Origin: Flavobacterium sp. BFFFF1
GTDB lineage: Bacteria > Bacteroidota > Bacteroidia > Flavobacteriales > Flavobacteriaceae
Length of the DNA stretch: 64,000 nucleotides
Direction of reading: 5' to 3'
Assembly: GCF_002256285.1 (NCBI RefSeq)
Contig: NZ_NKJE01000011.1
Span: 56,710 to 120,709, forward strand
The position numbers and the translations under genes were made by a program. Of this stretch, positions 1 through 64,000 are shown in pieces (within the stretch, counting starts at the first letter, position 1; each line of letters starts with the position of its first letter). Under the pieces are notes generated by a model. The model saw only the letters and a list, made by a program, of their open reading frames with translations. It ran no database searches and had not been told where the DNA came from.

Positions 1-639
1 AGGTCCGAAGCGCCGCCTTAAAGTGGTGCGCGGCATGTCCATAAAACTATCAATGCGCCACAGCCCTAACTTTTTTAACCGTTTTAAAATTTCCACATCC
101 AAACGCAATGCCGCTGGAGAAAAGTGTCGCAAAACCTCACGCTGCCGGCCGGAATGTATCACCGTCAAAGGCGTTCCAAATCGGGCCGCGGCCCAGGCAG
201 CACCAATAGTATCGGCAACAGCCAGTTGTATCGTATAACCATAGCCTGCTAATTTCATTCTAATACACTCCAGGTATTCGTTTTCTCCGCCCCAAAGATG
301 TGCGCAGCCTGTGGTATCCAAAATTAGTCCATCAGGTAAATCAACAGCGGCAAAAGGCGTGTACCGGATACTCCATTCAGCCAACGCATACAACAACTTT
401 TCCATCCTGCCGGGTTCGGTTTTAAGCACTTGTAATTCTGGAAGGATGGCCTTGCAATCTGCCAGTACCATTCCGGGATGAATCCCTTTTTGCGCCGCAT
501 GTTTGTTTGCCGCTTCAATAATCATGCGTCCGCGTTGTGAAGAGGCCATTACAAACGGCACTTCACTAAGGGCAGGCCTTTTACGGACAGCATACTCGGT
601 GAGTAAATAAGGAAACCATATGGAAGCATACCTTGTCAT
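1..639 (-). CDS. imuB: ImuB-like Y-family DNA polymerase, 5' part only (runs off window edge)
   Basis: Manual translation from ATG at 639: MTRYASIWFPYLLTEY...GMVLADCKAILPEL...LAEWSIRYTP...DGLILDTTGCAHLWGGE. The start overlaps the imuA stop (TAATG). It is missing from the ORF track because no stop lies in the window. Confidence 0.88.
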   Translation of the reverse strand, partial: MTRYASIWFPYLLTEYAVRKRPALSEVPFVMASSQRGRMIIEAANKHAAQKGIHPGMVLADCKAILPELQVLKTEPGRMEKLLYALAEWSIRYTPFAAVDLPDGLILDTTGCAHLWGGENEYLECIRMKLAGYGYTIQLAVADTIGAAWAAARFGTPLTVIHSGRQREVLRHFSPAALRLDVEILKRLKKLGLWRIDSFMDMPRTTLRRRFGP

Positions 640-1376
640 TATCCAGCGTGGCGTTCAGGGTGCCATTGTATGGTGTCGCGAACATCAGATAATGACAGAA
701 ATGTTCCGTCAGACCAGCTTACCTGCCAGGAATCCGGCCTGCCATTTTTGACTTTAAGCAATTGTATGTCCCAGGAACACCTTCCCACCCCAGGCAGGCC
801 GTCAATGGCTACACTGGCTAAAGGTGTTACTTTCCAACGTGTGGTACAGGCGACGGCGTTTTCCCGAAATGGCTGATATCGGTGTATAAACCCCGTGACT
901 CCACTCCGCTCTACCGCAAGCTGAAGCCTTCGGGATTCTGTGAAACCAAGATTTTTTATTTCGCCGATGAGAATGGCAATCGCTTCGCATTTTAGTGTTT
1001 CTTCCATTACCCACAGCAGGTCCTTTGGTTTGGAGGTGTTAATAAAAATGATGCGGTCCGGCTCCAGTCCGAAATATTTCAACCCTGAAGGAAAAATTTC
1101 CCCATCACTTCCAATCCAAAGGCAAAGACCTTCATCTTTTATTAATTTTCCTGCCAGGGCTGATATGAAACCGCTTGTTGAAGCGCGGTGTGCCTGTTCA
1201 TAACTCACAAATTCATGAATGGCACCCATCGGAAATATGTTGCCGGGAAAAGCACGCGTAAACGGAAAAAGGCCAGTTTCCGACAGTCCAGCCAATGGTT
1301 TTCCCAAACCCTGCATGGCATTGATCTTTGCCTGGAGTTGCTTTGCAATTTCTCTTTTTTCAATGTTGGGCAGCAC
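639..1376 (-). CDS. imuA: ImuA-like error-prone repair protein (RecA-like fold)
   Basis: Motifs GAIHEF, LSNFTESRRLQLAVE-like segment (NLGFTESRRLQLAVERSG) and TRWKV; directly upstream of imuB; GTG start. Confidence 0.85.
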   Translation of the reverse strand: MLPNIEKREIAKQLQAKINAMQGLGKPLAGLSETGLFPFTRAFPGNIFPMGAIHEFVSYEQAHRASTSGFISALAGKLIKDEGLCLWIGSDGEIFPSGLKYFGLEPDRIIFINTSKPKDLLWVMEETLKCEAIAILIGEIKNLGFTESRRLQLAVERSGVTGFIHRYQPFRENAVACTTRWKVTPLASVAIDGLPGVGRCSWDIQLLKVKNGRPDSWQVSWSDGTFLSLSDVRDTIQWHPERHAG

Positions 1377-1396
1377 TTTTTTAGAATTTATATTTA

Positions 1397-1447
1397 TGTT
1401 GTTATATACCGCAAAATTACATACTTTTGTTGTTGTAACTTACAACA
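1397..1447. promoter_or_regulatory. Divergent promoter region with a palindromic operator candidate
   Basis: Back-to-back -7 boxes: TAATTTTG on minus (1412-1419) and TACTTTTG on plus (1422-1429). Perfect inverted repeat TGTTGTAA-C-TTACAACA at 1431-1447 and a 12/17 degenerate copy at 1397-1413. Confidence 0.7.
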
Positions 1448-1453
1448 TTAACA

Positions 1454-2227
1454 ATGTCGCTTTTTTCAGATAACATCAGATACCTGCGTGAAGGCAGAAA
1501 AGAAACCCAGCATGAAATGGCAGAACGCCTGCAAATAAAGCGTGCCAGGTATGAGCCCTATGAAAGTGGAAAGGTGGAACCTCCTTATGATATATTGAAA
1601 AAGATTTCAAGCCATTTCGGTATTAGTATTGACCTGTTGTTGTCCATCGATATCCGGAAATATAAGATTGACGAATTATTAAAACTCGATGATAACCGCA
1701 TTGTACTTCCTATAAAAGTGGACAGGAACGGCCGGAATCTCATCGAAATCATACCGTATAAAGCACGGGCCGGGTATCTAACTGGCTATGCTGATCCCGA
1801 ATATATTGAAAGCCTGCAACAGATCTCGCTGCCTTTTCTGGGACCGGGAAAACACCGGGCCTTTCCTGTGGGCGGAGATTCCATGCCACCGCATACAGAC
1901 AGTTCTTTTATTGTAGGCAGGTATGTTGAAAACCTGGGAGAGATTAAAAAAAACAAAACTTACATATTGATTACACTCAATGAAGGAATTACCTATAAAA
2001 GATTGAACGATAAAAGTGCGGAGTCTCTATTAGTCGAACCAGACAATGTCATTTACAATCCATATGAAATCAAACTGTCAGATATCCTTGAAATCTGGGA
2101 ATATGTAGCACATATCGGTCGCAACGACAGTAAGCCGGAAGCTCTGAGTGGGGAAAGCGTAAATGGAATGTTTCTGGAATTAAAAAAAGAAATTATTGAC
2201 CTAAAAAAAGGGATGGGAAAAGGATAA
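1454..2227 (+). CDS. XRE-HTH / S24 peptidase (LexA/CI-like) repressor
   Basis: N-terminal HTH_3 (NIRYLRE...TQHEMAERL); Ala-Gly site (KARAGY); catalytic Ser (GDSM) and Lys (TYKRL). Confidence 0.9.
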   Translation: MSLFSDNIRYLREGRKETQHEMAERLQIKRARYEPYESGKVEPPYDILKKISSHFGISIDLLLSIDIRKYKIDELLKLDDNRIVLPIKVDRNGRNLIEIIPYKARAGYLTGYADPEYIESLQQISLPFLGPGKHRAFPVGGDSMPPHTDSSFIVGRYVENLGEIKKNKTYILITLNEGITYKRLNDKSAESLLVEPDNVIYNPYEIKLSDILEIWEYVAHIGRNDSKPEALSGESVNGMFLELKKEIIDLKKGMGKG

Positions 2228-2346
2228 AAATACTTTATTATTTTACGTAAAACACTGTATTTCAAACAACAAATCCCTGGCTTTTCATAAAAATCGATAT
2301 TTGGAAATTTTTAATTTATATCTTAAGATCATTTCCTTTCGCTTTT

Positions 2347-2379
2347 TTGTTTATATTTTTACTATTTTTGATTAAACAA
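2347..2379 (+). promoter_or_regulatory. Candidate CarH/LitR operator over the regulator promoter
   Basis: TTGTTTA-N19-TAAACAA brackets the -7 box TATTTTTG (2363-2370). The same layout occurs upstream of crtI. Confidence 0.45.
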
Positions 2380-2388
2380 ATTGACAAC

Positions 2389-3288
2389 ATGAGCAATACC
2401 AAGAGTGCTTTTAACATTAAAGATCTTGAGCATATTTCAGGCATTAAAGCACACACCATCCGTATCTGGGAGAAGCGCTATAACATTCTTCAGCCTTCAA
2501 GAACCGAAACAAACATTCGCCTTTACAGTCTGGAAAGCCTTCAAAAGCTCCTGAATATTACGTTACTTCACAATCACGGATATAAAATTTCCAAGATTGC
2601 AACCTATCCTGAAGAAACAATTCCATCATTGGTAAAGGAGATTTTTTCGCCAAACAATTCAAAAAACCATGCCATCAACAGTTTTAAGGTGGCCATGTTA
2701 CAATTTGACCGGCAACTCTTCCTGAAAACTTACGACAGCATGCTCGCCCAACGATCCTTCAGGGAAATTTTTAACAATGTCTTTATTCCATTGCTAAATG
2801 AAATTGGGGTATTATGGCAAACCCAGACCATAACACCGGCACATGAACATTTCATAAGCAGCCTCATCCGCCAGAAACTCATACTCAATATTGATAAAAT
2901 TCAGTCTGAAACTTTAATTACCGGAGACAGGACGCTTATTTTTTATCTTCCCGCGAATGATAACCATGAAATGGGATTGCTGTACATGCATTATGAAGCC
3001 ATCCTGAATGGTTATAAAACCGTGTATCTCGGCGCCGATGTTACCCTTGAAGACCTCAAAAATACATTAGCATTCCACAAAGACGCCACGTTTGTAACCT
3101 ATTTTACGCTATTGCCCGAAGACCTTAGCATCGAAGAATATTTTTCAGCATTCAGCCGTGAAATACTCGAAGGCACCGGAGCAACATTATGGGCTTCAGG
3201 ATGTAAAGTATTGTACACTTCTGACAAACAACCCGACTCAGGTATCTCCATTATCCACTCTTTTGCAGATTATATAAAAAGATTGTAA
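2389..3288 (+). CDS. MerR-family regulator with a cobalamin-binding domain (CarH/LitR-like)
   Basis: MerR HTH (IKAHTIRIWEKRY), W-x9-EH motif (WQTQTITPAHEH) and DxH motif (DNHEMG); directly upstream of crt genes. Start moved to MSNTK. Confidence 0.85.
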   Translation: MSNTKSAFNIKDLEHISGIKAHTIRIWEKRYNILQPSRTETNIRLYSLESLQKLLNITLLHNHGYKISKIATYPEETIPSLVKEIFSPNNSKNHAINSFKVAMLQFDRQLFLKTYDSMLAQRSFREIFNNVFIPLLNEIGVLWQTQTITPAHEHFISSLIRQKLILNIDKIQSETLITGDRTLIFYLPANDNHEMGLLYMHYEAILNGYKTVYLGADVTLEDLKNTLAFHKDATFVTYFTLLPEDLSIEEYFSAFSREILEGTGATLWASGCKVLYTSDKQPDSGISIIHSFADYIKRL

Positions 3289-3308
3289 TATTTCGAAACA
3301 ATTGAATT

Positions 3309-3341
3309 TTGTTCATTGTTTTGAGTATATTTGTTAAACAT
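3309..3341 (+). promoter_or_regulatory. Candidate CarH/LitR operator over the crtI promoter
   Basis: TTGTTCA-N19-TAAACAT brackets the -7 box TATATTTG (3326-3333). Confidence 0.45.
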
Positions 3342-3343
3342 TT

Positions 3344-4810
3344 ATGAGGAAGAATATTGCCATTATCGGTTCAGGGTTTGCTTCTCTTTCTGCTGCCTGT
3401 TATCTCGCAAAAGAAGGCCACCATGTGACTGTCTACGAAAAAAATAAATCCATTGGTGGACGTGCAAGACAGCTAAAAAAAGAAGGCTTTACGTTTGATA
3501 TGGGACCAAGTTGGTACTGGATGCCCGATATATTTGAGCGGTTCTTCAACGACTTTGGTAAAAAAACATCTGACTTTTACGAGCTCATAAAACTGTCACC
3601 TGCCTATACCGTTTATTTTGGTAAAAATAATAACATCCAAATAGCGGATAACCTCACACAAATTTGTGATACTTTCGAAAAGATCGAGGCCGGAAGCAGT
3701 AAAAAGCTCTCCGAATTTATCGGCAAAGCCAAAAACAACTACGCCATTGCCATGGCGGATTTAGTCTACCGCCCCGGAAATTCACCGCTGGAATTAATCA
3801 CTTCAAAAACGGTACAAAATCTGGGACAGTTTTTTACCAACATCAGTGCTGATGTCAGGAAAAGTTTTAACGACCCCAGACTGGTCAGTATTTTAGAATT
3901 TCCGGTATTGTTTCTTGGCGCAAAGCCATCGGACACCCCCTCTTTTTACAGCTTCATGAACTATGCTGATTTTGGCATGGGTACATGGCATCCCAAAACT
4001 GGCATGTTCGATGTGGTCGATGCCATTTATACACTGGCCACAGGACTTGGCGTGAAATTTGAAACGGAAAGTCCCATAGAACGGATTCTCACACAGGATG
4101 GCCGCGCTACCGGAATTGTTATCCACGGCAAAACCATCATTGCAGACATCGTACTAAGTGGTGCTGACTACCACCATACAGAAACTTTGCTCGAGAAACC
4201 CTTCCGCCAATATTCTGAAAAATACTGGGAAAACCGGACATTTGCGCCATCAGCGTTGTTGTTTTACGTCGGACTGAATAAGAAAACTGAGAACATAACG
4301 CATCATGCTTTGTTTTTTGACACCGACTTCGAAAAGCATGCCCAGGAGATTTATGACACCCCTAAATGGCCTGAGGCCCCATTATTTTATGCAAACTTCC
4401 CCTCCAAAACAGATCCGTCTACCGCACCGGAAGGGATGGAAAGCGCCTTTTTCCTGATCCCAATCGCTCCAGGCATTGAAGACACACCCGAACTACGTGA
4501 AGAATACTTCAAAAAAATTATGAAAAGATTTCACGAAGTCACTGGGGAAGCAATTGAAGAAAACATTATTTTTAAAGAAAGTTATTGCGTAAATGATTTT
4601 GTAAACGACTATAATTCCTATAAAGGGAATGCTTACGGATTGGCAAACACCTTATTCCAGACTGCATTCTTAAGGCCGAAACTGAAAAGCAGAAAAATCC
4701 GTAACTTATATTTTACGGGCCAATTGACCGTGCCGGGTCCAGGTGTTCCGCCTGCGTTAATTTCAGGAAAGCTGGCCGCAGACCTGATACGGAACGATAT
4801 AAAAAAGTAA
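3344..4810 (+). CDS. crtI: Phytoene desaturase
   Basis: FAD motif IIGSGFASL, FDMGPSWYWMP, C-terminal YFTGQLTVPGPGVP. Confidence 0.95.
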   Translation: MRKNIAIIGSGFASLSAACYLAKEGHHVTVYEKNKSIGGRARQLKKEGFTFDMGPSWYWMPDIFERFFNDFGKKTSDFYELIKLSPAYTVYFGKNNNIQIADNLTQICDTFEKIEAGSSKKLSEFIGKAKNNYAIAMADLVYRPGNSPLELITSKTVQNLGQFFTNISADVRKSFNDPRLVSILEFPVLFLGAKPSDTPSFYSFMNYADFGMGTWHPKTGMFDVVDAIYTLATGLGVKFETESPIERILTQDGRATGIVIHGKTIIADIVLSGADYHHTETLLEKPFRQYSEKYWENRTFAPSALLFYVGLNKKTENITHHALFFDTDFEKHAQEIYDTPKWPEAPLFYANFPSKTDPSTAPEGMESAFFLIPIAPGIEDTPELREEYFKKIMKRFHEVTGEAIEENIIFKESYCVNDFVNDYNSYKGNAYGLANTLFQTAFLRPKLKSRKIRNLYFTGQLTVPGPGVPPALISGKLAADLIRNDIKK

Positions 4811-4816
4811 CCAGTA

Positions 4817-5656
4817 ATGAAATCAATTTTTGACACCATATCGTTCAATTGCAGTAGGGATGTAACGAAAGCTTACAGCACGTCATTCTCCTCTGCTGTG
4901 CGGATGCTCGCACCATCAATAAGACAGGATATATACAATATATACGGATTTGTCCGTTTTGCCGATGAAATCGTTGACAGCTTTCACGATTTCAACAAAT
5001 CGGAGCTTTTAGACCGGTTTGAAACAGATTTAAAGGCATCAATAAAAGACAAAATCAGCCTGAATCCGATATTAAATGCATTCCAGCATACGGTGCATAA
5101 ATACAGTATACCCAGCCAGCTAATTGATTCTTTTATGAAAAGTATGCGGCTTGATTTGTTTAAGACCACATATGAAACAAAAGAAGATTATGAGCAATAC
5201 ATTTATGGGTCGGCCGACGTCGTGGGATTGATGTGTTTAAAAGTCTTTGTAAATGGGGATGCGCAAAAATACAACGCATTGGAACATTCGGCAATGAAGT
5301 TGGGTTCTGCCTTCCAAAAAGTAAATTTCCTGAGGGATCTTAAAACGGATCATGAAATACTGAACCGTACCTACTTCCCAGACACCGACTTAAACAACCT
5401 GAATGAAGACGCGAAGCAAAAAATTATTTCGGAAATAGAAGCTGATTTTAAAGTGGGATACGAAGGAATTTCCGCACTGCCTTTGGAGGCAAAATTTGGG
5501 GTTTATACTGCCTACGTTTATTACAGGAGCCTGCTTTCAAAATTGAAAAAAATCCCTTCCACTGAAATTAAAAATAAACGAATCCGTGTTCCGGATTATC
5601 AAAAATACGGTCTGTTTGCGAAGTGTTACTTAACTTATCGATTAAATTTTATTTAA
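4817..5656 (+). CDS. crtB: Phytoene synthase
   Basis: YSTSFS, RFADEIVDSF, YIYGSADVVGLMC, NFLRD motifs. Confidence 0.95.
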   Translation: MKSIFDTISFNCSRDVTKAYSTSFSSAVRMLAPSIRQDIYNIYGFVRFADEIVDSFHDFNKSELLDRFETDLKASIKDKISLNPILNAFQHTVHKYSIPSQLIDSFMKSMRLDLFKTTYETKEDYEQYIYGSADVVGLMCLKVFVNGDAQKYNALEHSAMKLGSAFQKVNFLRDLKTDHEILNRTYFPDTDLNNLNEDAKQKIISEIEADFKVGYEGISALPLEAKFGVYTAYVYYRSLLSKLKKIPSTEIKNKRIRVPDYQKYGLFAKCYLTYRLNFI

Positions 5657-5657
5657 T

Positions 5658-6101
5658 ATGTGGTTGTATATATTTGTTTTCCTGGTGACGTTTTTCTTCA
5701 TGGAATTTATGGCATGGTTCAGCCATAAGTATATCATGCATGGCTTCTTATGGACATTGCATGCGGACCATCATAGGAAGGACCATGATTCCTGGTTCGA
5801 GCGCAATGACGCTTTTTTCATATTCTACGCCGCCGTAAGCATTGGGTTTTTCCTGCTTTGGCAAAATAATATCTTAGATATTGGACTCGCCATCGGGTTG
5901 GGCATTTTCGCTTATGGATTGACGTACTTTATCGTACACGATATTTTCATACACCAACGGTTCAAGTTATTCCGAAACGCAAACAATCCATACGCAAAGG
6001 CGGTACGACGGGCCCACAAAATGCATCACAAGCACATTGGAAAAGAACACGGTGAGTGTTTTGGAATGCTAATCGTGCCTTTTAAATACTTCAAAAAATA
6101 A
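5658..6101 (+). CDS. crtZ: Beta-carotene hydroxylase
   Basis: His boxes HKYIMHG, HADHH, HDIFIH and HKMHH. Confidence 0.9.
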   Translation: MWLYIFVFLVTFFFMEFMAWFSHKYIMHGFLWTLHADHHRKDHDSWFERNDAFFIFYAAVSIGFFLLWQNNILDIGLAIGLGIFAYGLTYFIVHDIFIHQRFKLFRNANNPYAKAVRRAHKMHHKHIGKEHGECFGMLIVPFKYFKK

Positions 6102-6128
6102 GCACCTAAATAGGTGCTTATTTTTTTT
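6093..6128. terminator. Bidirectional intrinsic terminator
   Basis: AAAAAATAAGCACCTA-AA-TAGGTGCTTATTTTTT between convergent genes. Confidence 0.85.
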
Positions 6129-6147
6129 CAGCCATTCTGATATACTG

Positions 6148-6684
6148 CTATCCTTTCATCAGGTTTTTTAACGGCTCAAGTTGTTTGGTATCTATATTTG
6201 ACTTCCGGAGCAGCGAAAGGATGGTCATTACTCCGGTAGGATTCATGTTCTTTCCCAAAACCCTGGCGACAGCGATTCCATTTCCCTTTTTTGCCGCATA
6301 AATCACAAATTCATCAATATGTTCATCATCTTTGCCGATGTAACTTATCGATGCCCCGTCTTTTCCTGAACCTACTTTCATCAGCAGCTCGTACTTTTTA
6401 TCCTTTAATATACTTTTCAGCGCTTTACTCTCGACATCAAATGATTTACCCGCAGTACTGTCTGCCCTAAAAACAAGCAGATTTACTTTATCAAATGATT
6501 TAAGGGCGCTTTTTTCATCGCGATTGAGCTTCGATCCTTCGAGTTTAAATATTTCCGGAGACAGGTCAAGCACCGTAAAATTTTGCTGCTCTGACTTCTT
6601 AACAAAGTACTTCTGCAGCGACGGTTCAGCATTACAGCCCAATAGTAGCAGGCTGTAACTTAAGAGGAGCAAAAACCGCCTCAT
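6148..6684 (-). CDS. DUF4252-family lipoprotein
   Basis: Lipobox LLLGC; YELLMKV and IDEFVIY pattern; similar to the neighbouring DUF4252 protein. Confidence 0.75.
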   Translation of the reverse strand: MRRFLLLLSYSLLLLGCNAEPSLQKYFVKKSEQQNFTVLDLSPEIFKLEGSKLNRDEKSALKSFDKVNLLVFRADSTAGKSFDVESKALKSILKDKKYELLMKVGSGKDGASISYIGKDDEHIDEFVIYAAKKGNGIAVARVLGKNMNPTGVMTILSLLRKSNIDTKQLEPLKNLMKG

Positions 6685-7211
6685 TATTTTCTTCCTTTCG
6701 TGCCTTTTGACAACACGTCGCCTCCTGGCAAATTCATCTTATCCGTCAAAATTGAAATTTCATTAAGATCAAAATCGCCGGTAAGTGACATTAATACGGT
6801 ATCGTCTTTACCAGAACCCTCAATAAACATGAGCAATTCCCGTACCTGACTTTCCTTTGCGCCTGATTTGATCATGATCCTGATATTTTTTCCTTTATCA
6901 TTAACACGCATCAGCTCTTCCAACCCGGAAGTCTTAATGTATTTTTCGGCTGCCGACTTGAGTTCGGCTGTAGTCTTGTCATTGGTTGTGGTAAACACCC
7001 TAAGGTTGTCCAACTTCTGTATCAGGTTCAGATACTGTTGCGTTTCTTTGTCCTTACTGTCCACTTTTCCCATCATCTGGAACATTTTCTTATTCACAAT
7101 AACTGCAGTGATATCATCACGACCGTCAAATTTGTCAAAAGCGCTCTGGCCAAAGAACAACATAGGCATAATAAGCGCAGCACAAAGGATTAATTTTTTT
7201 AGTGTTTTCAT
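6684..7211 (-). CDS. DUF4252-family protein
   Basis: Signal peptide; VIVNKKMFQMM, LEELMRVND and LMSLTGDFDL motifs. Confidence 0.8.
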   Translation of the reverse strand: MKTLKKLILCAALIMPMLFFGQSAFDKFDGRDDITAVIVNKKMFQMMGKVDSKDKETQQYLNLIQKLDNLRVFTTTNDKTTAELKSAAEKYIKTSGLEELMRVNDKGKNIRIMIKSGAKESQVRELLMFIEGSGKDDTVLMSLTGDFDLNEISILTDKMNLPGGDVLSKGTKGRK

Positions 7212-7277
7212 GATTACTTTTTATTCTTTAATTAATGTTGATTTTCCTGTTTTAAGCGCAACAGGCAACGCTGTTGG

Positions 7278-7718
7278 TTAATTGAACACGATATTTTTGG
7301 TGCTTTCGTAAGTTTGCAGGTATTGCATACTCTCTACACCGGTGTTTACATGGACAGACAGCAATGCCAATGCCTTTTTAGTTTCCTGGAAAGCTTTTTG
7401 CGGATTGTCGTATGTGCCTAGATCTGTCGGCTGCTTCGCGATTGAAAAGTTCAGGTATCCAAAGCTGCCTATGCAAAGGAAAACCACCGCAGCCACAGCG
7501 ATAGAAAGCCAAGGGTTTTGTTTCTTATGGAGTTCAACAACGGCAGTTGACACGATACTTTTTTCAACTTCAAAAAAACCGAAAACAGGTTTGTACATTT
7601 CAAATTCCGGAGCCACATCTGCCGAAGCGAAATGTACACGTAGATAATTTTCTTCTGCAATTGTTGTCTCTCCTTCAAAATATTTATCCAGCAAAATTTT
7701 TATATCAGGCTTCTCCAT
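7278..7718 (-). CDS. Putative anti-sigma factor, single transmembrane helix
   Basis: LLDKYFEGETTIAEE N-terminus, one hydrophobic segment; overlaps the ECF sigma stop. Confidence 0.6.
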   Translation of the reverse strand: MEKPDIKILLDKYFEGETTIAEENYLRVHFASADVAPEFEMYKPVFGFFEVEKSIVSTAVVELHKKQNPWLSIAVAAVVFLCIGSFGYLNFSIAKQPTDLGTYDNPQKAFQETKKALALLSVHVNTGVESMQYLQTYESTKNIVFN

Positions 7719-8217
7719 AATGATACGATTTAATCATGTTCTCTTTAATAATGTTTCGTGCTCTGGCTAAAGTAACCCTAACGGTCACTTCCGTCATTTC
7801 CAGAATTTCAGCAATCGTCCCCAATTCATATTGTTCCACATCGCGCATCTGGAGTACCAGTTTTTGCTTTTCGCTAAGTTGAGTGGCAACGATTCTTCCT
7901 ACAAATTTCATCTTATCCTCGCCGTCGTTATCCTTTTGGTAAACTGGTGTCTGATGGGCAAAATCGTCATAAACGATAGTAAAATAGGGCGATTTTCGGG
8001 ACCTCAAGTGATCGAGACAATAATTTTTTGTTACTGTCATCGAAAGCGCTTCTATGCTTTTGTAAGCGGTCAGCCGATCCCTCATCGCCCAAAGCTTCAG
8101 CATAACCTCCTGTAACGCATCCTCGGATTCTTCATGACTCTCAAGCATGCGCTTCGCGAGCCTGAAAACCTTATCCCGAATAGGATTCGTAAGTGTTATA
8201 AATTCGTTTGGGTTCAT
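7705..8217 (-). CDS. ECF sigma-70 factor
   Basis: Region 2 (EDALQEVMLKLW) and region 4 (LRDVEQYELGTIAEIL-like). Start moved to MNPNEF. Confidence 0.9.
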   Translation of the reverse strand: MNPNEFITLTNPIRDKVFRLAKRMLESHEESEDALQEVMLKLWAMRDRLTAYKSIEALSMTVTKNYCLDHLRSRKSPYFTIVYDDFAHQTPVYQKDNDGEDKMKFVGRIVATQLSEKQKLVLQMRDVEQYELGTIAEILEMTEVTVRVTLARARNIIKENMIKSYHYGEA

Positions 8218-8244
8218 CAATTTTATTATCGGCTTCAGAGTCAA

Positions 8245-8270
8245 GACGATTTCGGGCGTTTTTTGTTACA
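8245..8270 (-). promoter_or_regulatory. ECF-type autoregulatory promoter TGTAAC-N16-CGTC
   Basis: Minus strand reads TGTAAC AAAAAACGCCCGAAAT CGTC, about 27 nt upstream of the sigma start. This is the classical AAC/CGT ECF layout. Confidence 0.6.
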
Positions 8271-8330
8271 AAGAATTGAAAATAATATTAAAGTTATTAA
8301 ATTTACGTTTACTTAATAAGTACCCTTGCT

Positions 8331-9806
8331 ATGAAAAAAACTTATCAATACCTGTTTTTACTGTCCATAGGTCTATTTGCTTTCCAATCATGTGAAGACA
8401 TGGACGACACCGTCCACGTATCTTCCGGACTTGAAGTGGAAAGCTTTATCTACCGAGGCCTTAACCTTTATTACCTGTGGAAAGATGATGTTCCCGATCT
8501 CGCTGATGATCGTTTTGCAAGTACGGAAGAAAAGGATGCTTTCCTTGACACGGCTGCATCACCGGAAGCCTTGTTCCAGGATTTACTTTACAAGCCTGTA
8601 AGTAAATTCCCCACTGATCCAATAGACCGCTTCAGCGTCATGGTTAGCGACTACACCGTTCTTGAAAATCTTTTTGCAGGTGTTACCAAAAACAACGGCG
8701 TGGACTACGGATTGAAGCGAAAAACAGGTACCAATGAAGCTTTTGGCTGGGTGCGCTACATTATCCCTGGTTCCGATGCGGCTGCAAAGGACATCCGGCG
8801 CGGCGATATATTTTATGCCGTCAATGGTGTTCCGCTGTTTTACAATAGCCAGACAGACAATAATCTGGCGTTGCTGAATGCTGAAAATTACACCTTAAGC
8901 CTCGCAGATTATAACGGTGGAGCCATTACGCCAAATGGGCGGTCGGTGTCACTTACGAAAACAGAACTTACCGAAAATCCCGTTTACGACGCCCGTGTCA
9001 TTGCAGCAGGGACCCACAAAATCGCTTATCTTTCGTATAACGGCTTTACAGCAAATTTTGATGAACAGTTAAATACTGCATTTGGACAGTTTAAGGCACA
9101 AGGCGCTACCGATTTGGTGTTAGACCTTCGTTATAATTCGGGAGGATCCGTAAGAACCGCAACAAGGCTTGCGAGTATGATTACAGGCCAGTTTAACGGC
9201 CAACTATTCGCAAAGCAACAGTGGAATGCACAAGTACAAGCGGCCTACGAAGATCAAAATCCACAGGCCTTAGTCAATAATTTCACAAATAGTATTGGCA
9301 GTGCTGGTATCAATAGCCTGAACCTCTCGAAGGTTTATATTTTAACCACCATCGGCACGGCATCAGCAAGCGAATTGGTAATTAATGGACTAAAACCCTA
9401 CATAGAAGTAGTCCAGATTGGCGACAAAACGACTGGAAAAAATGTCGGCTCCATTACTTTGTATGATTCCCCTGCGTTAGTAAATAAAGACAATATCTCT
9501 ACTAAACACAAATATGCAATGCAGCCGCTGGTTTTCAAAACGACCAATGCAGATGGTTTTGGAGATTATGGTGCTGGTCTTGCACCTAACGTTCCGCTGA
9601 TGGAAGACTTAAATAATCTTGGGCAACTCGGCGATGTAAACGAACCGCTCCTGAGTACGGCCATCGGGCTGATTACAGCCAGCGGTAGGATGATTCACCA
9701 GAATCCGGAAAACGCTAACCGGGACCTCAAGGATTCGAAATCAATGCGGCGTTTTGGGACCGACATGTACCTGGAAAATATCCCAACCGGAATAATCCGG
9801 AAATAA
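8331..9806 (+). CDS. S41-family peptidase lipoprotein
   Basis: Lipobox FQSC followed by an acidic stretch, PDZ-like region, LDLRYNSGG and TASASE motifs. Confidence 0.88.
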   Translation: MKKTYQYLFLLSIGLFAFQSCEDMDDTVHVSSGLEVESFIYRGLNLYYLWKDDVPDLADDRFASTEEKDAFLDTAASPEALFQDLLYKPVSKFPTDPIDRFSVMVSDYTVLENLFAGVTKNNGVDYGLKRKTGTNEAFGWVRYIIPGSDAAAKDIRRGDIFYAVNGVPLFYNSQTDNNLALLNAENYTLSLADYNGGAITPNGRSVSLTKTELTENPVYDARVIAAGTHKIAYLSYNGFTANFDEQLNTAFGQFKAQGATDLVLDLRYNSGGSVRTATRLASMITGQFNGQLFAKQQWNAQVQAAYEDQNPQALVNNFTNSIGSAGINSLNLSKVYILTTIGTASASELVINGLKPYIEVVQIGDKTTGKNVGSITLYDSPALVNKDNISTKHKYAMQPLVFKTTNADGFGDYGAGLAPNVPLMEDLNNLGQLGDVNEPLLSTAIGLITASGRMIHQNPENANRDLKDSKSMRRFGTDMYLENIPTGIIRK

Positions 9807-9840
9807 AAAAAAGGCTTTCATCGCGAAAGCCTTTTTTTTT
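9805..9840. terminator. Bidirectional intrinsic terminator
   Basis: A-tract GGCTTTC-ATCGC-GAAAGCC T-tract between convergent genes. Confidence 0.85.
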
Positions 9841-9855
9841 ATTCAGTTACAGAAA

Positions 9856-10887
9856 CTAGTTGAAATAAAAACCATTGGGAATCAGTCCAACCGTATATTG
9901 ATTCTCGAGCGTTCCTGTCAGCGAGTAGATCAGTGCTTTCCCATCAGACGCATAATCCTTAGCATCAGAAATATAAATCCTGTCATTCTCTACCGCAAAT
10001 CCATATAATGTCAGCGCGTCTGCAGTAAACAATGGTGCATCGCTGATTGTTGCTGCCGATAATGGCGCAGCATATACCGCTGAGTTCACCGTGAAGTATA
10101 ATTTACCATTTTCAATATCAAGGTTTTGAGCATTCACCATACTGCTGGCCAGATTGATTGTTCCCACAATTTGGTTTGTTGTCAGATCGATTTTTACTAC
10201 CGTACTCGGGTCAGTATAATTTGAGCAAAGTACATACAGTATACCGTCACTTTCAGCAAGTGATGTCGGCGAAAGCGTTGTCTCCAGCGTTTGCAGGATG
10301 GCACCATTGGCCGCGTTCATCACGGTTACAGAATGCCCTTCCCCGTAGTTTCCATTACCAACATACAGTTTGCCGTTTTGCGAGAAAATCCTATCAGCGA
10401 TAGCATTTACCGGAAAAGTACTTTCAATTTCATGAGTATTGGTATTGATTACCGTAATAAAATCGTCTGTAAGGCTTCCAAAGCTGGCCAGGTTGGTAAC
10501 ATATGCCTTACCGTCGGCGACCACGCCATAACGCGGAACGGATAGCCCGGTTTCAATCTTGTCAATGACCTTAAAAGTATAGCGGTTGACGATTGTTATT
10601 TTATTGGAACCATTTGAGATAATATAAGCCTCATCGCCATTGAAGAAAATCGACTGTACATACCCGCCGATACCATCTCCTGCATTCTCAGCGCCATAAA
10701 CATCCTGTTGGATGGTCGTCCTATCGTTACCGATATACGTTATGGAACCTGCCGTACCGTTGCCTTCATTGACGACCAATACGCCATTTTCATAGGCGCC
10801 AAGAGGAGTTGAATTTCCAGTATCGTCACAGGAAGCCAATACGATTGAAACAGCGACTGCAGTAAAAAATAGTTTTGTGAATTTCAT
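9856..10887 (-). CDS. YncE/DUF5074-like beta-propeller surface lipoprotein (BtuG-like cobalamin binder)
   Basis: Lipobox LASC-DD, GVLVVNEG, repeated strand motifs, C-terminal VGLIPNGFYFN; 3 bp downstream of the riboswitch-controlled receptor. Confidence 0.75.
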   Translation of the reverse strand: MKFTKLFFTAVAVSIVLASCDDTGNSTPLGAYENGVLVVNEGNGTAGSITYIGNDRTTIQQDVYGAENAGDGIGGYVQSIFFNGDEAYIISNGSNKITIVNRYTFKVIDKIETGLSVPRYGVVADGKAYVTNLASFGSLTDDFITVINTNTHEIESTFPVNAIADRIFSQNGKLYVGNGNYGEGHSVTVMNAANGAILQTLETTLSPTSLAESDGILYVLCSNYTDPSTVVKIDLTTNQIVGTINLASSMVNAQNLDIENGKLYFTVNSAVYAAPLSAATISDAPLFTADALTLYGFAVENDRIYISDAKDYASDGKALIYSLTGTLENQYTVGLIPNGFYFN

Positions 10888-10890
10888 TGT

Positions 10891-12726
10891 TTAAAATTTA
10901 AGGGTTAGATGGATATAATAATTTCGTCCTGGCATGAACCTGCCTTCGACCGTTTGATATTGTTCATTCCAGAGGTTTTTCAGTCCGCCGCCGAGCGTAT
11001 AGTGCTCTTTTTTTCCTAAATGACAAGCGAGGCCGGCATCAGTGACATTGTAATAAGGGACAATCTTTCCGGCACTGTTGTCACTCTGCGTGTACACTTT
11101 ATCTGTAAAAATATGCTGCAGTGTGAAAGACCATCGCTTGAAATCATAAGCTAACGACGCAGTTCCTTTGTGAAACGGAACATAAATCAACTGCTTTCCG
11201 GTATCCGTATTTTCGGATTGATTGTAGGCATAGTTTACCCCAACATCAAAAAGATGAAAACCGATTTTCTTTCGCCACTGCAATCCCGCTTCTAGACCAT
11301 ATATTTCCACGCTGTTGGTGTTTTCAGGACGAAAAATACCATTGCTGGAAGGTGTCCATCGAATCATATCATGGATTTTAATATGATATCCTGTGATATT
11401 AACTGTTACGTCCTTAAATGCAATCTCATTACCCAATTCCTGTTGTAAAGACTGTTCGGGTTTAAGGTTTGCGTTGCCTAAACCTTCCCAATACAAGTCG
11501 TTAAATGTGGGGATCCGAAAGTTTTTAGAGAAATTGGCTTTTAACTTATGGTTTTTAGCTACTTCATATGCCACGCCGGCAGAAAAAAGCAAAGGGCTCT
11601 GATAATTGGAAGTGATTTCTTTCTTCAGCCCCAGTTCATAATTAAATCGTGCTGAAAGTTGTTGCCTAAACAACACTGCCCCTGATGCAATCTCTCGTTT
11701 TTCTGTAGATGTTGTAGAAATTCTTCCGCTATTCTGTACCAATTCTACAATGCTGTTAAGCGCCATATGGTTGGTGATATGGAAAGTAAAATCATACTTC
11801 CCTATCCATGTCTGGGCTTTCCCGAAGGTGTAGGAATCATTTTGAATATTCTCATAATATCGGTACTGCTCGGCCAGGAACGCAACCTTTGTTCGCGTAA
11901 CGAAACGTCCGGCAAAGTGCTGCCATTCCAGGAGGTTCCAAACATTAAAATCCCTATATTTTGTTTTCGTATCCGATGGCGAAATCAGCGAAAAGTGCCT
12001 TTCCCCGTCGTAAACACGGCTGTAAAATTTCAGGTAATTGGCAATATCAATCCGATATCCAAGATTCACATTCAATCCGGTATTGTAGTATTCCCCATTT
12101 TCATTTTTAAGTCCGCCGTGCGGGTAACTGTAATCATTATCTGAACTATTGCGGGACAGGGTAACCTGTGAACTGAGTTTTTCAGTACCGTACTGAAACC
12201 GGTAATTTAACGACAGCGTTTGATAACTGCCATAACTGCTTTTGATTATATTCACCAATCGTTTACCGAATACGGCACTGTTGTTCAGGCTGATTGCACC
12301 GCCAATACCGCTGCTGCCGTACAAAATACTGCTTCCTCCTGCCCTAACGGAAACAGAATTAAACTCGGTACCCGAAATCGTATTAAAATCCGTCTGCCCG
12401 TTCAACTGCGAATTGACATTAATCCCGTTCCATATCACTGCGGTCTGCTGCGATGTTGTACCCCGGAAGGACGGCGAAGAAACCATGCCAAGGCCATTTT
12501 CCTTAAAATAAATTCCGGTCGTGTGGTTGAGCAATGCCGTTAAAGAAACCTGATTTTTCGCTATAACGGAATCGTTTAGTACCAATACGGATTGTGCTCC
12601 GCTGAAATGCTTTAACTGGCTGTCAGAAATCGTAACCTCATCCAGGGAAACGGACAATTCCTGCGCACAAACAATTTGGCACAAAAGCAAAAAACAGCAT
12701 AAAAACGGTATCTTAAAAGTCATCAT
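10891..12726 (-). CDS. btuB: TonB-dependent receptor, probable cobalamin transporter
   Basis: Plug motif (SPSFRGTTSQQTAVIWNG), NLKPEQS, C-terminal Phe; preceded by a cobalamin riboswitch. Start moved to MMTFK because the ORF-track N-terminus lies inside the riboswitch. Confidence 0.85.
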   Translation of the reverse strand: MMTFKIPFLCCFLLLCQIVCAQELSVSLDEVTISDSQLKHFSGAQSVLVLNDSVIAKNQVSLTALLNHTTGIYFKENGLGMVSSPSFRGTTSQQTAVIWNGINVNSQLNGQTDFNTISGTEFNSVSVRAGGSSILYGSSGIGGAISLNNSAVFGKRLVNIIKSSYGSYQTLSLNYRFQYGTEKLSSQVTLSRNSSDNDYSYPHGGLKNENGEYYNTGLNVNLGYRIDIANYLKFYSRVYDGERHFSLISPSDTKTKYRDFNVWNLLEWQHFAGRFVTRTKVAFLAEQYRYYENIQNDSYTFGKAQTWIGKYDFTFHITNHMALNSIVELVQNSGRISTTSTEKREIASGAVLFRQQLSARFNYELGLKKEITSNYQSPLLFSAGVAYEVAKNHKLKANFSKNFRIPTFNDLYWEGLGNANLKPEQSLQQELGNEIAFKDVTVNITGYHIKIHDMIRWTPSSNGIFRPENTNSVEIYGLEAGLQWRKKIGFHLFDVGVNYAYNQSENTDTGKQLIYVPFHKGTASLAYDFKRWSFTLQHIFTDKVYTQSDNSAGKIVPYYNVTDAGLACHLGKKEHYTLGGGLKNLWNEQYQTVEGRFMPGRNYYIHLTLKF

Positions 12727-12769
12727 TCCAGCCTTTCTTCCCGAAGGCACGGTATTCGTTAAGAAAAAA

Positions 12770-12928
12770 GGCAGGTCTCCTGGCTTGCGTCCTGGTGTGT
12801 GCCTTCCCGTTTTCACAGTGGCGGTGTAGTCACATCAGGCTTGATAGCTTACAGTTGCGGGAACAGCTTAGGTTTTTAACCTAATTCCCTTTTAATGCGA
12901 TGGCGGAACAGTGCCATCACAACCTTAA
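12770..12928 (-). ncRNA. Cobalamin riboswitch
   Basis: Minus strand carries AAGG...AAAAGGGAA, CCCGCAACTGT, GCCACTG, GGGAAGG and AGCCAGGAGACCTGCC. The -7 box TATCTTTG is at 12936-12943. Confidence 0.93.
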
Positions 12929-13121
12929 TTCGCGGCAAAGATAGAACAATTCATAAATTATCTGTTTTTTATTTTTTAAATCGTAGCCGCTACATGCAAA
13001 TTTGTAAAGCACTAAATCCGACGCTTTACACGAAGCCAAAAAGCAGATCAATAGCGGGCTGTTTTTTTTTGCCCATTGAAATCATAATCGTGTTACCTTT
13101 GGCTCTCGAAAACGAACATGC

Positions 13122-14264
13122 ATGAAATCATTTGTCAAGGGTTGCTTAACCTTAACATTGCTGCTACTGATGGCCGGTTGCAACAACCAACGGCACCAAA
13201 ATGCTATTCCTTCGGGACAGTCCAAAAACACAATCCGCTATGCGAAAGGCCTTGCCATTTATCAATATGATGGTTTTAGTGTCGTACGGGTATCAAATCC
13301 CTGGCCAAAAGCAACCAAAGCATACACCTATGTGCTGCACAGCAAAAACGCAACGATACCTGACAGCCTGAAACAATATTCCAAAATTCAGGTCCCCATC
13401 AAATCTATCGTCGTGACCTCGACAACCCATGTACCCTCCCTGGAAATCCTTGGAGTACAGAACACCCTTTCCGGATTCCCAAACCTTGATTACATATCTT
13501 CCCCAAAAATCCGTAAGCGTATCGAGGACGGAAAGATTAAGGAACTCGGTTCAAACCAAAACCTCAACACAGAAGTATTAATTGGTTTGGCTCCGGATGT
13601 CATCATCGGATACGGCATCGACAACAACAATCCCACGTTAGACAACCTGCAGCGAAGCGGACTTAAAGTCCTGCTGGATGGCGATTGGAATGAGCAGACT
13701 CCCTTGGGAAAAGCCGAATGGATCAAGCTGTTTGGCGCACTATACGGCCTGGATGCAAAAGCAAATCAGGTATTCTCCGTCATCGAAAACGATTATAATG
13801 CAACGACAAAATTGGTCCGCAAAGCCGCATTAAAACCCACCGTTTTAGCGGGCGCAGTCTATGAAAACCAATGGTACCTGCCCGAAGGCAACAGCTGGGG
13901 AGCGCAGTTCATTAAACAAGCGGGCGGAAATTACCTGTGGGGCAACTCACCCGGTACAGGAAGCTTGTCGCTGCCTTTTGAAATCGTGTATGAAAAAGGC
14001 CAGAAAGCGGACTACTGGATTGGGCCAGGACAGTTCATCTCCTTAAAGGAAATGGCGGCTGCGAATGGCAACTACACCGCATTTGACTCATATAAGAACC
14101 GCAGGATCTATTCTTTCAGCTCCAAAAAAGGAAAGACCGGCGGTGTCATCTTCTATGAACTAGCGCCAAACCGCCCGGACCTTGTTTTAAAAGACATGGT
14201 GAAAATCCTGCACCCGGAACTGCTGCCGGATTACACACTGTATTTCTTTGAACAACTGCAATAG
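13122..14264 (+). CDS. ABC substrate-binding lipoprotein (BtuF/FhuD-like)
   Basis: Lipobox MAGC; SIVVTSTT, WNEQTPLGKAEWIK and RPDLVLKD motifs. Confidence 0.88.
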   Translation: MKSFVKGCLTLTLLLLMAGCNNQRHQNAIPSGQSKNTIRYAKGLAIYQYDGFSVVRVSNPWPKATKAYTYVLHSKNATIPDSLKQYSKIQVPIKSIVVTSTTHVPSLEILGVQNTLSGFPNLDYISSPKIRKRIEDGKIKELGSNQNLNTEVLIGLAPDVIIGYGIDNNNPTLDNLQRSGLKVLLDGDWNEQTPLGKAEWIKLFGALYGLDAKANQVFSVIENDYNATTKLVRKAALKPTVLAGAVYENQWYLPEGNSWGAQFIKQAGGNYLWGNSPGTGSLSLPFEIVYEKGQKADYWIGPGQFISLKEMAAANGNYTAFDSYKNRRIYSFSSKKGKTGGVIFYELAPNRPDLVLKDMVKILHPELLPDYTLYFFEQLQ

Positions 14265-15280
14265 TGCGAAATAAAAAGCGACATACTGCCCTATTCATCA
14301 TGTTGGCCTTCGCCACCGCGTTGCTTTTCGTATTAAGCCTCAGCCTTGGCCCGTTGAAAATTCCAGTCAGCGAAGTATTCAATAGCCTGACCGGACAACA
14401 TGCATCCAAAACCACCTGGGAATTTATCATCCTGAATTATCGCCTGCCAAAAGCCATCACTGCTGTCATTGCCGGGATTGGTCTATCTATAAGTGGGCTG
14501 TTGATGCAAACCTTATTCCGCAATCCCCTCGCAGGGCCTTATGTACTCGGACTAAGCTCCGGATCGAGCCTCGGTGTTGCGTTTGTGATTATGGGCGCGG
14601 GACTTCTCCCACCAGTTGCGGCGGGTTTCCTGATATCATCGTATGGCATAGTCCTCGCTTCCTGCCTGGGCAGTTTCGCGGTATTTGTCGCGCAAAAGCT
14701 CCGGGACACTACTTCAACATTGATTGTCGGCTTGATGTTCGGGAGCTTCAGCAGCGCCATCGTAGGCGTATTAACGTATTTCAGTACGGCAGAGCAACTG
14801 CAGAAATTCACCTTCTGGGCATTGGGAAATCTGGGAAATCTATCCTGGACGTCCATTGTGATATTGGCCATTGCGGTCACAGTAGGACTTATGCTGAGCA
14901 TTTTGAGCATCAAACCCTTAAACACGATGCTGCTGGGCGAAAATTATGCACACAGCTTAGGGCTGGACCTCAGGAAATCACGCCTCGTGATTATTTTCGC
15001 CACTACCCTGCTCGCCGGCAGCATCACAGCGTTCGCAGGGCCCATCGCTTTCGTTGGCCTGGCCGTCCCCCACATTTCTAAATTGATTTTCCAGACCAGC
15101 GAGCATTGGATATTGTTCTGGAGTACCCTTTTTTTTGGTGCGATCATTATGCTCGTATGTGACATGCTCTGCCAGTTTCCCGGTACCGAATTGACGCTAC
15201 CGATCAACGCCATCACATCTATAATCGGGGCCCCGGTCGTAATCTGGCTTTTGGTCCGAAAACAAAAATTCATGGCATGA
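14264..15280 (+). CDS. FecCD/BtuC-family ABC permease
   Basis: RLPKAITA, QTLFRNPLAGPYVLG, GPIAFVGLAVPH motifs. Confidence 0.92.
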   Translation: MRNKKRHTALFIMLAFATALLFVLSLSLGPLKIPVSEVFNSLTGQHASKTTWEFIILNYRLPKAITAVIAGIGLSISGLLMQTLFRNPLAGPYVLGLSSGSSLGVAFVIMGAGLLPPVAAGFLISSYGIVLASCLGSFAVFVAQKLRDTTSTLIVGLMFGSFSSAIVGVLTYFSTAEQLQKFTFWALGNLGNLSWTSIVILAIAVTVGLMLSILSIKPLNTMLLGENYAHSLGLDLRKSRLVIIFATTLLAGSITAFAGPIAFVGLAVPHISKLIFQTSEHWILFWSTLFFGAIIMLVCDMLCQFPGTELTLPINAITSIIGAPVVIWLLVRKQKFMA

Positions 15281-16068
15281 TGGAACAGCAGTCCCTTATT
15301 GTTACCGAAGACCTCTGCATTGGTTACACCAACAAAAAACAGCCCGTCGCGATCGCATCAGCGGTAAATATTACTTTGAATAAAGGGACGCTGACCGCGC
15401 TGGTTGGTGCCAATGGAATCGGAAAATCGACACTGCTCCGCACGCTGACAGGCATACAGCAGCCACTCTCAGGAAATATTACCTTAAGCGGAAGGCCCTT
15501 GACACAGTTTGAACCATTGGCATTGGCGAAGCAGATCAGCGTGGTCCTGACCGAAAAATTACCGCCGGGAAACCTGACGATTTATGAAATCATCGCCCTG
15601 GGACGACAGCCCTATACAAACTGGCTCGGAAAAATGTCACCGGAAGACCTGGATAAAGTAAATGAGGCCATCACGCTAACGGGCGTCCAGGAGCTGCTGT
15701 CGAAAAAACACTATGAAGCCAGCGACGGACAGCTCCAGAACGCAATGATTGCGCGTGCACTTGCCCAGGACACACCCATCATCATCCTTGATGAACCCAC
15801 CACGCACCTAGACTTACCACACAAACTTAAATTATTTGCCTTATTAAAAAAACTGGCCGCCGATAAAGGAAAATGCGTACTTTTCTCGACACATGATATC
15901 GATCTGGCTGCAGAAATAAGCGATGAAATGATCGTGATGTCGGAAGGAAAAATAATTCAGGATTCCCCAAAAGCGCTAATCATAAATGGCACCCTAAACC
16001 GGATTTTTGCCGCCGACGGCATACGATTTGATCCGGATAAGGGCCGATTTACATTCGATTCGCTTTAA
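15277..16068 (+). CDS. ABC ATPase (BtuD/FepC-like)
   Basis: Walker A GANGIGKST, Walker B IIILDEPT, H-loop STHD. Confidence 0.92.
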   Translation: MMEQQSLIVTEDLCIGYTNKKQPVAIASAVNITLNKGTLTALVGANGIGKSTLLRTLTGIQQPLSGNITLSGRPLTQFEPLALAKQISVVLTEKLPPGNLTIYEIIALGRQPYTNWLGKMSPEDLDKVNEAITLTGVQELLSKKHYEASDGQLQNAMIARALAQDTPIIILDEPTTHLDLPHKLKLFALLKKLAADKGKCVLFSTHDIDLAAEISDEMIVMSEGKIIQDSPKALIINGTLNRIFAADGIRFDPDKGRFTFDSL

Positions 16069-16108
16069 AAACCAAGCATAAAGTTTTATCTTTGAGAGAA
16101 AACGCCTC

Positions 16109-16609
16109 ATGAAAAAACTATTCACCGCAGCCCTGATCTGCTTCTGCACCCTACTATTCGCACAGCCAAAAATGGAACTCACCGCCTCAGGTTTTTCATC
16201 GATGGAATTCCCAATGCCGGACGTACCACTTGAAAACCTTATCGAAACCGCAAAAGGCTGGGCTTCTAATTACAATAGAAATGGTTACGATGTCTACGAT
16301 GAAAAGCCTAACATGCTGAAAATCGATGCCGTGAAAGAAAATGGTTTCTATTACATGAACCGCGGACAGAAATTCGTTTTTAAGATAAAATATACGCTCG
16401 CCATAGTATTTGAAGCCAAGGTCTACAAGTTGTCGTTTGCGGTAAAAGAGATTTACGGAAAAGACGACACAGCAGTCAAATCCGGGATTTCAGGATACTT
16501 CACTAACGAAGGCCAACTCAAGGAAGGTTTCGACGACGTGAAGCCCTCGCTGGAATATACTGCGGAACGCATTGTTGGAAGTTTTGTGGAGGCGATAAAC
16601 AAGCAGTAA
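16109..16609 (+). CDS. Secreted hypothetical protein
   Basis: Signal peptide ending LLFA; plausible globular composition; no family recognised with certainty. Confidence 0.65.
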   Translation: MKKLFTAALICFCTLLFAQPKMELTASGFSSMEFPMPDVPLENLIETAKGWASNYNRNGYDVYDEKPNMLKIDAVKENGFYYMNRGQKFVFKIKYTLAIVFEAKVYKLSFAVKEIYGKDDTAVKSGISGYFTNEGQLKEGFDDVKPSLEYTAERIVGSFVEAINKQ

Positions 16610-16836
16610 CGATTCCAATGAAACCTATTAAAAACGGCTACAATTATAAAAAAATATGAATAGCTTTTTGAACCATCTGAATAGGGAAATTTTATACCAG
16701 CGAACCTTATATTCTGTGTATATTGTGATGAGCATTGTTACAGGTCTTTCCCATAACCTATATGGACTATCCATAAACGTTATCATTGCAAGAGAGTAGT
16801 TTCAACGCCATCTATCACATCAAAAACCAAGCTAAA

Positions 16837-17313
16837 ATGATACAAGACACACACCAGCTTGCAAAACGTTTCCGTGAAGTAATTCTTGACGGGACCTGGG
16901 TGGCGAACACCAATTTTAAAGACCAATTGTATGGGATGAGCCTGGAAATGGCAACGGCAAAGGTAGGAAACCTGAACACCATCGCTGTTTTAGCACAGCA
17001 TATCCACTATTACATCGCGGGATTGAATACCGTTTTTAGCCACGGTACACTGGGCATTAGTGATAAATACAGTTTTGATTTCCCGCCAATGGAATCGCAG
17101 CAGCAATGGGATAACTTTCTTGATAGACTCTGGAGCGACGCCGAAAAGTTTGCGTCAGCGGTTGAACAAATGCTGCCGGAAAAATTATCGGAGCCGTTTG
17201 TCTACGAGCAATATGGGAGCTACCTGCGCAATATTGATTGTATGATTGAGCACAGCTACTACCACCTGGGCCAGGTTGTAATCATCAAAAAGCTATTGCA
17301 AAAGGGCATCTAA
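16837..17313 (+). CDS. DinB/YfiT-like four-helix protein
   Basis: NTIAVLAQHIHYY and IEHSYYHLGQ His motifs. Start moved to MIQDT. Confidence 0.8.
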   Translation: MIQDTHQLAKRFREVILDGTWVANTNFKDQLYGMSLEMATAKVGNLNTIAVLAQHIHYYIAGLNTVFSHGTLGISDKYSFDFPPMESQQQWDNFLDRLWSDAEKFASAVEQMLPEKLSEPFVYEQYGSYLRNIDCMIEHSYYHLGQVVIIKKLLQKGI

Positions 17314-17325
17314 AAGAGATTCCAG

Positions 17326-18942
17326 TTATGACTGTTTTCTTCCCTTTAACAGGTTGATGCTTACTGTTGCAAAATCAGTATCCGGAAAGCGGCGAAAAAT
17401 TTCCGGATCCGGATACAGGCCCGCCTCAGAAGCGATCTTGTTGAACACGTCAATTTCTACAATGTACTGGTCTGAAAAACCATGTGTGGCGTCATAAGCG
17501 GTAGCGGCTGTCCTTCCTAAATTCGCTGCGGTGAGTTTTGGATCAATGGTGTGCAACTCGATCAATAACAAACCGAATTTACTAACATAGGGCGACCATT
17601 TCTGCAAATGTTCGTACAAATTGTCTTCTACAAGTGCGTTGCTGATTCGCCTTCCGCGGTGTGCAAAGGCACCTGTCGAACTGCTGATGCGGCCCTCGCT
17701 GATATGTTTCGGGTCTTCCCAAATGCGGTTATGATCAAGAAACGTACGCACGTTCAGCAAATCCTTTAAGTCAATAGCATAGTTTTCCATCAGGTCCTCC
17801 GCAAGGATATCAGGACGGCCAATATCACCCCAGATCACTTTTGCCCAGATGTCAGCTTTGATAAGGTTGGCACGCGTTACTTTCAGGGCGGCCTGGTTGT
17901 AATCGACACCCACCAGGAACAGCGGATGGTCATCAAGCATTTTACCACGCAGTGTCTGCCTGTCTATCACCTCAAAAATGTGCTGTAAAAACGCGCCATT
18001 TCCGCAACCCATATCCAGTATTCCCTTTGGCTGCTGCTCAATGGGCAGGTTAAAAAGGCGGATCAGGATTTCGTCCACCACCTTAAAATAGGTGTCATGG
18101 GCACCGCCGCTTCCCCAGACATTCATCTCGCGGTCCACGTGGATTTCTTCACTGCCGTCCGGCTGCATCCTCAAGATGGACGGATTGCCAAACATCAGTG
18201 ATTCGATTTTGGCAAACGTCGGCAGGTAGGATACCGTCACGCCATAAGCAGAAGCCCTTTTCGCAAAGAACAATCCGGAGTCGGTAAATTGATAGTTTCC
18301 TTTCTTCTCCATAAACCATCCGAGATGCACAAAAAAATCGAGTATTTTCCTGAATTCGTCAGGGGAACGGTGGTATTCTTCGGGGCGAAAAGATATCTCC
18401 ATGAAATATTTATGAAACATCCCATTCATGCCCAAACGCACCAGTGTGGGGCCAACAAGATAGCCCTCGATATGTTTCAATACCTGCCGCTGAATCTCAT
18501 TTTTAAGGGAATCGTCGGACATTTCCAGGCCATAGCCAGACTTAAACTTTTCAAATATCAAATCAAGCTTCCTGAAAGGCTCCTCCTCAAAAATCCTTGG
18601 ATGGAAATCTGATGAAAAATGAAGCAATTCCACCACATCTTCGTAGAGATAAAACAGTCCAAATGCGGTTTCGCTCTTTTCGTTGGTCCGGAAAGAAATA
18701 ACATCTGAAGCATTATCGACATCATAGTCAATAAATCCCTGCGAAGCCAGGACACGAAGACCTACATTGAGGTAACCCTCGTTGGCTTTAAACAGAGAAA
18801 CCAGGTCAGAAAGAGTAGCTGTTTTGTGTTCAAGCAGGTAGTCAGTGATGCCTTTTTTCTGCAGTGCTACTGCAACGGGCGCGGTAGCAAGTCCGTCGAG
18901 GTGCTTGAAAATCGAGCTGCGGAGTTCGTTCTTTTCTATCAT
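17326..18942 (-). CDS. Stand-alone class I SAM methyltransferase, AprA-MT1-like
   Basis: ILDMGCGNG SAM motif; HVDREMNVWGSGGAHDTYF, RTFLDHNR and IELH motifs; large N-terminal lid region. Start moved to MIEKN. Confidence 0.75.
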   Translation of the reverse strand: MIEKNELRSSIFKHLDGLATAPVAVALQKKGITDYLLEHKTATLSDLVSLFKANEGYLNVGLRVLASQGFIDYDVDNASDVISFRTNEKSETAFGLFYLYEDVVELLHFSSDFHPRIFEEEPFRKLDLIFEKFKSGYGLEMSDDSLKNEIQRQVLKHIEGYLVGPTLVRLGMNGMFHKYFMEISFRPEEYHRSPDEFRKILDFFVHLGWFMEKKGNYQFTDSGLFFAKRASAYGVTVSYLPTFAKIESLMFGNPSILRMQPDGSEEIHVDREMNVWGSGGAHDTYFKVVDEILIRLFNLPIEQQPKGILDMGCGNGAFLQHIFEVIDRQTLRGKMLDDHPLFLVGVDYNQAALKVTRANLIKADIWAKVIWGDIGRPDILAEDLMENYAIDLKDLLNVRTFLDHNRIWEDPKHISEGRISSSTGAFAHRGRRISNALVEDNLYEHLQKWSPYVSKFGLLLIELHTIDPKLTAANLGRTAATAYDATHGFSDQYIVEIDVFNKIASEAGLYPDPEIFRRFPDTDFATVSINLLKGRKQS

Positions 18943-18985
18943 AACATATTGGCTGGATATCCCAAATATAAGAAAAAACAATTTG

Positions 18986-19435
18986 CTATTTCATGATTTG
19001 CCTTTTCGCTTCACCGACTACGAATGCCACCGCGTTGGCGATATTGAAGCTCCGCACCAAAGGTGAAATGGGAATTTTCAAATGGTTTTCAAATTGCGCC
19101 AATACTTCTTTGCTCAATCCCACACTTTCCTTTCCGAACACCAGCCAATCGCCATCCCGGAAATCATTGTCCAGGTAACTCTTCTGCGCATGCGAACTAA
19201 ACAGGAAAACCCGCGATAAGTCCGGTACGGCAGCCATCCATTCCGCCACGTCCTGGTATTCGGTTTTATCGAGATGCACCCAGTAATCGAGTCCGGCGCG
19301 CTTCACACTCGTATCGGTAATCTTGAATCCAAAAGGATGAATCAGGTGCAGGCGGCTTTCAGTACCCACACAAAGACGCCCAATATTTCCGGTATTGTTT
19401 GGGATTTCAGGTTCAACGAGGACAATATTCAACAT
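18986..19435 (-). CDS. trmL: tRNA (cytidine/uridine 34) 2'-O-methyltransferase
   Basis: EPEIPNNTGNIGRLC, RAGLDYW, FGKESVG, RSFNIAN (SPOUT fold). Confidence 0.92.
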   Translation of the reverse strand: MLNIVLVEPEIPNNTGNIGRLCVGTESRLHLIHPFGFKITDTSVKRAGLDYWVHLDKTEYQDVAEWMAAVPDLSRVFLFSSHAQKSYLDNDFRDGDWLVFGKESVGLSKEVLAQFENHLKIPISPLVRSFNIANAVAFVVGEAKRQIMK

Positions 19436-19477
19436 ATGATATAATTTTGATGATAAGACAATCGGAAAAAAACGTTA

Positions 19478-20044
19478 TCAGAGTGTAAATGACGCCACTT
19501 CAAGCACGTCTCCTGATTTCAAATGGTTAAGATACACATTCCCGATCCTCACGCGCACCAGCCGCAGCGTCGGAAATCCCACAGCTGCTGTCATCTTTCG
19601 AACCTGCCGGAATTTTCCTTCCTTTAAAGTGATGGATACCCAGCTTGTAGGGCCATGGCGCTCATCCCGGATTTTTTGCCCCCGTGGCGGCAAGTCAGGT
19701 ACGTCTAACAAACTCGCGTTACATTTACGGGTGGTATATTTTTTTCCATTAAAGCCGATTTCTACACCATTCATCAATTTATCAACCGCATCCTGTGTGA
19801 TCACTCCGTCCACCTGTGCATAATATTCCTTTTCAACTTTCTTTCCGCGTACGATCTCGCTCATCATGCCATCGGTGGTGAGCAGCAGCAATCCCTCTGA
19901 ATCTTCATCGAGACGGCCAATGGCCATCGTGCCTGCTGCGAAAGGATATAATTCACCCAAGAGTTTTTTCTTCCGTTTTAACTCGTAAATGAATTGGCTG
20001 AGATAACCGTATGGCTTGTGGATAATGTAATGATGGTGCTCCAT
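19478..20044 (-). CDS. Pseudouridine synthase (RluE/RsuA family, no S4 domain)
   Basis: GRLDEDSEGLLLLT, EGKFRQVRKMT, PTLRLVR. Start moved to the ATG of MEHH. Confidence 0.9.
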   Translation of the reverse strand: MEHHHYIIHKPYGYLSQFIYELKRKKKLLGELYPFAAGTMAIGRLDEDSEGLLLLTTDGMMSEIVRGKKVEKEYYAQVDGVITQDAVDKLMNGVEIGFNGKKYTTRKCNASLLDVPDLPPRGQKIRDERHGPTSWVSITLKEGKFRQVRKMTAAVGFPTLRLVRVRIGNVYLNHLKSGDVLEVASFTL

Positions 20045-20151
20045 ATATGGCAAAGATAAATCAGCTTTACTTTAAATGTATGTTAAACAGAAAGGATTTG
20101 CGCAGATAAACGCGTAAATTCAGTAATTATAAACGCTAAATATATTGCATC

Positions 20152-20502
20152 ATGGACCACAATAAAGACCTTGGAAACAAAAAAATCAACAACGAACAGG
20201 AAGTCAATGAAGGATTCAGTGGGGAGAATATTCCAAAAGATTACAACCCATCAAAATCCAAATTACAACCTGAAACTGAAACTGACGACAAAGGCAACGA
20301 GCACAATGTCCAACGCGCAAGGAATACCGACACAACGACCGAAAACGAAAGCAACGGCGACGGTAAGGAAACCAAATCGTATGACGGCGACATGAGGTCG
20401 CAGGTTGAAAACAAAGACCGCAATTCAGACATTGCAACCAACCGCTATCCTAATTCGCACCCGGAAAACCACATCAACCGCGGAAATATGGATAACGAAT
20501 GA
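20152..20502 (+). CDS. Hydrophilic low-complexity hypothetical protein
   Basis: 116 aa rich in D/E/N/K/T with almost no hydrophobic core; occupies an otherwise empty gap. Confidence 0.65.
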   Translation: MDHNKDLGNKKINNEQEVNEGFSGENIPKDYNPSKSKLQPETETDDKGNEHNVQRARNTDTTTENESNGDGKETKSYDGDMRSQVENKDRNSDIATNRYPNSHPENHINRGNMDNE

Positions 20503-20787
20503 TTTCTGGTATGCGATAAAAAGGAAACGGAATCGATGCTTAGACAGTAAGCAGCGTTATCCGATTTCGTCAGCGAAAATGAAAAACCGTAAAAGTATAG
20601 TATCTTACTGGTAAACAGTCTTTTCAGAAAAACATAAGTAGAAGTGTTTGTGTAGGATACAAACCGGAAACGATGCTTCTTCTTAATTTCCTGTTAAATT
20701 ATAACACAATGTAAAAATACTATAATCCTGCAGATACACGTTTGAAGTAATTTAGTAAAAAGATTAGGAACTATAAAACCAAACGTT

Positions 20788-21057
20788 ATGAAAACTTTAT
20801 CCTTAATGCTGTCGATAGGTGTATTTGTTGTATCGGGTTACTTTTTTATAAATGATTTCAGGGATTCTGCCGAGTTAAATTACCTTATATATATGAGCCT
20901 TTTGGTAATATTGATGTTGATTTGCGTCGTCGGTGTCATGATCAACCTTCCGATGATTATTCGCCAAAGAAGAAAAATGAGGTCATTGATTTACAACAGC
21001 TATTCTGCCAAACGCATTCCCAACAAGGAATTTGATAAGCAATTCAGCATCCACTAA
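20788..21057 (+). CDS. Small membrane protein with two TM helices and a basic tail
   Basis: Two hydrophobic segments, RQRRKMR tail, followed by a terminator. Confidence 0.7.
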   Translation: MKTLSLMLSIGVFVVSGYFFINDFRDSAELNYLIYMSLLVILMLICVVGVMINLPMIIRQRRKMRSLIYNSYSAKRIPNKEFDKQFSIH

Positions 21058-21083
21058 GTCTATCTATTCTCTATATACTGCTG

Positions 21084-21117
21084 GTTCCGCATCATTTTTT
21101 TGGTGCGGAACTTTTTT
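21084..21117 (+). terminator. Intrinsic terminator
   Basis: GTTCCGCATC/GGTGCGGAAC stem followed by TTTTTT. Confidence 0.75.
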
Positions 21118-21124
21118 ATTTCCG

Positions 21125-21217
21125 GGAGCTGTTCCTGCTCTACACTGTATTTTCTTCTTTTTAAACAAAAAAGAAAAAGGATGCCTGCCGAAGCGTCGGG
21201 ACGATCAGGGCTACTGC
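21125..21217 (-). repeat. Dispersed intergenic element, copy 1 (Flavo-1-like)
   Basis: GGAGCT...T-rich/A-rich stem...AAAAGGATGCC...GGGCTACTGC, shared with 52582-52663. Carries an extra CCGAAGCGTCGGGAC insert. Confidence 0.6.
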
Positions 21218-21315
21218 GGCGCCCCAATTGCAAAAACCACGATTAATCAAAATCAGATAGCCGTCCATTTAATTTGTTTCGTTACTTTTACTTTTCACAA
21301 CAAACGCCACACAAA

Positions 21316-22686
21316 ATGGAAATTGTCACTACGCTGATCGTCTTTATTATTGCCCTCGCCGTCGGAATCTTTATCGGGAAACTCCTATTTTCTGCGCGAT
21401 TTCAGGCAGACAAAACCAGCCTCGAGGAGAAGATAATCTCCCTGAATACCCAATACGCTTATATTGACACCCAATTGAAAAATGAAAAGGCGGCGATGGA
21501 AAAGCAATTGCAGTTACTAATTCAGGAGCGGGAACACATACGTACAGAAAAAGAAGCATTCGCGATACAACTTTCAAAAAAGGAAACGGATTTTGACAAC
21601 CTGCTGGAGCGCCACTCCGAACAAAAGGCAGAAGTCGAAAAACTGCAGGAAAAATTTACAAAAGAATTTGAAAATCTTGCCAATAAGATACTCGAGGAAA
21701 AATCAGTGAAATTTACCGAGCAAAACCGTGAAAACCTTAAAAATATATTGTCACCGCTGCATGAAAAAATACACCTTTTTGAGAAAAAAGTAGAAGACAC
21801 CCACAAGGAAAGCATCGATTACCACGCGGCGCTGCGCCAGCAAATCCTCGGGCTTAGGGAAATGAATGAGCAAATGAGCAAAGAGACACTAAACCTTACC
21901 AAAGCCCTGAAAGGCGACAGCAAGATGCAGGGCAATTGGGGCGAATTGATCCTCGAGCGCGTACTTGAAAAATCAGGTTTGGAAAAAGGAAGGGAATATT
22001 TCGTACAGCAAAGCCATAGTAATGAAGACGGAAGCCGCGTATTTCCCGATGTGGTCATCAACCTGCCCGACGGCAAAAAAATGATTGTAGATTCGAAAGT
22101 GACGCTGACAGCCTATGAACGTTATATAAATGAAGAAGACGATGCCCTGAAAGCTACCTACCTGAAAGACCATGTGCTTTCAGTACGCAGGCATGTGGAA
22201 CAGCTTGGCGATAAAAATTATCATGATCTGTACCAAATGGAAAGCCCGGATTTCGTACTGCTGTTTATTCCCATTGAGTCTGCTTTTGCCACTGCGCTGA
22301 ATGAAGATACCACGCTCTACAACCGCGCTTTTGAAAAGAATATCGTCATCGTGACACCGTCTACACTGCTTGCGACGCTTCGTACGATTGACAGCATGTG
22401 GACAAATCAGAAGCAGCAGGAAAACGCACTCGAAATAGCTAGGCAGGCGGGCGCATTGTACGATAAATTTGAAGGATTTGTCACGGATCTGGTGAAGATT
22501 GGAAAGAAGATGGACGAAGCTAAAACGGAGTACCAGGGCGCGATGAACAAATTGATCGATGGCAAAGGAAACCTGATTACCAGCGTCGAAAAACTCCGGA
22601 AAATGGGCGCCAAGGCGAAGAAAGCGATTCCAGAGAATATTTTGCGGCGCGCCGAAGCCGATGAAAATGATCAAATCGAATCCTGA
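21316..22686 (+). CDS. rmuC: DNA recombination protein RmuC
   Basis: N-terminal TM and coiled coil, QGNWGELIL, PDVVINLP, IVDSK, SPDFVLLFIP. Start moved to MEIVT. Confidence 0.93.
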   Translation: MEIVTTLIVFIIALAVGIFIGKLLFSARFQADKTSLEEKIISLNTQYAYIDTQLKNEKAAMEKQLQLLIQEREHIRTEKEAFAIQLSKKETDFDNLLERHSEQKAEVEKLQEKFTKEFENLANKILEEKSVKFTEQNRENLKNILSPLHEKIHLFEKKVEDTHKESIDYHAALRQQILGLREMNEQMSKETLNLTKALKGDSKMQGNWGELILERVLEKSGLEKGREYFVQQSHSNEDGSRVFPDVVINLPDGKKMIVDSKVTLTAYERYINEEDDALKATYLKDHVLSVRRHVEQLGDKNYHDLYQMESPDFVLLFIPIESAFATALNEDTTLYNRAFEKNIVIVTPSTLLATLRTIDSMWTNQKQQENALEIARQAGALYDKFEGFVTDLVKIGKKMDEAKTEYQGAMNKLIDGKGNLITSVEKLRKMGAKAKKAIPENILRRAEADENDQIES

Positions 22687-23231
22687 TGGAAAAAATATAC
22701 AAACCGGTTTCGGCGTCGCACGTCACTATTTCGGAATTGATGCTGCCGTCGCATTCAAATTTCAGCGGCAAAATCCATGGCGGATATATTTTGTCACTGC
22801 TTGACCAAATTGCCTTTGCCTGTGCATCAAAATTTTCAGGTTTTTATTGTGTTACTGCCTCAGTGGATACGGTAGATTTCCTAAACCCCATAGAAATCGG
22901 GGAATTGGTTACAATGAAAGCCAGTGTGAATTATACTGGAACCAGCTCGATGATCATCGGCATACGTGTGGAATCGGAAAATATCCGTACAGGAACGGTC
23001 AAACATTGCAATTCCTCCTATTTTACAATGGTCGCCAAGGACAAAGACGGCACGAACGCAAAAGTTCCGGGGTTGATACTGTCAGACTTTGAAGATGTGC
23101 GTCGTTTTTACCGCTGTATCAAACAGATTTCACAAAAAAGAGAACGCGACAGCCACGAAGAAATTTTTGATTACAAATCCCGATCAGCACTGGAAAAACT
23201 TAAGGACTACAATGTGCAGGTAGGGTTTTGA
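22686..23231 (+). CDS. Acyl-CoA thioesterase (hotdog fold)
   Basis: NFSGKIHGG, VTASVDTVDF, MIIGIRV motifs. Confidence 0.9.
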   Translation: MEKIYKPVSASHVTISELMLPSHSNFSGKIHGGYILSLLDQIAFACASKFSGFYCVTASVDTVDFLNPIEIGELVTMKASVNYTGTSSMIIGIRVESENIRTGTVKHCNSSYFTMVAKDKDGTNAKVPGLILSDFEDVRRFYRCIKQISQKRERDSHEEIFDYKSRSALEKLKDYNVQVGF

Positions 23232-23381
23232 GCCCGACAACTGTTTTTTTACGATTGCGAGATTTTGCGACAATAGATTAGATATCTTCAATATCTTATC
23301 AACAATACTACATATATAACACATTTACTATGGCTGCGTTAACAAAAATTTATTATTTTTGGTCAGCTTTTTAAAAAACAT

Positions 23382-24527
23382 ATGAGACAGAATTACAAAC
23401 TTTTACCTTATTTATTGTTGCTCACCGCAGTTTTAATCACAACGTTTATCGCCTGTTCGAAAAATGATGACGACGATGAATACGTGGAACCCACTCCGGT
23501 TTCGCCGGTTACCGTGGACTTGACACAGGTACCCTATGCCACACTATCAGAATATAAATTTTTTGATGGTCCGTTGAAAAACCTGAAACCATCGTTGGAC
23601 GTGCTTCCCTATGCACCGGCAAGTTCGTTGTTTTCGGATTACGCCCACAAAAAACGTTTTGTCTGGATGCCAAAAAACACCAAAGCCACTTTCAACAGCG
23701 ATGGAACAATTTTGGAACTTCCTGTAGGCGCGGCGCTAATTAAGAACTTCTATTATGACAACGTGCAAAACATTGCGACACCCGGCGGGACAAGGATTAT
23801 TGAAACCCGGATTATGATTCGCAAATCAACCGGCTGGATTTTTGCTGATTACAAGTGGAATGCCGAGCAAACGGAAGCTACGCTTGATCTTGATGGAAGT
23901 TTTACAGATATAACATGGAAAGATGAAAACAATGTGGTTAAAACCGCCAATTACAGAATTCCGAACGAATCGCAGTGCATCATCTGTCATAAATCGCGAG
24001 ACATCAATGATGTAGTTACGTTTATACCGATTGGGATTAAGCCACAAAACCTGAATTTCGACTACAACTATGGAACTGAAACCAAGAACCAGTTGACAAA
24101 ATGGATTGAAGCAGGTTATCTGGATAGCAATTTTACATTTCCGACCGCGGAAAACACTACGATCGATTACAATGACACCTCAAAACCTTTGGAATTGCGT
24201 GCCCGCAGCTATGTAGACATTAACTGCGCGCACTGTCACGGTGTGGATCGCCATTGCGATTACAGGCCTATGCGATTTGCTTTTTCCGAAACAAAGAACA
24301 ATCTGGTGAATATGGGGGTTTGCGTCAACACCCAAGACATGCAGGGATTTTCACCCTCTTTGGGTAAAATCATTACCGGAGGAAGACCTGAAGAGTCGAT
24401 GTTGTATTACAGGATCAACACTACAGACGAAACTTACAGAATGCCGCTTCATGGAAGAACGGTAATCCACGAAGAAGGTGTTGCCTTGATGCGTGACTGG
24501 ATTAACACACTGGACCGCTGTAATTAA
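23382..24527 (+). CDS. Diheme c-type cytochrome lipoprotein (SO2930-like)
   Basis: Lipobox FIAC then SKNDDDDE; LFSDYAHKKRFVW, IETRIM; two CxxCH motifs (CIICH, CAHCH); RMPLHGR. Confidence 0.8.
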   Translation: MRQNYKLLPYLLLLTAVLITTFIACSKNDDDDEYVEPTPVSPVTVDLTQVPYATLSEYKFFDGPLKNLKPSLDVLPYAPASSLFSDYAHKKRFVWMPKNTKATFNSDGTILELPVGAALIKNFYYDNVQNIATPGGTRIIETRIMIRKSTGWIFADYKWNAEQTEATLDLDGSFTDITWKDENNVVKTANYRIPNESQCIICHKSRDINDVVTFIPIGIKPQNLNFDYNYGTETKNQLTKWIEAGYLDSNFTFPTAENTTIDYNDTSKPLELRARSYVDINCAHCHGVDRHCDYRPMRFAFSETKNNLVNMGVCVNTQDMQGFSPSLGKIITGGRPEESMLYYRINTTDETYRMPLHGRTVIHEEGVALMRDWINTLDRCN

Positions 24528-24554
24528 TTTAAGAACCAACCTAAACTAAAAATA

Positions 24555-27035
24555 ATGAAGTTAAAAAATTACAAAACAACAAAGATATCGCTGGTCTGTA
24601 GTCTTAAGCTATTGATATTGACAACTTTTGCCGGCATACAGTTTGGCTATTCACAAAACAGTTGCGCGACCGCAATTCCAATCACCCAGGGAAACTATAC
24701 TGTGGATGCGATAAACGGGTCAAACATCTCCACGACGTGTTCTACCGCGGCGCTTGGAGAATGGTACAGTTATACCCCTCTTGTAAACCATAGTGTAACT
24801 GTTAGTTCGGATCTGCCTGAAAACAGCTGTAAAGACACTAATTTCAGCGTTTATACCGGAACGTGCAATGGTTTGACCTGTTACGCTGAGGATGATGACG
24901 GGGGTAATATTATTTGCACAAATAACAACCAGTCCTATCTGTCAACTAAGACTTTTGACGCGATGGCTGGCGTAACTTACTATATTGTTTGGGATAACAA
25001 GTGGAGCACTACCGGTTTTGCATTTAAGCTTACCGAAGCTGCTTTCGTTCCGAGTCCCTGTTCTACGGCGACTGCAGTTACTGCGGGAATAACTTCAGTG
25101 GCTGCGATAGATGGAGCAAACATCAATACGAATTGCTCTTCAACATCGCAAGCAAAATGGTACGCTTACAGCCCGTCTCAGGATTACCACGTAACGGTGT
25201 CATCGGACTTGGCTGTAAACCTTTGCAAAAACACCAATTTTAGTGTATACACGGGATCTTGTTCTGGAGGCCTTACTTGTGTATCCGGCGATGACGATTC
25301 AGGGATTTTAGTTTGTGACTCCGGAAACAACCTTTCTAACTTGTCCAAGAAATCCTTCAATGTTACGGCGGGTACCATATATTATATTGTTTGGGATGAC
25401 AAGTATTCCGCGGACGGTTTCGATTTTGAACTTATTGAAGCACCTATCGTTTATCCAGTAACCTATACCGCTCAGAACATCGGCACCATTAATAGCGGCT
25501 TTAACAATTGCGTAGTCGATATGAACGGTGATTCATTGGATGATATCGTCGGCGTAAGCAACAATGCACTCAAAATTCATTATCAAAATACCAACGGCAC
25601 GTTTACAGTCGGAAACTTCACGGTTCCGGGAACGGGATTCCAACCTGATTGGAGTATTGCCGCCGGCGATTACAATAAAGATGGATTCAATGACCTGCTA
25701 CTTGGAAGCAGTAACGGCCTTACATTTTGGAGATCAAATGCTACGGGTACCGCATACACCAGCGTTACTCCGGGCCAGTACATTTTCTGCCAGAGAACAA
25801 ATTTTGTTGACATTAACAATGACGGAAATCTCGATGCATTCTCCTGCCACGATATCAATCCAAATGTCTATTATATTAACAATGGAACGGGAGGGATGAC
25901 ATACTACCAATCTGGCGTCACCTCGGGGGCCTATTCTTTAGGAATTACTCCAGGAGGCGGAAATTATGCTTCTCTTTGGACAGATTACGACAACGACGGT
26001 GATGTCGATATGTTTATATCTAAATGCTCAGGACCTCCGTGCGAGTTACACCGCAACGATGGGAATGGTGTTTTTACCGATGTTTCTGCGCTGGCCGGAA
26101 TCAATGTAACCCCAATCCAGTCATGGTCTTCTGCAATTGCTGACTTTGATAACGATGGTGACATGGATATCATCATTGGCTCGAACGGAGCGGTTGGGCA
26201 CAAATTTTTCAGGAATGACCTTGACACCTCTAACAGCACAGAAGAAGCTTTCACCAATATTACTTTAGGCTCAGGTTGGGATACAGATGGTACCAATAAC
26301 AGGGATTACATTGCGTATGATTTCGACAACAATGGATTCGTCGACGTATTAGGTAGTGGAGGCAAAATAATGTTTAACCAGGGAGATAATACTTTTGCTC
26401 CAAGCGAATACCCTGCAATTAGCGTTGGTGGCGTGGGAGACCTCAATAACGACGGCTTTTTGGATATCCAGATTGGAAATACAATTCAATATGCAGTACC
26501 AAATGGGAATCACTGGATTAAAGTGGCGCTTAAAGGCGTTCAAAGTAATAGTAATGGTATAGCTGCGAGGGTTGAAATATATGGTGCATGGGGTAAACAA
26601 ATGCGTGACATCAGAAGTGGTGAGGGATTTGAATTCATGAGTTCATTAAATGCTCACTTTGGTATCGGTAGCGCAACTGCAATCGATAAAGTTGTGATTA
26701 CCTGGCCAAGTGGAACAATTGACGTCATCAACAATCCTGCGATTGACAGCATGCTTAAAATAACTGAAGCGTCTTTCCCTCTTGCAATTACTGAGGCCGA
26801 AAATGAATCATTTATAATTTACCCAAACCCAGCAGGCGACACGATTAACATCAAAACCAAATCAAATGCCGGGATAATTAAAGCGGAAATATATGACCTG
26901 ACCGGTAAACTGATTCTCAAAAAAGAATCGGTGAACAGCAGTATACCGGTAAACAGCCTTTCAAATGGAACCTATATGTTGAAAGTGTTGGATGTAAATG
27001 GCCATCAATACACTCAAAAATTTGTAAAATCATAA
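24555..27035 (+). CDS. T9SS-secreted FG-GAP/ASPIC-UnbV protein with two N-terminal six-Cys repeats
   Basis: Signal peptide, two repeats of about 130 aa, seven Dx(D/N)xDG-type motifs, NHWIKV...AHFGIG ASPIC-like domain, IYPNP...QKFVKS C-terminal domain. Confidence 0.85.
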   Translation: MKLKNYKTTKISLVCSLKLLILTTFAGIQFGYSQNSCATAIPITQGNYTVDAINGSNISTTCSTAALGEWYSYTPLVNHSVTVSSDLPENSCKDTNFSVYTGTCNGLTCYAEDDDGGNIICTNNNQSYLSTKTFDAMAGVTYYIVWDNKWSTTGFAFKLTEAAFVPSPCSTATAVTAGITSVAAIDGANINTNCSSTSQAKWYAYSPSQDYHVTVSSDLAVNLCKNTNFSVYTGSCSGGLTCVSGDDDSGILVCDSGNNLSNLSKKSFNVTAGTIYYIVWDDKYSADGFDFELIEAPIVYPVTYTAQNIGTINSGFNNCVVDMNGDSLDDIVGVSNNALKIHYQNTNGTFTVGNFTVPGTGFQPDWSIAAGDYNKDGFNDLLLGSSNGLTFWRSNATGTAYTSVTPGQYIFCQRTNFVDINNDGNLDAFSCHDINPNVYYINNGTGGMTYYQSGVTSGAYSLGITPGGGNYASLWTDYDNDGDVDMFISKCSGPPCELHRNDGNGVFTDVSALAGINVTPIQSWSSAIADFDNDGDMDIIIGSNGAVGHKFFRNDLDTSNSTEEAFTNITLGSGWDTDGTNNRDYIAYDFDNNGFVDVLGSGGKIMFNQGDNTFAPSEYPAISVGGVGDLNNDGFLDIQIGNTIQYAVPNGNHWIKVALKGVQSNSNGIAARVEIYGAWGKQMRDIRSGEGFEFMSSLNAHFGIGSATAIDKVVITWPSGTIDVINNPAIDSMLKITEASFPLAITEAENESFIIYPNPAGDTINIKTKSNAGIIKAEIYDLTGKLILKKESVNSSIPVNSLSNGTYMLKVLDVNGHQYTQKFVKS

Positions 27036-27041
27036 TTTGAT

Positions 27042-27077
27042 AAAAGCGGCTTGGAAATATACAAGCCGCTTTTTTTT
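27042..27077 (+). terminator. Intrinsic terminator between the tandem paralogs
   Basis: AAAAGCGGCTTG-GAAATATA-CAAGCCGCTTTTTTTT. Confidence 0.85.
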
Positions 27078-27113
27078 CGAACATATTTAATCAACCATCA
27101 AAACTATAGTAAT

Positions 27114-30002
27114 ATGAATTTAGAAAACTACGCTAAATCGAAATTATCCTTCGTGGGTAATTTCGGACTCTTGCTTTTACTAATGGCCTGCTTTGGATTT
27201 CATTCCTCCTATGGACAAAATTCCTGTGCGGCGCCACTGACAGTTACTGCAGGCACTTACACCGTTGCACAGATTGACGGGACTAATATTAGTACGACCT
27301 GTTCAACCGCATCATTCGCGGAATGGTTTGCCTATACGCCCACCGCAAACTATAGCGTCACAGTGACATCAGATCTAATCCAGAACATATGTGGTGACAC
27401 TAACTTTACAGTATATACCGGGAGCTGCGGTGCCTTAAGCTGTTACGCCAAAGATGATGACTCGGGTACCATTGCCTGCAACGTTGCCCCAAATACAAAC
27501 CAGACCTATCTTTCAAAAAAGACTTTTGATGCATTGGCAGGCGTAACGTACTATATTGCGTGGGACAGCAAATGGAATACAAATGGTTTTGACTTTCAAA
27601 TAATTGAGGCACCATTTGTCCCAAGCCCATGTTATAACGCTACTTCAATTTCAGCCGGAACAGTGACCATAAATGCCATCGACGGAACAAATGTCAATAC
27701 TACCTGTTCGACCGCGCCGTTGGCAAAATGGTATGCTTATACGCCTACACAGGATTATTTTGTTACAATTACCTCGGATCTGCCTCAAAATATTTGCAAA
27801 AATACCTTTTTCAGCGTGTATACCGGATCTTGTTCGGGAGGCCTTACGTGCGTTACAAGCGACGACAACTCCGGCGTTATTGCGTGTGATTCTGGAAATA
27901 CCTTTTCTTACCTATCACAAAAGTCGTTTAATGTAGTTGGAGGAACCACTTACTACATTGCCTGGGATAGTAGAGGTGGAACTGATGGTTTTGACTTTCA
28001 GCTTTCTGAGGCACCTACGCCGTGTGCCAGCGCAATCGCTATCACTGCCGGAACAATTACCGTAGACGTGGTAAATGGCACAAATGCGAGCACAACCTGC
28101 TCTACCGCCACACAGGGAAAATGGTATGTGTATACGCCATCACAGGACTATCATGTCACCATTACATCAGATCTGCCACAAAATATTTGCAAGGACACAA
28201 ACTTTAATGTTTACACTGGATCATGTACCGGAACACTGACATGCTTTGCCAGCGATGACAACTCAGGGAATATCGCTTGTGATTCAGGAAATAGTTTTTC
28301 AAATCTCTCAAAAAAGACGTTTGACGTCGTGGGTGGAACAACGTACTACATCGCATGGGATAATAAATGGAGCTCAGATGGATTTGATTTCGAGTTAACT
28401 GAAAATCAAATAATTGTTCCGGTAAACTACACCTCACAAACAATTGCCACCATTCCAAATACCGGATATAATATCTGTGTTGCAGATATGAATGGTGATT
28501 TACTCGACGATATTGTCAGCGTAAACACCAACGCCCTGAAAATTCACTACCAGAACACCAATGGAATTTTTACCGTAGGGAGTTTCACAGTACCAGGAAA
28601 CAGCAACATGCCCGGCTGGAGTATGGCCGCCGGTGACCTAAATAAAGATGGATACAATGATTTGCTATTGGGCAGCAGTAACGGACTTACTTTCTGGAAA
28701 TCAAATGAAACCGGAACAGCCTACACCAGCGAAACACCTGGAGAGTACATTTTTTGTCAAAGGACCAATTTTGTTGACATCAATAATGATGGAAATCTGG
28801 ATGCTTTTTCATGTCATGATATTGACCCGAATGTCTATTACCTTAACAACGGAGATGGCACAATGACCTACTACCAGTCTGGTACCACACCTGGAGCTTA
28901 TTCTCTTGGCGTGACACCGAGCGGTGGAAATTATGCTTCACTCTGGACAGATTATGATAATGACGGTGACGTCGATATGTTTATCTCTAAATGCTCTGGT
29001 CCTCCATGTGAGTTGCATAGAAATGATGGAAATGGTGTTTTCACAGACATTTCTGCGCTGGCAGGAATTAATGTTACACCAATCACGACCTGGTCCTCTG
29101 CCATTGCCGACTTTGACAATGACGGCGACATGGACATCATGATTGGTAAAAATGGATCAGTCGGTGGTAAATTTTTCCGAAATGATCTTGATACGTCAAA
29201 TAATGTAGAAGAACCGTTTGTTAATGTTACCGCGGGATCAGGCTGGGAATCAGACACCAGCAACAACCAGGACTATGTCGCCTACGATTTTGACAACGAC
29301 GGATGGGTCGATATCTTTGGCGCGGGGGGAAAAATAATGTTCAACCAAGGCGATATGACATTCCTCCCCACCGTCTATACCAATCTAAATCCCGGACCCA
29401 TAGGAGATTTGAACAATGACGGTTTTCTTGATTTTCAAAGTGGCGCTACCATTCGGTATGCTGTGCCAAATGGAAACCATTGGCTGAAAGTAGGGCTTAA
29501 AGGAACCACAAGCAACAAAAACGGAATTGCAGCAAGGGTTGAAATATACGGTGCATGGGGCAAACAAATTCGGGACATCCGAAGTGGCGACGGCTTCAGG
29601 TACATGAACTCAATAAATGCACATTTCGGGATCGGCAGTGCCACAACAATTGATAAAATTGTCATCAACTGGCCAAGCGGTACCATTGACGTCATTAATA
29701 ATCCCTCTATTGACAGCATGGTTACTGTAAACGAAGGTGCCTTCCCACTGACGATAACAGAGGCAGAAAATGATGCATTCGTCATATTTCCAAATCCTGT
29801 AAGTGATATCCTTAATATCAAATCAAGATCAAATGCGGCAATCATTAAAGCCGAAATTTTTGATATGGCCGGAAAAATGATCCTGAAAAAAGAATCAGTT
29901 AACAGTACCATTCCTGTAAACACTTTGTCAAACGGAACATACATCATCAAAATTCTCGATGTAAACGGTAGGCAATACACTCAAAAATTTGTAAAATCAT
30001 AA
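27114..30002 (+). CDS. T9SS-secreted FG-GAP/ASPIC-UnbV paralog with three six-Cys repeats
   Basis: Same architecture as 24555-27035 plus one extra repeat, and the same QYTQKFVKS end. Start moved to MNLEN. Confidence 0.85.
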   Translation: MNLENYAKSKLSFVGNFGLLLLLMACFGFHSSYGQNSCAAPLTVTAGTYTVAQIDGTNISTTCSTASFAEWFAYTPTANYSVTVTSDLIQNICGDTNFTVYTGSCGALSCYAKDDDSGTIACNVAPNTNQTYLSKKTFDALAGVTYYIAWDSKWNTNGFDFQIIEAPFVPSPCYNATSISAGTVTINAIDGTNVNTTCSTAPLAKWYAYTPTQDYFVTITSDLPQNICKNTFFSVYTGSCSGGLTCVTSDDNSGVIACDSGNTFSYLSQKSFNVVGGTTYYIAWDSRGGTDGFDFQLSEAPTPCASAIAITAGTITVDVVNGTNASTTCSTATQGKWYVYTPSQDYHVTITSDLPQNICKDTNFNVYTGSCTGTLTCFASDDNSGNIACDSGNSFSNLSKKTFDVVGGTTYYIAWDNKWSSDGFDFELTENQIIVPVNYTSQTIATIPNTGYNICVADMNGDLLDDIVSVNTNALKIHYQNTNGIFTVGSFTVPGNSNMPGWSMAAGDLNKDGYNDLLLGSSNGLTFWKSNETGTAYTSETPGEYIFCQRTNFVDINNDGNLDAFSCHDIDPNVYYLNNGDGTMTYYQSGTTPGAYSLGVTPSGGNYASLWTDYDNDGDVDMFISKCSGPPCELHRNDGNGVFTDISALAGINVTPITTWSSAIADFDNDGDMDIMIGKNGSVGGKFFRNDLDTSNNVEEPFVNVTAGSGWESDTSNNQDYVAYDFDNDGWVDIFGAGGKIMFNQGDMTFLPTVYTNLNPGPIGDLNNDGFLDFQSGATIRYAVPNGNHWLKVGLKGTTSNKNGIAARVEIYGAWGKQIRDIRSGDGFRYMNSINAHFGIGSATTIDKIVINWPSGTIDVINNPSIDSMVTVNEGAFPLTITEAENDAFVIFPNPVSDILNIKSRSNAAIIKAEIFDMAGKMILKKESVNSTIPVNTLSNGTYIIKILDVNGRQYTQKFVKS

Positions 30003-30024
30003 ATTTTCACCATAAACGGGAAAT

Positions 30025-30060
30025 AAAAAAACCGCTCCTTATCCGGAGCGGTTTTTTTTT
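30025..30060. terminator. Bidirectional intrinsic terminator
   Basis: A-tract CCGCTCC-TTATCC-GGAGCGG T-tract. Confidence 0.85.
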
Positions 30061-30076
30061 GTAGTCGTCTAGAAAG

Positions 30077-30916
30077 TTAAAATACCCGCGCCAGGTTAAA
30101 TCCAAAGAAAATATCCCCTTTCCCCCAGTCCCCGGTCGTTTGTCCAAGGAATCCCGCTTCGTGTATCTGCTGTGAACTGGTGAAGTGCATTTGGAAAACA
30201 TGCCCGCCAGTTTCAAGATCCACACCCACTGACAAAGGATTTTTATAAATGGAATTGGAAGCCCTATTTAGATGAGCAGCATAGTCTACATTCACCGACC
30301 ATCTTTTTCCAAGCTTGTACCTTCCTCCCATTCCGATGGCGTACTGTGTATTATTCTGGTCGTCGTTGTCCACAAAATTTTCATGGAAAACAGTTGGCGC
30401 CAATTCCAGTGACAGTTTGTCGTTGAATTTTCTTGAAATCAGCAATTGTTGTACATAAATCAATCGATTATCAAACTTTAACTTCGGATAATTGCTTTCT
30501 TTTAGGGTATTGTTGATTGCGAGACTGCTAAAACCGGCAATAGCAAATGGAAAGCCGTCTTTAATCTGGCTTTGCAAACCATACTTTAATGAAAAATCAT
30601 AAGCCATCTCACTTCTGGCACCACTTATGGTAAGCCATTCGGTAAGCCCGTATAAAAACTTTAGCTGGGTCATCGCGTTGTCCAATCCATAAAATCCCTC
30701 AAAATCGTCCTTAATGGAGCCAAACCGGTGCGCAACAATAAAATACAAATCGCCTTTTGCAGCCAGTTTTGTGGATTCAATATTGACGATTTTAAGTCCC
30801 TTAAATGCTGACTGTACCGTTTCCTTTGTGGCCACAGAATCCACTCCGGACAACAAATCATCCTGCGCAAACGTGAGGACGGGCAAAAATAAAAATGCTA
30901 GTAGTAATTTTTTCAT
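30077..30916 (-). CDS. DUF5777-like outer-membrane beta-barrel protein
   Basis: Signal peptide, FIVAHRFG, VDLETGGHVFQMHF, amphipathic strands, C-terminal FGFNLARVF. Confidence 0.75.
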   Translation of the reverse strand: MKKLLLAFLFLPVLTFAQDDLLSGVDSVATKETVQSAFKGLKIVNIESTKLAAKGDLYFIVAHRFGSIKDDFEGFYGLDNAMTQLKFLYGLTEWLTISGARSEMAYDFSLKYGLQSQIKDGFPFAIAGFSSLAINNTLKESNYPKLKFDNRLIYVQQLLISRKFNDKLSLELAPTVFHENFVDNDDQNNTQYAIGMGGRYKLGKRWSVNVDYAAHLNRASNSIYKNPLSVGVDLETGGHVFQMHFTSSQQIHEAGFLGQTTGDWGKGDIFFGFNLARVF

Positions 30917-30952
30917 AGAAATTTGATGTTAGATAGTTGATGTAAAATAATG

Positions 30953-31345
30953 CTATTGGGAAATCGCGGCCTGATCCAGCTTGAACTCTTCTAAAAGATC
31001 GTCATAACCGAGGAAGCGTCCTTTAATTTTAATTTGCTTTCCAACTTCTAAACTGTTGGTTTGTGTCGAATCCATTAAAGTGGCCGATAATTTCTCATCG
31101 ACAATTAAAGTGTGGTCTGATAAATCCCCTTCAGTGATATTACCGTATACTTCTATAGTCTTATCCAGATATTTCTTATTGGAGGATTCGGGGTTCTTCG
31201 AGAATTCTTGCTGCAATTCCGCAACCGAGACTGAAAACCCAGCCGCCTCTGAAGCGATGTCCCGATGGCCATGATACATGTAACGATAGCCTCCATAGGC
31301 GATAACACCTAAAATTAAAAGTCCAATGAGTAATTTCTTTTTCAT
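30953..31345 (-). CDS. Membrane-anchored OB-fold protein (tRNA_anti-like)
   Basis: N-terminal TM, KYLDKTIEVYGNI, IKIKGRFLGYDDLLE. Confidence 0.7.
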   Translation of the reverse strand: MKKKLLIGLLILGVIAYGGYRYMYHGHRDIASEAAGFSVSVAELQQEFSKNPESSNKKYLDKTIEVYGNITEGDLSDHTLIVDEKLSATLMDSTQTNSLEVGKQIKIKGRFLGYDDLLEEFKLDQAAISQ

Positions 31346-31428
31346 AAATATTTTTTTCTTACAAACTTAATTATTTTTTTATATCTCACTTTCGATTAAC
31401 TTTATTATTTACTTTTGAACAAAAAACT

Positions 31429-31803
31429 ATGCACATGACCATCAAAACACTATTTAAATTAACATTTGCCACGGTACTTCTTACCTCGTGCAATAATGAC
31501 AGCCCGGATGACCTGATTGACAACATACCGCTGCCGGAAACCGTAACGTACGAAGCTAATGTAAAATCCATCATTACCAATAACTGCCTCAGTTGTCATA
31601 CCGCGCCACCTGTTAATGGAGCCCCTATGCAGTTAACTACTTACGAGGATGTGAAAAATGCGGTTTTAAACAGAGGCCTTTTAAATCGTATCGCCAGGCA
31701 AAACGGGGAAGATGGACTGATGCCAAATGGCGGACCCAGAATGCCCCAGCAAAATATCGATATCATCAACCAATGGGCAACCGATGGATTACCTGAACAA
31801 TAA
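31429..31803 (+). CDS. Monoheme c-type cytochrome lipoprotein
   Basis: Lipobox LTSC then NNDSPDD; CLSCH; MPNGGPRMP; W...GLPE end. Confidence 0.82.
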   Translation: MHMTIKTLFKLTFATVLLTSCNNDSPDDLIDNIPLPETVTYEANVKSIITNNCLSCHTAPPVNGAPMQLTTYEDVKNAVLNRGLLNRIARQNGEDGLMPNGGPRMPQQNIDIINQWATDGLPEQ

Positions 31804-31815
31804 AAACCAATTACG

Positions 31816-32355
31816 ATGAAAAAAATGATCACCTTTTTACTGTTGTTCTCCGCCGCTTTTTCTTCAGCACAGGACAAAATGATTACCAAAAACGGTAAGA
31901 TTACTTTCGAAGCTTCTGTTCCTGCATTTGAAGAAGTCAAAGCCAAAAACGAAGGCGTGACCTGCGTACTTAATCCAAAAACAGGCGAGATTGCGAGCCT
32001 GGCGTTAATGAAAGGATTTCGTTTTAAAGTAGCCTTAATGGAAGAACATTTTAATGAAAACTACGTCGAGAGTGACAAATACCCGAAATCTACTTTCAAA
32101 GGAAAAATCGAAAATTTTGACGCATCAAAACTGACATCGACAGCAAAAGATTACACCATCAAAGGCAAACTGGAACTCCATGGAAAAACCAAGGACATTA
32201 CCATTCCTGCTAAAATCCGAAAAACAGATGCGGGAATTGAGATCGTTTCTAATTTTACCGTCAACGCAGACGATTACGCCATTGCGATTCCTTCGGTAGT
32301 AAAAAGTAAAGTGTCGAATAAAGTCAGTGTAAAATGTGAATTCACAGTGAAGTAA
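31816..32355 (+). CDS. YceI-family protein
   Basis: Signal peptide, FRFKVALMEEHFNENYVES, GKLELHGKTK. Confidence 0.88.
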   Translation: MKKMITFLLLFSAAFSSAQDKMITKNGKITFEASVPAFEEVKAKNEGVTCVLNPKTGEIASLALMKGFRFKVALMEEHFNENYVESDKYPKSTFKGKIENFDASKLTSTAKDYTIKGKLELHGKTKDITIPAKIRKTDAGIEIVSNFTVNADDYAIAIPSVVKSKVSNKVSVKCEFTVK

Positions 32356-32373
32356 TACTACTTTCAAACAATA

Positions 32374-32400
32374 AAAAGCGCTCTGTTGAGCGCTTTTCTT
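32374..32400. terminator. Intrinsic terminator
   Basis: AAAAGCGCTC-TGTT-GAGCGCTTTT between convergent genes. Confidence 0.8.
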
Positions 32401-32406
32401 TTGATA

Positions 32407-33366
32407 TTAAATTTCAACTTTTTGAAAACTATTTAGCCTATCAAGATGGAGGATGGTTTTGGTATTCGCCTCATTCTCGGTGTACATCATGTCAAACTTT
32501 GCGCCATATACAATTTCGTTAAAAGTATAGGATGTCCGGGCGACAACGTCGGTGCTGAACATGTCGTCAAAAGTCTTGATGTACACGAGCAATTCGCCTT
32601 CTGTAGCATCGAAATCTTCTTTCCTGAAACCGAACAAAGGGCTCTCTTCCGTAATCGGATGCACTAAGGTCCAACTCAGTGTCAACGCATTGATTTTGTC
32701 CAACTCTAATTTTAGCGAGTAAAACTTGTTCGTCGGCGTACCATTCTCCTCCACGCTCATTCCAAGGGTAATTTTGGCCACGGCTTCAGAGAAATTCGTA
32801 TTTTTAAACGGCGTCAACCGCAACATCAATGCTTTTCCGCCGCGATAAGGGGCAATTAACGCATGATGGGAAAACCTAAGGTGTGCAATCGGCTTGCTGA
32901 ACCGCCCAAAGAACAAGCCGGTAGCAATCGCAAAACTCAACAACCCGACCAACGCCTCTGCTGCGGCCAGCGAACTGGTGAGAAATCCATTGGGGCTGAT
33001 ATGGCCATAACCCACAGTCGTAAAGGTCTGCGCACTAAAAAAATAAGCCTTTCCAAATTTTACAAGCTCACTCCCTGTCGTTTCAATTCCGTCAAGGTAT
33101 TCTACACCAATCAGGTAATAAATACAGGCGAAAACAAAATTTACCAGAATATAGAACGAAAACAGGATGGCCATAAACTTCCATCGGGGCATACTGATCA
33201 TCGTATGGTACCAACTAATCCTGTTAAAAAACGGCATGCCGCGCTTGCTGATGTTTGAAGTACCATCCTTATTGATAAACCGACCTCCGTAACTGCCCGG
33301 ATTCGTCCCAAAACCGGTGTTGGCATCCGCGGTGGCTTTTGCATTTATTTTCCTGAGCAATGACAT
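32407..33366 (-). CDS. KirBac-type inward-rectifier potassium channel
   Basis: FFSAQTFTTVGYG filter, two TM helices, RFSKP, LSWTLVHPI cytoplasmic domain. Start moved to MSLLR. Confidence 0.9.
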   Translation of the reverse strand: MSLLRKINAKATADANTGFGTNPGSYGGRFINKDGTSNISKRGMPFFNRISWYHTMISMPRWKFMAILFSFYILVNFVFACIYYLIGVEYLDGIETTGSELVKFGKAYFFSAQTFTTVGYGHISPNGFLTSSLAAAEALVGLLSFAIATGLFFGRFSKPIAHLRFSHHALIAPYRGGKALMLRLTPFKNTNFSEAVAKITLGMSVEENGTPTNKFYSLKLELDKINALTLSWTLVHPITEESPLFGFRKEDFDATEGELLVYIKTFDDMFSTDVVARTSYTFNEIVYGAKFDMMYTENEANTKTILHLDRLNSFQKVEI

Positions 33367-33498
33367 AATTTGCGTTTCGGTAAAACTAAAAAAAATCGCC
33401 GACTTCTTCATAGGGATTTTTCAACTCCAAAACCAATTTGGCTCGTCCCTATATCAGAAAACCACATTTTTTTTTAAATTTGACCAAAACCTCACATC

Positions 33499-33726
33499 AT
33501 GAGCAGACTATATTATTTTAAGTATGCGTTTTTTAGTTTCGCAGCAGGCTGCACCACCTATTTCCTCGTAACCGGGCTGTTTGAGCTGGATTTTGATTCA
33601 CCCAACGCCATATGGAAATGGCTCGGAAAAAGTTTTTTTGTGGGCGTAGTTTCAGGGCTGATCCTGGGGATCTTAAATGCCATCTTTAAGTATGCTCCAA
33701 CGAAAATCTTTAAGCAAAAACCATGA
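33499..33726 (+). CDS. Small two-TM hypothetical protein
   Basis: Two hydrophobic segments; 4-bp overlap with the next gene. Confidence 0.6.
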   Translation: MSRLYYFKYAFFSFAAGCTTYFLVTGLFELDFDSPNAIWKWLGKSFFVGVVSGLILGILNAIFKYAPTKIFKQKP

Positions 33727-34130
33727 GGATAAAATTCCAGTTGCCATTTTTAGCCCTGCTGTTTTTAGCGTGCAGCACCGAAAATGAAAAATCCGACGAC
33801 TCTATTTTGGGCATTTGGAAAAACACCAAAGCCTACGACGGAAACACGGCAGGAAACAATCCGGTTGCACTCACAGGCTGTGAAAATTCCCTGCGATTGG
33901 CATTCGGCGTGGATTACTTCTACAATGAATCTTCAGTAAGCGCTGACGTTCCCTGTCCGTTAACAACCGAAAACACATATGTATGGTCAGAAACAGCAAC
34001 AAATACGTTTGAATGCAGGCGCGCCGGTGACAATACGCTTTACTTCACCGCATCAATTGAAAACGGTGTCATGACGCTATTCCGCCCGGACCTCAACAGG
34101 ACCTATCAGCTAAAACATAGCACCAATTAG
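33723..34130 (+). CDS. Lipocalin-like lipoprotein
   Basis: Lipobox FLAC, SILGIWK (GxW), C-terminal beta-strands. Confidence 0.65.
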   Translation: MRIKFQLPFLALLFLACSTENEKSDDSILGIWKNTKAYDGNTAGNNPVALTGCENSLRLAFGVDYFYNESSVSADVPCPLTTENTYVWSETATNTFECRRAGDNTLYFTASIENGVMTLFRPDLNRTYQLKHSTN

Positions 34131-34205
34131 TGCCATTTCACTTCTGAATCCTGAACTGTAAACTGAATACAATTCCGTATCTTTGTACCCGATAAAAATG
34201 CTGCT

Positions 34206-35075
34206 ATGGAAACCGTACTTGATCACGCACTCCCCACAGGTAAGCCAAAATGGCTTAAGGTAAAACTGCCCATCGGGCAAAAATATACTGAACTTCGCGG
34301 ACTTGTAGACAAATACAAGCTCAATACCATTTGTACTTCAGGGAGTTGTCCCAATATGGGAGAATGTTGGGGCGAAGGCACGGCAACATTTATGATCCTG
34401 GGAAATATATGCACCCGCTCCTGCGGCTTCTGCGGTGTGAAGACTGGGCGTCCGGAAACCGTAGACTGGGATGAGCCGGAAAAAGTAGCCCGCTCCATCA
34501 AGATCATGAACATCAAGCATGCCGTGGTTACCAGTGTCGATCGTGATGACCTCAAGGATGGCGGTTCCATCATCTGGATCGAAACGGTAAAAGCCATCCG
34601 GCGGATGAATCCACAAACCACTTTAGAAACTTTGATTCCTGATTTTCAGGGAATAGAGCGAAATATAGACCGCATCGTAGAAGCCAATCCCGAGGTCGTA
34701 TCGCACAACATGGAAACCGTTCGGCGCCTCACGCGCGAAGTGCGCATCCAGGCAAAATATGACCGCAGCCTTGCCGTTCTGAAATACCTGAAAGACAATG
34801 GCATCAAACGGACAAAGTCAGGTATTATGCTCGGCTTGGGAGAAACGGAAGAAGAAGTCATCCAGACGATGCGCGACCTGCGCGATGCCAATGTGGACAT
34901 CGTCACCATCGGTCAGTACCTGCAACCTTCAAAAAAACACTTACCCGTAAAGGAATTTATCACTCCGGAACAATTTAAAAAATACGAGGAAATCGGTAAG
35001 GAAATGGGATTCCGCCATGTCGAAAGCGGCGCGTTGGTGCGTTCGTCGTATCACGCTCAAAAGCACATTCTTTAA
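34206..35075 (+). CDS. lipA: Lipoyl synthase
   Basis: [27 protein letters not shown] motifs. Confidence 0.97.
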
Positions 35076-35111
35076 TAGAAAATTTAACACATCCGTTTTA
35101 CTTATTTTTAT

Positions 35112-35204
35112 GGCGTTCCCTTCGGGCCAGGCTTTTCGCTGCAATTTTTATTTGCTCCGCTGCGCTTCGAAAATAAAAGATTTTCGCTACAATCCTTAAC
35201 GCGG
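35112..35204 (-). repeat. Dispersed intergenic element, copy 2 (Flavo-1-like variant)
   Basis: Outer stem GCGTT...AACGC, inner stem TTTTATTT/AAATAAAA, internal TTTTCGCT(G/A)CAAT direct repeat. Confidence 0.55.
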
Positions 35205-35253
35205 GATCTGTGCTAAGTTCGTACCTTTGTTCCCACAGTTTACATTCCATAAA

Positions 35254-36255
35254 ATGACCAAAACAAGAATCGCAATCAACGGATTTGGACGCATCGGAAG
35301 AAATCTATTCCGCCTTTTACTAAACCATCCCGATATTGAAGTCATCGCCATCAATGACATCGCCGACAACAAGACCATGGCGCACCTGATCAAATACGAC
35401 AGCATTCATGGCATCCTTCCATATGATTGTTCCTTTGACGAAAAACACCTTCTTGTCGGCACAGAAAAATACGTATTCTTCCACGAAAAAAATATTGCAG
35501 ACATTCACTGGAAATCGTTGAATATCGACGTCGTTGTAGAATCCACCGGAAAATACAAGACGTTCGACGAAATCAACGCCCATATTGTGGCCGGCGCTAA
35601 AAAAGTCATCCTTTCAGCACCATCTGAAGTAGACAACATCAAAACCGTAGTACTTGGCGTAAATGAAGACATCCTCGACGGCAGCGAAACCATCATCTCA
35701 AATGCAAGCTGTACAACGAACAATGCGGCACCCATGATTAAAGTCATCAGCGCCCTTTGTGGTATTGAACAAGCCTACATCACTACCGTTCACTCCTACA
35801 CAACCGACCAAAGTCTGCATGACCAACCCCACAAAGACCTTCGCAGGGCACGCGGCGCCTCACAATCGATAGTGCCCACAACAACGGGCGCAGCAAAAGC
35901 ATTGACCAAAATTTTTCCGGAATATGATGGTAAAATTGGCGGGAGCGGCATCAGGGTGCCTGTGCCTGACGGCTCCCTGACAGACATTACATGCTACGTA
36001 AAACGGGAAGTCAGTATTGAAGAAATTAATGCCGCCTTCAGGAATGCGTCCGATACCGAACTTAAAGGGATTCTTGCCTATACCGAAGATCCCATCGTCT
36101 CAGTCGATGTGATTGGCAACCGCAATTCCTGTCTTTTCGACGCGCAGCTCACGTCCGTAATTGACAAAATGGTTAAAGTAGTCGGATGGTATGATAATGA
36201 AGTCGGATATTCCTCAAGAATTATCGATTTAATTGGGATTTTGTTTAAGAAATAA
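35254..36255 (+). CDS. gap: Type I glyceraldehyde-3-phosphate dehydrogenase
   Basis: INGFGRIGR, SNASCTTN, WYDNE. Start moved to MTKTR. Confidence 0.96.
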   Translation: MTKTRIAINGFGRIGRNLFRLLLNHPDIEVIAINDIADNKTMAHLIKYDSIHGILPYDCSFDEKHLLVGTEKYVFFHEKNIADIHWKSLNIDVVVESTGKYKTFDEINAHIVAGAKKVILSAPSEVDNIKTVVLGVNEDILDGSETIISNASCTTNNAAPMIKVISALCGIEQAYITTVHSYTTDQSLHDQPHKDLRRARGASQSIVPTTTGAAKALTKIFPEYDGKIGGSGIRVPVPDGSLTDITCYVKREVSIEEINAAFRNASDTELKGILAYTEDPIVSVDVIGNRNSCLFDAQLTSVIDKMVKVVGWYDNEVGYSSRIIDLIGILFKK

Positions 36256-36289
36256 TTTATATTTATTGCCTTTAACAAGGGACAATGCA

Positions 36290-37780
36290 ATGAGGTTAAT
36301 AACTATTTTCTTACTTTTTATTTTTTGTGGCAGTTGGGATGTTTCTGCCGCTACCCAACGGAAAGAAAATACTTCGATCCATTTGCTTTTAGCCGAGAAT
36401 ACAGCCGCAAAAAAGGATACTTTTTCGCCTTCCATCACTACACCCCAAAGCCTGAAACCTGAAGAAGTCTCTAAAAATCAGGATGTCGTATCGAGTAGTA
36501 AATTTTCGAAACTGGTCAGCATTTTAAGTTTGGCATTAATCTCGATTCTTTCCTTGTTAAGCCTTTCGTTGTATCGAAATAACATTATCCGCAAACAGAC
36601 TAACGCCCTTTTGCAGGAAAAGAACAGCGAACTGTTACTCGCGAAAGAAAAAGCGGAACGTGCTTCAACGGCAAGATCTGAATTTCTATCGACTGTAAGC
36701 CACGAATTACGGACACCATTGAATGCCATCACCGGGATCACGCACCTGCTCATTGAGGAAGAACCAAAGCCTTCACAGATAGATTACCTGAATTCCCTTA
36801 AATTTTCAGGGAACTACCTCCTGAATTACATCAATGAGATTCTTGAAATCAACCGCATCGAATCCAAGAATATTGAAGTCGAAAAAATAGATTTTAACCT
36901 CAAGGAACTGGTTACCGGGATCCACCATTCCATGAAGGAACAGGCGCAAAATAACAACAATAAATTTGTGCTTGAGGTTGATCCGGACATCCCGGAAAAC
37001 CTGATTGGCGACCCAACAAAACTCTCACAGATCATCATTAACCTTGTAAATAACGCTATAAAATTTACGGAAAAAGGCACCGTTCACGTCCTAATAAAAT
37101 TATTGAAGTCCGAAAACCGCAAAGCCACAGTGTTCTTTGAAGTTTCTGATACTGGAATCGGCATTCCGAAAGACAAGCAGGAAAGCGTATTCGAAAGCTT
37201 TTCGCAGGGATCAATTGAGATTAATCGGAAATATGGTGGAACAGGCCTAGGCCTCGCCATCGTAAGGCGCCTGATTATCATTTTGGGCGGAAGCATTAAC
37301 CTCTCCAGCAAAATCGGACAAGGCACTATTTTCTCATTTACACTCGATTTTAAAGAAGGAATGAAACAGCCTGCTCCATGTTACGATTTTAATGACAGTG
37401 ATTTTATTGCAAAAAAAATCCTGCTGGTTGAAGACAATAAAATCAATCAAATGATTACGAGGAGGCTTTTGGAAAAAAAACAAATGCTGTGCGATATTGT
37501 TGAAACAGGCGAAGACGCCGTATCGGTCACTCAAAAAAACCGTTATGACCTGATTTTAATGGACGTACATTTGCCGGGCATCAATGGAACAATTGCCACG
37601 CAGCAAATCCGCGAGTTTGATCCCACAACGCCAATCATTGCCCTTACTGCCATTTCCTTACTTGAAAACCGAGAAATGCTGTTGTCTTACGGAATGAATG
37701 AAGTGATCACAAAACCTTTTGAACCAGAGAAATTCTTCGCAACGATTGCGGAATACATTCAAAAGGAAAATCCAGTCTAA
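36290..37780 (+). CDS. Hybrid histidine kinase/response regulator with a very short extracytoplasmic region
   Basis: H-box SHELRTPLN, N-box NLVNNAIKF, G-boxes, receiver LMDVHLP. Start moved to MRLIT. Confidence 0.92.
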   Translation: MRLITIFLLFIFCGSWDVSAATQRKENTSIHLLLAENTAAKKDTFSPSITTPQSLKPEEVSKNQDVVSSSKFSKLVSILSLALISILSLLSLSLYRNNIIRKQTNALLQEKNSELLLAKEKAERASTARSEFLSTVSHELRTPLNAITGITHLLIEEEPKPSQIDYLNSLKFSGNYLLNYINEILEINRIESKNIEVEKIDFNLKELVTGIHHSMKEQAQNNNNKFVLEVDPDIPENLIGDPTKLSQIIINLVNNAIKFTEKGTVHVLIKLLKSENRKATVFFEVSDTGIGIPKDKQESVFESFSQGSIEINRKYGGTGLGLAIVRRLIIILGGSINLSSKIGQGTIFSFTLDFKEGMKQPAPCYDFNDSDFIAKKILLVEDNKINQMITRRLLEKKQMLCDIVETGEDAVSVTQKNRYDLILMDVHLPGINGTIATQQIREFDPTTPIIALTAISLLENREMLLSYGMNEVITKPFEPEKFFATIAEYIQKENPV

Positions 37781-38592
37781 TACTCCAGAATAAGTGTTTT
37801 TATCAGGCTTCTGACAAGAGGTTCGGCTTTTTGGGCCGCTTCAAGGACTTCTTTGTGGGTAATTGTGCCAATACTTTCTTCATCACCCATATCCGTAATA
37901 ACAGATATGCCAAAAGTTTCCAATTCAATATGACGGGCGACAATCACTTCCGGAACAGTGGACATGCCCACACAATCCGCACCCAGCGCCTTTACCATCC
38001 TATACTCCGCCAGCGTTTCAAATGTCGGACCCTGTAACCCAAGATATATTCCATCATGAACGTTAATGCCCAGTACGGACGCAATTTCTTTGGCTTTCGA
38101 AATCATCTTTACCGAAAATGGTTCACTCATATTCACAAAACGAGGTCCGAAACGTTCATCATTAACACCACGTAATGGATGTTCCGGGAGCAAATTGACC
38201 TGGTCATGCAATATTACAACAGCACCTACAGTGTAGTTTGGGTTGACGCCTCCGGACGCATTGGAAACGATAAGCTTTTCGACTCCGATATACTTCATCA
38301 CACGCACAGGAAATGTTACCTGTTTCATATCATAGCCTTCATAATAATGAAAGCGGCCCTGCATCGCCACAACCTTTTTATCGCCTATTGTACCGAATAC
38401 CAAAGCGCCTTTATGTCCCTGTACCGTGGACACGGGAAAATTCGGAATTTCCGTATACGGAATTGTATATTTAATTTCGATATCATCAGTAAAGCTACCA
38501 AGTCCCGATCCTAGAATTACTCCATACTCCGGAGTAAATTGATTGGTCTTTTCGTTGATATAGTTTACCGTTTCCTGTACTTTTTCCCACAT
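37777..38592 (-). CDS. punA: Purine nucleoside phosphorylase (trimeric PNP-I type)
   Basis: ILGSGLG, GRFHYYEGY, GPTFET, VGMSTVPE. Start moved to MWEKV. Confidence 0.93.
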   Translation of the reverse strand: MWEKVQETVNYINEKTNQFTPEYGVILGSGLGSFTDDIEIKYTIPYTEIPNFPVSTVQGHKGALVFGTIGDKKVVAMQGRFHYYEGYDMKQVTFPVRVMKYIGVEKLIVSNASGGVNPNYTVGAVVILHDQVNLLPEHPLRGVNDERFGPRFVNMSEPFSVKMISKAKEIASVLGINVHDGIYLGLQGPTFETLAEYRMVKALGADCVGMSTVPEVIVARHIELETFGISVITDMGDEESIGTITHKEVLEAAQKAEPLVRSLIKTLILEY

Positions 38593-38825
38593 GATTTCAT
38601 AATTATTAACGCTTCCAAAATTATACAAATATTATTCATCTGACCCACAATTTTGTTAGAATCAATTACGGTAATTAAAAATAGGCCTTTGGTCTCTTGT
38701 ATGGGTAAAGTATAGTTGATATATACTTTATTGCAGCGCCAAAACGCATGCTGTATGGTTTATATATGTACACAATTCCATATTTCTTAAATATCCCACC
38801 GTAAATTGCAGGAAATAAAAAACTT

Positions 38826-41800
38826 ATGCTAAATAATTACCAAAAAAACATTAAAGCGATAATACTCTCTTTTTGTCTGATGCTGGCTGTGTCCCTGCAT
38901 GCGCAATTCACCACCGTCGGAAGCGGAGGATACACCAATACATTCCCCGGAACAGACTCGGCCGGCAGAAATGCCTTCCCATCCGGTTCTCCGCAAATTA
39001 CGGGTAACGCCATCGGGAAGCCTGTTCCCACAAACGACTGGTGGTCGGCACTACTGAAAGAGAACCACGCGGCGAATCTTTTTAATTACCCGTTGGCGAT
39101 GCGCACAGTAAATGAAGGCCTTGTCGTAAGCTACATTGTACCAACATCAACACCGAATGGCGCCAGCCAGCCGTTTGATGATGCATTACCGATTACAATA
39201 GGCGTCACCGGATTAAGTTCTTCCATTACAAAAGTAGCGGACTATTCAGATTGGACCGTCACCATGAATTGGGCTGGCGGCACACACAAGTTCGAGGCCA
39301 CTGCAGCAATTGGGATGCCATTTATTTATTTTACCAAAAACACAACAGATGTTGCCCAATTAACCATTACAGAAGGCACCGTCACGATAAACAACGAAAT
39401 GCTCGTGATCACGAATTCACATCAGGGCGCTGACTTTGCAGTGTATGCACCAGTCGGAAGTGTTTGGACGCAGGCTGGAAATGTGTACACCTCAACACTA
39501 AACAACAAAAACTATTGGTCGATGGCTTACATTCCGCCAAGTGCGAGTGACATCACTACCGTAGCAAACCAATATAAAAAATATGCTTACGTTTTCCCAA
39601 CAAACACCACCTCATCCTGGAATTACGATCAGGCTACGGCAAAAATGACCACTACTTTCAACGTTACGACTGACGTCAAAGAAGGTATTGAAACGAATGT
39701 GCTGCTGGGATTGCTCCCACACCAATGGGCCCATCTTGCATCAGCATCAGCACAGCCAGGTGGTTACAGTTACAGTTCCATCAGGGGGGAAATAAAAACC
39801 CTTGATGGCAATACGTTTACTGTCGAAAATACATTTAAAGGTATTTTGCCGACACTCCCTTATCTTGATAATTACAGCCCTGGGTTCAATCCAGCGAAGC
39901 TGGACACCAAAATTTCCCAGATTGAAAACGACGGCCTTGCCACCTGGACGGATTCCTATAACGAAGGACAAGTGATGAACCGCCTGATACAAACAGCCAG
40001 GGTTGCCGACGAAATGGGCGATACCGAAGCACGGAATAAAATCGTAGCAACAATCAAAGAAAGGCTCGAAGATTGGCTCAAACCCCAATCGGGTGAGGTG
40101 GCGTTCCTGTTTTATTACAACAGCACCTGGTCGACAATAATCGGATACCCAGCCGGCCACGGACAGGATTCGAATATCAATGACCACCATTTCCATTGGG
40201 GCTATTTCATCCATGCTGCGGCGTTTATGGAACAATTTGAGCCTGGCTGGGCAGCGCAATGGGGCCCGATGATTAATATGTTGGTTCGGGACGCCGCGTC
40301 AAGCGACAGGAACGATTCGATGTTTCCTTATTTGAGGAACTTCAGCCCATATGCCGGCCACAGTTGGGCGAACGGTTTTGCCACTTTTCCTTTCGGAAAC
40401 GACCAGGAGTCCACTTCTGAAAGCATGCAGTTCGCTTCCTCGCTGATTCATTGGGGCACGATTACAGAAAATACAGCCATCAGGGACTTGGGAATTTATA
40501 TTTATACCACAGAACAGACCGCCATCGAAGAATATTGGTTTGATGTAAACCACCGGACTTTTAAACCTGGTTACGGATACAGCCTTGCTTCGAGGGTCTG
40601 GGGAAATGGCTACGACAACCAGACATTCTGGACGGGAGACATCGCAGCAGCATACGGGATAGAAATGTACCCGATTCACGGTGGGTCGCTGTATTTGGGA
40701 CAAAACCAAACCTATGTCCAATCGCTTTGGAATGAAATTTCAGCAAACACCGGAATTCTAAGCAACGAAGCCAACGCAAACCTCTGGCATGATGTGTACT
40801 GGGAATATCTTTCCTTCATCAATCCGCAGGCAGCAATCAATTTGTACGACTCTTATCCTGATAGGGAACTGAAATTTGGCATATCGGATGCACAAACCTA
40901 CCACTGGTTGCACTCGATGAATGCTTTAGGCACCGTAAATGTGAATATCACAGCCAACTACCCCATAGCGGCAACATTTACAACGAATGGCGTTACAAAT
41001 TATGTCGCACATAATTATGGAGATTCTGCTATCGACGTTAGCTTTTCAGATGGCTATATATTACATGTTCCTGCCAATTCTATGGCAACCAGCAGGGATA
41101 CTGATGTGAACGGCGTTTTGTCTTCCGATTTCTATCAGGCGTACCCGAATGGAAGCGTCCACCTTACTGCGGTAACCACGGGATCCGGAGTAACAAAAGT
41201 GGCTTTCTTCGATGGTGCAAATTTAATCGGTGAAGACACTACCGCACCATACGAAATGCAGGCTGCAAACCTGACGTTGGGCATGCACGGCATGTACGCT
41301 AAAGTCTATTCGGGCGATTCATTTAATGTTACCAACATCATCCAGGTTCAGGTTGGAGAACAGGTTCCGTTTTTAGGCGCACCGTTCCCGATTCCGGGAA
41401 CCATCCAGCCAGGAAATTATGATGCATTTGAAGGTGGTATCGGGCAAAACATTTCGTACAATGATTCTTCGCAGAATAATGAAGGGGGTTATCGCGCCAC
41501 TGAATATGTCGACGCTACGGTAGACACGAACGAAGGCAACACAGTGGGCTGGATCACTGCCGGGGAATGGATGGAATATTCCATAAATGTACAGACTTCC
41601 GGCTTGTATAACGCCACGCTTCGTTATGCATCAGGAAACTCAAATGGCGGCGGACCGTTTCATTTTGAAGTCGATGGAGTAGCTGTTACCGCCGATGTCA
41701 GCCTGCCTGCAACCGGAAACTGGAACAGTTGGGCAAATAAACTAATCAATAATATACCGCTGACACAAGGCGAACACATTTTAAGATTCTCTGCCGTCAA

Positions 41801-43613
41801 TGGCGAGTTCAACCTTGGCGCAATGGCTTTTGCTTATGCTGCGCCATTAGCATTTGTGCCACCTGTTGCAAATGCCGGGGAAAATGTTGTGGTGGTCTTA
41901 CCCAATACAACGGCATCATTAAATGGTTCGTTGAGCAATGACCCGGAGGGCCAGTCCCTCACCTTTAACTGGGAACAGGTTTATGGTCCATCGGTCATCA
42001 GCTTTGATAACAATACAATAGCGTCACCTGTAATCTCGAACTTAATCGAGGGGATCTATAAATGCCAACTTACTGTTAGTGACGGTACTTATTCCGATTC
42101 CGACGAAGTACTGATATTGGTTTCCTCGAGTGGAAATGCCGCACCAACGGTTTCAATCACTTCGCCTTTAAACAATGCGACATACGTTGAAGGCACTCCG
42201 ATTTCCATCAATGCCATTGCAGCCGATCTCGATGGCAATGTTACTGCTGTTGCTTTCTTTGACGGCGCGACGCTGCTCGGAGAAGATTCGATTGCTCCGT
42301 ACAGTTTTGACTGGACAAACGCTTCGGTAGGAACGCATACCATTACCGCCGTAGCGACAGACAATGGTACGGCGCAAAGCACCTCACAGTCCATCAGCGT
42401 CACGGTTTCAGAACTGATGTCCTGTATGGAAACATCGAACGTCGCACAGCAGGGGTCCTTCTCCGTAGGCTATGACGCCACTTTTGAAACCGTCGGAAAC
42501 AATGTAACGGTCACGTTTAAATTGCTGGACACCGATAAAACAGGCGTGGTTGCCTATTTGTGGAAACAATCCCCATTTACTGAAACACCAATGGACAATA
42601 CATCAGGCCTGACTTTCTCAAAAACACTATCGGCCCAGACGCTGGGACAAACCATAACGTATGCGTGTAAATTTGCATTTGCCGGTGGTCTTTCTGTAAC
42701 AAAGTATTTCACCTACGTCGTTGGCAGCGATTGCGGTTCCGGCGGTCCGGACACGCAGGCACCGTTGAATTTCACGGCATCAATTGGTACTGTTACCGCG
42801 TCTGCCATTGAGCTCCTTTTAAATGGAACCGACAATTCCGGAAGTGTTACTTACAATGTATCCTATGGTGCCAATTCAACCTCAGTAAACAGCCTTTCCG
42901 GTGTCCAGAAATCACTGATGATTACGAACCTTGCGCCAGCAACACTTTATACGTTCAGTATTGATGCCAGCGACGCATCAGGCAATAACGCAGCAAACAA
43001 TTCCATAATCCTGCAAGCGACAACCGCATTGGATACAAGCACCGCCTGTTCCGGCACCAGTGATGACGCACAGCAGGGCGCTTTTTCCACCGGCTATCAC
43101 TATGCTTTTGTAACCAATGGCACCGATGTGACGATCACTTTCGAAATGCTCGACACGGACAAATCGGGCGTAATCGCCTATCTATGGCGCCAAACCCCGT
43201 TTTCGGAGACCCCGATGACCAATATCGGCGGACTGCAGTTCTCTAAAACGATTACGGGTCAGGCATTGGGATCTACCATCAGCTATGGCGTTAAATTTGC
43301 ATTCGCAGGTGGCTTGGCAGTAACAAAATATTTCAGCTATACAGTTGGAGATACTTGTGCGTTAAGTGTCGAAAATCCAGCTTTAGACGCCTTCGTAACT
43401 TTGTATCCTAACCCTGCGGATAATATTTTAAATATCGATTCCTCGTTACTTCCTGTTTCTAAAATCGAATTTTATTCCGTATTGGGAAGTAAGATAACAA
43501 AATCTCTTAATGGCCATAATACAATCCATATCGAAGATCTTTCGAGCGGACTTTATATCTTAAAAATATACATCGGCGACAACTTTATAACAAGGAAACT
43601 GATGATAAAGTAA
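38826..43613 (+). CDS. Multimodular T9SS-secreted GH81 endo-beta-1,3-glucanase (GH81-Ig-CBM6-PKD-Ig-X-FN3-X-CTD)
   Basis: PTNDWWS, NDHHFHWGY and DQESTSE GH81 motifs; CBM6-like GWITAGEWMEY; PKD-like ANAG...WEQV; LYPNP...KLMIK C-terminal domain. Confidence 0.88.
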   Translation: MLNNYQKNIKAIILSFCLMLAVSLHAQFTTVGSGGYTNTFPGTDSAGRNAFPSGSPQITGNAIGKPVPTNDWWSALLKENHAANLFNYPLAMRTVNEGLVVSYIVPTSTPNGASQPFDDALPITIGVTGLSSSITKVADYSDWTVTMNWAGGTHKFEATAAIGMPFIYFTKNTTDVAQLTITEGTVTINNEMLVITNSHQGADFAVYAPVGSVWTQAGNVYTSTLNNKNYWSMAYIPPSASDITTVANQYKKYAYVFPTNTTSSWNYDQATAKMTTTFNVTTDVKEGIETNVLLGLLPHQWAHLASASAQPGGYSYSSIRGEIKTLDGNTFTVENTFKGILPTLPYLDNYSPGFNPAKLDTKISQIENDGLATWTDSYNEGQVMNRLIQTARVADEMGDTEARNKIVATIKERLEDWLKPQSGEVAFLFYYNSTWSTIIGYPAGHGQDSNINDHHFHWGYFIHAAAFMEQFEPGWAAQWGPMINMLVRDAASSDRNDSMFPYLRNFSPYAGHSWANGFATFPFGNDQESTSESMQFASSLIHWGTITENTAIRDLGIYIYTTEQTAIEEYWFDVNHRTFKPGYGYSLASRVWGNGYDNQTFWTGDIAAAYGIEMYPIHGGSLYLGQNQTYVQSLWNEISANTGILSNEANANLWHDVYWEYLSFINPQAAINLYDSYPDRELKFGISDAQTYHWLHSMNALGTVNVNITANYPIAATFTTNGVTNYVAHNYGDSAIDVSFSDGYILHVPANSMATSRDTDVNGVLSSDFYQAYPNGSVHLTAVTTGSGVTKVAFFDGANLIGEDTTAPYEMQAANLTLGMHGMYAKVYSGDSFNVTNIIQVQVGEQVPFLGAPFPIPGTIQPGNYDAFEGGIGQNISYNDSSQNNEGGYRATEYVDATVDTNEGNTVGWITAGEWMEYSINVQTSGLYNATLRYASGNSNGGGPFHFEVDGVAVTADVSLPATGNWNSWANKLINNIPLTQGEHILRFSAVNGEFNLGAMAFAYAAPLAFVPPVANAGENVVVVLPNTTASLNGSLSNDPEGQSLTFNWEQVYGPSVISFDNNTIASPVISNLIEGIYKCQLTVSDGTYSDSDEVLILVSSSGNAAPTVSITSPLNNATYVEGTPISINAIAADLDGNVTAVAFFDGATLLGEDSIAPYSFDWTNASVGTHTITAVATDNGTAQSTSQSISVTVSELMSCMETSNVAQQGSFSVGYDATFETVGNNVTVTFKLLDTDKTGVVAYLWKQSPFTETPMDNTSGLTFSKTLSAQTLGQTITYACKFAFAGGLSVTKYFTYVVGSDCGSGGPDTQAPLNFTASIGTVTASAIELLLNGTDNSGSVTYNVSYGANSTSVNSLSGVQKSLMITNLAPATLYTFSIDASDASGNNAANNSIILQATTALDTSTACSGTSDDAQQGAFSTGYHYAFVTNGTDVTITFEMLDTDKSGVIAYLWRQTPFSETPMTNIGGLQFSKTITGQALGSTISYGVKFAFAGGLAVTKYFSYTVGDTCALSVENPALDAFVTLYPNPADNILNIDSSLLPVSKIEFYSVLGSKITKSLNGHNTIHIEDLSSGLYILKIYIGDNFITRKLMIK

Positions 43614-43635
43614 ATGTTAATTAGTTAGTTTTTGC

Positions 43636-43670
43636 AAAAAACGGCTGTGAATTATTTCATGGCCGTTTTT
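43636..43670. terminator. Probable bidirectional terminator overlapping the lpxK stop
   Basis: AAAAAACGGCTGTGAA/TTCATGGCCGTTTTT imperfect hairpin. Confidence 0.6.
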
Positions 43671-44659
43671 ATTTTGGAGTCAAAGTCCGCACTACCGGAA
43701 AAGAACGCGGTTTGAATCGGAAGATAAAAAAGCTGGTCACTTTGCAACTTGTCTTTTAATCGGACATAATCCTTTTCTGTAGTGATAATCAGTTTATCAC
43801 CTGCCGATTTTTTTATTTTATCGATGTCCTCGCTCGAAAAATGGTGGTGGTCAGGAAACGTCAACAAGGTATCTTTATCATGCTGTAGGTGCTTAAAAAA
43901 TGGTTGCGGCTTTGCAATTCCGGCGACAAGTGTTTTATCCCTTTTAATCAGATCGGACACAGGAAGTACCTTGGCTTGTCCAAAAACCCTATCGTCGTAA
44001 TCGATATAAGTAAAGAAGACGCTTTGGTTATGGTCAGTACGCAAGCGTTCACGAATACCATCCTGCTCTTTAATAGAGAGTCCAATCGGGCATTTCGTCA
44101 CGAGGATGACATCGGCACGCTTTGTTCCGCTCCTGCCCTCACGAAGATTTCCCGTTGGCAGCATATAATCATCAGCGTATAAATCACCATAAGCTGTTAA
44201 GAGAATGTAAAATCCTGCCTTTACTTTTCGATGCTGATACGCATCATCCAGCAAAATCACATCCGGTTTTGGATTTAATTTCAGCAATTGTTCAATTCCA
44301 TTTCTGCGATCCGCATCCACACCGACATAGATTTCGGGGAATTTCTGATGGTATTGGAATGGTTCATCGCCAAGGATTTCTGCATTGGCATTTGTATCGC
44401 CTAACACAAAACCTTTTGACTTCCGCTTATATCCCCTGCTTAAAACTGCCACTTTGTATTGTGCCGAAAGCAGGCGGATCAGGTATTCAATCTGTGGTGT
44501 TTTCCCCGTGCCGCCCACACTAAGGTTCCCGACGGCAATTACCGGTACGCCATAAGAAACTGATTTCAGCAACCCGATATCGTAAAGAAAATTCCTGATG
44601 CCGGTAATCCATCCATAAAGTATGGCAAACGGAAATAGTATTTTTCGCAGCAAATCCAT
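43652..44659 (-). CDS. lpxK: Tetraacyldisaccharide 4'-kinase
   Basis: VGNLSVGGTGKTP, SRGY, GDEP, LDDAYQH, TTEKD. Confidence 0.96.
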   Translation of the reverse strand: MDLLRKILFPFAILYGWITGIRNFLYDIGLLKSVSYGVPVIAVGNLSVGGTGKTPQIEYLIRLLSAQYKVAVLSRGYKRKSKGFVLGDTNANAEILGDEPFQYHQKFPEIYVGVDADRRNGIEQLLKLNPKPDVILLDDAYQHRKVKAGFYILLTAYGDLYADDYMLPTGNLREGRSGTKRADVILVTKCPIGLSIKEQDGIRERLRTDHNQSVFFTYIDYDDRVFGQAKVLPVSDLIKRDKTLVAGIAKPQPFFKHLQHDKDTLLTFPDHHHFSSEDIDKIKKSAGDKLIITTEKDYVRLKDKLQSDQLFYLPIQTAFFSGSADFDSKIKTAMK

Positions 44660-44711
44660 TTCACGAAAGTAGAATATTTTATCTTTGGATACTTTAGTAC
44701 GTTTTAAAATT

Positions 44712-45806
44712 ATGCAGATAAAACAAATCCTTTCTGTCCTGGAAGAAATGGCACCACTCGCCTACGCCGAAGATTTTGACAATGTCGGGCTGCTCATAGG
44801 AGCCGCAGAAAACGAAGCTACAGGCGCACTTATCTGTCACGATGCGCTCGAAAGCGTGGTTGATGAAGCCGTTGCTAAAAATTGCAATCTCATCGTTTGC
44901 TTCCATCCGATACTATTTGCGGGGCTTAAGAAAATCACAGGCAAAAACTACGTTGAGCGCACTGTGATTAAGGCCATTAAAAACGATATTGCCATCTACG
45001 CAGTACATACGGCGCTGGACAACCACCAACAGGGCGTGAATAAAATCTTCTGTGACGCCTTAGGGTTGGTGAACACGAAGATTTTGGTACCAAAACAAAA
45101 TTTCATCGGAAAACTCGTCACGTATACTGTTGCTGAAAACGCCGACAAAGTGCGCAATGCATTATTCGCTGCCGGCGCAGGAAGCATCGGAAACTATGAA
45201 AATTGCAGCTTCAACTCAGATGGTATCGGCACCTATCAGGGAAATGAAGACAGCAATCCTGTCATTGGCAAAAAAGGCGAACCGACGCGTACGCCCGAAA
45301 TAAAAATCGAAGTCATTTTTGAAAAACACCTGGAATCCAAAATCCTGAAGACGCTTTTTGAAAACCATGTTTATGAAGAAGTCGCTTACGAAATCTATTC
45401 ATTGGAAAACCACCACCAAAACATTGGTTTAGGTATGATTGGCGAATTGCAGACAACTTATAATGAGATGGATTTCCTGCATTTCGTAAAGGATAAAATG
45501 GGTGCCGACGGCATTCGCCACAGTGCTTTCCGCCATAAAAATGTACACAAAGTGGCCGTGCTTGGCGGCTCCGGAAGCTTTGCAATCGGGCATGCCATCC
45601 GCGCCGGCGCCGATGCATTCCTGACCGCTGACCTTAAATACCATCAGTTTTATGAAGCCGAAGGAAAGCTGCTTTTAGCCGATATCGGACATTTCGAAAG
45701 TGAGCGCTATACAAAAAATTATATTGTTGATTATCTTATCAAAAAAATGCCTAATTTTGCATTCATTTTATCAGAAGAAAATACAAATCCAGTTAAGTAC
45801 TTATAA
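44712..45806 (+). CDS. Nif3-like dinuclear metal protein with PII-like insert
   Basis: DNVGLL, HPILF, HTALD, HVYEEVAY, DIGHFESE. Start moved to MQIKQ. Confidence 0.92.
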   Translation: MQIKQILSVLEEMAPLAYAEDFDNVGLLIGAAENEATGALICHDALESVVDEAVAKNCNLIVCFHPILFAGLKKITGKNYVERTVIKAIKNDIAIYAVHTALDNHQQGVNKIFCDALGLVNTKILVPKQNFIGKLVTYTVAENADKVRNALFAAGAGSIGNYENCSFNSDGIGTYQGNEDSNPVIGKKGEPTRTPEIKIEVIFEKHLESKILKTLFENHVYEEVAYEIYSLENHHQNIGLGMIGELQTTYNEMDFLHFVKDKMGADGIRHSAFRHKNVHKVAVLGGSGSFAIGHAIRAGADAFLTADLKYHQFYEAEGKLLLADIGHFESERYTKNYIVDYLIKKMPNFAFILSEENTNPVKYL

Positions 45807-45809
45807 TAT

Positions 45810-46592
45810 ATGGCGACTACAAAAGAATTGAGTGTTGAAGACAAGTTAAGGGCAATTTACGATTTACAGCTTATTGACTCCCGTATCGACGAAATCAGGA
45901 ATGTAAGGGGGGAACTTCCTTTAGAAGTGGAAGATCTTGAAGATGAAGTTGCCGGGTTAAAATCTCGTTCTGAAAAATTGAAATCTGAACTTGATGTCAT
46001 CGAAGACCAGATTAAAGCAAAGAAAAATGCCATCGATGAGCATAAAGAAGCCATCAAAAAGTATACAAAACAACAGGAAAGTGTCCGCAACAACAGGGAA
46101 TTTAATTCTTTGACCAAAGAAGTGGAATTCCAGGAGCTTGAAATCCAATTGGCTGAAAAGCAAATTAAGGAAATGAAAGCGTCTATCGAATACAAAAAAC
46201 AGATCGTTTCGCAATCTGCTGAGAAACTCGAGGAAAAACAAACACACCTGGACCATAAAAAGTCAGAGCTTGATGCAATCATGGCTGAAACTTCGAAAGA
46301 AGAAGCTTATCTTTCTCAAAAATCAGCTGAATACACTGCTTTAATCGAGGAAAGATTGTTGACTGCCTATAACAGGATCCGCAGCAGCGTAAGAAATGGT
46401 CTTGCAGTCGTTTCTATTGAAAGAGGCGCATCAGCGGGTTCGTTCTTTACAATCCCGCCACAGACACAAGTGGAAATTGCTTCAAGGAAAAAAATCATTA
46501 CCGATGAGCATTCCGGAAGAATCTTAGTGGACAGTGCACTCGCTGACGAAGAAAAAGAAAAAATGGAAAAGCTTTTTGCCGATTTCCAATAA
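45810..46592 (+). CDS. Coiled-coil protein of the C4 zinc-ribbon (CT398/HP0958-like) family with the Cys ligands absent
   Basis: LQLIDSRID start, long coiled coil, GASAGSFFTIPPQ and DEHSGRIL ribbon. Confidence 0.85.
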   Translation: MATTKELSVEDKLRAIYDLQLIDSRIDEIRNVRGELPLEVEDLEDEVAGLKSRSEKLKSELDVIEDQIKAKKNAIDEHKEAIKKYTKQQESVRNNREFNSLTKEVEFQELEIQLAEKQIKEMKASIEYKKQIVSQSAEKLEEKQTHLDHKKSELDAIMAETSKEEAYLSQKSAEYTALIEERLLTAYNRIRSSVRNGLAVVSIERGASAGSFFTIPPQTQVEIASRKKIITDEHSGRILVDSALADEEKEKMEKLFADFQ

Positions 46593-46598
46593 AAATTC

Positions 46599-46624
46599 AA
46601 ACCTCCGGAAACGGGGGTTTTTTT
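46599..46624 (+). terminator. Intrinsic terminator
   Basis: AAACCTCCG-GAAA-CGGGGGTTT followed by TTTT, ending 2 nt before the next ATG. Confidence 0.7.
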
Positions 46625-46626
46625 AT

Positions 46627-47469
46627 ATGAAAAAATTAAAACTTTTTCTACTCACCAAGTCTATCGGAGGCTACATCAACTTCTTAAGCCTCGTCTATCC
46701 GAAAAAAGCACAACGACTGGCCTACCGCTTTTTCAGTGAACCGCGTACCGGAAAATTAAGCTCAGAAAATCTTCCGGAAGTATTGAAAAAAGCCAGAAAA
46801 AGAGAATTTCGTTTTGATAAATACACATTCCAAAGCTATTCGTGGCAAGGCAATGAGAACACCATCCTGCTCGTTCATGGCTGGGAAAGCAACGCTGCGC
46901 GCTGGGAAAAACTACTGAAATTCCTTCAAAAAACCGGCTGCACGGTGGTTGCGATTGATGCGCCGGCACATGGCATGACCAAGGAAAAGGAATTTAATGT
47001 CCCGCGATACGCCGAGTTCATTCGTGAGGCCGTCAGCGCATTCCAACCGAAAGCCATTATCGGCCATTCCATCGGCGGTGCTGCCACGATCTATCACCAG
47101 TATAAATTTCAGAACACTTCGATTAAAAAACTGGTGATTCTTGGTGCACCATCAGACTTACAGACCATCATCGATCAATACATTACCCTATTAAGCCTGA
47201 ACAAACGGTCTGTATCGCTCCTTGAAAATCACTTAATCGCCCATTTCAACATGTCTGTTTCGGAATTCTCAGCAACAACATTCGCAAAAACACTTGAAAT
47301 TGACGGATTGATTGTACACGATACCGGAGATGTTGTCGTCGCGTTTTCCGAGGCAGAGAAAATCGCCGGTTCCTGGAAAAACGCGCAGCTGATTGAGACT
47401 AAAGGACTGGGACACAGCCTGCACGATGACGCATTATACCAAAAGATTGTTGATTTTTTGGAAACATAA
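46627..47469 (+). CDS. Alpha/beta hydrolase
   Basis: LVHGWES, GHSIGG nucleophile elbow, HDTGD, GLGH. Start moved to MKKLK. Confidence 0.88.
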   Translation: MKKLKLFLLTKSIGGYINFLSLVYPKKAQRLAYRFFSEPRTGKLSSENLPEVLKKARKREFRFDKYTFQSYSWQGNENTILLVHGWESNAARWEKLLKFLQKTGCTVVAIDAPAHGMTKEKEFNVPRYAEFIREAVSAFQPKAIIGHSIGGAATIYHQYKFQNTSIKKLVILGAPSDLQTIIDQYITLLSLNKRSVSLLENHLIAHFNMSVSEFSATTFAKTLEIDGLIVHDTGDVVVAFSEAEKIAGSWKNAQLIETKGLGHSLHDDALYQKIVDFLET

Positions 47470-47527
47470 TCCCTTACGAGACAAGCTCGGTATCTTTCAT
47501 TTAAAGCTTTCGCTTTCAATTGGACAA

Positions 47528-47604
47528 TACTGTTTCTTTTTATTTGCATGTGGTCCATAAAAAAGATGCCGCACTCCCAAACCTTCAGGACCGCGTTAAG
47601 GATT
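47528..47604. repeat. Degenerate remnant(s) of the dispersed intergenic element
   Basis: CTTTTTAT...ATAAAAAAGATGCCGC core, plus CCGCGTTAAGGATT (47591-47604), an exact inverted match to 35191-35204. Confidence 0.4.
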
Positions 47605-47660
47605 TTGTGTTCGATCCGCAAACCGTTTCCAAATTAAAATCCCTTTACTACCTTTGTCGG

Positions 47661-48605
47661 ATGGAAGAAAACCTGAGACGCATCAATAAATTCATCGGCG
47701 AAACCGGATTTTGCTCGCGCCGTGAGGCCGACAAGCTGATTGAGGAAAAACGTGTAACCATTAATGGCGCGGTCGCTGAAATGGGTGCAAAAGTATCTTA
47801 CGACGACGAAATCCGCATTGATGGAAAGCTAATCCGGGAGAAAAACCAGAAACCGATTTACCTCGCCTTCAACAAACCCGTTGGCATTGAGTGTACGACG
47901 AATCTCGAAGTACGCGAAAATATCGTCGATTACATCAACTATCCTACACGCATATTTCCAATCGGAAGGCTCGACAAAGCGAGTGAAGGCCTGATTTTCA
48001 TGACCAATGACGGCGATATCGTCAATAAAATCCTGCGCGCACGCAACAACCACGAAAAAGAATATATCGTTACCGTAAACAAACCTATTACTGAACGTTT
48101 TGTGCAGCGTATGGGCAATGGTATCCCCATTCTGGACACCGTTACCCGGAAATGTCTCGTCGAAAAAATCGATAAATTTACGTTCCGGATTATCCTGACA
48201 CAAGGATTAAACCGCCAGATCCGCCGCATGTGCGAATACCTCGACTATGAAGTCATCACGTTAAAAAGGATACGGATCATCAACATTACACTTGATGTCC
48301 CCGTAGGACGTTACAGAGACCTCTCTGAGGCGGAAATAACAGAACTGAACCAATTGATTGAGCCTTCCAGCAAGACTGAAGAAGCGAGTTTACCTAAGTT
48401 CTTTGAGAAGAAAGAATCAAGAGACAATAACCAAAAGATAACGCCTACAGAACGCAAACCGATCATCATTAAAAAAACGGAAACCACGCAAAATGATAAT
48501 CAGCGGACCGTTTCAAATTCAAAATTTTCGCAGAAAAAACCGCTACCGAAAGTCGAATTTATAAAGAAAGACGACCCGAGATATAAAAAGAAAGACGATT
48601 ACTAG
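47661..48605 (+). CDS. rluF: 23S rRNA pseudouridine 2604 synthase
   Basis: S4 domain (CSRREAD), GRLDKASEG, QGLNRQIRRMC; basic C-terminal tail. Start moved to MEENL. Confidence 0.88.
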   Translation: MEENLRRINKFIGETGFCSRREADKLIEEKRVTINGAVAEMGAKVSYDDEIRIDGKLIREKNQKPIYLAFNKPVGIECTTNLEVRENIVDYINYPTRIFPIGRLDKASEGLIFMTNDGDIVNKILRARNNHEKEYIVTVNKPITERFVQRMGNGIPILDTVTRKCLVEKIDKFTFRIILTQGLNRQIRRMCEYLDYEVITLKRIRIINITLDVPVGRYRDLSEAEITELNQLIEPSSKTEEASLPKFFEKKESRDNNQKITPTERKPIIIKKTETTQNDNQRTVSNSKFSQKKPLPKVEFIKKDDPRYKKKDDY

Positions 48606-49486
48606 AATCTTGCGCGACGCTGTTCCCTGGCGAGAAGCGTGTTTTTTAACAACATCGCAATGGTCATTGGTCCTACACCACCTGGAACCGGTGTAATATG
48701 CGACACTTTTTTGCTGACGTTCTCAAAATCAACGTCACCAGTGATCACATATCCCTTTTCCGCAGTTTCATCGGCAACCCGCGTGATACCCACATCAATG
48801 ACTACGGCACCATCCTTCACCATTTCAGCTTTAAGGTAATTTGGCACTCCTAATGCCGTAATGATGATATCCGCCTGCGTGGTAATCTGAGCGATATTTT
48901 TGGTATAGCTGTGTGTTAGTGTAACCGTGGAATTACCAGGAAATCCCTTCCTGCCCATCAAAATACTCATTGGCCGCCCAACGATATGGCTTCTGCCAAT
49001 TACAACAGTATGTTTTCCTTTCGTTTCAACATTATACCGTTCCAATAACTCCAAAATTCCAAACGGTGTTGCCGGAATAAAAGTCGTCATGTCCAGCGCC
49101 ATTTTTCCGAAATTCTCGGGATGGAAGCCATCGACATCTTTGCTGGGATCAATAGCCATCAATACTTTTTGTGTATCAATCTGATCTGGCAAAGGCAACT
49201 GCACTATGAATCCATCGATAGCATCGTTTTCATTGAGTTCCTTGATTTTCTTCAACAATTCCGTTTCCGAGGTTGTGCTTGGCATGCGAACCATGGTCGA
49301 CTCAAATCCAACGCGTTCGCAGGCTTTTACCTTGCTCCCGACATAGGTGAGGCTGGCGCCATCGTTTCCAACGATTACGGCGGCCAGATGGGGCACCTTT
49401 TCACCGCGCGCTTTCATGCCATCTACCTCCAATGTAATTTCTTTCTTAATTTCTTCCGAAGTTTTTTTGCCGTCTAGTAGTATCAT
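48602..49486 (-). CDS. folD: Methylenetetrahydrofolate dehydrogenase/cyclohydrolase
   Basis: KDVDGFHP, GRSHIVGRP, PVPGGVGPMT. Confidence 0.97.
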   Translation of the reverse strand: MILLDGKKTSEEIKKEITLEVDGMKARGEKVPHLAAVIVGNDGASLTYVGSKVKACERVGFESTMVRMPSTTSETELLKKIKELNENDAIDGFIVQLPLPDQIDTQKVLMAIDPSKDVDGFHPENFGKMALDMTTFIPATPFGILELLERYNVETKGKHTVVIGRSHIVGRPMSILMGRKGFPGNSTVTLTHSYTKNIAQITTQADIIITALGVPNYLKAEMVKDGAVVIDVGITRVADETAEKGYVITGDVDFENVSKKVSHITPVPGGVGPMTIAMLLKNTLLAREQRRARF

Positions 49487-49571
49487 CTTGTATTCGTTGG
49501 TTGCTTTGGTCAGATTATTTGTAAAAAGATTTAGGGCCTAAAGTTCGCATTGAACCTTAAACCCTAACTCG

Positions 49572-50909
49572 TTATTTCATTCCTTTCATGCCGCCCATCA
49601 TTTTCATGAGGTTTTTACCTCCCGGGCCCTGCATCATTTTCATCATTTTGCTCATCTGGTCAAACTGTTTCATAAGCTGGTTGACCTCCTCAATCTTTCG
49701 TCCGGATCCTTTTGCAATCCTTGTTTTCCGCTTCATGTCGATGATGGCTGGCCGCTTTCTTTCTACCGGCGTCATTGAGTAAATTATGGCTTCAATATGC
49801 TTGAAAGCATCGTCTTCAATTTCAACATCTTTCATGGCCTTGGAAGCGCCGGGAATCATTCCCACGAGGTCTTTCATATTACCCATTTTCTTTACCTGCT
49901 GGATTTGGGTAAGGAAATCGTCAAAACCAAATTCATTCTTCGCGATTTTCTTTTGTAATTTTCTAGCTTCTTCTTCATTAAACTGCTCCTGTGCCCTTTC
50001 CACCAACGACACAACGTCACCCATTCCGAGAATCCGCTCTGCCATACGGCTGGGGTAAAACACGTCAATGGCTTCCATTTTTTCACCGGTACCGACAAAC
50101 TTGATTGGTTTATTCACTACCGATTTAATGGTCAATGCCGCCCCACCTCTGGTATCACCGTCAAGCTTAGTAAGGATGACGCCATCAAAATTCAATCGAT
50201 CGTTAAATGCTTTCGCAGTGTTCACCGCATCCTGTCCAGTCATCGAATCCACCACAAACAAAGTTTCCTGCGGATTTAAAGCCCGGTGCACATTGGCAAT
50301 CTCCGTCATCATCTCCTCATCAACAGCAAGACGACCTGCGGTATCGACAATCACAACATTGTATCCTTTTTCCTTTGCATACTTGACTGCATTCTGAGCA
50401 ATTTCTACAGGGTTGTTGTTGCCCAACTCGGAATATACTTCAACCCCAATTTGGTCTCCAACCACATGCAATTGGTTGATTGCCGCCGGACGATACACAT
50501 CACACGCGACCAAAAGCGGCTTTTTATTCTTTTTTGTCTTAAGATAATTCGCTAATTTTCCTGAAAAGGTCGTTTTACCTGAACCTTGTAGTCCTGACAT
50601 CAGGATTACTGTTGGCGCGCCCGATAGGTTAATTCCAGCAACATCGCCTCCCATCAATTCGGTCAGCTCGTCCTTAACAAGTTTTACGAGCAACTGTCCC
50701 GGTTGTAACGTTGTCAATACATCCTGGCCAATCGCTTTCTCTTTAACTGTAGTGGTAAAGTCTTTGGCAATTTTAAAGTTGACATCCGCATCAATCAGGG
50801 CGCGACGTACTTCTTTAAGGGTATCTGCAACGTTAATTTCCGTAATCTTTCCGTGTCCTTTCAGGATATGAAAAGCTTTATCGAGTTTCTCGCTTAAATT
50901 ATCAAACAT
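49572..50909 (-). CDS. ffh: Signal recognition particle protein
   Basis: GLQGSGKTT, DTAGR, TKLDGD, Met-rich M domain. Confidence 0.97.
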   Translation of the reverse strand: MFDNLSEKLDKAFHILKGHGKITEINVADTLKEVRRALIDADVNFKIAKDFTTTVKEKAIGQDVLTTLQPGQLLVKLVKDELTELMGGDVAGINLSGAPTVILMSGLQGSGKTTFSGKLANYLKTKKNKKPLLVACDVYRPAAINQLHVVGDQIGVEVYSELGNNNPVEIAQNAVKYAKEKGYNVVIVDTAGRLAVDEEMMTEIANVHRALNPQETLFVVDSMTGQDAVNTAKAFNDRLNFDGVILTKLDGDTRGGAALTIKSVVNKPIKFVGTGEKMEAIDVFYPSRMAERILGMGDVVSLVERAQEQFNEEEARKLQKKIAKNEFGFDDFLTQIQQVKKMGNMKDLVGMIPGASKAMKDVEIEDDAFKHIEAIIYSMTPVERKRPAIIDMKRKTRIAKGSGRKIEEVNQLMKQFDQMSKMMKMMQGPGGKNLMKMMGGMKGMK

Positions 50910-51040
50910 AATTTTATCATTAAAGGCGCAAAGATAGCGTAATCCTGTCGATCCTCAAAACAGCATGACCAACAAAAAAAACCGCTTCACACGTTTTTAT
51001 CGATTTAAAAACAACAGCTATGAAAATTGTCATAAAAAAC

Positions 51041-51070
51041 AAAAACCAGCCTTTAACCGAGGCTGGTTTT
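51041..51070. terminator. Intrinsic terminator downstream of the LamG gene
   Basis: AAAAACCAGCCT-TTAACCG-AGGCTGGTTTT. Confidence 0.8.
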
Positions 51071-51096
51071 CAAAACAAACCAAAAAATATAAACTA

Positions 51097-52497
51097 CTAA
51101 TTAACGCACGTATTGATGTCGCCTTCGAGTTCGAACAAAATCTGGACTTCAGCCGCACTGAGCAGCCTGCTGTACACCCTGATATCATCGAGCGAACCTT
51201 TAAAGTTCCTTCCAAAATAGTAATCAAACACCTGTGAATTGACAAACATACCCTGCGGCGTTTGCGATGCTCCTATGAAATTACCATCACGATACAATTT
51301 TATCTTGGATTGAACACTGCCTGTTTCTACCGTCGCCACGAGATGATGCCAGCCGGCATTATCAGCATCGACATTCCAGGAACCATCCCAAACATTATAA
51401 ATCTGCTGCAGATTCGTATAAAACAAGGGCCTGTTTAGGTCATAAACCGCGAGGCCAAAATCGTTCTGAGCGGCGGAAGTACCATCTGATTTTTCAAGCA
51501 AATGCTCAAAATCGGACGGGTTCGTGTTGTTCATCTTAAACCAAAGACTGAACGAAACCGGACCCTGCTCAATATTATTCCCTGTTGTCGACATTAACTT
51601 TAAATAGTCCAAAGGAGCACCAGAAAAAGACACTGCCCCGTGAGCATTTCCGTCACGATCCTCTGAAAAAACAGCAGGAAAATTGTCATTGCTCAAGGCG
51701 TATTGTCCGCTGATCAAATCCTTCGCCTCGTCCGCAATTGGCATATATATGATTAGGCTATCGGTCAGTATGCCGGGATTACCACAGGGAGTCTCCACCG
51801 GATTGCAAGTCTCTATCGCAGACTGCATCGCTGATAGGAACGCTGCATTATTCCCAATTTCTATTATATTTCCGCCAACAGTCACCTGCACCGGATAATC
51901 AATTGCATAATAATGATCCGCCTGCAGGCTGTCGAGAAAAGCAAGCAGCATACTGTCGTTGTCAAAAGTAAAAGTGTCAGCAACCTGAAAATTACTGTCG
52001 TAGCTAAAAACGGTTACCGGATACACAACCGAAAGGCACGGAATGGTGAGATTGGCTGGATTTCCTGCATCACATTCTGTTTTCCGCTGGTGCATTTCAT
52101 TGGCATCATTTACAACCAACTGACTCCCGTCATTATAGACAATCGTGACCGGAAACACCAAACTGAAATGATCCTCACCTTCAAATCCGGCGATTGTTGC
52201 CTTTAATTCACCCAATGACGCCGCATCCGTAACGTCGACAAAATAATTGACCACATTTTGTCCCTGCCCTGAAGCAATATTCACTGTAAAAGGCATTTTA
52301 ACGGAAAAGCACGAAGTACTGTCAATCACGTTATCCCCAGCAGTAGCTTCTGCAACACGCCGCAACAATGACGTCAGCTGCGAGTTGCTGCTCAGGTTCT
52401 GCGGGTTTTGCACCATTGCATTTTCATCCTCCTGGCACGCGATCGAAACTGCGGCAAAAGTTGAAATAAACAATATCCACGCAAAAATCCTTTTCAT
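51097..52497 (-). CDS. Lipoprotein with four short N-terminal repeats and a C-terminal LamG/concanavalin domain
   Basis: Lipobox SIAC-QEDE; SFSLWFK, WHHLVAT, LYRDG and GSLDDIRVYSR LamG motifs. Confidence 0.8.
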   Translation of the reverse strand: MKRIFAWILFISTFAAVSIACQEDENAMVQNPQNLSSNSQLTSLLRRVAEATAGDNVIDSTSCFSVKMPFTVNIASGQGQNVVNYFVDVTDAASLGELKATIAGFEGEDHFSLVFPVTIVYNDGSQLVVNDANEMHQRKTECDAGNPANLTIPCLSVVYPVTVFSYDSNFQVADTFTFDNDSMLLAFLDSLQADHYYAIDYPVQVTVGGNIIEIGNNAAFLSAMQSAIETCNPVETPCGNPGILTDSLIIYMPIADEAKDLISGQYALSNDNFPAVFSEDRDGNAHGAVSFSGAPLDYLKLMSTTGNNIEQGPVSFSLWFKMNNTNPSDFEHLLEKSDGTSAAQNDFGLAVYDLNRPLFYTNLQQIYNVWDGSWNVDADNAGWHHLVATVETGSVQSKIKLYRDGNFIGASQTPQGMFVNSQVFDYYFGRNFKGSLDDIRVYSRLLSAAEVQILFELEGDINTCVN

Positions 52498-52520
52498 TAG
52501 TACGCATTAATTATTCACCA

Positions 52521-52545
52521 AACAGTTTTACCCAAAAAAACCCTA
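52521..52545 (-). promoter_or_regulatory. Candidate ECF promoter TAGGG-N14-ACTGTT for the LamG gene
   Basis: Minus strand reads TAGGG TTTTTTTGGGTAAA ACTGTT, 23 nt upstream of the ATG. Confidence 0.55.
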
Positions 52546-52581
52546 CCATAAATATTTGGGATTATCAGCTTTCTTTTTTCA

Positions 52582-52663
52582 GGAGCTTATTCCGGCTGTA
52601 TGCTATATCTTTTTTTTCAAAAAAAATGAAAAAAAAGGATGCCGCTTTCATCCGGGCTACTGC
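52582..52663 (-). repeat. Dispersed intergenic element, copy 3 (Flavo-1-like)
   Basis: GGAGCTTATTCCGGCTGTATGCTATATCTTTT...AAAAGGATGCCGCTTTCATCCGGGCTACTGC; homologous to 21125-21217. Confidence 0.6.
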
Positions 52664-52734
52664 CTTCCCAAATTGAAAAATTTTCCGACAAGGAAAACCC
52701 AAGCGCAGAACGCTCAAAAAAACGCAATGAAAAT

Positions 52735-52759
52735 TAGGGTAAATCAAAATTGAACTGTT
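52735..52759 (+). promoter_or_regulatory. Candidate ECF autoregulatory promoter TAGGG-N14-ACTGTT
   Basis: TAGGG TAAATCAAAATTGA ACTGTT, 36 nt upstream of the sigma ATG; same boxes and spacing as the minus-strand copy. Confidence 0.55.
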
Positions 52760-52795
52760 ATATACCATATTTTTGCTTTTCAAAGTAATTATTAA

Positions 52796-53314
52796 ATGGA
52801 CGAAACTAAAACTGCCGGTGTTTGCGAGGAACGGATTTTTTCCGCTTTCTTCCGGTCAAATATCAAAGCAGTCAGGAATTATCTGTTTTACAAATACGGG
52901 AATGAAGAACACGCCAATGACATCGCGCAGGATGCTTTTATAAAGCTTTGGGAAAATTGCAGGTCCGTGCCTTTTGAAAAAGCGAAGGCTTATGTCTACA
53001 CGATTGCTAATAATGCGTCGCTTAATTTGGTAGCACACCAGAAGGTCGTTCTTAATTACTCCAAAAGTGCGGGCAAAAGCGGTATTTCTGAGGAAAGTCC
53101 GGACTATGTGATGGAGCATGATGAATTTGGTGAAAAGCTTAAGAAAGCCATTGCCAACCTCACCGATTCGCAACGGGAAGCATTCCTGCTGAATCGGATT
53201 GACGGAAAAAAATATTCCGAAATCGCCGAAATGCTCGGCATCGGCATAAAAGCTGTAGAAAAAAGAATCAGCGGCGCATTGGTATCGCTGAGAAAAGAAA
53301 TAGATAACATTTAG
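52796..53314 (+). CDS. ECF sigma-70 factor (FecI-like)
   Basis: DIAQDAFIKLW; AFLLNRIDGKKYSEIAEML. Confidence 0.92.
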   Translation: MDETKTAGVCEERIFSAFFRSNIKAVRNYLFYKYGNEEHANDIAQDAFIKLWENCRSVPFEKAKAYVYTIANNASLNLVAHQKVVLNYSKSAGKSGISEESPDYVMEHDEFGEKLKKAIANLTDSQREAFLLNRIDGKKYSEIAEMLGIGIKAVEKRISGALVSLRKEIDNI

Positions 53315-53317
53315 ATT

Positions 53318-54223
53318 ATGGAGCAGGAACACGATTTAGCCAAATGGCTGGCCGGTGAAATGACGGAACAGGAACGGATCGCTTTTGAGAAAACGCCCGA
53401 GTTCAGTTCGTATGAAAAAATCGCGCGTTATTCGCAACAGCTGGAAACGCCTGGATTTGATCAGGACATGATGTATCAAAACGTCATTGCCGCGAAAAAG
53501 CCTAAAGTAATTTCCCTAAAAAGAAGTCACTTATTCCTACGTGTGGCAGCGGTGCTGGTTGTTGGCCTTGGGATATGGTTTGCCATGCGTCAGTCCACAC
53601 CGGAGAAATTTTACGCAGATGCTGGAAAACAAACGGCTTTTGAGCTTCCGGATCACTCGGAAGTGATACTTAATGCAGGTTCTAATGCCGACTTTGACGG
53701 CGACGATTGGGCAGACCACCGCAAGCTGAATCTCAATGGCGAAGCATTTTTCAAAGTAGCTAAAGGAAAGAAATTCGACGTGATTACCACTGCCGGAACA
53801 GTGACTGTCGTAGGAACACAATTCAATGTCCGGTCCAGGGAAAATCGTTTTGAGGTTTCTTGTTTTGAAGGAAAAGTGCGCGTACAATGCGGCACAAATA
53901 CCATCCTGATCACCAAAGGACAAAAAGTTGCTTTTGAAGATGGAAATGCTGTTGCAGTTCCGGCGAACACTGCCGAAAGGCCGGAATGGATGGATGGAGA
54001 AATGGCTTTCGCATATGAAAAACTCGACGGTATTGCGGCTGAAATGGAGCGTCAGTACAACATCAAAATAAAAATCGATCCAGGAGTAAGTCAAAATCAG
54101 ACGTTCATCGGATTAATTCCATCCAACAGGTTGGACACCGCACTGGAAATTATCAGCAAAACTTTTGGGATTCACTATAAAAAGAACGGAAAATCAGAAA
54201 TAATCCTGGAAAGGAATGATTAA
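53318..54223 (+). CDS. FecR-family anti-sigma factor
   Basis: One TM, LPDHSEVILN, GEAFFKV, VVGTQFNV motifs. Confidence 0.92.
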   Translation: MEQEHDLAKWLAGEMTEQERIAFEKTPEFSSYEKIARYSQQLETPGFDQDMMYQNVIAAKKPKVISLKRSHLFLRVAAVLVVGLGIWFAMRQSTPEKFYADAGKQTAFELPDHSEVILNAGSNADFDGDDWADHRKLNLNGEAFFKVAKGKKFDVITTAGTVTVVGTQFNVRSRENRFEVSCFEGKVRVQCGTNTILITKGQKVAFEDGNAVAVPANTAERPEWMDGEMAFAYEKLDGIAAEMERQYNIKIKIDPGVSQNQTFIGLIPSNRLDTALEIISKTFGIHYKKNGKSEIILERND

Positions 54224-56531
54224 AAAAAAAGGGCTGTTGGTATGCGCATTCTTTTTGATGTGTTGGGCATCAGTTTTCGCCCAGCAAAAACAGCCTTTGA
54301 AAACGATTTTCGGCGATATTGAGAAAGCGTATGGCGTTCACTTTAATTTCATAGAGGAAGAAGTCGCCAATGTGTCGATTTTCCCACCAAACCCGGCGTT
54401 ACCGTTAGCAAAAAAAATTTTTTACCTTGAAAATCGCACCGATCTTCACTTTGAAGTTGTTGCAGGCGTCTACATCACCGTTTCCAAAAAGCCGGTAGTG
54501 GAAGTGCCACCTCCGGAAAAGGAAGTCAGGGTATCGCTTGATGAAGTGGCGGTTGAAAAATACCTCACCACTGGAATTTCTAAAAAGGCGGACGGAGCCT
54601 ATTTGATTAAACCAAAAAAACTCGGAATCCTTCCCGGCCTTACCGACACCGACGTGTTACAGACCATGCAGCAGATTCCCGGAATCTACAGTGCAGATGA
54701 AACCGTTACCAACATCAACATCCGCGGTGGGACACACGATCAGAACCTCTTTCTGTGGAATGGGATCCGCATGTTTCAGACCGGGCACTTTTTCGGCCTG
54801 ATTTCTGCTTTTAACCCAAACCTGAACGATAAGATTGAAATATTCAAGAACGGTACCTCGGCGTTCTATGGAGAGGGCGTCTCCGGAGTAGTCGCCATTA
54901 CATCGGGTGCTGCAAAAACAGACAGCACGACCTGTATCAGCTCCAACCTGATCTGGGCCGGTTTTAACACAAAGTTGCGCATGTCTGATAAGGCGTTTTT
55001 TACAGTCTCGGCACGGCGATCCATGACTGATTTTTTTCGTTCTCCAACTTACAAGAAATATTACAATAGGATTTTCCAGAATACCGTGGTAACAGACCTG
55101 AACAATAATCAGGCTGTCGACTATCAAAACAATGAGGATTTTTATTTCTATGACCTTACGGCGCAGTATCACCACCAGGTTGGTGCCAAAAATGAATTGG
55201 ACATCGCCACCATTGCCATCAGGAACTTATTGGATTTAAATGAAAGCACCACGACAGAAAACGGATTTGTTTCAAAAAACAGCACATTAGGGCAGCAAAA
55301 TTTCGGCATAAACCTTTACTGGAAAACAAATTGGGACGACCGGAATACGACGATCGCTTCGTTTTATGCATCACACTACAATCTGGACTCACAATATGAA
55401 AACATCAACAACAGCCAGATTCAGAAACAGAAAAACAGCGTCAGCGACAATGGTCTGCGCGTTGAACACCGGCACCGGCTGCAGGATTTATGGTCTCTGA
55501 ATGCGGGCTACCAATACATAGAGACCGGAGTCCGGAATGACGAGGAAATCAACAATCCCGCCTTTTTGAGATTCAATAAAAAAGTGGTGAGAACCCATGC
55601 ACTGATTCTGGAGTCAGACTGGAAAGCGCCAAACAACCTTACGGGACTAAAAACGGGTCTGAGGAGCAATTACATCAAGGAATTCGATAAGTTCATCCTG
55701 GAGCCCAGACTACAATTTTACCATAGTTTTGACGGGCATTTTCGAATGACGATTTCGGCCGAACAAAAAAGCCAGACCGTATCCCAAGCCGTGGATTTAC
55801 AGCAGGATTTCCTCGGAGTGGAAAAACGGCGCTGGGTCATTGCCGACAATTCCCAAATCCCTATTCAACGCAGCCGTCAGGCAGAAATTGGATTTACCTG
55901 GAAAAATAAGAAATGGCTCGTTACGTTCGATAACTTCATAAAAAAAGTGGATGGTATTTCTACCAGCGGCCAGTCTTTCCAAAACCAGCTGGAGTTTGTA
56001 AAACTTAATGGAAGTTATCGGGTTTATGGTACTGAACTGCTTGTGCAGCGAAACTTTGGCAAAGTCTACAGTTGGATGAGCTATAGCATTAACAACAACA
56101 AGTACAACTTCCCGGAATACATTCCGCCGAAATTCCCCAGCAATTATGAAATTGCCCACATGGTTTCAGGCGCGGTAATCTATGACTGGCGGCAGTTCAA
56201 AACGGCTCTCGGTGCAAAATGGTACACTGGCAGGGCCGAAACTACGCCAATCAGTACCACACTAACTCCTAACCAACCTGGGATTATTTACAACAACCCA
56301 AACAATGAGCGTCTTGGCAACTTTTTTCAGGTGAATCTATCGGTTTCCTACCAGTGGAAAGTTTTTAAAAAGGGAAATTTTGAAGCGAGTTTTGCGGTAC
56401 TAAACCTTTTAAACAAACACAATATCATCAACCGATATTATCGTGTAAATACTGAAACCAACAGTGCGGAAAGCGTCAATACCTACGCTTTGGGACGTAC
56501 GCCAAACTTAAGCCTGAAGCTGCAGATCTAA
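54216..56531 (+). CDS. TonB-dependent receptor with an N-terminal signalling extension
   Basis: STN-like N-terminus, plug motif NIRGGTHDQNLFLWNG, C-terminal PNLSLKLQI. Confidence 0.85.
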   Translation: MIKKKGLLVCAFFLMCWASVFAQQKQPLKTIFGDIEKAYGVHFNFIEEEVANVSIFPPNPALPLAKKIFYLENRTDLHFEVVAGVYITVSKKPVVEVPPPEKEVRVSLDEVAVEKYLTTGISKKADGAYLIKPKKLGILPGLTDTDVLQTMQQIPGIYSADETVTNINIRGGTHDQNLFLWNGIRMFQTGHFFGLISAFNPNLNDKIEIFKNGTSAFYGEGVSGVVAITSGAAKTDSTTCISSNLIWAGFNTKLRMSDKAFFTVSARRSMTDFFRSPTYKKYYNRIFQNTVVTDLNNNQAVDYQNNEDFYFYDLTAQYHHQVGAKNELDIATIAIRNLLDLNESTTTENGFVSKNSTLGQQNFGINLYWKTNWDDRNTTIASFYASHYNLDSQYENINNSQIQKQKNSVSDNGLRVEHRHRLQDLWSLNAGYQYIETGVRNDEEINNPAFLRFNKKVVRTHALILESDWKAPNNLTGLKTGLRSNYIKEFDKFILEPRLQFYHSFDGHFRMTISAEQKSQTVSQAVDLQQDFLGVEKRRWVIADNSQIPIQRSRQAEIGFTWKNKKWLVTFDNFIKKVDGISTSGQSFQNQLEFVKLNGSYRVYGTELLVQRNFGKVYSWMSYSINNNKYNFPEYIPPKFPSNYEIAHMVSGAVIYDWRQFKTALGAKWYTGRAETTPISTTLTPNQPGIIYNNPNNERLGNFFQVNLSVSYQWKVFKKGNFEASFAVLNLLNKHNIINRYYRVNTETNSAESVNTYALGRTPNLSLKLQI

Positions 56532-58216
56532 AATTGGAAATAGATAAAGGGCTGCGTTCCGCTGGTCGATGTGGCGTATACTACCCAAAAGGCAAGCGCC
56601 AATACGAAGGCTTTTCCGATGATCGGCAGTCTGTCAAATGACGATTTCATCAAACCGGTAACCGGCGCGGGGAGAAAATGCCAAAGGTATCCGATCAGCA
56701 TCACCAGAAATACATTCTTGTACCCCATAATGATTGTTGCCCATTCATTCAGATGGAAATTAAGATTTCCGATCATGCCAATGACGTCAAATGCAGTCGC
56801 GAAATCCCTTGCCCGGAAAAATATCCAGCAAAACGCAACAAAATGAAAAGTGATAATCACGGAGACAAATGTCCATAATCCTTTGCCGAAAGTTTTTGTT
56901 TCCGATCGTTTTGAAGGAAAATATTCTGAGAAAATCTTATTCACTGCCAACGCCATTCCGTGTAAAGCACCCCAGATGATAAAGCGGAAACTTGGTCCGT
57001 GCCATAAACCGCCCAGTAACATGGTCGTCATTAAGTTGACATTCGTAAATAATGTTCGCTTCTTGTCTTTTGCCAGCAGAAAAGTCAGTATAAATACAAA
57101 AAGTGATGCCAATGAAACATACAGCGGAATCATGCTAGTGGCGCTATACACCACCCCGAAAGTAATCAGGCCACCAAAGAACAGGCAGGGAAACAAAAAC
57201 CCACCGAACGATCCCCTTCGGTTTCCTCCTACTGAGATGTAAAGGTAATCACGCAGCCAGGTGGAGAGCGAAATATGCCATCTTCTCCAGAACTCGGTGA
57301 TGGAAGCCGATTTATAAGGCGTTCTGAAGTTCACCGACAACTTAAATCCCATCAATAGCGCAATCCCGATGGCCATATCCGAGTATCCTGAGAAATCACA
57401 ATAAATCTGAATAGTATAGCCATAAGAAGCCATAAGATTTTCAAATGCAGTGTAGCTTTTCGGTGCGTCAAAAACACGGTCGACAAAATTCAGGGAAATG
57501 TAATCTGAGATAAATGTCTTCTTAATCAAGCCCCCGATGATTAGGAACAATGCGTTGTTGACGTCTTCCCTGGACAGCCGCAATTTAGCGTAAATCTGAG
57601 GGATAAATTCAGACGCACGAACGATAGGGCCTGCTACCAGTTGTGGAAAAAATGACACGAAGAACATATAGTCAAGGATGTTTTTCGTTGGTTTGAGTTC
57701 ACGTCGGTAAATGTCAATGATGTAGCTCATCGACTGGAAGGTATAAAATGAAATACCCACCGGCAAAATGATCTCATGAAATTTCAAATGCCCGTCAAAA
57801 AGTCCGTTATAGTTTTCGATCAGGAAGTTCGTGTATTTAAAATACCCTAAAAAGCATAGATTGAGTACGACACTGAGTACGAGGTAAAATTTGCGGTAGC
57901 TTTCAAGGACTTCGTCATAAAGCAACTTCGCCAGATTGTAGTCTACCACTCCTGAGAACAGCAGCAATACGAAATACACACCGCTGGATTTGTAATAAAA
58001 AAACAGCGAAAACAGAAATACGTACAAATTCCGCAGCGCATGCGTCTTTGCCTTGGTTGTCAGGATATAAACGGGATAAAAGACCAGGAAAAGTCCAAGG
58101 AACAAAGCCGTATTAAACAGAATTGGATGTTTCTTATCATACGTGAACCAGGTTTGAACCTGTTCCATAGTGAACTCACCAAAGATCGTTGTTATCCAGT
58201 GCTGAATCTCTCCCAC
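56528..58216 (-). CDS. MBOAT O-acyltransferase (AlgI/PatA-like)
   Basis: LPVGISFYTFQ, FFPQLVAGPI, FWRRWHISLS, GLWHG. Confidence 0.93.
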   Translation of the reverse strand: MGEIQHWITTIFGEFTMEQVQTWFTYDKKHPILFNTALFLGLFLVFYPVYILTTKAKTHALRNLYVFLFSLFFYYKSSGVYFVLLLFSGVVDYNLAKLLYDEVLESYRKFYLVLSVVLNLCFLGYFKYTNFLIENYNGLFDGHLKFHEIILPVGISFYTFQSMSYIIDIYRRELKPTKNILDYMFFVSFFPQLVAGPIVRASEFIPQIYAKLRLSREDVNNALFLIIGGLIKKTFISDYISLNFVDRVFDAPKSYTAFENLMASYGYTIQIYCDFSGYSDMAIGIALLMGFKLSVNFRTPYKSASITEFWRRWHISLSTWLRDYLYISVGGNRRGSFGGFLFPCLFFGGLITFGVVYSATSMIPLYVSLASLFVFILTFLLAKDKKRTLFTNVNLMTTMLLGGLWHGPSFRFIIWGALHGMALAVNKIFSEYFPSKRSETKTFGKGLWTFVSVIITFHFVAFCWIFFRARDFATAFDVIGMIGNLNFHLNEWATIIMGYKNVFLVMLIGYLWHFLPAPVTGLMKSSFDRLPIIGKAFVLALAFWVVYATSTSGTQPFIYFQF

Positions 58217-58222
58217 GCCTAA

Positions 58223-59644
58223 TTATTGTTTAGTTTTTTTATAATTCGAAAAAGTTCCCAAAATCGCTTCCGTTAGCAGGTCACCCTGTTTTTCATAACC
58301 CGCTTTAGAATAATGCACGCGATCTCCTGCCATAAGTCCCTGTCTGTAATTCCTGCTAACGCCGTAAAGCCCTCCCAACTGTGCATACATATCCCAAACC
58401 GCATAATTGTCATCGGTGGCAACATTCAGGATTTTTTGTGCATAGTCTGCCACATAGACATTCGGGATTTTCCGTTTGAACATCGAGGGTGAAGGGGTAG
58501 CAACCAATATGTCCGCACCAGTTTCCTGTGCGCGCACATTTTGCATAAACAGTTCGAGCTGTTTCATATAATCTTCAGAGCGCATCTTGTCAAAAGATTC
58601 ATTGGTTCCCAATGCCACAATAATCAGATCTGGCTGTAATGCCTTCAACTGTTCAAAAAACATAGGGTATTTGTTGTAGTCTGAAAGCTTGGCGCCATTC
58701 ACACCGATATTGTGATAGACAATCCCGGGATCATTGTTCTCCAGCACAATCCCATTTAGCGTATAAGAATCCTGATTTTTACCTGGAAGCAGGTAAATTT
58801 TTTCGAGCTTTTCCTGCGTGATGTAAAAATGGGTATCATTGTCTGCCAGCAAAGGGAGCGGAATAAACTCGGAACGCTCCACCCGCTTCTTCTGCATTTC
58901 GTCGGTAGGGATTTTAAGTGTTTTTCCAGCGCGTATGCGGTCCGATCTAAGTCCGTTGGCCCGCTTCAGTTGAGAAATTGAAACATTGTATTTATCAGCG
59001 ATGATTGACAGGGCCTCACCATTTTTAATCTTGTGCGTGATGCTTTTCGGAACGTTCGACTCGAGCGTGATGGTCCGCTTTGCAGTTGCGATGTTAAAGC
59101 TATTGCTATTATTTGGGGTAATAATCTTAATCGTATTGAAAAAATTACTTTCTTCTTTCGCATTGATTTCAACAGCAAAATCGTCGCTTTTTGAAGTCAG
59201 TGCGATGCCGCTTAGCCCCACCCTGCTGCCGTTGACAGGGGAAACGATGCGGTAACTTTCCCAGCGTTCGTTAGAAGAAAACCGAACATCCCATGAACCA
59301 TTAGTCCGCGCCAGCGAATGCGGAAAGATTAATCCACGCCCTCCATTTCCAAACGCCTCCTGAAGTGATTCGCGCACGCGATTGGTGATTAAATCGGCCT
59401 GAATATGGGAATCGCCGATGTGCACGATATTGATCTTGCCGGTGTGGCTTTTATCGAGCTTGTATAATTTCTCGAGAAAAGACGCGATTGCCATCGGGTT
59501 TTGAATGCCGTTCTCGGGAATGATTATGGGAATGGTGTCGACTTCCACCGAATCGGTTTCCACCAGGGTAGAGTCAGCGACCTGCCCCCTCATCTGCGGA
59601 AGCGCAAACAGGAAAAATACCAGCAAGAGCAGCTTATTCTTCAT
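58223..59644 (-). CDS. SGNH/GDSL O-acetyltransferase-like protein with an internal LysM domain
   Basis: GDSHIQAD, GVNGA, GTNE, DRVH; LysM HKIKNGEALSIIADKYNVSISQLKRANGL. Start moved to MKNKL. Confidence 0.85.
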   Translation of the reverse strand: MKNKLLLLVFFLFALPQMRGQVADSTLVETDSVEVDTIPIIIPENGIQNPMAIASFLEKLYKLDKSHTGKINIVHIGDSHIQADLITNRVRESLQEAFGNGGRGLIFPHSLARTNGSWDVRFSSNERWESYRIVSPVNGSRVGLSGIALTSKSDDFAVEINAKEESNFFNTIKIITPNNSNSFNIATAKRTITLESNVPKSITHKIKNGEALSIIADKYNVSISQLKRANGLRSDRIRAGKTLKIPTDEMQKKRVERSEFIPLPLLADNDTHFYITQEKLEKIYLLPGKNQDSYTLNGIVLENNDPGIVYHNIGVNGAKLSDYNKYPMFFEQLKALQPDLIIVALGTNESFDKMRSEDYMKQLELFMQNVRAQETGADILVATPSPSMFKRKIPNVYVADYAQKILNVATDDNYAVWDMYAQLGGLYGVSRNYRQGLMAGDRVHYSKAGYEKQGDLLTEAILGTFSNYKKTKQ

Positions 59645-61100
59645 CGTCAGGATTTGCGTTATCAGGAGCGATGCTGTCGATTGGATGCTCATCGGATTCA
59701 GCTTTTCCCTCTGTGCTTTTCCTCAACTGCTTGAATTGCTCATATCCTGCATTTAATTGGCTATACAACATCGCAGCCACTTTTTTTGCACCGCGAAAAT
59801 TAAAATGGGTATAGTCCTTATTGGCCATCGCTGGTTCTTCCTCAACCCATTTGACCATAGACCCGTCGCCGCCCATCAAAGTATACAGATTCACAAATCC
59901 CGAAGCCGTTTTAAGCGCATAATGCTTCTGGGCATTGCTCAGTGGCACGACAGCCGAATCTGTTTTCATTTCGGTGTCATATTTCGTAGCCTTATCCGCC
60001 GTGGAAATGATCAGGATGGAAACCCCGGGAAAGCACTCGCGAAGGCGATTTACCGTACGGGTCATGCTTTTCTCGTACCAATTGTAATTTTTGGTACCAT
60101 AGTTCAGAACATTGGTTCCATAGTGCAATACGATAAGGTCATAATTCAATTTCTTCTGAAACGCCTTCATCAATGATACATCGAAATTAGAAATGGGAAT
60201 ACCTGAATTGCCGCGTTGGGAAAAGTTGTCAATGTGAACCCCTTTACCATCGTCAAAATTAAACCCATAAACCGGAATTGACCTTGCCGATTTAAAGTCA
60301 ACCTTTACCGATTTCAAGCCATTTTGCGAAAGGTTGAGCGTATTCAATAAATTGTCGGTAACAAGTTTTTTACGAAGCGTATCTTTCCCTACAACATAAC
60401 TGATTTCGCCTTTTTTATTTTCTGAACTTCCGTAGAATAATGTCGGATTGTCGAGCTGGGTGGTGTATTTACCGCTTTTGTATTTCACCCATGCGATGTG
60501 GTTGGTATCATTGGCAAAAAATACGTGTCCATTGATTCCGAAAGGCCGTGCAGGATTTTTAACATTCAGGTAAGACTGCATCTTCCAGTTTGAAGAAAAC
60601 TCATGAATTACTGAACTGCGTGAGGCCGCGGACTCTGACGTTATCGCTACAAAACCTACACCTTTTCCGCCATACTTATGCTGAAAATTGTTCCGCAAAT
60701 CCTGAACAATCATATCGCCGTCAGTCATGGAGTCGCCGAAGTAGGCAATCCGCACATTGCCGTTTTGGGCGGTTTCGAGCTGGTACAACTTTTCGTAAAA
60801 TGAAATCAGGTATTGGTTTCCCTTGTAATCTTCATATTGCTCTTCGGGGAACTTTATGCCGTTTGTCGCGTAATAGGTTATCGGCTGGTTGCCTAAGGTG
60901 TCACCTATACCCGCTTGTGCGGAATCTTTTTCCGCCTCAAACGCATCAATCAGCATGCTGTCAATAAGCACATTTTTAGTCGCGCCGGCCTTTTCCGAAA
61001 AGATGCGCTTCGGCAGCACACGTTTCACGCCCAAAAAGAACACAGCTGACAGCAAAACGATCAGGAAAGAACGAAAGAAATACGATTTCGGAGCACTCAC
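59634..61100 (-). CDS. Membrane-anchored SGNH-family protein (AlgJ/PatB-like)
   Basis: N-terminal TM, GDSMTDGD, GTNV, DYTH; GTG start. Confidence 0.82.
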   Translation of the reverse strand: MSAPKSYFFRSFLIVLLSAVFFLGVKRVLPKRIFSEKAGATKNVLIDSMLIDAFEAEKDSAQAGIGDTLGNQPITYYATNGIKFPEEQYEDYKGNQYLISFYEKLYQLETAQNGNVRIAYFGDSMTDGDMIVQDLRNNFQHKYGGKGVGFVAITSESAASRSSVIHEFSSNWKMQSYLNVKNPARPFGINGHVFFANDTNHIAWVKYKSGKYTTQLDNPTLFYGSSENKKGEISYVVGKDTLRKKLVTDNLLNTLNLSQNGLKSVKVDFKSARSIPVYGFNFDDGKGVHIDNFSQRGNSGIPISNFDVSLMKAFQKKLNYDLIVLHYGTNVLNYGTKNYNWYEKSMTRTVNRLRECFPGVSILIISTADKATKYDTEMKTDSAVVPLSNAQKHYALKTASGFVNLYTLMGGDGSMVKWVEEEPAMANKDYTHFNFRGAKKVAAMLYSQLNAGYEQFKQLRKSTEGKAESDEHPIDSIAPDNANPDDEE

Positions 61101-61125
61101 AAAAAAGAAATTGTTATAAATTTAA

Positions 61126-62904
61126 TTACATACGTTCCGGAACTTCAATCCCGAGCAACCTAAATGCAGATGCAATGGTTTCGGCAACTTTTTTTGAAAG
61201 CTGGACACGGAAGGTTTTTTGCGTAATATCATCTGTTCCCAATATCGGGACAGCCTGATAAAAAGAGTTGTATTCTTTAACCAATTCATAGGTGTAGTTC
61301 GCAATCAGGGCCGGGCTGTTTGTTTCAGCGGCGCTTGTGATGATTTCAGGATACTGTTCGAGCAATTTGATTAACTCCTTTTCTTTCGGATCAAGTGCAT
61401 AATTACCGACGGGTCCTGAGAAGTCAAAACCTGCTTTCCTGATAATCGATTGAATACGTGCATAAGTATATTGGATGAATGGACCGGTGTTTCCTGCAAA
61501 ATCTACTGACTCTTCCGGATTAAAAAGGATGCGTTTTTTAGGGTCAACCTTTAGGATATAGTACTTTAACGCACCCAGGCCAATTATCTTATATAGCTTT
61601 TGTTTTTCTTCATCAGAGTAGCCTTCGAGTTTCCCAAGTTCCTCTGAAATCTTTGCTGCAGTGTGCACCATGTCGGCCATAAGATCATCGGCATCGACCA
61701 CGGTCCCTTCACGGCTTTTCATTTTACCCGATGGCAAATCCACCATACCATAAGACAAATGGTACAGCGATTCCGCCCATTCAAAACCTAATTTTTTAAG
61801 GATCAGGAACAGCACTTTAAAGTGATAATCCTGTTCATTACCGACGGTGTAGACCATACCGCCTACGTCCGGAAAATCTTTAACACGCTGGATTGCTGTC
61901 CCGATATCCTGTGTCATATATACTGCGGTCCCGTCAGCACGAAGGACAATTTTTCGGTCAAGGCCTTCCTCAGTAAGGTCAATCCATACCGATCCATCTG
62001 GGTCTTTTTCGAAAATCCCTTTTTCAAGACCAAACTGGACCACTTCCTTACCTAATAAATAGGTATCGCTTTCGTAGTAGTTTTTATCGAAACTAACGCC
62101 AAGGTTATGATAGGTTTCAGCAAAGCCGTCATAAACCCACTGGTTCATGGTATTCCAAAGGCGCAAGACAGCCTCATCGCCGGCCTCCCAGGCGAGAAGC
62201 ATCTGCTGTGCCTCAAGCATAATTGGTGCTTTCTTTTTTGCCTCTTCTTCGCTGAGTCCATCCGCGACCAATTCAGCAACCTGATTTTTATATTCTTTGT
62301 CAAAGGCCACATAAAAATTACCGACGACTTTATCTCCTTTCAAACCTGATGAATCAGGCGTCTGGTATTTTCCAAATTTCTCCCACGCCACCATCGATTT
62401 ACAGATGTGGATACCGCGATCGTTTACGATCTGGGTTTTGTAGACTTTCTTTCCTGACGCTTCAATGATCTGAGCCACCGCATAGCCTAACAGGATGTTG
62501 CGGACGTGCCCCAGGTGTAAAGGCTTATTGGTATTTGGTGAAGAATATTCAACCATGACCGCCTTGGCATGCTGTTCGGGATTTTTGAACCCAAAACGCG
62601 CGTCATCTTTCATGCCATTAAAGAAGTCCACATAATATGAATCATCAATCACAATGTTTAAAAAACCCGAGACCACATTAAATTGCCTGACTAGATCAGT
62701 GTTCGCGACAAGATAATTACCAATTTCATTCCCGAGGTAGGGTAAACTACTCTTCAATTGTTTTAGCAGAGGAAAGAGAACCATGGTGACGTCGCCACTG
62801 AAATCCTTCCTGGTAGCCTGGAATTCGATTTTATCGATGTTTGCATCAAATAAAACGTGAATAGCTTCCTTGATTTTTTGGCTTAAAATATTTTGTAAAT
62901 CCAT
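61126..62904 (-). CDS. argS: Arginine--tRNA ligase
   Basis: SSPNTNKPLHLGH (HIGH-like), MKSREG, GPFIQYTYARI, VPERM end. Start moved to MDLQN. Confidence 0.97.
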   Translation of the reverse strand: MDLQNILSQKIKEAIHVLFDANIDKIEFQATRKDFSGDVTMVLFPLLKQLKSSLPYLGNEIGNYLVANTDLVRQFNVVSGFLNIVIDDSYYVDFFNGMKDDARFGFKNPEQHAKAVMVEYSSPNTNKPLHLGHVRNILLGYAVAQIIEASGKKVYKTQIVNDRGIHICKSMVAWEKFGKYQTPDSSGLKGDKVVGNFYVAFDKEYKNQVAELVADGLSEEEAKKKAPIMLEAQQMLLAWEAGDEAVLRLWNTMNQWVYDGFAETYHNLGVSFDKNYYESDTYLLGKEVVQFGLEKGIFEKDPDGSVWIDLTEEGLDRKIVLRADGTAVYMTQDIGTAIQRVKDFPDVGGMVYTVGNEQDYHFKVLFLILKKLGFEWAESLYHLSYGMVDLPSGKMKSREGTVVDADDLMADMVHTAAKISEELGKLEGYSDEEKQKLYKIIGLGALKYYILKVDPKKRILFNPEESVDFAGNTGPFIQYTYARIQSIIRKAGFDFSGPVGNYALDPKEKELIKLLEQYPEIITSAAETNSPALIANYTYELVKEYNSFYQAVPILGTDDITQKTFRVQLSKKVAETIASAFRLLGIEVPERM

Positions 62905-63121
62905 GGGTTTCAAATTTGAAAGCGCAAAGATAAATGTAATTCCGAAAACGCGTCATAAAAGTTGGTAAAATACCGTCGGAAAGCCCGCGAATGTTAAAAA
63001 ATAGTGCAATCATGTGCATTATTTTCAGAGACGCGGATTTCGTTAACACGATTTTAGCATTTTTTAGAATTATTTATAAAATTATTGTTATGTTTGTTTC
63101 CTTAAAATTTATAATGTGGTT

Positions 63122-64000
63122 ATGAAAAAAAGTTTATTTTTTATGATGTTATTGGCATCGTTTGCTGGGTTTTCACAAGCGATAACAGTCAACACAACGA
63201 CTTACACTCCATCACAACTTGTCAATGATGTGTTGATTAATTCTCCGTGTACCAGCGGTCAGAATGTTGTGGCAACAACTGGAACTAATTTCGGTTCAGT
63301 CAATGGAATAGGGTATTTCCAGAATGTAAGCAGCAATCCCAATTTTCCATTTACAAATGGTGTGGTATTGTCTACAGGGGATGTTACCAAAATTCCGGGA
63401 GTAAATCCAGCTACACCAAATACCACGACTTTGAGCGACGGTAACGCGGCATGGACGGGAGATACAGATCTCCAAAGTATACTGCTTTCACAATCAGGAA
63501 TCACGTTTAATTCAACGAATGCAACTTCACTGGAATTCCAGTTCACTCCGATTTCTGCAAATTTCAGTTTTGACTTTGTCTTTGCGTCTGAGGAATACGG
63601 ATTACTACAATGTAACTTCTCTGATGCATTCGCATTTATCCTTACCGATTTAACTGACAACACCACCACAAATCTTGCGGTTGTTGCAGGAAATCAGCCT
63701 ATTTCGGTAGCAACAATCAGGGATGCTTTATACAACAACAACTGCCCTTCGGTAAATCCTGGATTTTTTGGAGCATATAACGGATCGGGATTTGGACCGG
63801 CAATAAACTTTAATGGTCAAACCATCAAGATGACCGCCTCGGCAGTAGTTGACGTAACCCACGTTTACAAAATAAAACTCGTTATTGCGGATGGTGTAGA
63901 TTCTAATAACATCCCAAGCCCGTTATACGACTCTGCGGTGTTTTTAGGTGCAAATACCTTTAACATCGGAACGGAGGTTTTAGGTATTGATTATGTTCCG
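63122..64000 (+). CDS. Secreted protein with a choice-of-anchor L (SprB-like) N-terminal domain, partial
   Basis: Manual translation from ATG 63122: MKKSLFF...GVVLSTG...LEFQFTP...FVFASEEY...DAFAF...IKLVIADG...DSAVFL. Open to the window end, so absent from the ORF track. Confidence 0.82.
   Translation, partial: MKKSLFFMMLLASFAGFSQAITVNTTTYTPSQLVNDVLINSPCTSGQNVVATTGTNFGSVNGIGYFQNVSSNPNFPFTNGVVLSTGDVTKIPGVNPATPNTTTLSDGNAAWTGDTDLQSILLSQSGITFNSTNATSLEFQFTPISANFSFDFVFASEEYGLLQCNFSDAFAFILTDLTDNTTTNLAVVAGNQPISVATIRDALYNNNCPSVNPGFFGAYNGSGFGPAINFNGQTIKMTASAVVDVTHVYKIKLVIADGVDSNNIPSPLYDSAVFLGANTFNIGTEVLGIDYVP

What the first reader, a model, noticed from the sequence alone, without database searches (positions are those of the whole stretch)
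23382..32355. Candidate undescribed cell-surface redox system: lipoprotein cytochromes, OM barrel, YceI, OB-fold and T9SS beta-propellers
Seen in 9 kb: a diheme lipoprotein (CIICH, CAHCH), a monoheme lipoprotein (CLSCH with a distal MP), a signal-peptide barrel ending in Phe, YceI, an anchored OB-fold protein and two secreted FG-GAP/ASPIC proteins. Both cytochromes have acidic residues right after the lipidated Cys (C-SKNDDDDE, C-NNDSPDD). Known: such acidic motifs act as surface-export signals in Bacteroidota, and YceI proteins bind isoprenoid quinones or lipids. Inference: heme centres displayed outside the cell, linked through a porin and a quinone/heme carrier, serving extracellular electron transfer, metal handling or redox activation of the Cys-rich secreted proteins. 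I know of no characterised system with this make-up. The genes lie in three or more transcription units, so the linkage is unproven.
Basis: partly seen in the sequence, partly recalled or inferred. Interest (0 to 1): 0.7.

Follow-up and report, generated by a model that had tools for sequence, protein, structure and literature searches.

The report
Two adjacent cytochrome envelope gene modules
This 9-kb stretch of a Flavobacterium genome is two neighbouring, separately conserved and uncharacterised gene sets rather than one machine; each pairs a lipid-anchored haem protein with outer-membrane or secreted partners, and one set may be a new way of handling electrons at the cell envelope.

Summary
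They do not form one system.

**Module A (23382-30002, + strand)** is a diheme lipoprotein related to the SO2930/TIGR03806 family, followed by two T9SS-exported FG-GAP/ASPIC (CRTAC1-like) propeller proteins.
- In 61 of 69 related metagenome loci, a propeller gene follows the cytochrome gene on the same strand (median gap 23 bp).
- 52 of 53 complete propeller partners carry a T9SS tail.
- Only 2 of 35 such loci with enough downstream sequence have the barrel nearby.

**Module B (30077-32355)** is a membrane-anchored OB-fold protein, a DUF5777 12-strand outer-membrane barrel, a small monoheme lipoprotein cytochrome c and YceI.
- All four genes stay together in 69 of 80 Flavobacteriaceae loci, in three different gene orders.
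- In 26 of 80 loci the module also holds a T9SS-exported cupredoxin, DOMON or CxxCH domain protein.

A strong bidirectional terminator separates the two modules.

My reading is that B is an envelope redox relay built on a YceI-cytochrome pair, and that A is a separate surface cytochrome/propeller pair. Both are uncharacterised, and the mechanisms are inferred.

The parts
23382..24527 (+). Module A, gene 1: diheme c-type cytochrome lipoprotein. It has an N-terminal beta-rich domain, then CIICH (199-203) and CAHCH (282-286), with an LES-like C-SKNDDDDE after the lipobox.
   Evidence: TIGR03806, 272 bits, cut-off 313; invariant C199 C202 H203 C282 C285 H286 M354 P355; lipobox Cys in 94/97; AF2 pLDDT 78; no solved relative.
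24555..27035 (+). Module A, gene 2: T9SS-exported FG-GAP/ASPIC (CRTAC1-like) beta-propeller protein with two N-terminal ~130-aa Cys-rich repeats.
   Evidence: human CRTAC1 9etn, E 2.3e-11; repeats; conserved partner of gene 1.
27111..30002 (+). Module A, gene 3: tandem paralogue of gene 2 with three Cys-rich repeats. The ORF opens at TTG 27051; ATG 27111 is the likelier start.
30025..30060 (.). Bidirectional intrinsic terminator between the convergent units A and B.
   Evidence: 14-bp stem, dG -20.5 kcal/mol, z -5.0, flanked by an A-run and a T-run.
30077..30916 (-). Module B: DUF5777 12-stranded outer-membrane beta-barrel, with signal peptide ..TFA|QDD, a conserved N-terminal segment and a C-terminal Phe.
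   Evidence: pLDDT 90.6; KdgM-family porin, OmpG, FapF, COG4313 channel; E 1e-6 to 4e-5.
30953..31345 (-). Module B: OB-fold protein with an N-terminal membrane anchor (tRNA_anti-like family), 36 bp upstream of the barrel gene.
   Evidence: conserved HRDI after the anchor, and IKGR.IGYDDLLEE.
31346..31428 (.). Divergent promoter region between the OB-barrel and cytochrome-YceI units. TAnnTTTG-type -7 elements are visible by eye on both strands.
   Evidence: sequence read by eye; the Bacteroidota promoter consensus is from my own knowledge. The sigma-70 scan was uninformative.
31429..31803 (+). Module B: small monoheme class-I-type cytochrome c lipoprotein (CLSCH, distal M-P), with mature N-terminus C-NNDSPDDL.
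31816..32355 (+). Module B: YceI-family lipocalin with signal peptide ..SSA|QDK, 12 bp after the cytochrome gene.
32374..32397 (.). Bidirectional terminator closing the cytochrome-YceI unit.

Best explanation
The region holds two independent, conserved envelope modules that happen to lie side by side in part of the genus Flavobacterium.

**Module B (OB-fold anchor, DUF5777 barrel, lipoprotein cytochrome c, YceI)** is a core Flavobacteriaceae unit. I read it as an envelope redox relay that works as follows.
- The periplasmic YceI lipocalin carries an isoprenoid quinone (menaquinone in flavobacteria).
- The inner-membrane-anchored OB-fold protein is its dock or loader.
- The monoheme lipoprotein cytochrome sits on the small 12-strand barrel at the outer membrane and exchanges single electrons with the lipocalin-bound quinone.
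- The barrel gives that chemistry access to the outer membrane or the surface.
- The sink is either lipid radicals in the outer membrane or, where encoded, T9SS-displayed cupredoxin, DOMON or haem proteins.

**Module A** is a two-part surface pair. An LES-bearing diheme cytochrome lipoprotein acts as redox partner (electron donor, electron acceptor or oxidative maturase) of the T9SS-exported CRTAC1-like propeller proteins encoded directly downstream.

**Shown:** gene content, domain identities, export signals, barrel fold, operon structure, and conservation and independence of the two modules.

**Inferred:** quinone loading of YceI, electron flow and its direction, cytochrome-barrel contact, surface exposure, and any A-B link.

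**Rough odds:** two separate modules 0.9; B as a YceI-cytochrome redox relay 0.45; A as a surface redox pair 0.4.
For: **Independence of the modules**
- Of 80 DUF5777-anchored loci from more than 30 named genera, 69 keep OB, barrel, cytochrome c and YceI within 3 kb, in three different gene orders. Only 10 of the 80, all Flavobacterium, have the diheme gene within 10 kb.
- Of loci anchored on the diheme gene (45-67% identity), 61 of 69 have an FG-GAP/ASPIC gene directly downstream (median gap 23 bp). Only 2 of 35 have the barrel.
- 52 of 53 complete propeller partners carry a T9SS tail.
- F. silvaticum has A without B next to it. Three loci have the barrel abutting 4HBT-RmuC with no module A.
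- A strong terminator lies between the two units.

**Redox reading of B**
- 26 of 80 loci carry, inside or beside the module, a T9SS-exported domain protein: plastocyanin/amicyanin-type cupredoxin with an intact H..C-x2-H-x4-M site (12 loci), DOMON (13) or choice-of-anchor-V/Reeler-like CxxCH (1).
- The same CxxCH domain is fused to the barrel in a distant relative.
- Distant DUF5777 genes (32-39% identity) still have a small lipoprotein cytochrome c directly upstream, and one also has YceI.
- YceI-cytochrome pairing has experimental precedents: BcnA/LcoA (PMC9113575) and Cbp2D (PMC8981238).

**Surface reading of A**
- The mature N-terminus of the diheme family fits the Bacteroidota export signal: +2 S/K, +3 K/D/S, +4 to +6 D/E (signal defined in PMC5080379).
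Against: - There is no expression, localisation or biochemical data. No RNA run holds this sequence.
- 54 of 80 loci, including this window, have no T9SS redox partner in cis, so an outward electron sink is not obligatory.
- A 12-strand barrel cannot enclose a cytochrome, so how electrons or quinone would cross is unexplained.
- The small cytochrome's acidic motif is shifted relative to the tested export-signal positions, so it may face the periplasm.
- In the barrel-fused relative, the N-terminal haem domain would normally be periplasmic.
- A paralogous OB-YceI-barrel triad in marine genera lacks a cytochrome. The core function may therefore be ligand transport rather than redox chemistry.
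- FG-GAP/ASPIC propellers have no known redox chemistry.
- The diheme protein has no detectable relative of known structure or function.
Confidence: 0.6

Rival explanations
1. One reading: all seven genes form one cell-surface redox system in which the barrel and YceI link the two cytochromes and serve the Cys-rich secreted propellers.
For: - The genes are adjacent in this window, in F. pallidum and in F. enshiense, and in 10 of about 29 Flavobacterium loci.
- Both halves have a lipoprotein cytochrome with acidic post-Cys residues.
- Both halves are associated with T9SS cargo in one lineage or another.
- A surface diheme protein needs an electron source, and B could be that source.
Against: - The halves separate freely: 2 of 35 and 10 of 80.
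- Other genes intervene between them in some Flavobacterium loci (L017-L019).
- The units are convergent, with a strong terminator between them.
- B is family-wide, while adjacency to A is seen only within Flavobacterium.
- The TIGR03806 family also occurs in Proteobacteria (the family name comes from Shewanella SO2930).
Confidence: 0.1
2. Module B is a lipid or isoprenoid handling pathway rather than an electron outlet. It would either be a BcnA/LcoA-like quencher of outer-membrane lipid peroxyl radicals, or a shuttle moving menaquinone, carotenoid or another hydrophobic ligand between the membranes (anchor to YceI to barrel). The cytochrome would only re-reduce or re-oxidise the carrier.
For: - YceI proteins bind isoprenoid quinones, and BcnA with its linked cytochrome protects against lipid peroxidation (PMC9113575).
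- The module is near-universal and highly conserved in the family. The barrel is 77-90% identical within the genus, as expected of housekeeping envelope upkeep.
- The closest barrel folds include channels for hydrophobic substrates (COG4313, FadL, TodX).
- A cytochrome-free OB-YceI-barrel triad exists.
- Two thirds of loci have no surface redox partner.
Against: - It does not explain why three unrelated T9SS-exported electron-carrier domains are recruited to the same position.
- It does not explain why a haem domain is fused to the barrel.
- The cytochrome here is a c-type lipoprotein, not a membrane b561.
Confidence: 0.3
3. The DUF5777 barrel is a dedicated partner or translocon of the small cytochrome lipoprotein. 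It would be either a SusC/SusD-like or BtuB/BtuG-like barrel-lid pair, or a Slam-like or autotransporter-like device that displays the cytochrome (or the fused haem domain) on the surface. YceI and the OB protein would be accessories.
For: - Cytochrome-barrel adjacency is the most deeply conserved link, extending to 32-39% identical barrels.
- The invariant mature N-terminus of the cytochrome (..D-D-L at +7 to +9) looks like a specific recognition motif.
- The barrel has 12 strands with a confidently modelled extended N-terminal segment, and its fold matches include autotransporter barrels.
- N- and C-terminal passenger-like fusions exist.
Against: - Fold matches to autotransporters are no better than matches to ordinary porins.
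- YceI is as tightly linked as the cytochrome, and the YceI-barrel pair persists without a cytochrome.
- No coordinates were available to see whether the N-terminal segment threads the pore.
Confidence: 0.2
4. The module A diheme protein is a MauG-like maturase. It would oxidatively modify, cross-link or build a cofactor in the propeller proteins encoded downstream, rather than exchanging electrons with them during function.
For: - The operon order, cytochrome then one to three propeller paralogues, is invariant.
- Only one invariant Met is available for two haems, so one haem may be five-coordinate and catalytic.
- The N-terminal beta domain feeding straight into CIICH is weakly reminiscent of cytochrome P460/c'-beta (E 0.3, not significant).
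- The substrates are Cys-rich.
Against: - There is no sequence or fold similarity to MauG or cytochrome c peroxidase.
- An LES-type signal predicts the surface as its place of work, where an oxidant and an electron supply are unclear.
Confidence: 0.15

Closest known systems
BcnA/LcoA lipocalin-cytochrome system of Burkholderia cenocepacia (also yceI-yceJ of E. coli), PMC9113575
   Same: A YceI-family lipocalin gene is genetically linked to a cytochrome gene across many genomes. The proposed chemistry is that the cytochrome re-reduces lipocalin-bound quinone, which then acts in the periplasm or outer membrane.
   Different: - The cytochrome here is a small c-type lipoprotein, not an inner-membrane b561.
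- The module has a dedicated 12-strand outer-membrane barrel and an anchored OB-fold protein.
- One third of relatives add a T9SS-exported cupredoxin, DOMON or haem protein.
- No phenotype data exist.
Cbp2D/Cbp2E secreted redox proteins of Cellvibrio japonicus and relatives (PMC8981238, PMC10916295)
   Same: [quoted passage not shown]
   Different: - Those are single multidomain secreted proteins with carbohydrate-binding modules, tied to cellulose or chitin use.
- Here the parts are separate genes with no CBM, a lipoprotein anchor and an outer-membrane barrel.
- No sequence similarity of the cytochrome to X183 structures was detected.
Porin-cytochrome conduits (MtrCAB type; own knowledge)
   Same: The idea of a barrel plus a lipoprotein cytochrome passing electrons across the outer membrane.
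   Different: - Mtr uses a barrel of about 26 strands sheathing a decahaem protein, plus a decahaem surface lipoprotein.
- Here the barrel has 12 strands and the cytochrome has one haem.
- A direct haem wire through the barrel is not possible.
SO2930 family diheme c-type cytochromes (TIGR03806)
   Same: Full-length alignment to the family model (positions 3-314 of 314) and two CxxCH motifs at equivalent places.
   Different: - The score is below the curated cut-off (272 against 313).
- This protein is a lipoprotein with a Bacteroidota export-type signal.
- Its partner gene is an FG-GAP/ASPIC T9SS propeller. From memory of the TIGRFAM description, not checked here, the usual neighbour in Proteobacteria is a parallel beta-helix protein.
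- The family itself has no known function.
CRTAC1 / ASPIC-UnbV FG-GAP proteins
   Same: FG-GAP repeats plus the UnbV_ASPIC domain. The closest solved structure is human CRTAC1 (9etn, E 2.3e-11).
   Different: These are bacterial T9SS cargo with two or three extra Cys-rich N-terminal repeats, and they are obligately paired with a diheme cytochrome gene.

Membership tests
SO2930 family diheme c-type cytochrome (TIGR03806) | Whole-protein score at or above the curated cut-off of the family model | tested here: not met
   272.2 bits against a cut-off of 313.3, although the alignment spans model positions 3-314 of 314. It is a relative or sister subfamily, not a certified member.
SO2930 family diheme c-type cytochrome (TIGR03806) | Two CxxCH haem-binding motifs | tested here: met
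   CIICH at 199-203 and CAHCH at 282-286, invariant in 97 homologues.
SO2930 family diheme c-type cytochrome (TIGR03806) | Adjacent parallel beta-helix partner gene (TIGR03805; recalled from memory of the TIGRFAM description) | tested here: not met
   The downstream genes are FG-GAP/ASPIC propellers. Neither has a TIGR03805 hit.
DUF5777 (PF19089) | Match above Pfam's gathering score over the whole domain | tested here: met
   288 bits against 23.1, model positions 1-247 of 247.
DUF5777 (PF19089) | Outer-membrane beta-barrel fold with a signal peptide and a C-terminal aromatic residue | tested here: met
   AF2 pLDDT 90.6 with 12 strands. There are 153 PDB matches at E<=0.001, led by outer-membrane barrels. 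The protein ends ..ARVF.
YceI-like lipocalin (PF04264) | Domain match above the gathering score | tested here: met
   56.5 bits against 23.7, with weak matches to the BcnB, PA0423 and E. coli YceI structures.
YceI-like lipocalin (PF04264) | Bound isoprenoid or quinone ligand | not testable with these tools
   This needs purification and lipid mass spectrometry.
BcnA/LcoA-type lipocalin-cytochrome system | YceI gene linked to a cytochrome b561 membrane protein gene | tested here: not met
   The linked cytochrome is a c-type lipoprotein in 69 of 80 loci. No b561 gene lies in the module.
Porin-cytochrome (Mtr-type) conduit | Large barrel enclosing a multihaem cytochrome, plus a multihaem surface lipoprotein | tested here: not met
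   The barrel has 12 strands. The cytochromes have one and two haems.
Bacteroidota surface-exposed lipoprotein (LES-dependent) | Lipobox Cys followed by a polar/Lys residue and then two or more D/E at about +3 to +6 (PMC5080379) | tested here: met
   Diheme protein: C-S-K-N-D-D-D-D-E. In the family, +4 is D/E in 63 of 94, +5 in 63 of 94 and +6 in 44 of 94 (signal defined).
Bacteroidota surface-exposed lipoprotein (LES-dependent) | The same signal in the small cytochrome | tested here: inconclusive
   C-N-N-D-S-P-D-D-L, with family consensus C-[ST]-N-D-S-E-D-D-L. Acidic residues occur mainly at +4 and +6 to +8, shifted from the tested optimum.
Bacteroidota surface-exposed lipoprotein (LES-dependent) | Demonstrated exposure on intact cells | not testable with these tools
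   This needs protease shaving or antibody labelling.
T9SS type A cargo | Sec signal peptide plus a C-terminal sorting domain above the cut-off | tested here: met
   TIGR04183 at 48.4 and 46.8 bits against a cut-off of 23, and PF18962 at 49.3 and 48 bits against 27. The tail is present in 52 of 53 partner proteins.
CRTAC1/ASPIC family | FG-GAP repeats followed by the UnbV_ASPIC domain | tested here: met

The most novel reading that the evidence does not exclude
Module B is a previously unrecognised, minimal outer-membrane electron outlet of Flavobacteriaceae and wider Bacteroidota. A quinone-carrying YceI lipocalin, a monoheme lipoprotein cytochrome and a 12-strand DUF5777 barrel would pass reducing equivalents from the menaquinone pool to proteins displayed by the type IX secretion system: cupredoxin, DOMON or CxxCH domains. 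In some Flavobacterium species the neighbouring surface diheme cytochrome/CRTAC1-like pair would be another recipient.
Probability: 0.2. Interest if true: 0.85.

Novelty: new variant of a known kind. Interest (0 to 1): 0.55.

Why it matters
Bacteroidota are major degraders in soil, water and the gut, yet nothing is known about how, or whether, they move electrons across or within their outer membrane.

Module B is almost universal in Flavobacteriaceae. It is strongly conserved and has never been studied.
- If it is a redox relay, it would add a third, structurally different case to the recurring YceI-plus-cytochrome theme.
- It would give the DUF5777, PF12869 and choice-of-anchor-V families a first functional context.
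- It would link type IX secretion to redox biology.

Module A offers the first functional handle on bacterial CRTAC1-like proteins and on the SO2930-type diheme cytochromes.

Both modules can be tested directly in the genetically tractable Flavobacterium johnsoniae.

Tried and rejected
- **Solved structures.** Sequence and profile searches of the PDB for the diheme protein and the OB protein found nothing. Foldseek on the diheme model gave no match better than E 0.02. The weak resemblance to cytochrome P460 (E 0.3) is not evidence.
- **Literature.** Searches for DUF5777, TIGR03806, SO2930 and bacterial ASPIC/UnbV proteins gave nothing relevant.
- **Expression.** The only runs holding the sequence are metagenomic DNA. 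The single RNA run from the same sample holds none of it, so co-transcription could not be tested.
- **Promoter and terminator scans.** The sigma-70 promoter scan found no more sites than shuffled sequence (29 against 27.2). The terminator scan missed the 30025-60 hairpin, which I then folded separately.
- **Regulatory motifs.** A search of the divergent intergenic regions was abandoned. They are 4-270 bp, AT-rich, and their starts are uncertain.
- **Alignment choice.** A narrower alignment (A3) worked.
- **Cys-rich repeats.** Pfam at E<=10 gave no family for the N-terminal repeats.
- **Relation between the cytochromes.** I considered whether the small cytochrome is a duplicate of the C-terminal half of the diheme protein. 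Similarity is only around the haem motif (E 0.003 pairwise), so I rejected it.
- **Mtr-type conduit.** Rejected on barrel size.
- **Unused resource.** The third large protein search was not run, because its answer would not have changed the verdict.

Full report
**Observation**

- Gene 1 (23382-24527, +) is a 381-aa lipoprotein with CIICH and CAHCH. It aligns end to end with the NCBIfam model TIGR03806, 'SO2930 family diheme c-type cytochrome'. It scores 272 bits against a curated cut-off of 313.
- Genes 2 and 3 (24555-27035 and 27111-30002, +) are tandem paralogues with FG-GAP repeats, the UnbV_ASPIC domain and a type A T9SS sorting tail. They carry two and three copies of an unclassified ~130-aa six-cysteine N-terminal domain. 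Their closest solved relative is human CRTAC1.
- Gene 4 (30077-30916, -) is a DUF5777 protein. AlphaFold2 models it with pLDDT 90.6 as a 12-strand barrel. Its best PDB neighbours are small outer-membrane channels: a KdgM-family porin, OmpG, FapF and the COG4313 channel.
- Gene 5 (30953-31345, -) is an OB-fold protein of family PF12869 with an N-terminal anchor.
- Gene 6 (31429-31803, +) is a 124-aa lipoprotein with one CxxCH and a conserved distal Met-Pro.
- Gene 7 (31816-32355, +) is a YceI lipocalin.

The closest relatives of genes 1 and 4 are from Flavobacterium. Gene 1 is 82% identical to its F. pallidum homologue.

**Transcription units**

Genes 1-3 are separated by 27 and 15-75 bp. Genes 5-4 are separated by 36 bp and genes 6-7 by 12 bp.

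Between the convergent genes 3 and 4 lies a 14-bp GC-rich hairpin flanked by an A-run and a T-run (30025-30060; dG -20.5 kcal/mol; z -5.0; no shuffle of 200 folds as well). Another bidirectional terminator follows gene 7.

The left unit is insulated from the other two.

**The region is two modules, not one**

I anchored a scan of one genome per species on the barrel and searched the 80 returned loci with the window's proteins. The loci cover about 29 Flavobacterium genomes and about 30 other named Flavobacteriaceae genera.
- OB, barrel, small cytochrome and YceI lie within 3 kb of each other in 69 of 80 loci.
- Three of the eleven exceptions are cut by contig ends.
- The four genes occur in three arrangements:
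  - divergent (YceI and cytochrome on one strand, OB and barrel on the other), 36 loci;
  - OB-barrel-cytochrome-YceI, 17 loci;
  - cytochrome-YceI-OB-barrel, 16 loci.
- Linkage that survives rearrangement is the classic signature of functional coupling.
- The diheme gene lies within 10 kb of the barrel in only 10 of the 80 loci, all Flavobacterium. In some of these, 2-4 kb of other genes intervene.
- In three loci the barrel directly abuts the 4HBT-RmuC genes that flank module A in the window.

The reverse test anchored on the diheme protein in metagenomes (80 loci, 45-67% identity).
- 61 of the 69 loci with room have an FG-GAP/ASPIC gene immediately downstream on the same strand (median gap 23 bp).
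- Only 2 of 35 loci with at least 7 kb of downstream sequence contain the barrel.
- F. silvaticum carries the diheme gene plus two propeller genes at a different place in its genome.

**Module B in more detail**

The barrel is more conserved than its neighbours. It is 77-90% identical within the genus, against 65-82% for the diheme protein. The family has 1,552 representatives at 50% clustering.

Far-flung members (32-39% identity) still have a small lipoprotein cytochrome c directly upstream, and one also has YceI downstream. The cytochrome-barrel pair is therefore the oldest link.

The small cytochrome is a lipoprotein in 78 of 80 homologues. Its mature N-terminus is strikingly conserved, C-[ST]-N-D-S-E-D-D-L.

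The most telling finding is the set of extra genes found at the same spot in relatives. In 26 of 80 loci a small T9SS-exported protein lies inside or beside the module:
- 12 are plastocyanin/amicyanin-type cupredoxins with an intact type-1 copper site.
- 13 are DOMON domains, always accompanied by a signal-peptide ankyrin protein.
- One is a Reeler-like 'choice-of-anchor V' domain with a CxxCH motif.

That last domain is fused to the N-terminus of the barrel itself in a distant relative.

Three unrelated electron-carrier-type domains, each with an export tail, recruited to one genomic position argue that the module's business is redox chemistry at or beyond the outer membrane.

Some marine genera add a paralogous OB-YceI-barrel triad without a cytochrome. 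It sits next to a lipoprotein with cupredoxin-like C-terminal units.

**Module A in more detail**

Across 97 homologues, the invariant residues include the two CxxCH motifs and one Met-Pro (M354-P355), together with a set of residues in the N-terminal beta-rich domain that leads straight into the first haem motif.
- The fold model is moderate (pLDDT 78).
- No solved structure matches significantly.
- 94 of 97 homologues have the lipobox cysteine.
- The positions after it (+2 S/K; +3 K/D/S; +4 to +6 mostly D/E) fit the lipoprotein export signals defined experimentally for Capnocytophaga, Bacteroides and F. johnsoniae: C-X-K-(D/E)2-X, SDDDD and SDDFE (PMC5080379).
- 52 of 53 complete downstream partners carry a T9SS tail, and 41 of 53 carry the Cys-rich repeat.

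A predicted surface lipoprotein is thus invariably encoded with predicted surface or secreted cargo.

**How it most likely works**

*Shown:* gene content, signals, folds, operon structure, conservation and independence. Everything that follows is inference.

For module B, I commit to a redox relay based on the YceI-cytochrome pair.
- YceI proteins are periplasmic lipocalins that carry isoprenoid quinones.
- In Burkholderia, the YceI protein BcnA and its linked cytochrome b561, LcoA, protect the envelope from lipid peroxyl radicals. The proposed mechanism is that the cytochrome re-reduces lipocalin-bound quinone (PMC9113575).
- In Cellvibrio, the secreted protein Cbp2D combines a YceI-like domain with c-type cytochrome domains, and one of those domains can reduce a lytic polysaccharide monooxygenase (PMC8981238; PMC10916295).
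- Here I propose that the anchored OB-fold protein loads or docks YceI at the inner membrane.
- YceI then ferries menaquinol to the outer membrane.
- There the lipoprotein cytochrome, sitting on the DUF5777 barrel, takes or gives single electrons.
- The sink is either radicals in the outer membrane or the T9SS-displayed copper or haem proteins, where these are encoded.
- I put about 0.45 on this general relay, split roughly evenly between the protective and the outward-supply versions.

The rivals for module B are a pure lipid or ligand transport pathway, and a barrel that acts as a dedicated lid-partner or translocon of the cytochrome.

For module A, I propose that the diheme lipoprotein is the surface redox partner of the propeller proteins (about 0.4). 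A MauG-like maturase role is the main rival. Its electron source is unknown.

**Weak points**
- There are no expression or localisation data.
- Two thirds of module B loci, including this window, have no exported redox partner in cis.
- A 12-strand barrel cannot house a cytochrome, so the physical route across the membrane is unexplained.
- The acidic motif of the small cytochrome is shifted from the tested export-signal positions.
- The haem domain fused to the barrel's N-terminus would ordinarily be periplasmic.
- FG-GAP/ASPIC propellers have no known redox chemistry.

**Comparison with known systems, and novelty**
- Module B resembles the BcnA/LcoA and Cbp2D themes (lipocalin plus cytochrome) but is a member of neither. 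The cytochrome is a c-type lipoprotein, there is a dedicated barrel and an OB anchor, and T9SS partners appear.
- It is not an Mtr-type porin-cytochrome conduit, on barrel size and haem number.
- Gene 1 is related to, but scores below the threshold of, the SO2930 family. It has a different partner gene.
- No paper in the searchable library mentions DUF5777 or TIGR03806.

I rate the finding a new variant of a known kind. It is interesting mainly because module B is near-universal in an ecologically important family and can be tested directly in F. johnsoniae.

**What led nowhere**

The PDB, Foldseek, literature and RNA-run searches that returned nothing, the uninformative promoter scan and the abandoned motif search are listed under 'tried and rejected'.

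Noticed in passing
window 24650-25450 and 27210-28420: Genes 2 and 3 carry two and three copies of a ~130-aa six-cysteine N-terminal domain. It has no Pfam match even at E<=10. The same repeat is present in 41 of 53 partner proteins elsewhere.
   Followed up: partly
window 32407-33411 (-): A KirBac-like inward-rectifier K+ channel gene (IRK, IRK_C) sits next to YceI. The same neighbour recurs in about ten Flavobacterium loci.
   Followed up: partly
L166:672-1031 and L076:9175-9492: Some small cytochromes next to DUF5777 barrels have C-x4-CH (CAVSGCH, CATSGCH) in place of CxxCH. This may be a variant haem-attachment motif.
   Followed up: no
L028, L042, L047, L055, L056, L060, L070, L083 (e.g. 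L047:4587-8085): Marine genera have a second, paralogous OB-YceI-barrel triad without a cytochrome. Between the two triads, four of these loci (L047, L055, L070, L083) carry a Lipoprotein_15/SCO0930-like lipoprotein ending in two cupredoxin-like 'YNCEFHxSMxG' units, and two others (L028, L042) carry a lamin-tail-domain repeat lipoprotein.
   Followed up: partly
L006:8586-9874 and 12 other loci: The DOMON-T9SS gene always travels with a signal-peptide ankyrin-repeat gene. From memory, this recalls periplasmic AnkB, which supports catalase KatB in Pseudomonas. The ankyrin protein could be a haem-loading helper.
   Followed up: no
P0243, P0302, P0341, P0365: DUF5777 occurs in unusual architectures:
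- two barrels in tandem in one protein;
- a barrel followed by a Lys-rich linker and a 200-aa C-terminal domain;
- a Reeler-like CxxCH domain before the barrel;
- a long Ala/Lys/Glu-rich N-terminal extension.
   Followed up: partly
window 17326-18981 (-): A stand-alone 551-aa protein with AprA N-terminal, winged-helix and MT2-like methyltransferase domains, outside any polyketide cluster.
   Followed up: no
window 38826-43613 (+): A 1595-aa T9SS cargo protein with GH81 (beta-1,3-glucanase), CBM6/35, PKD, Big_7 and fn3 domains.
   Followed up: no
window 20152-20502 (+): A 116-aa ORF that is highly charged and rich in Asn, Glu, Asp and Lys, with no family match. It may be an intrinsically disordered protein, or not a gene at all.
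   Followed up: no
L005 and L015 (10905-17457); L098, L107, L123: Module A is duplicated in different ways. Some Flavobacterium have whole cytochrome-propeller pairs in tandem. Others have two diheme genes in tandem before one propeller gene.
   Followed up: no
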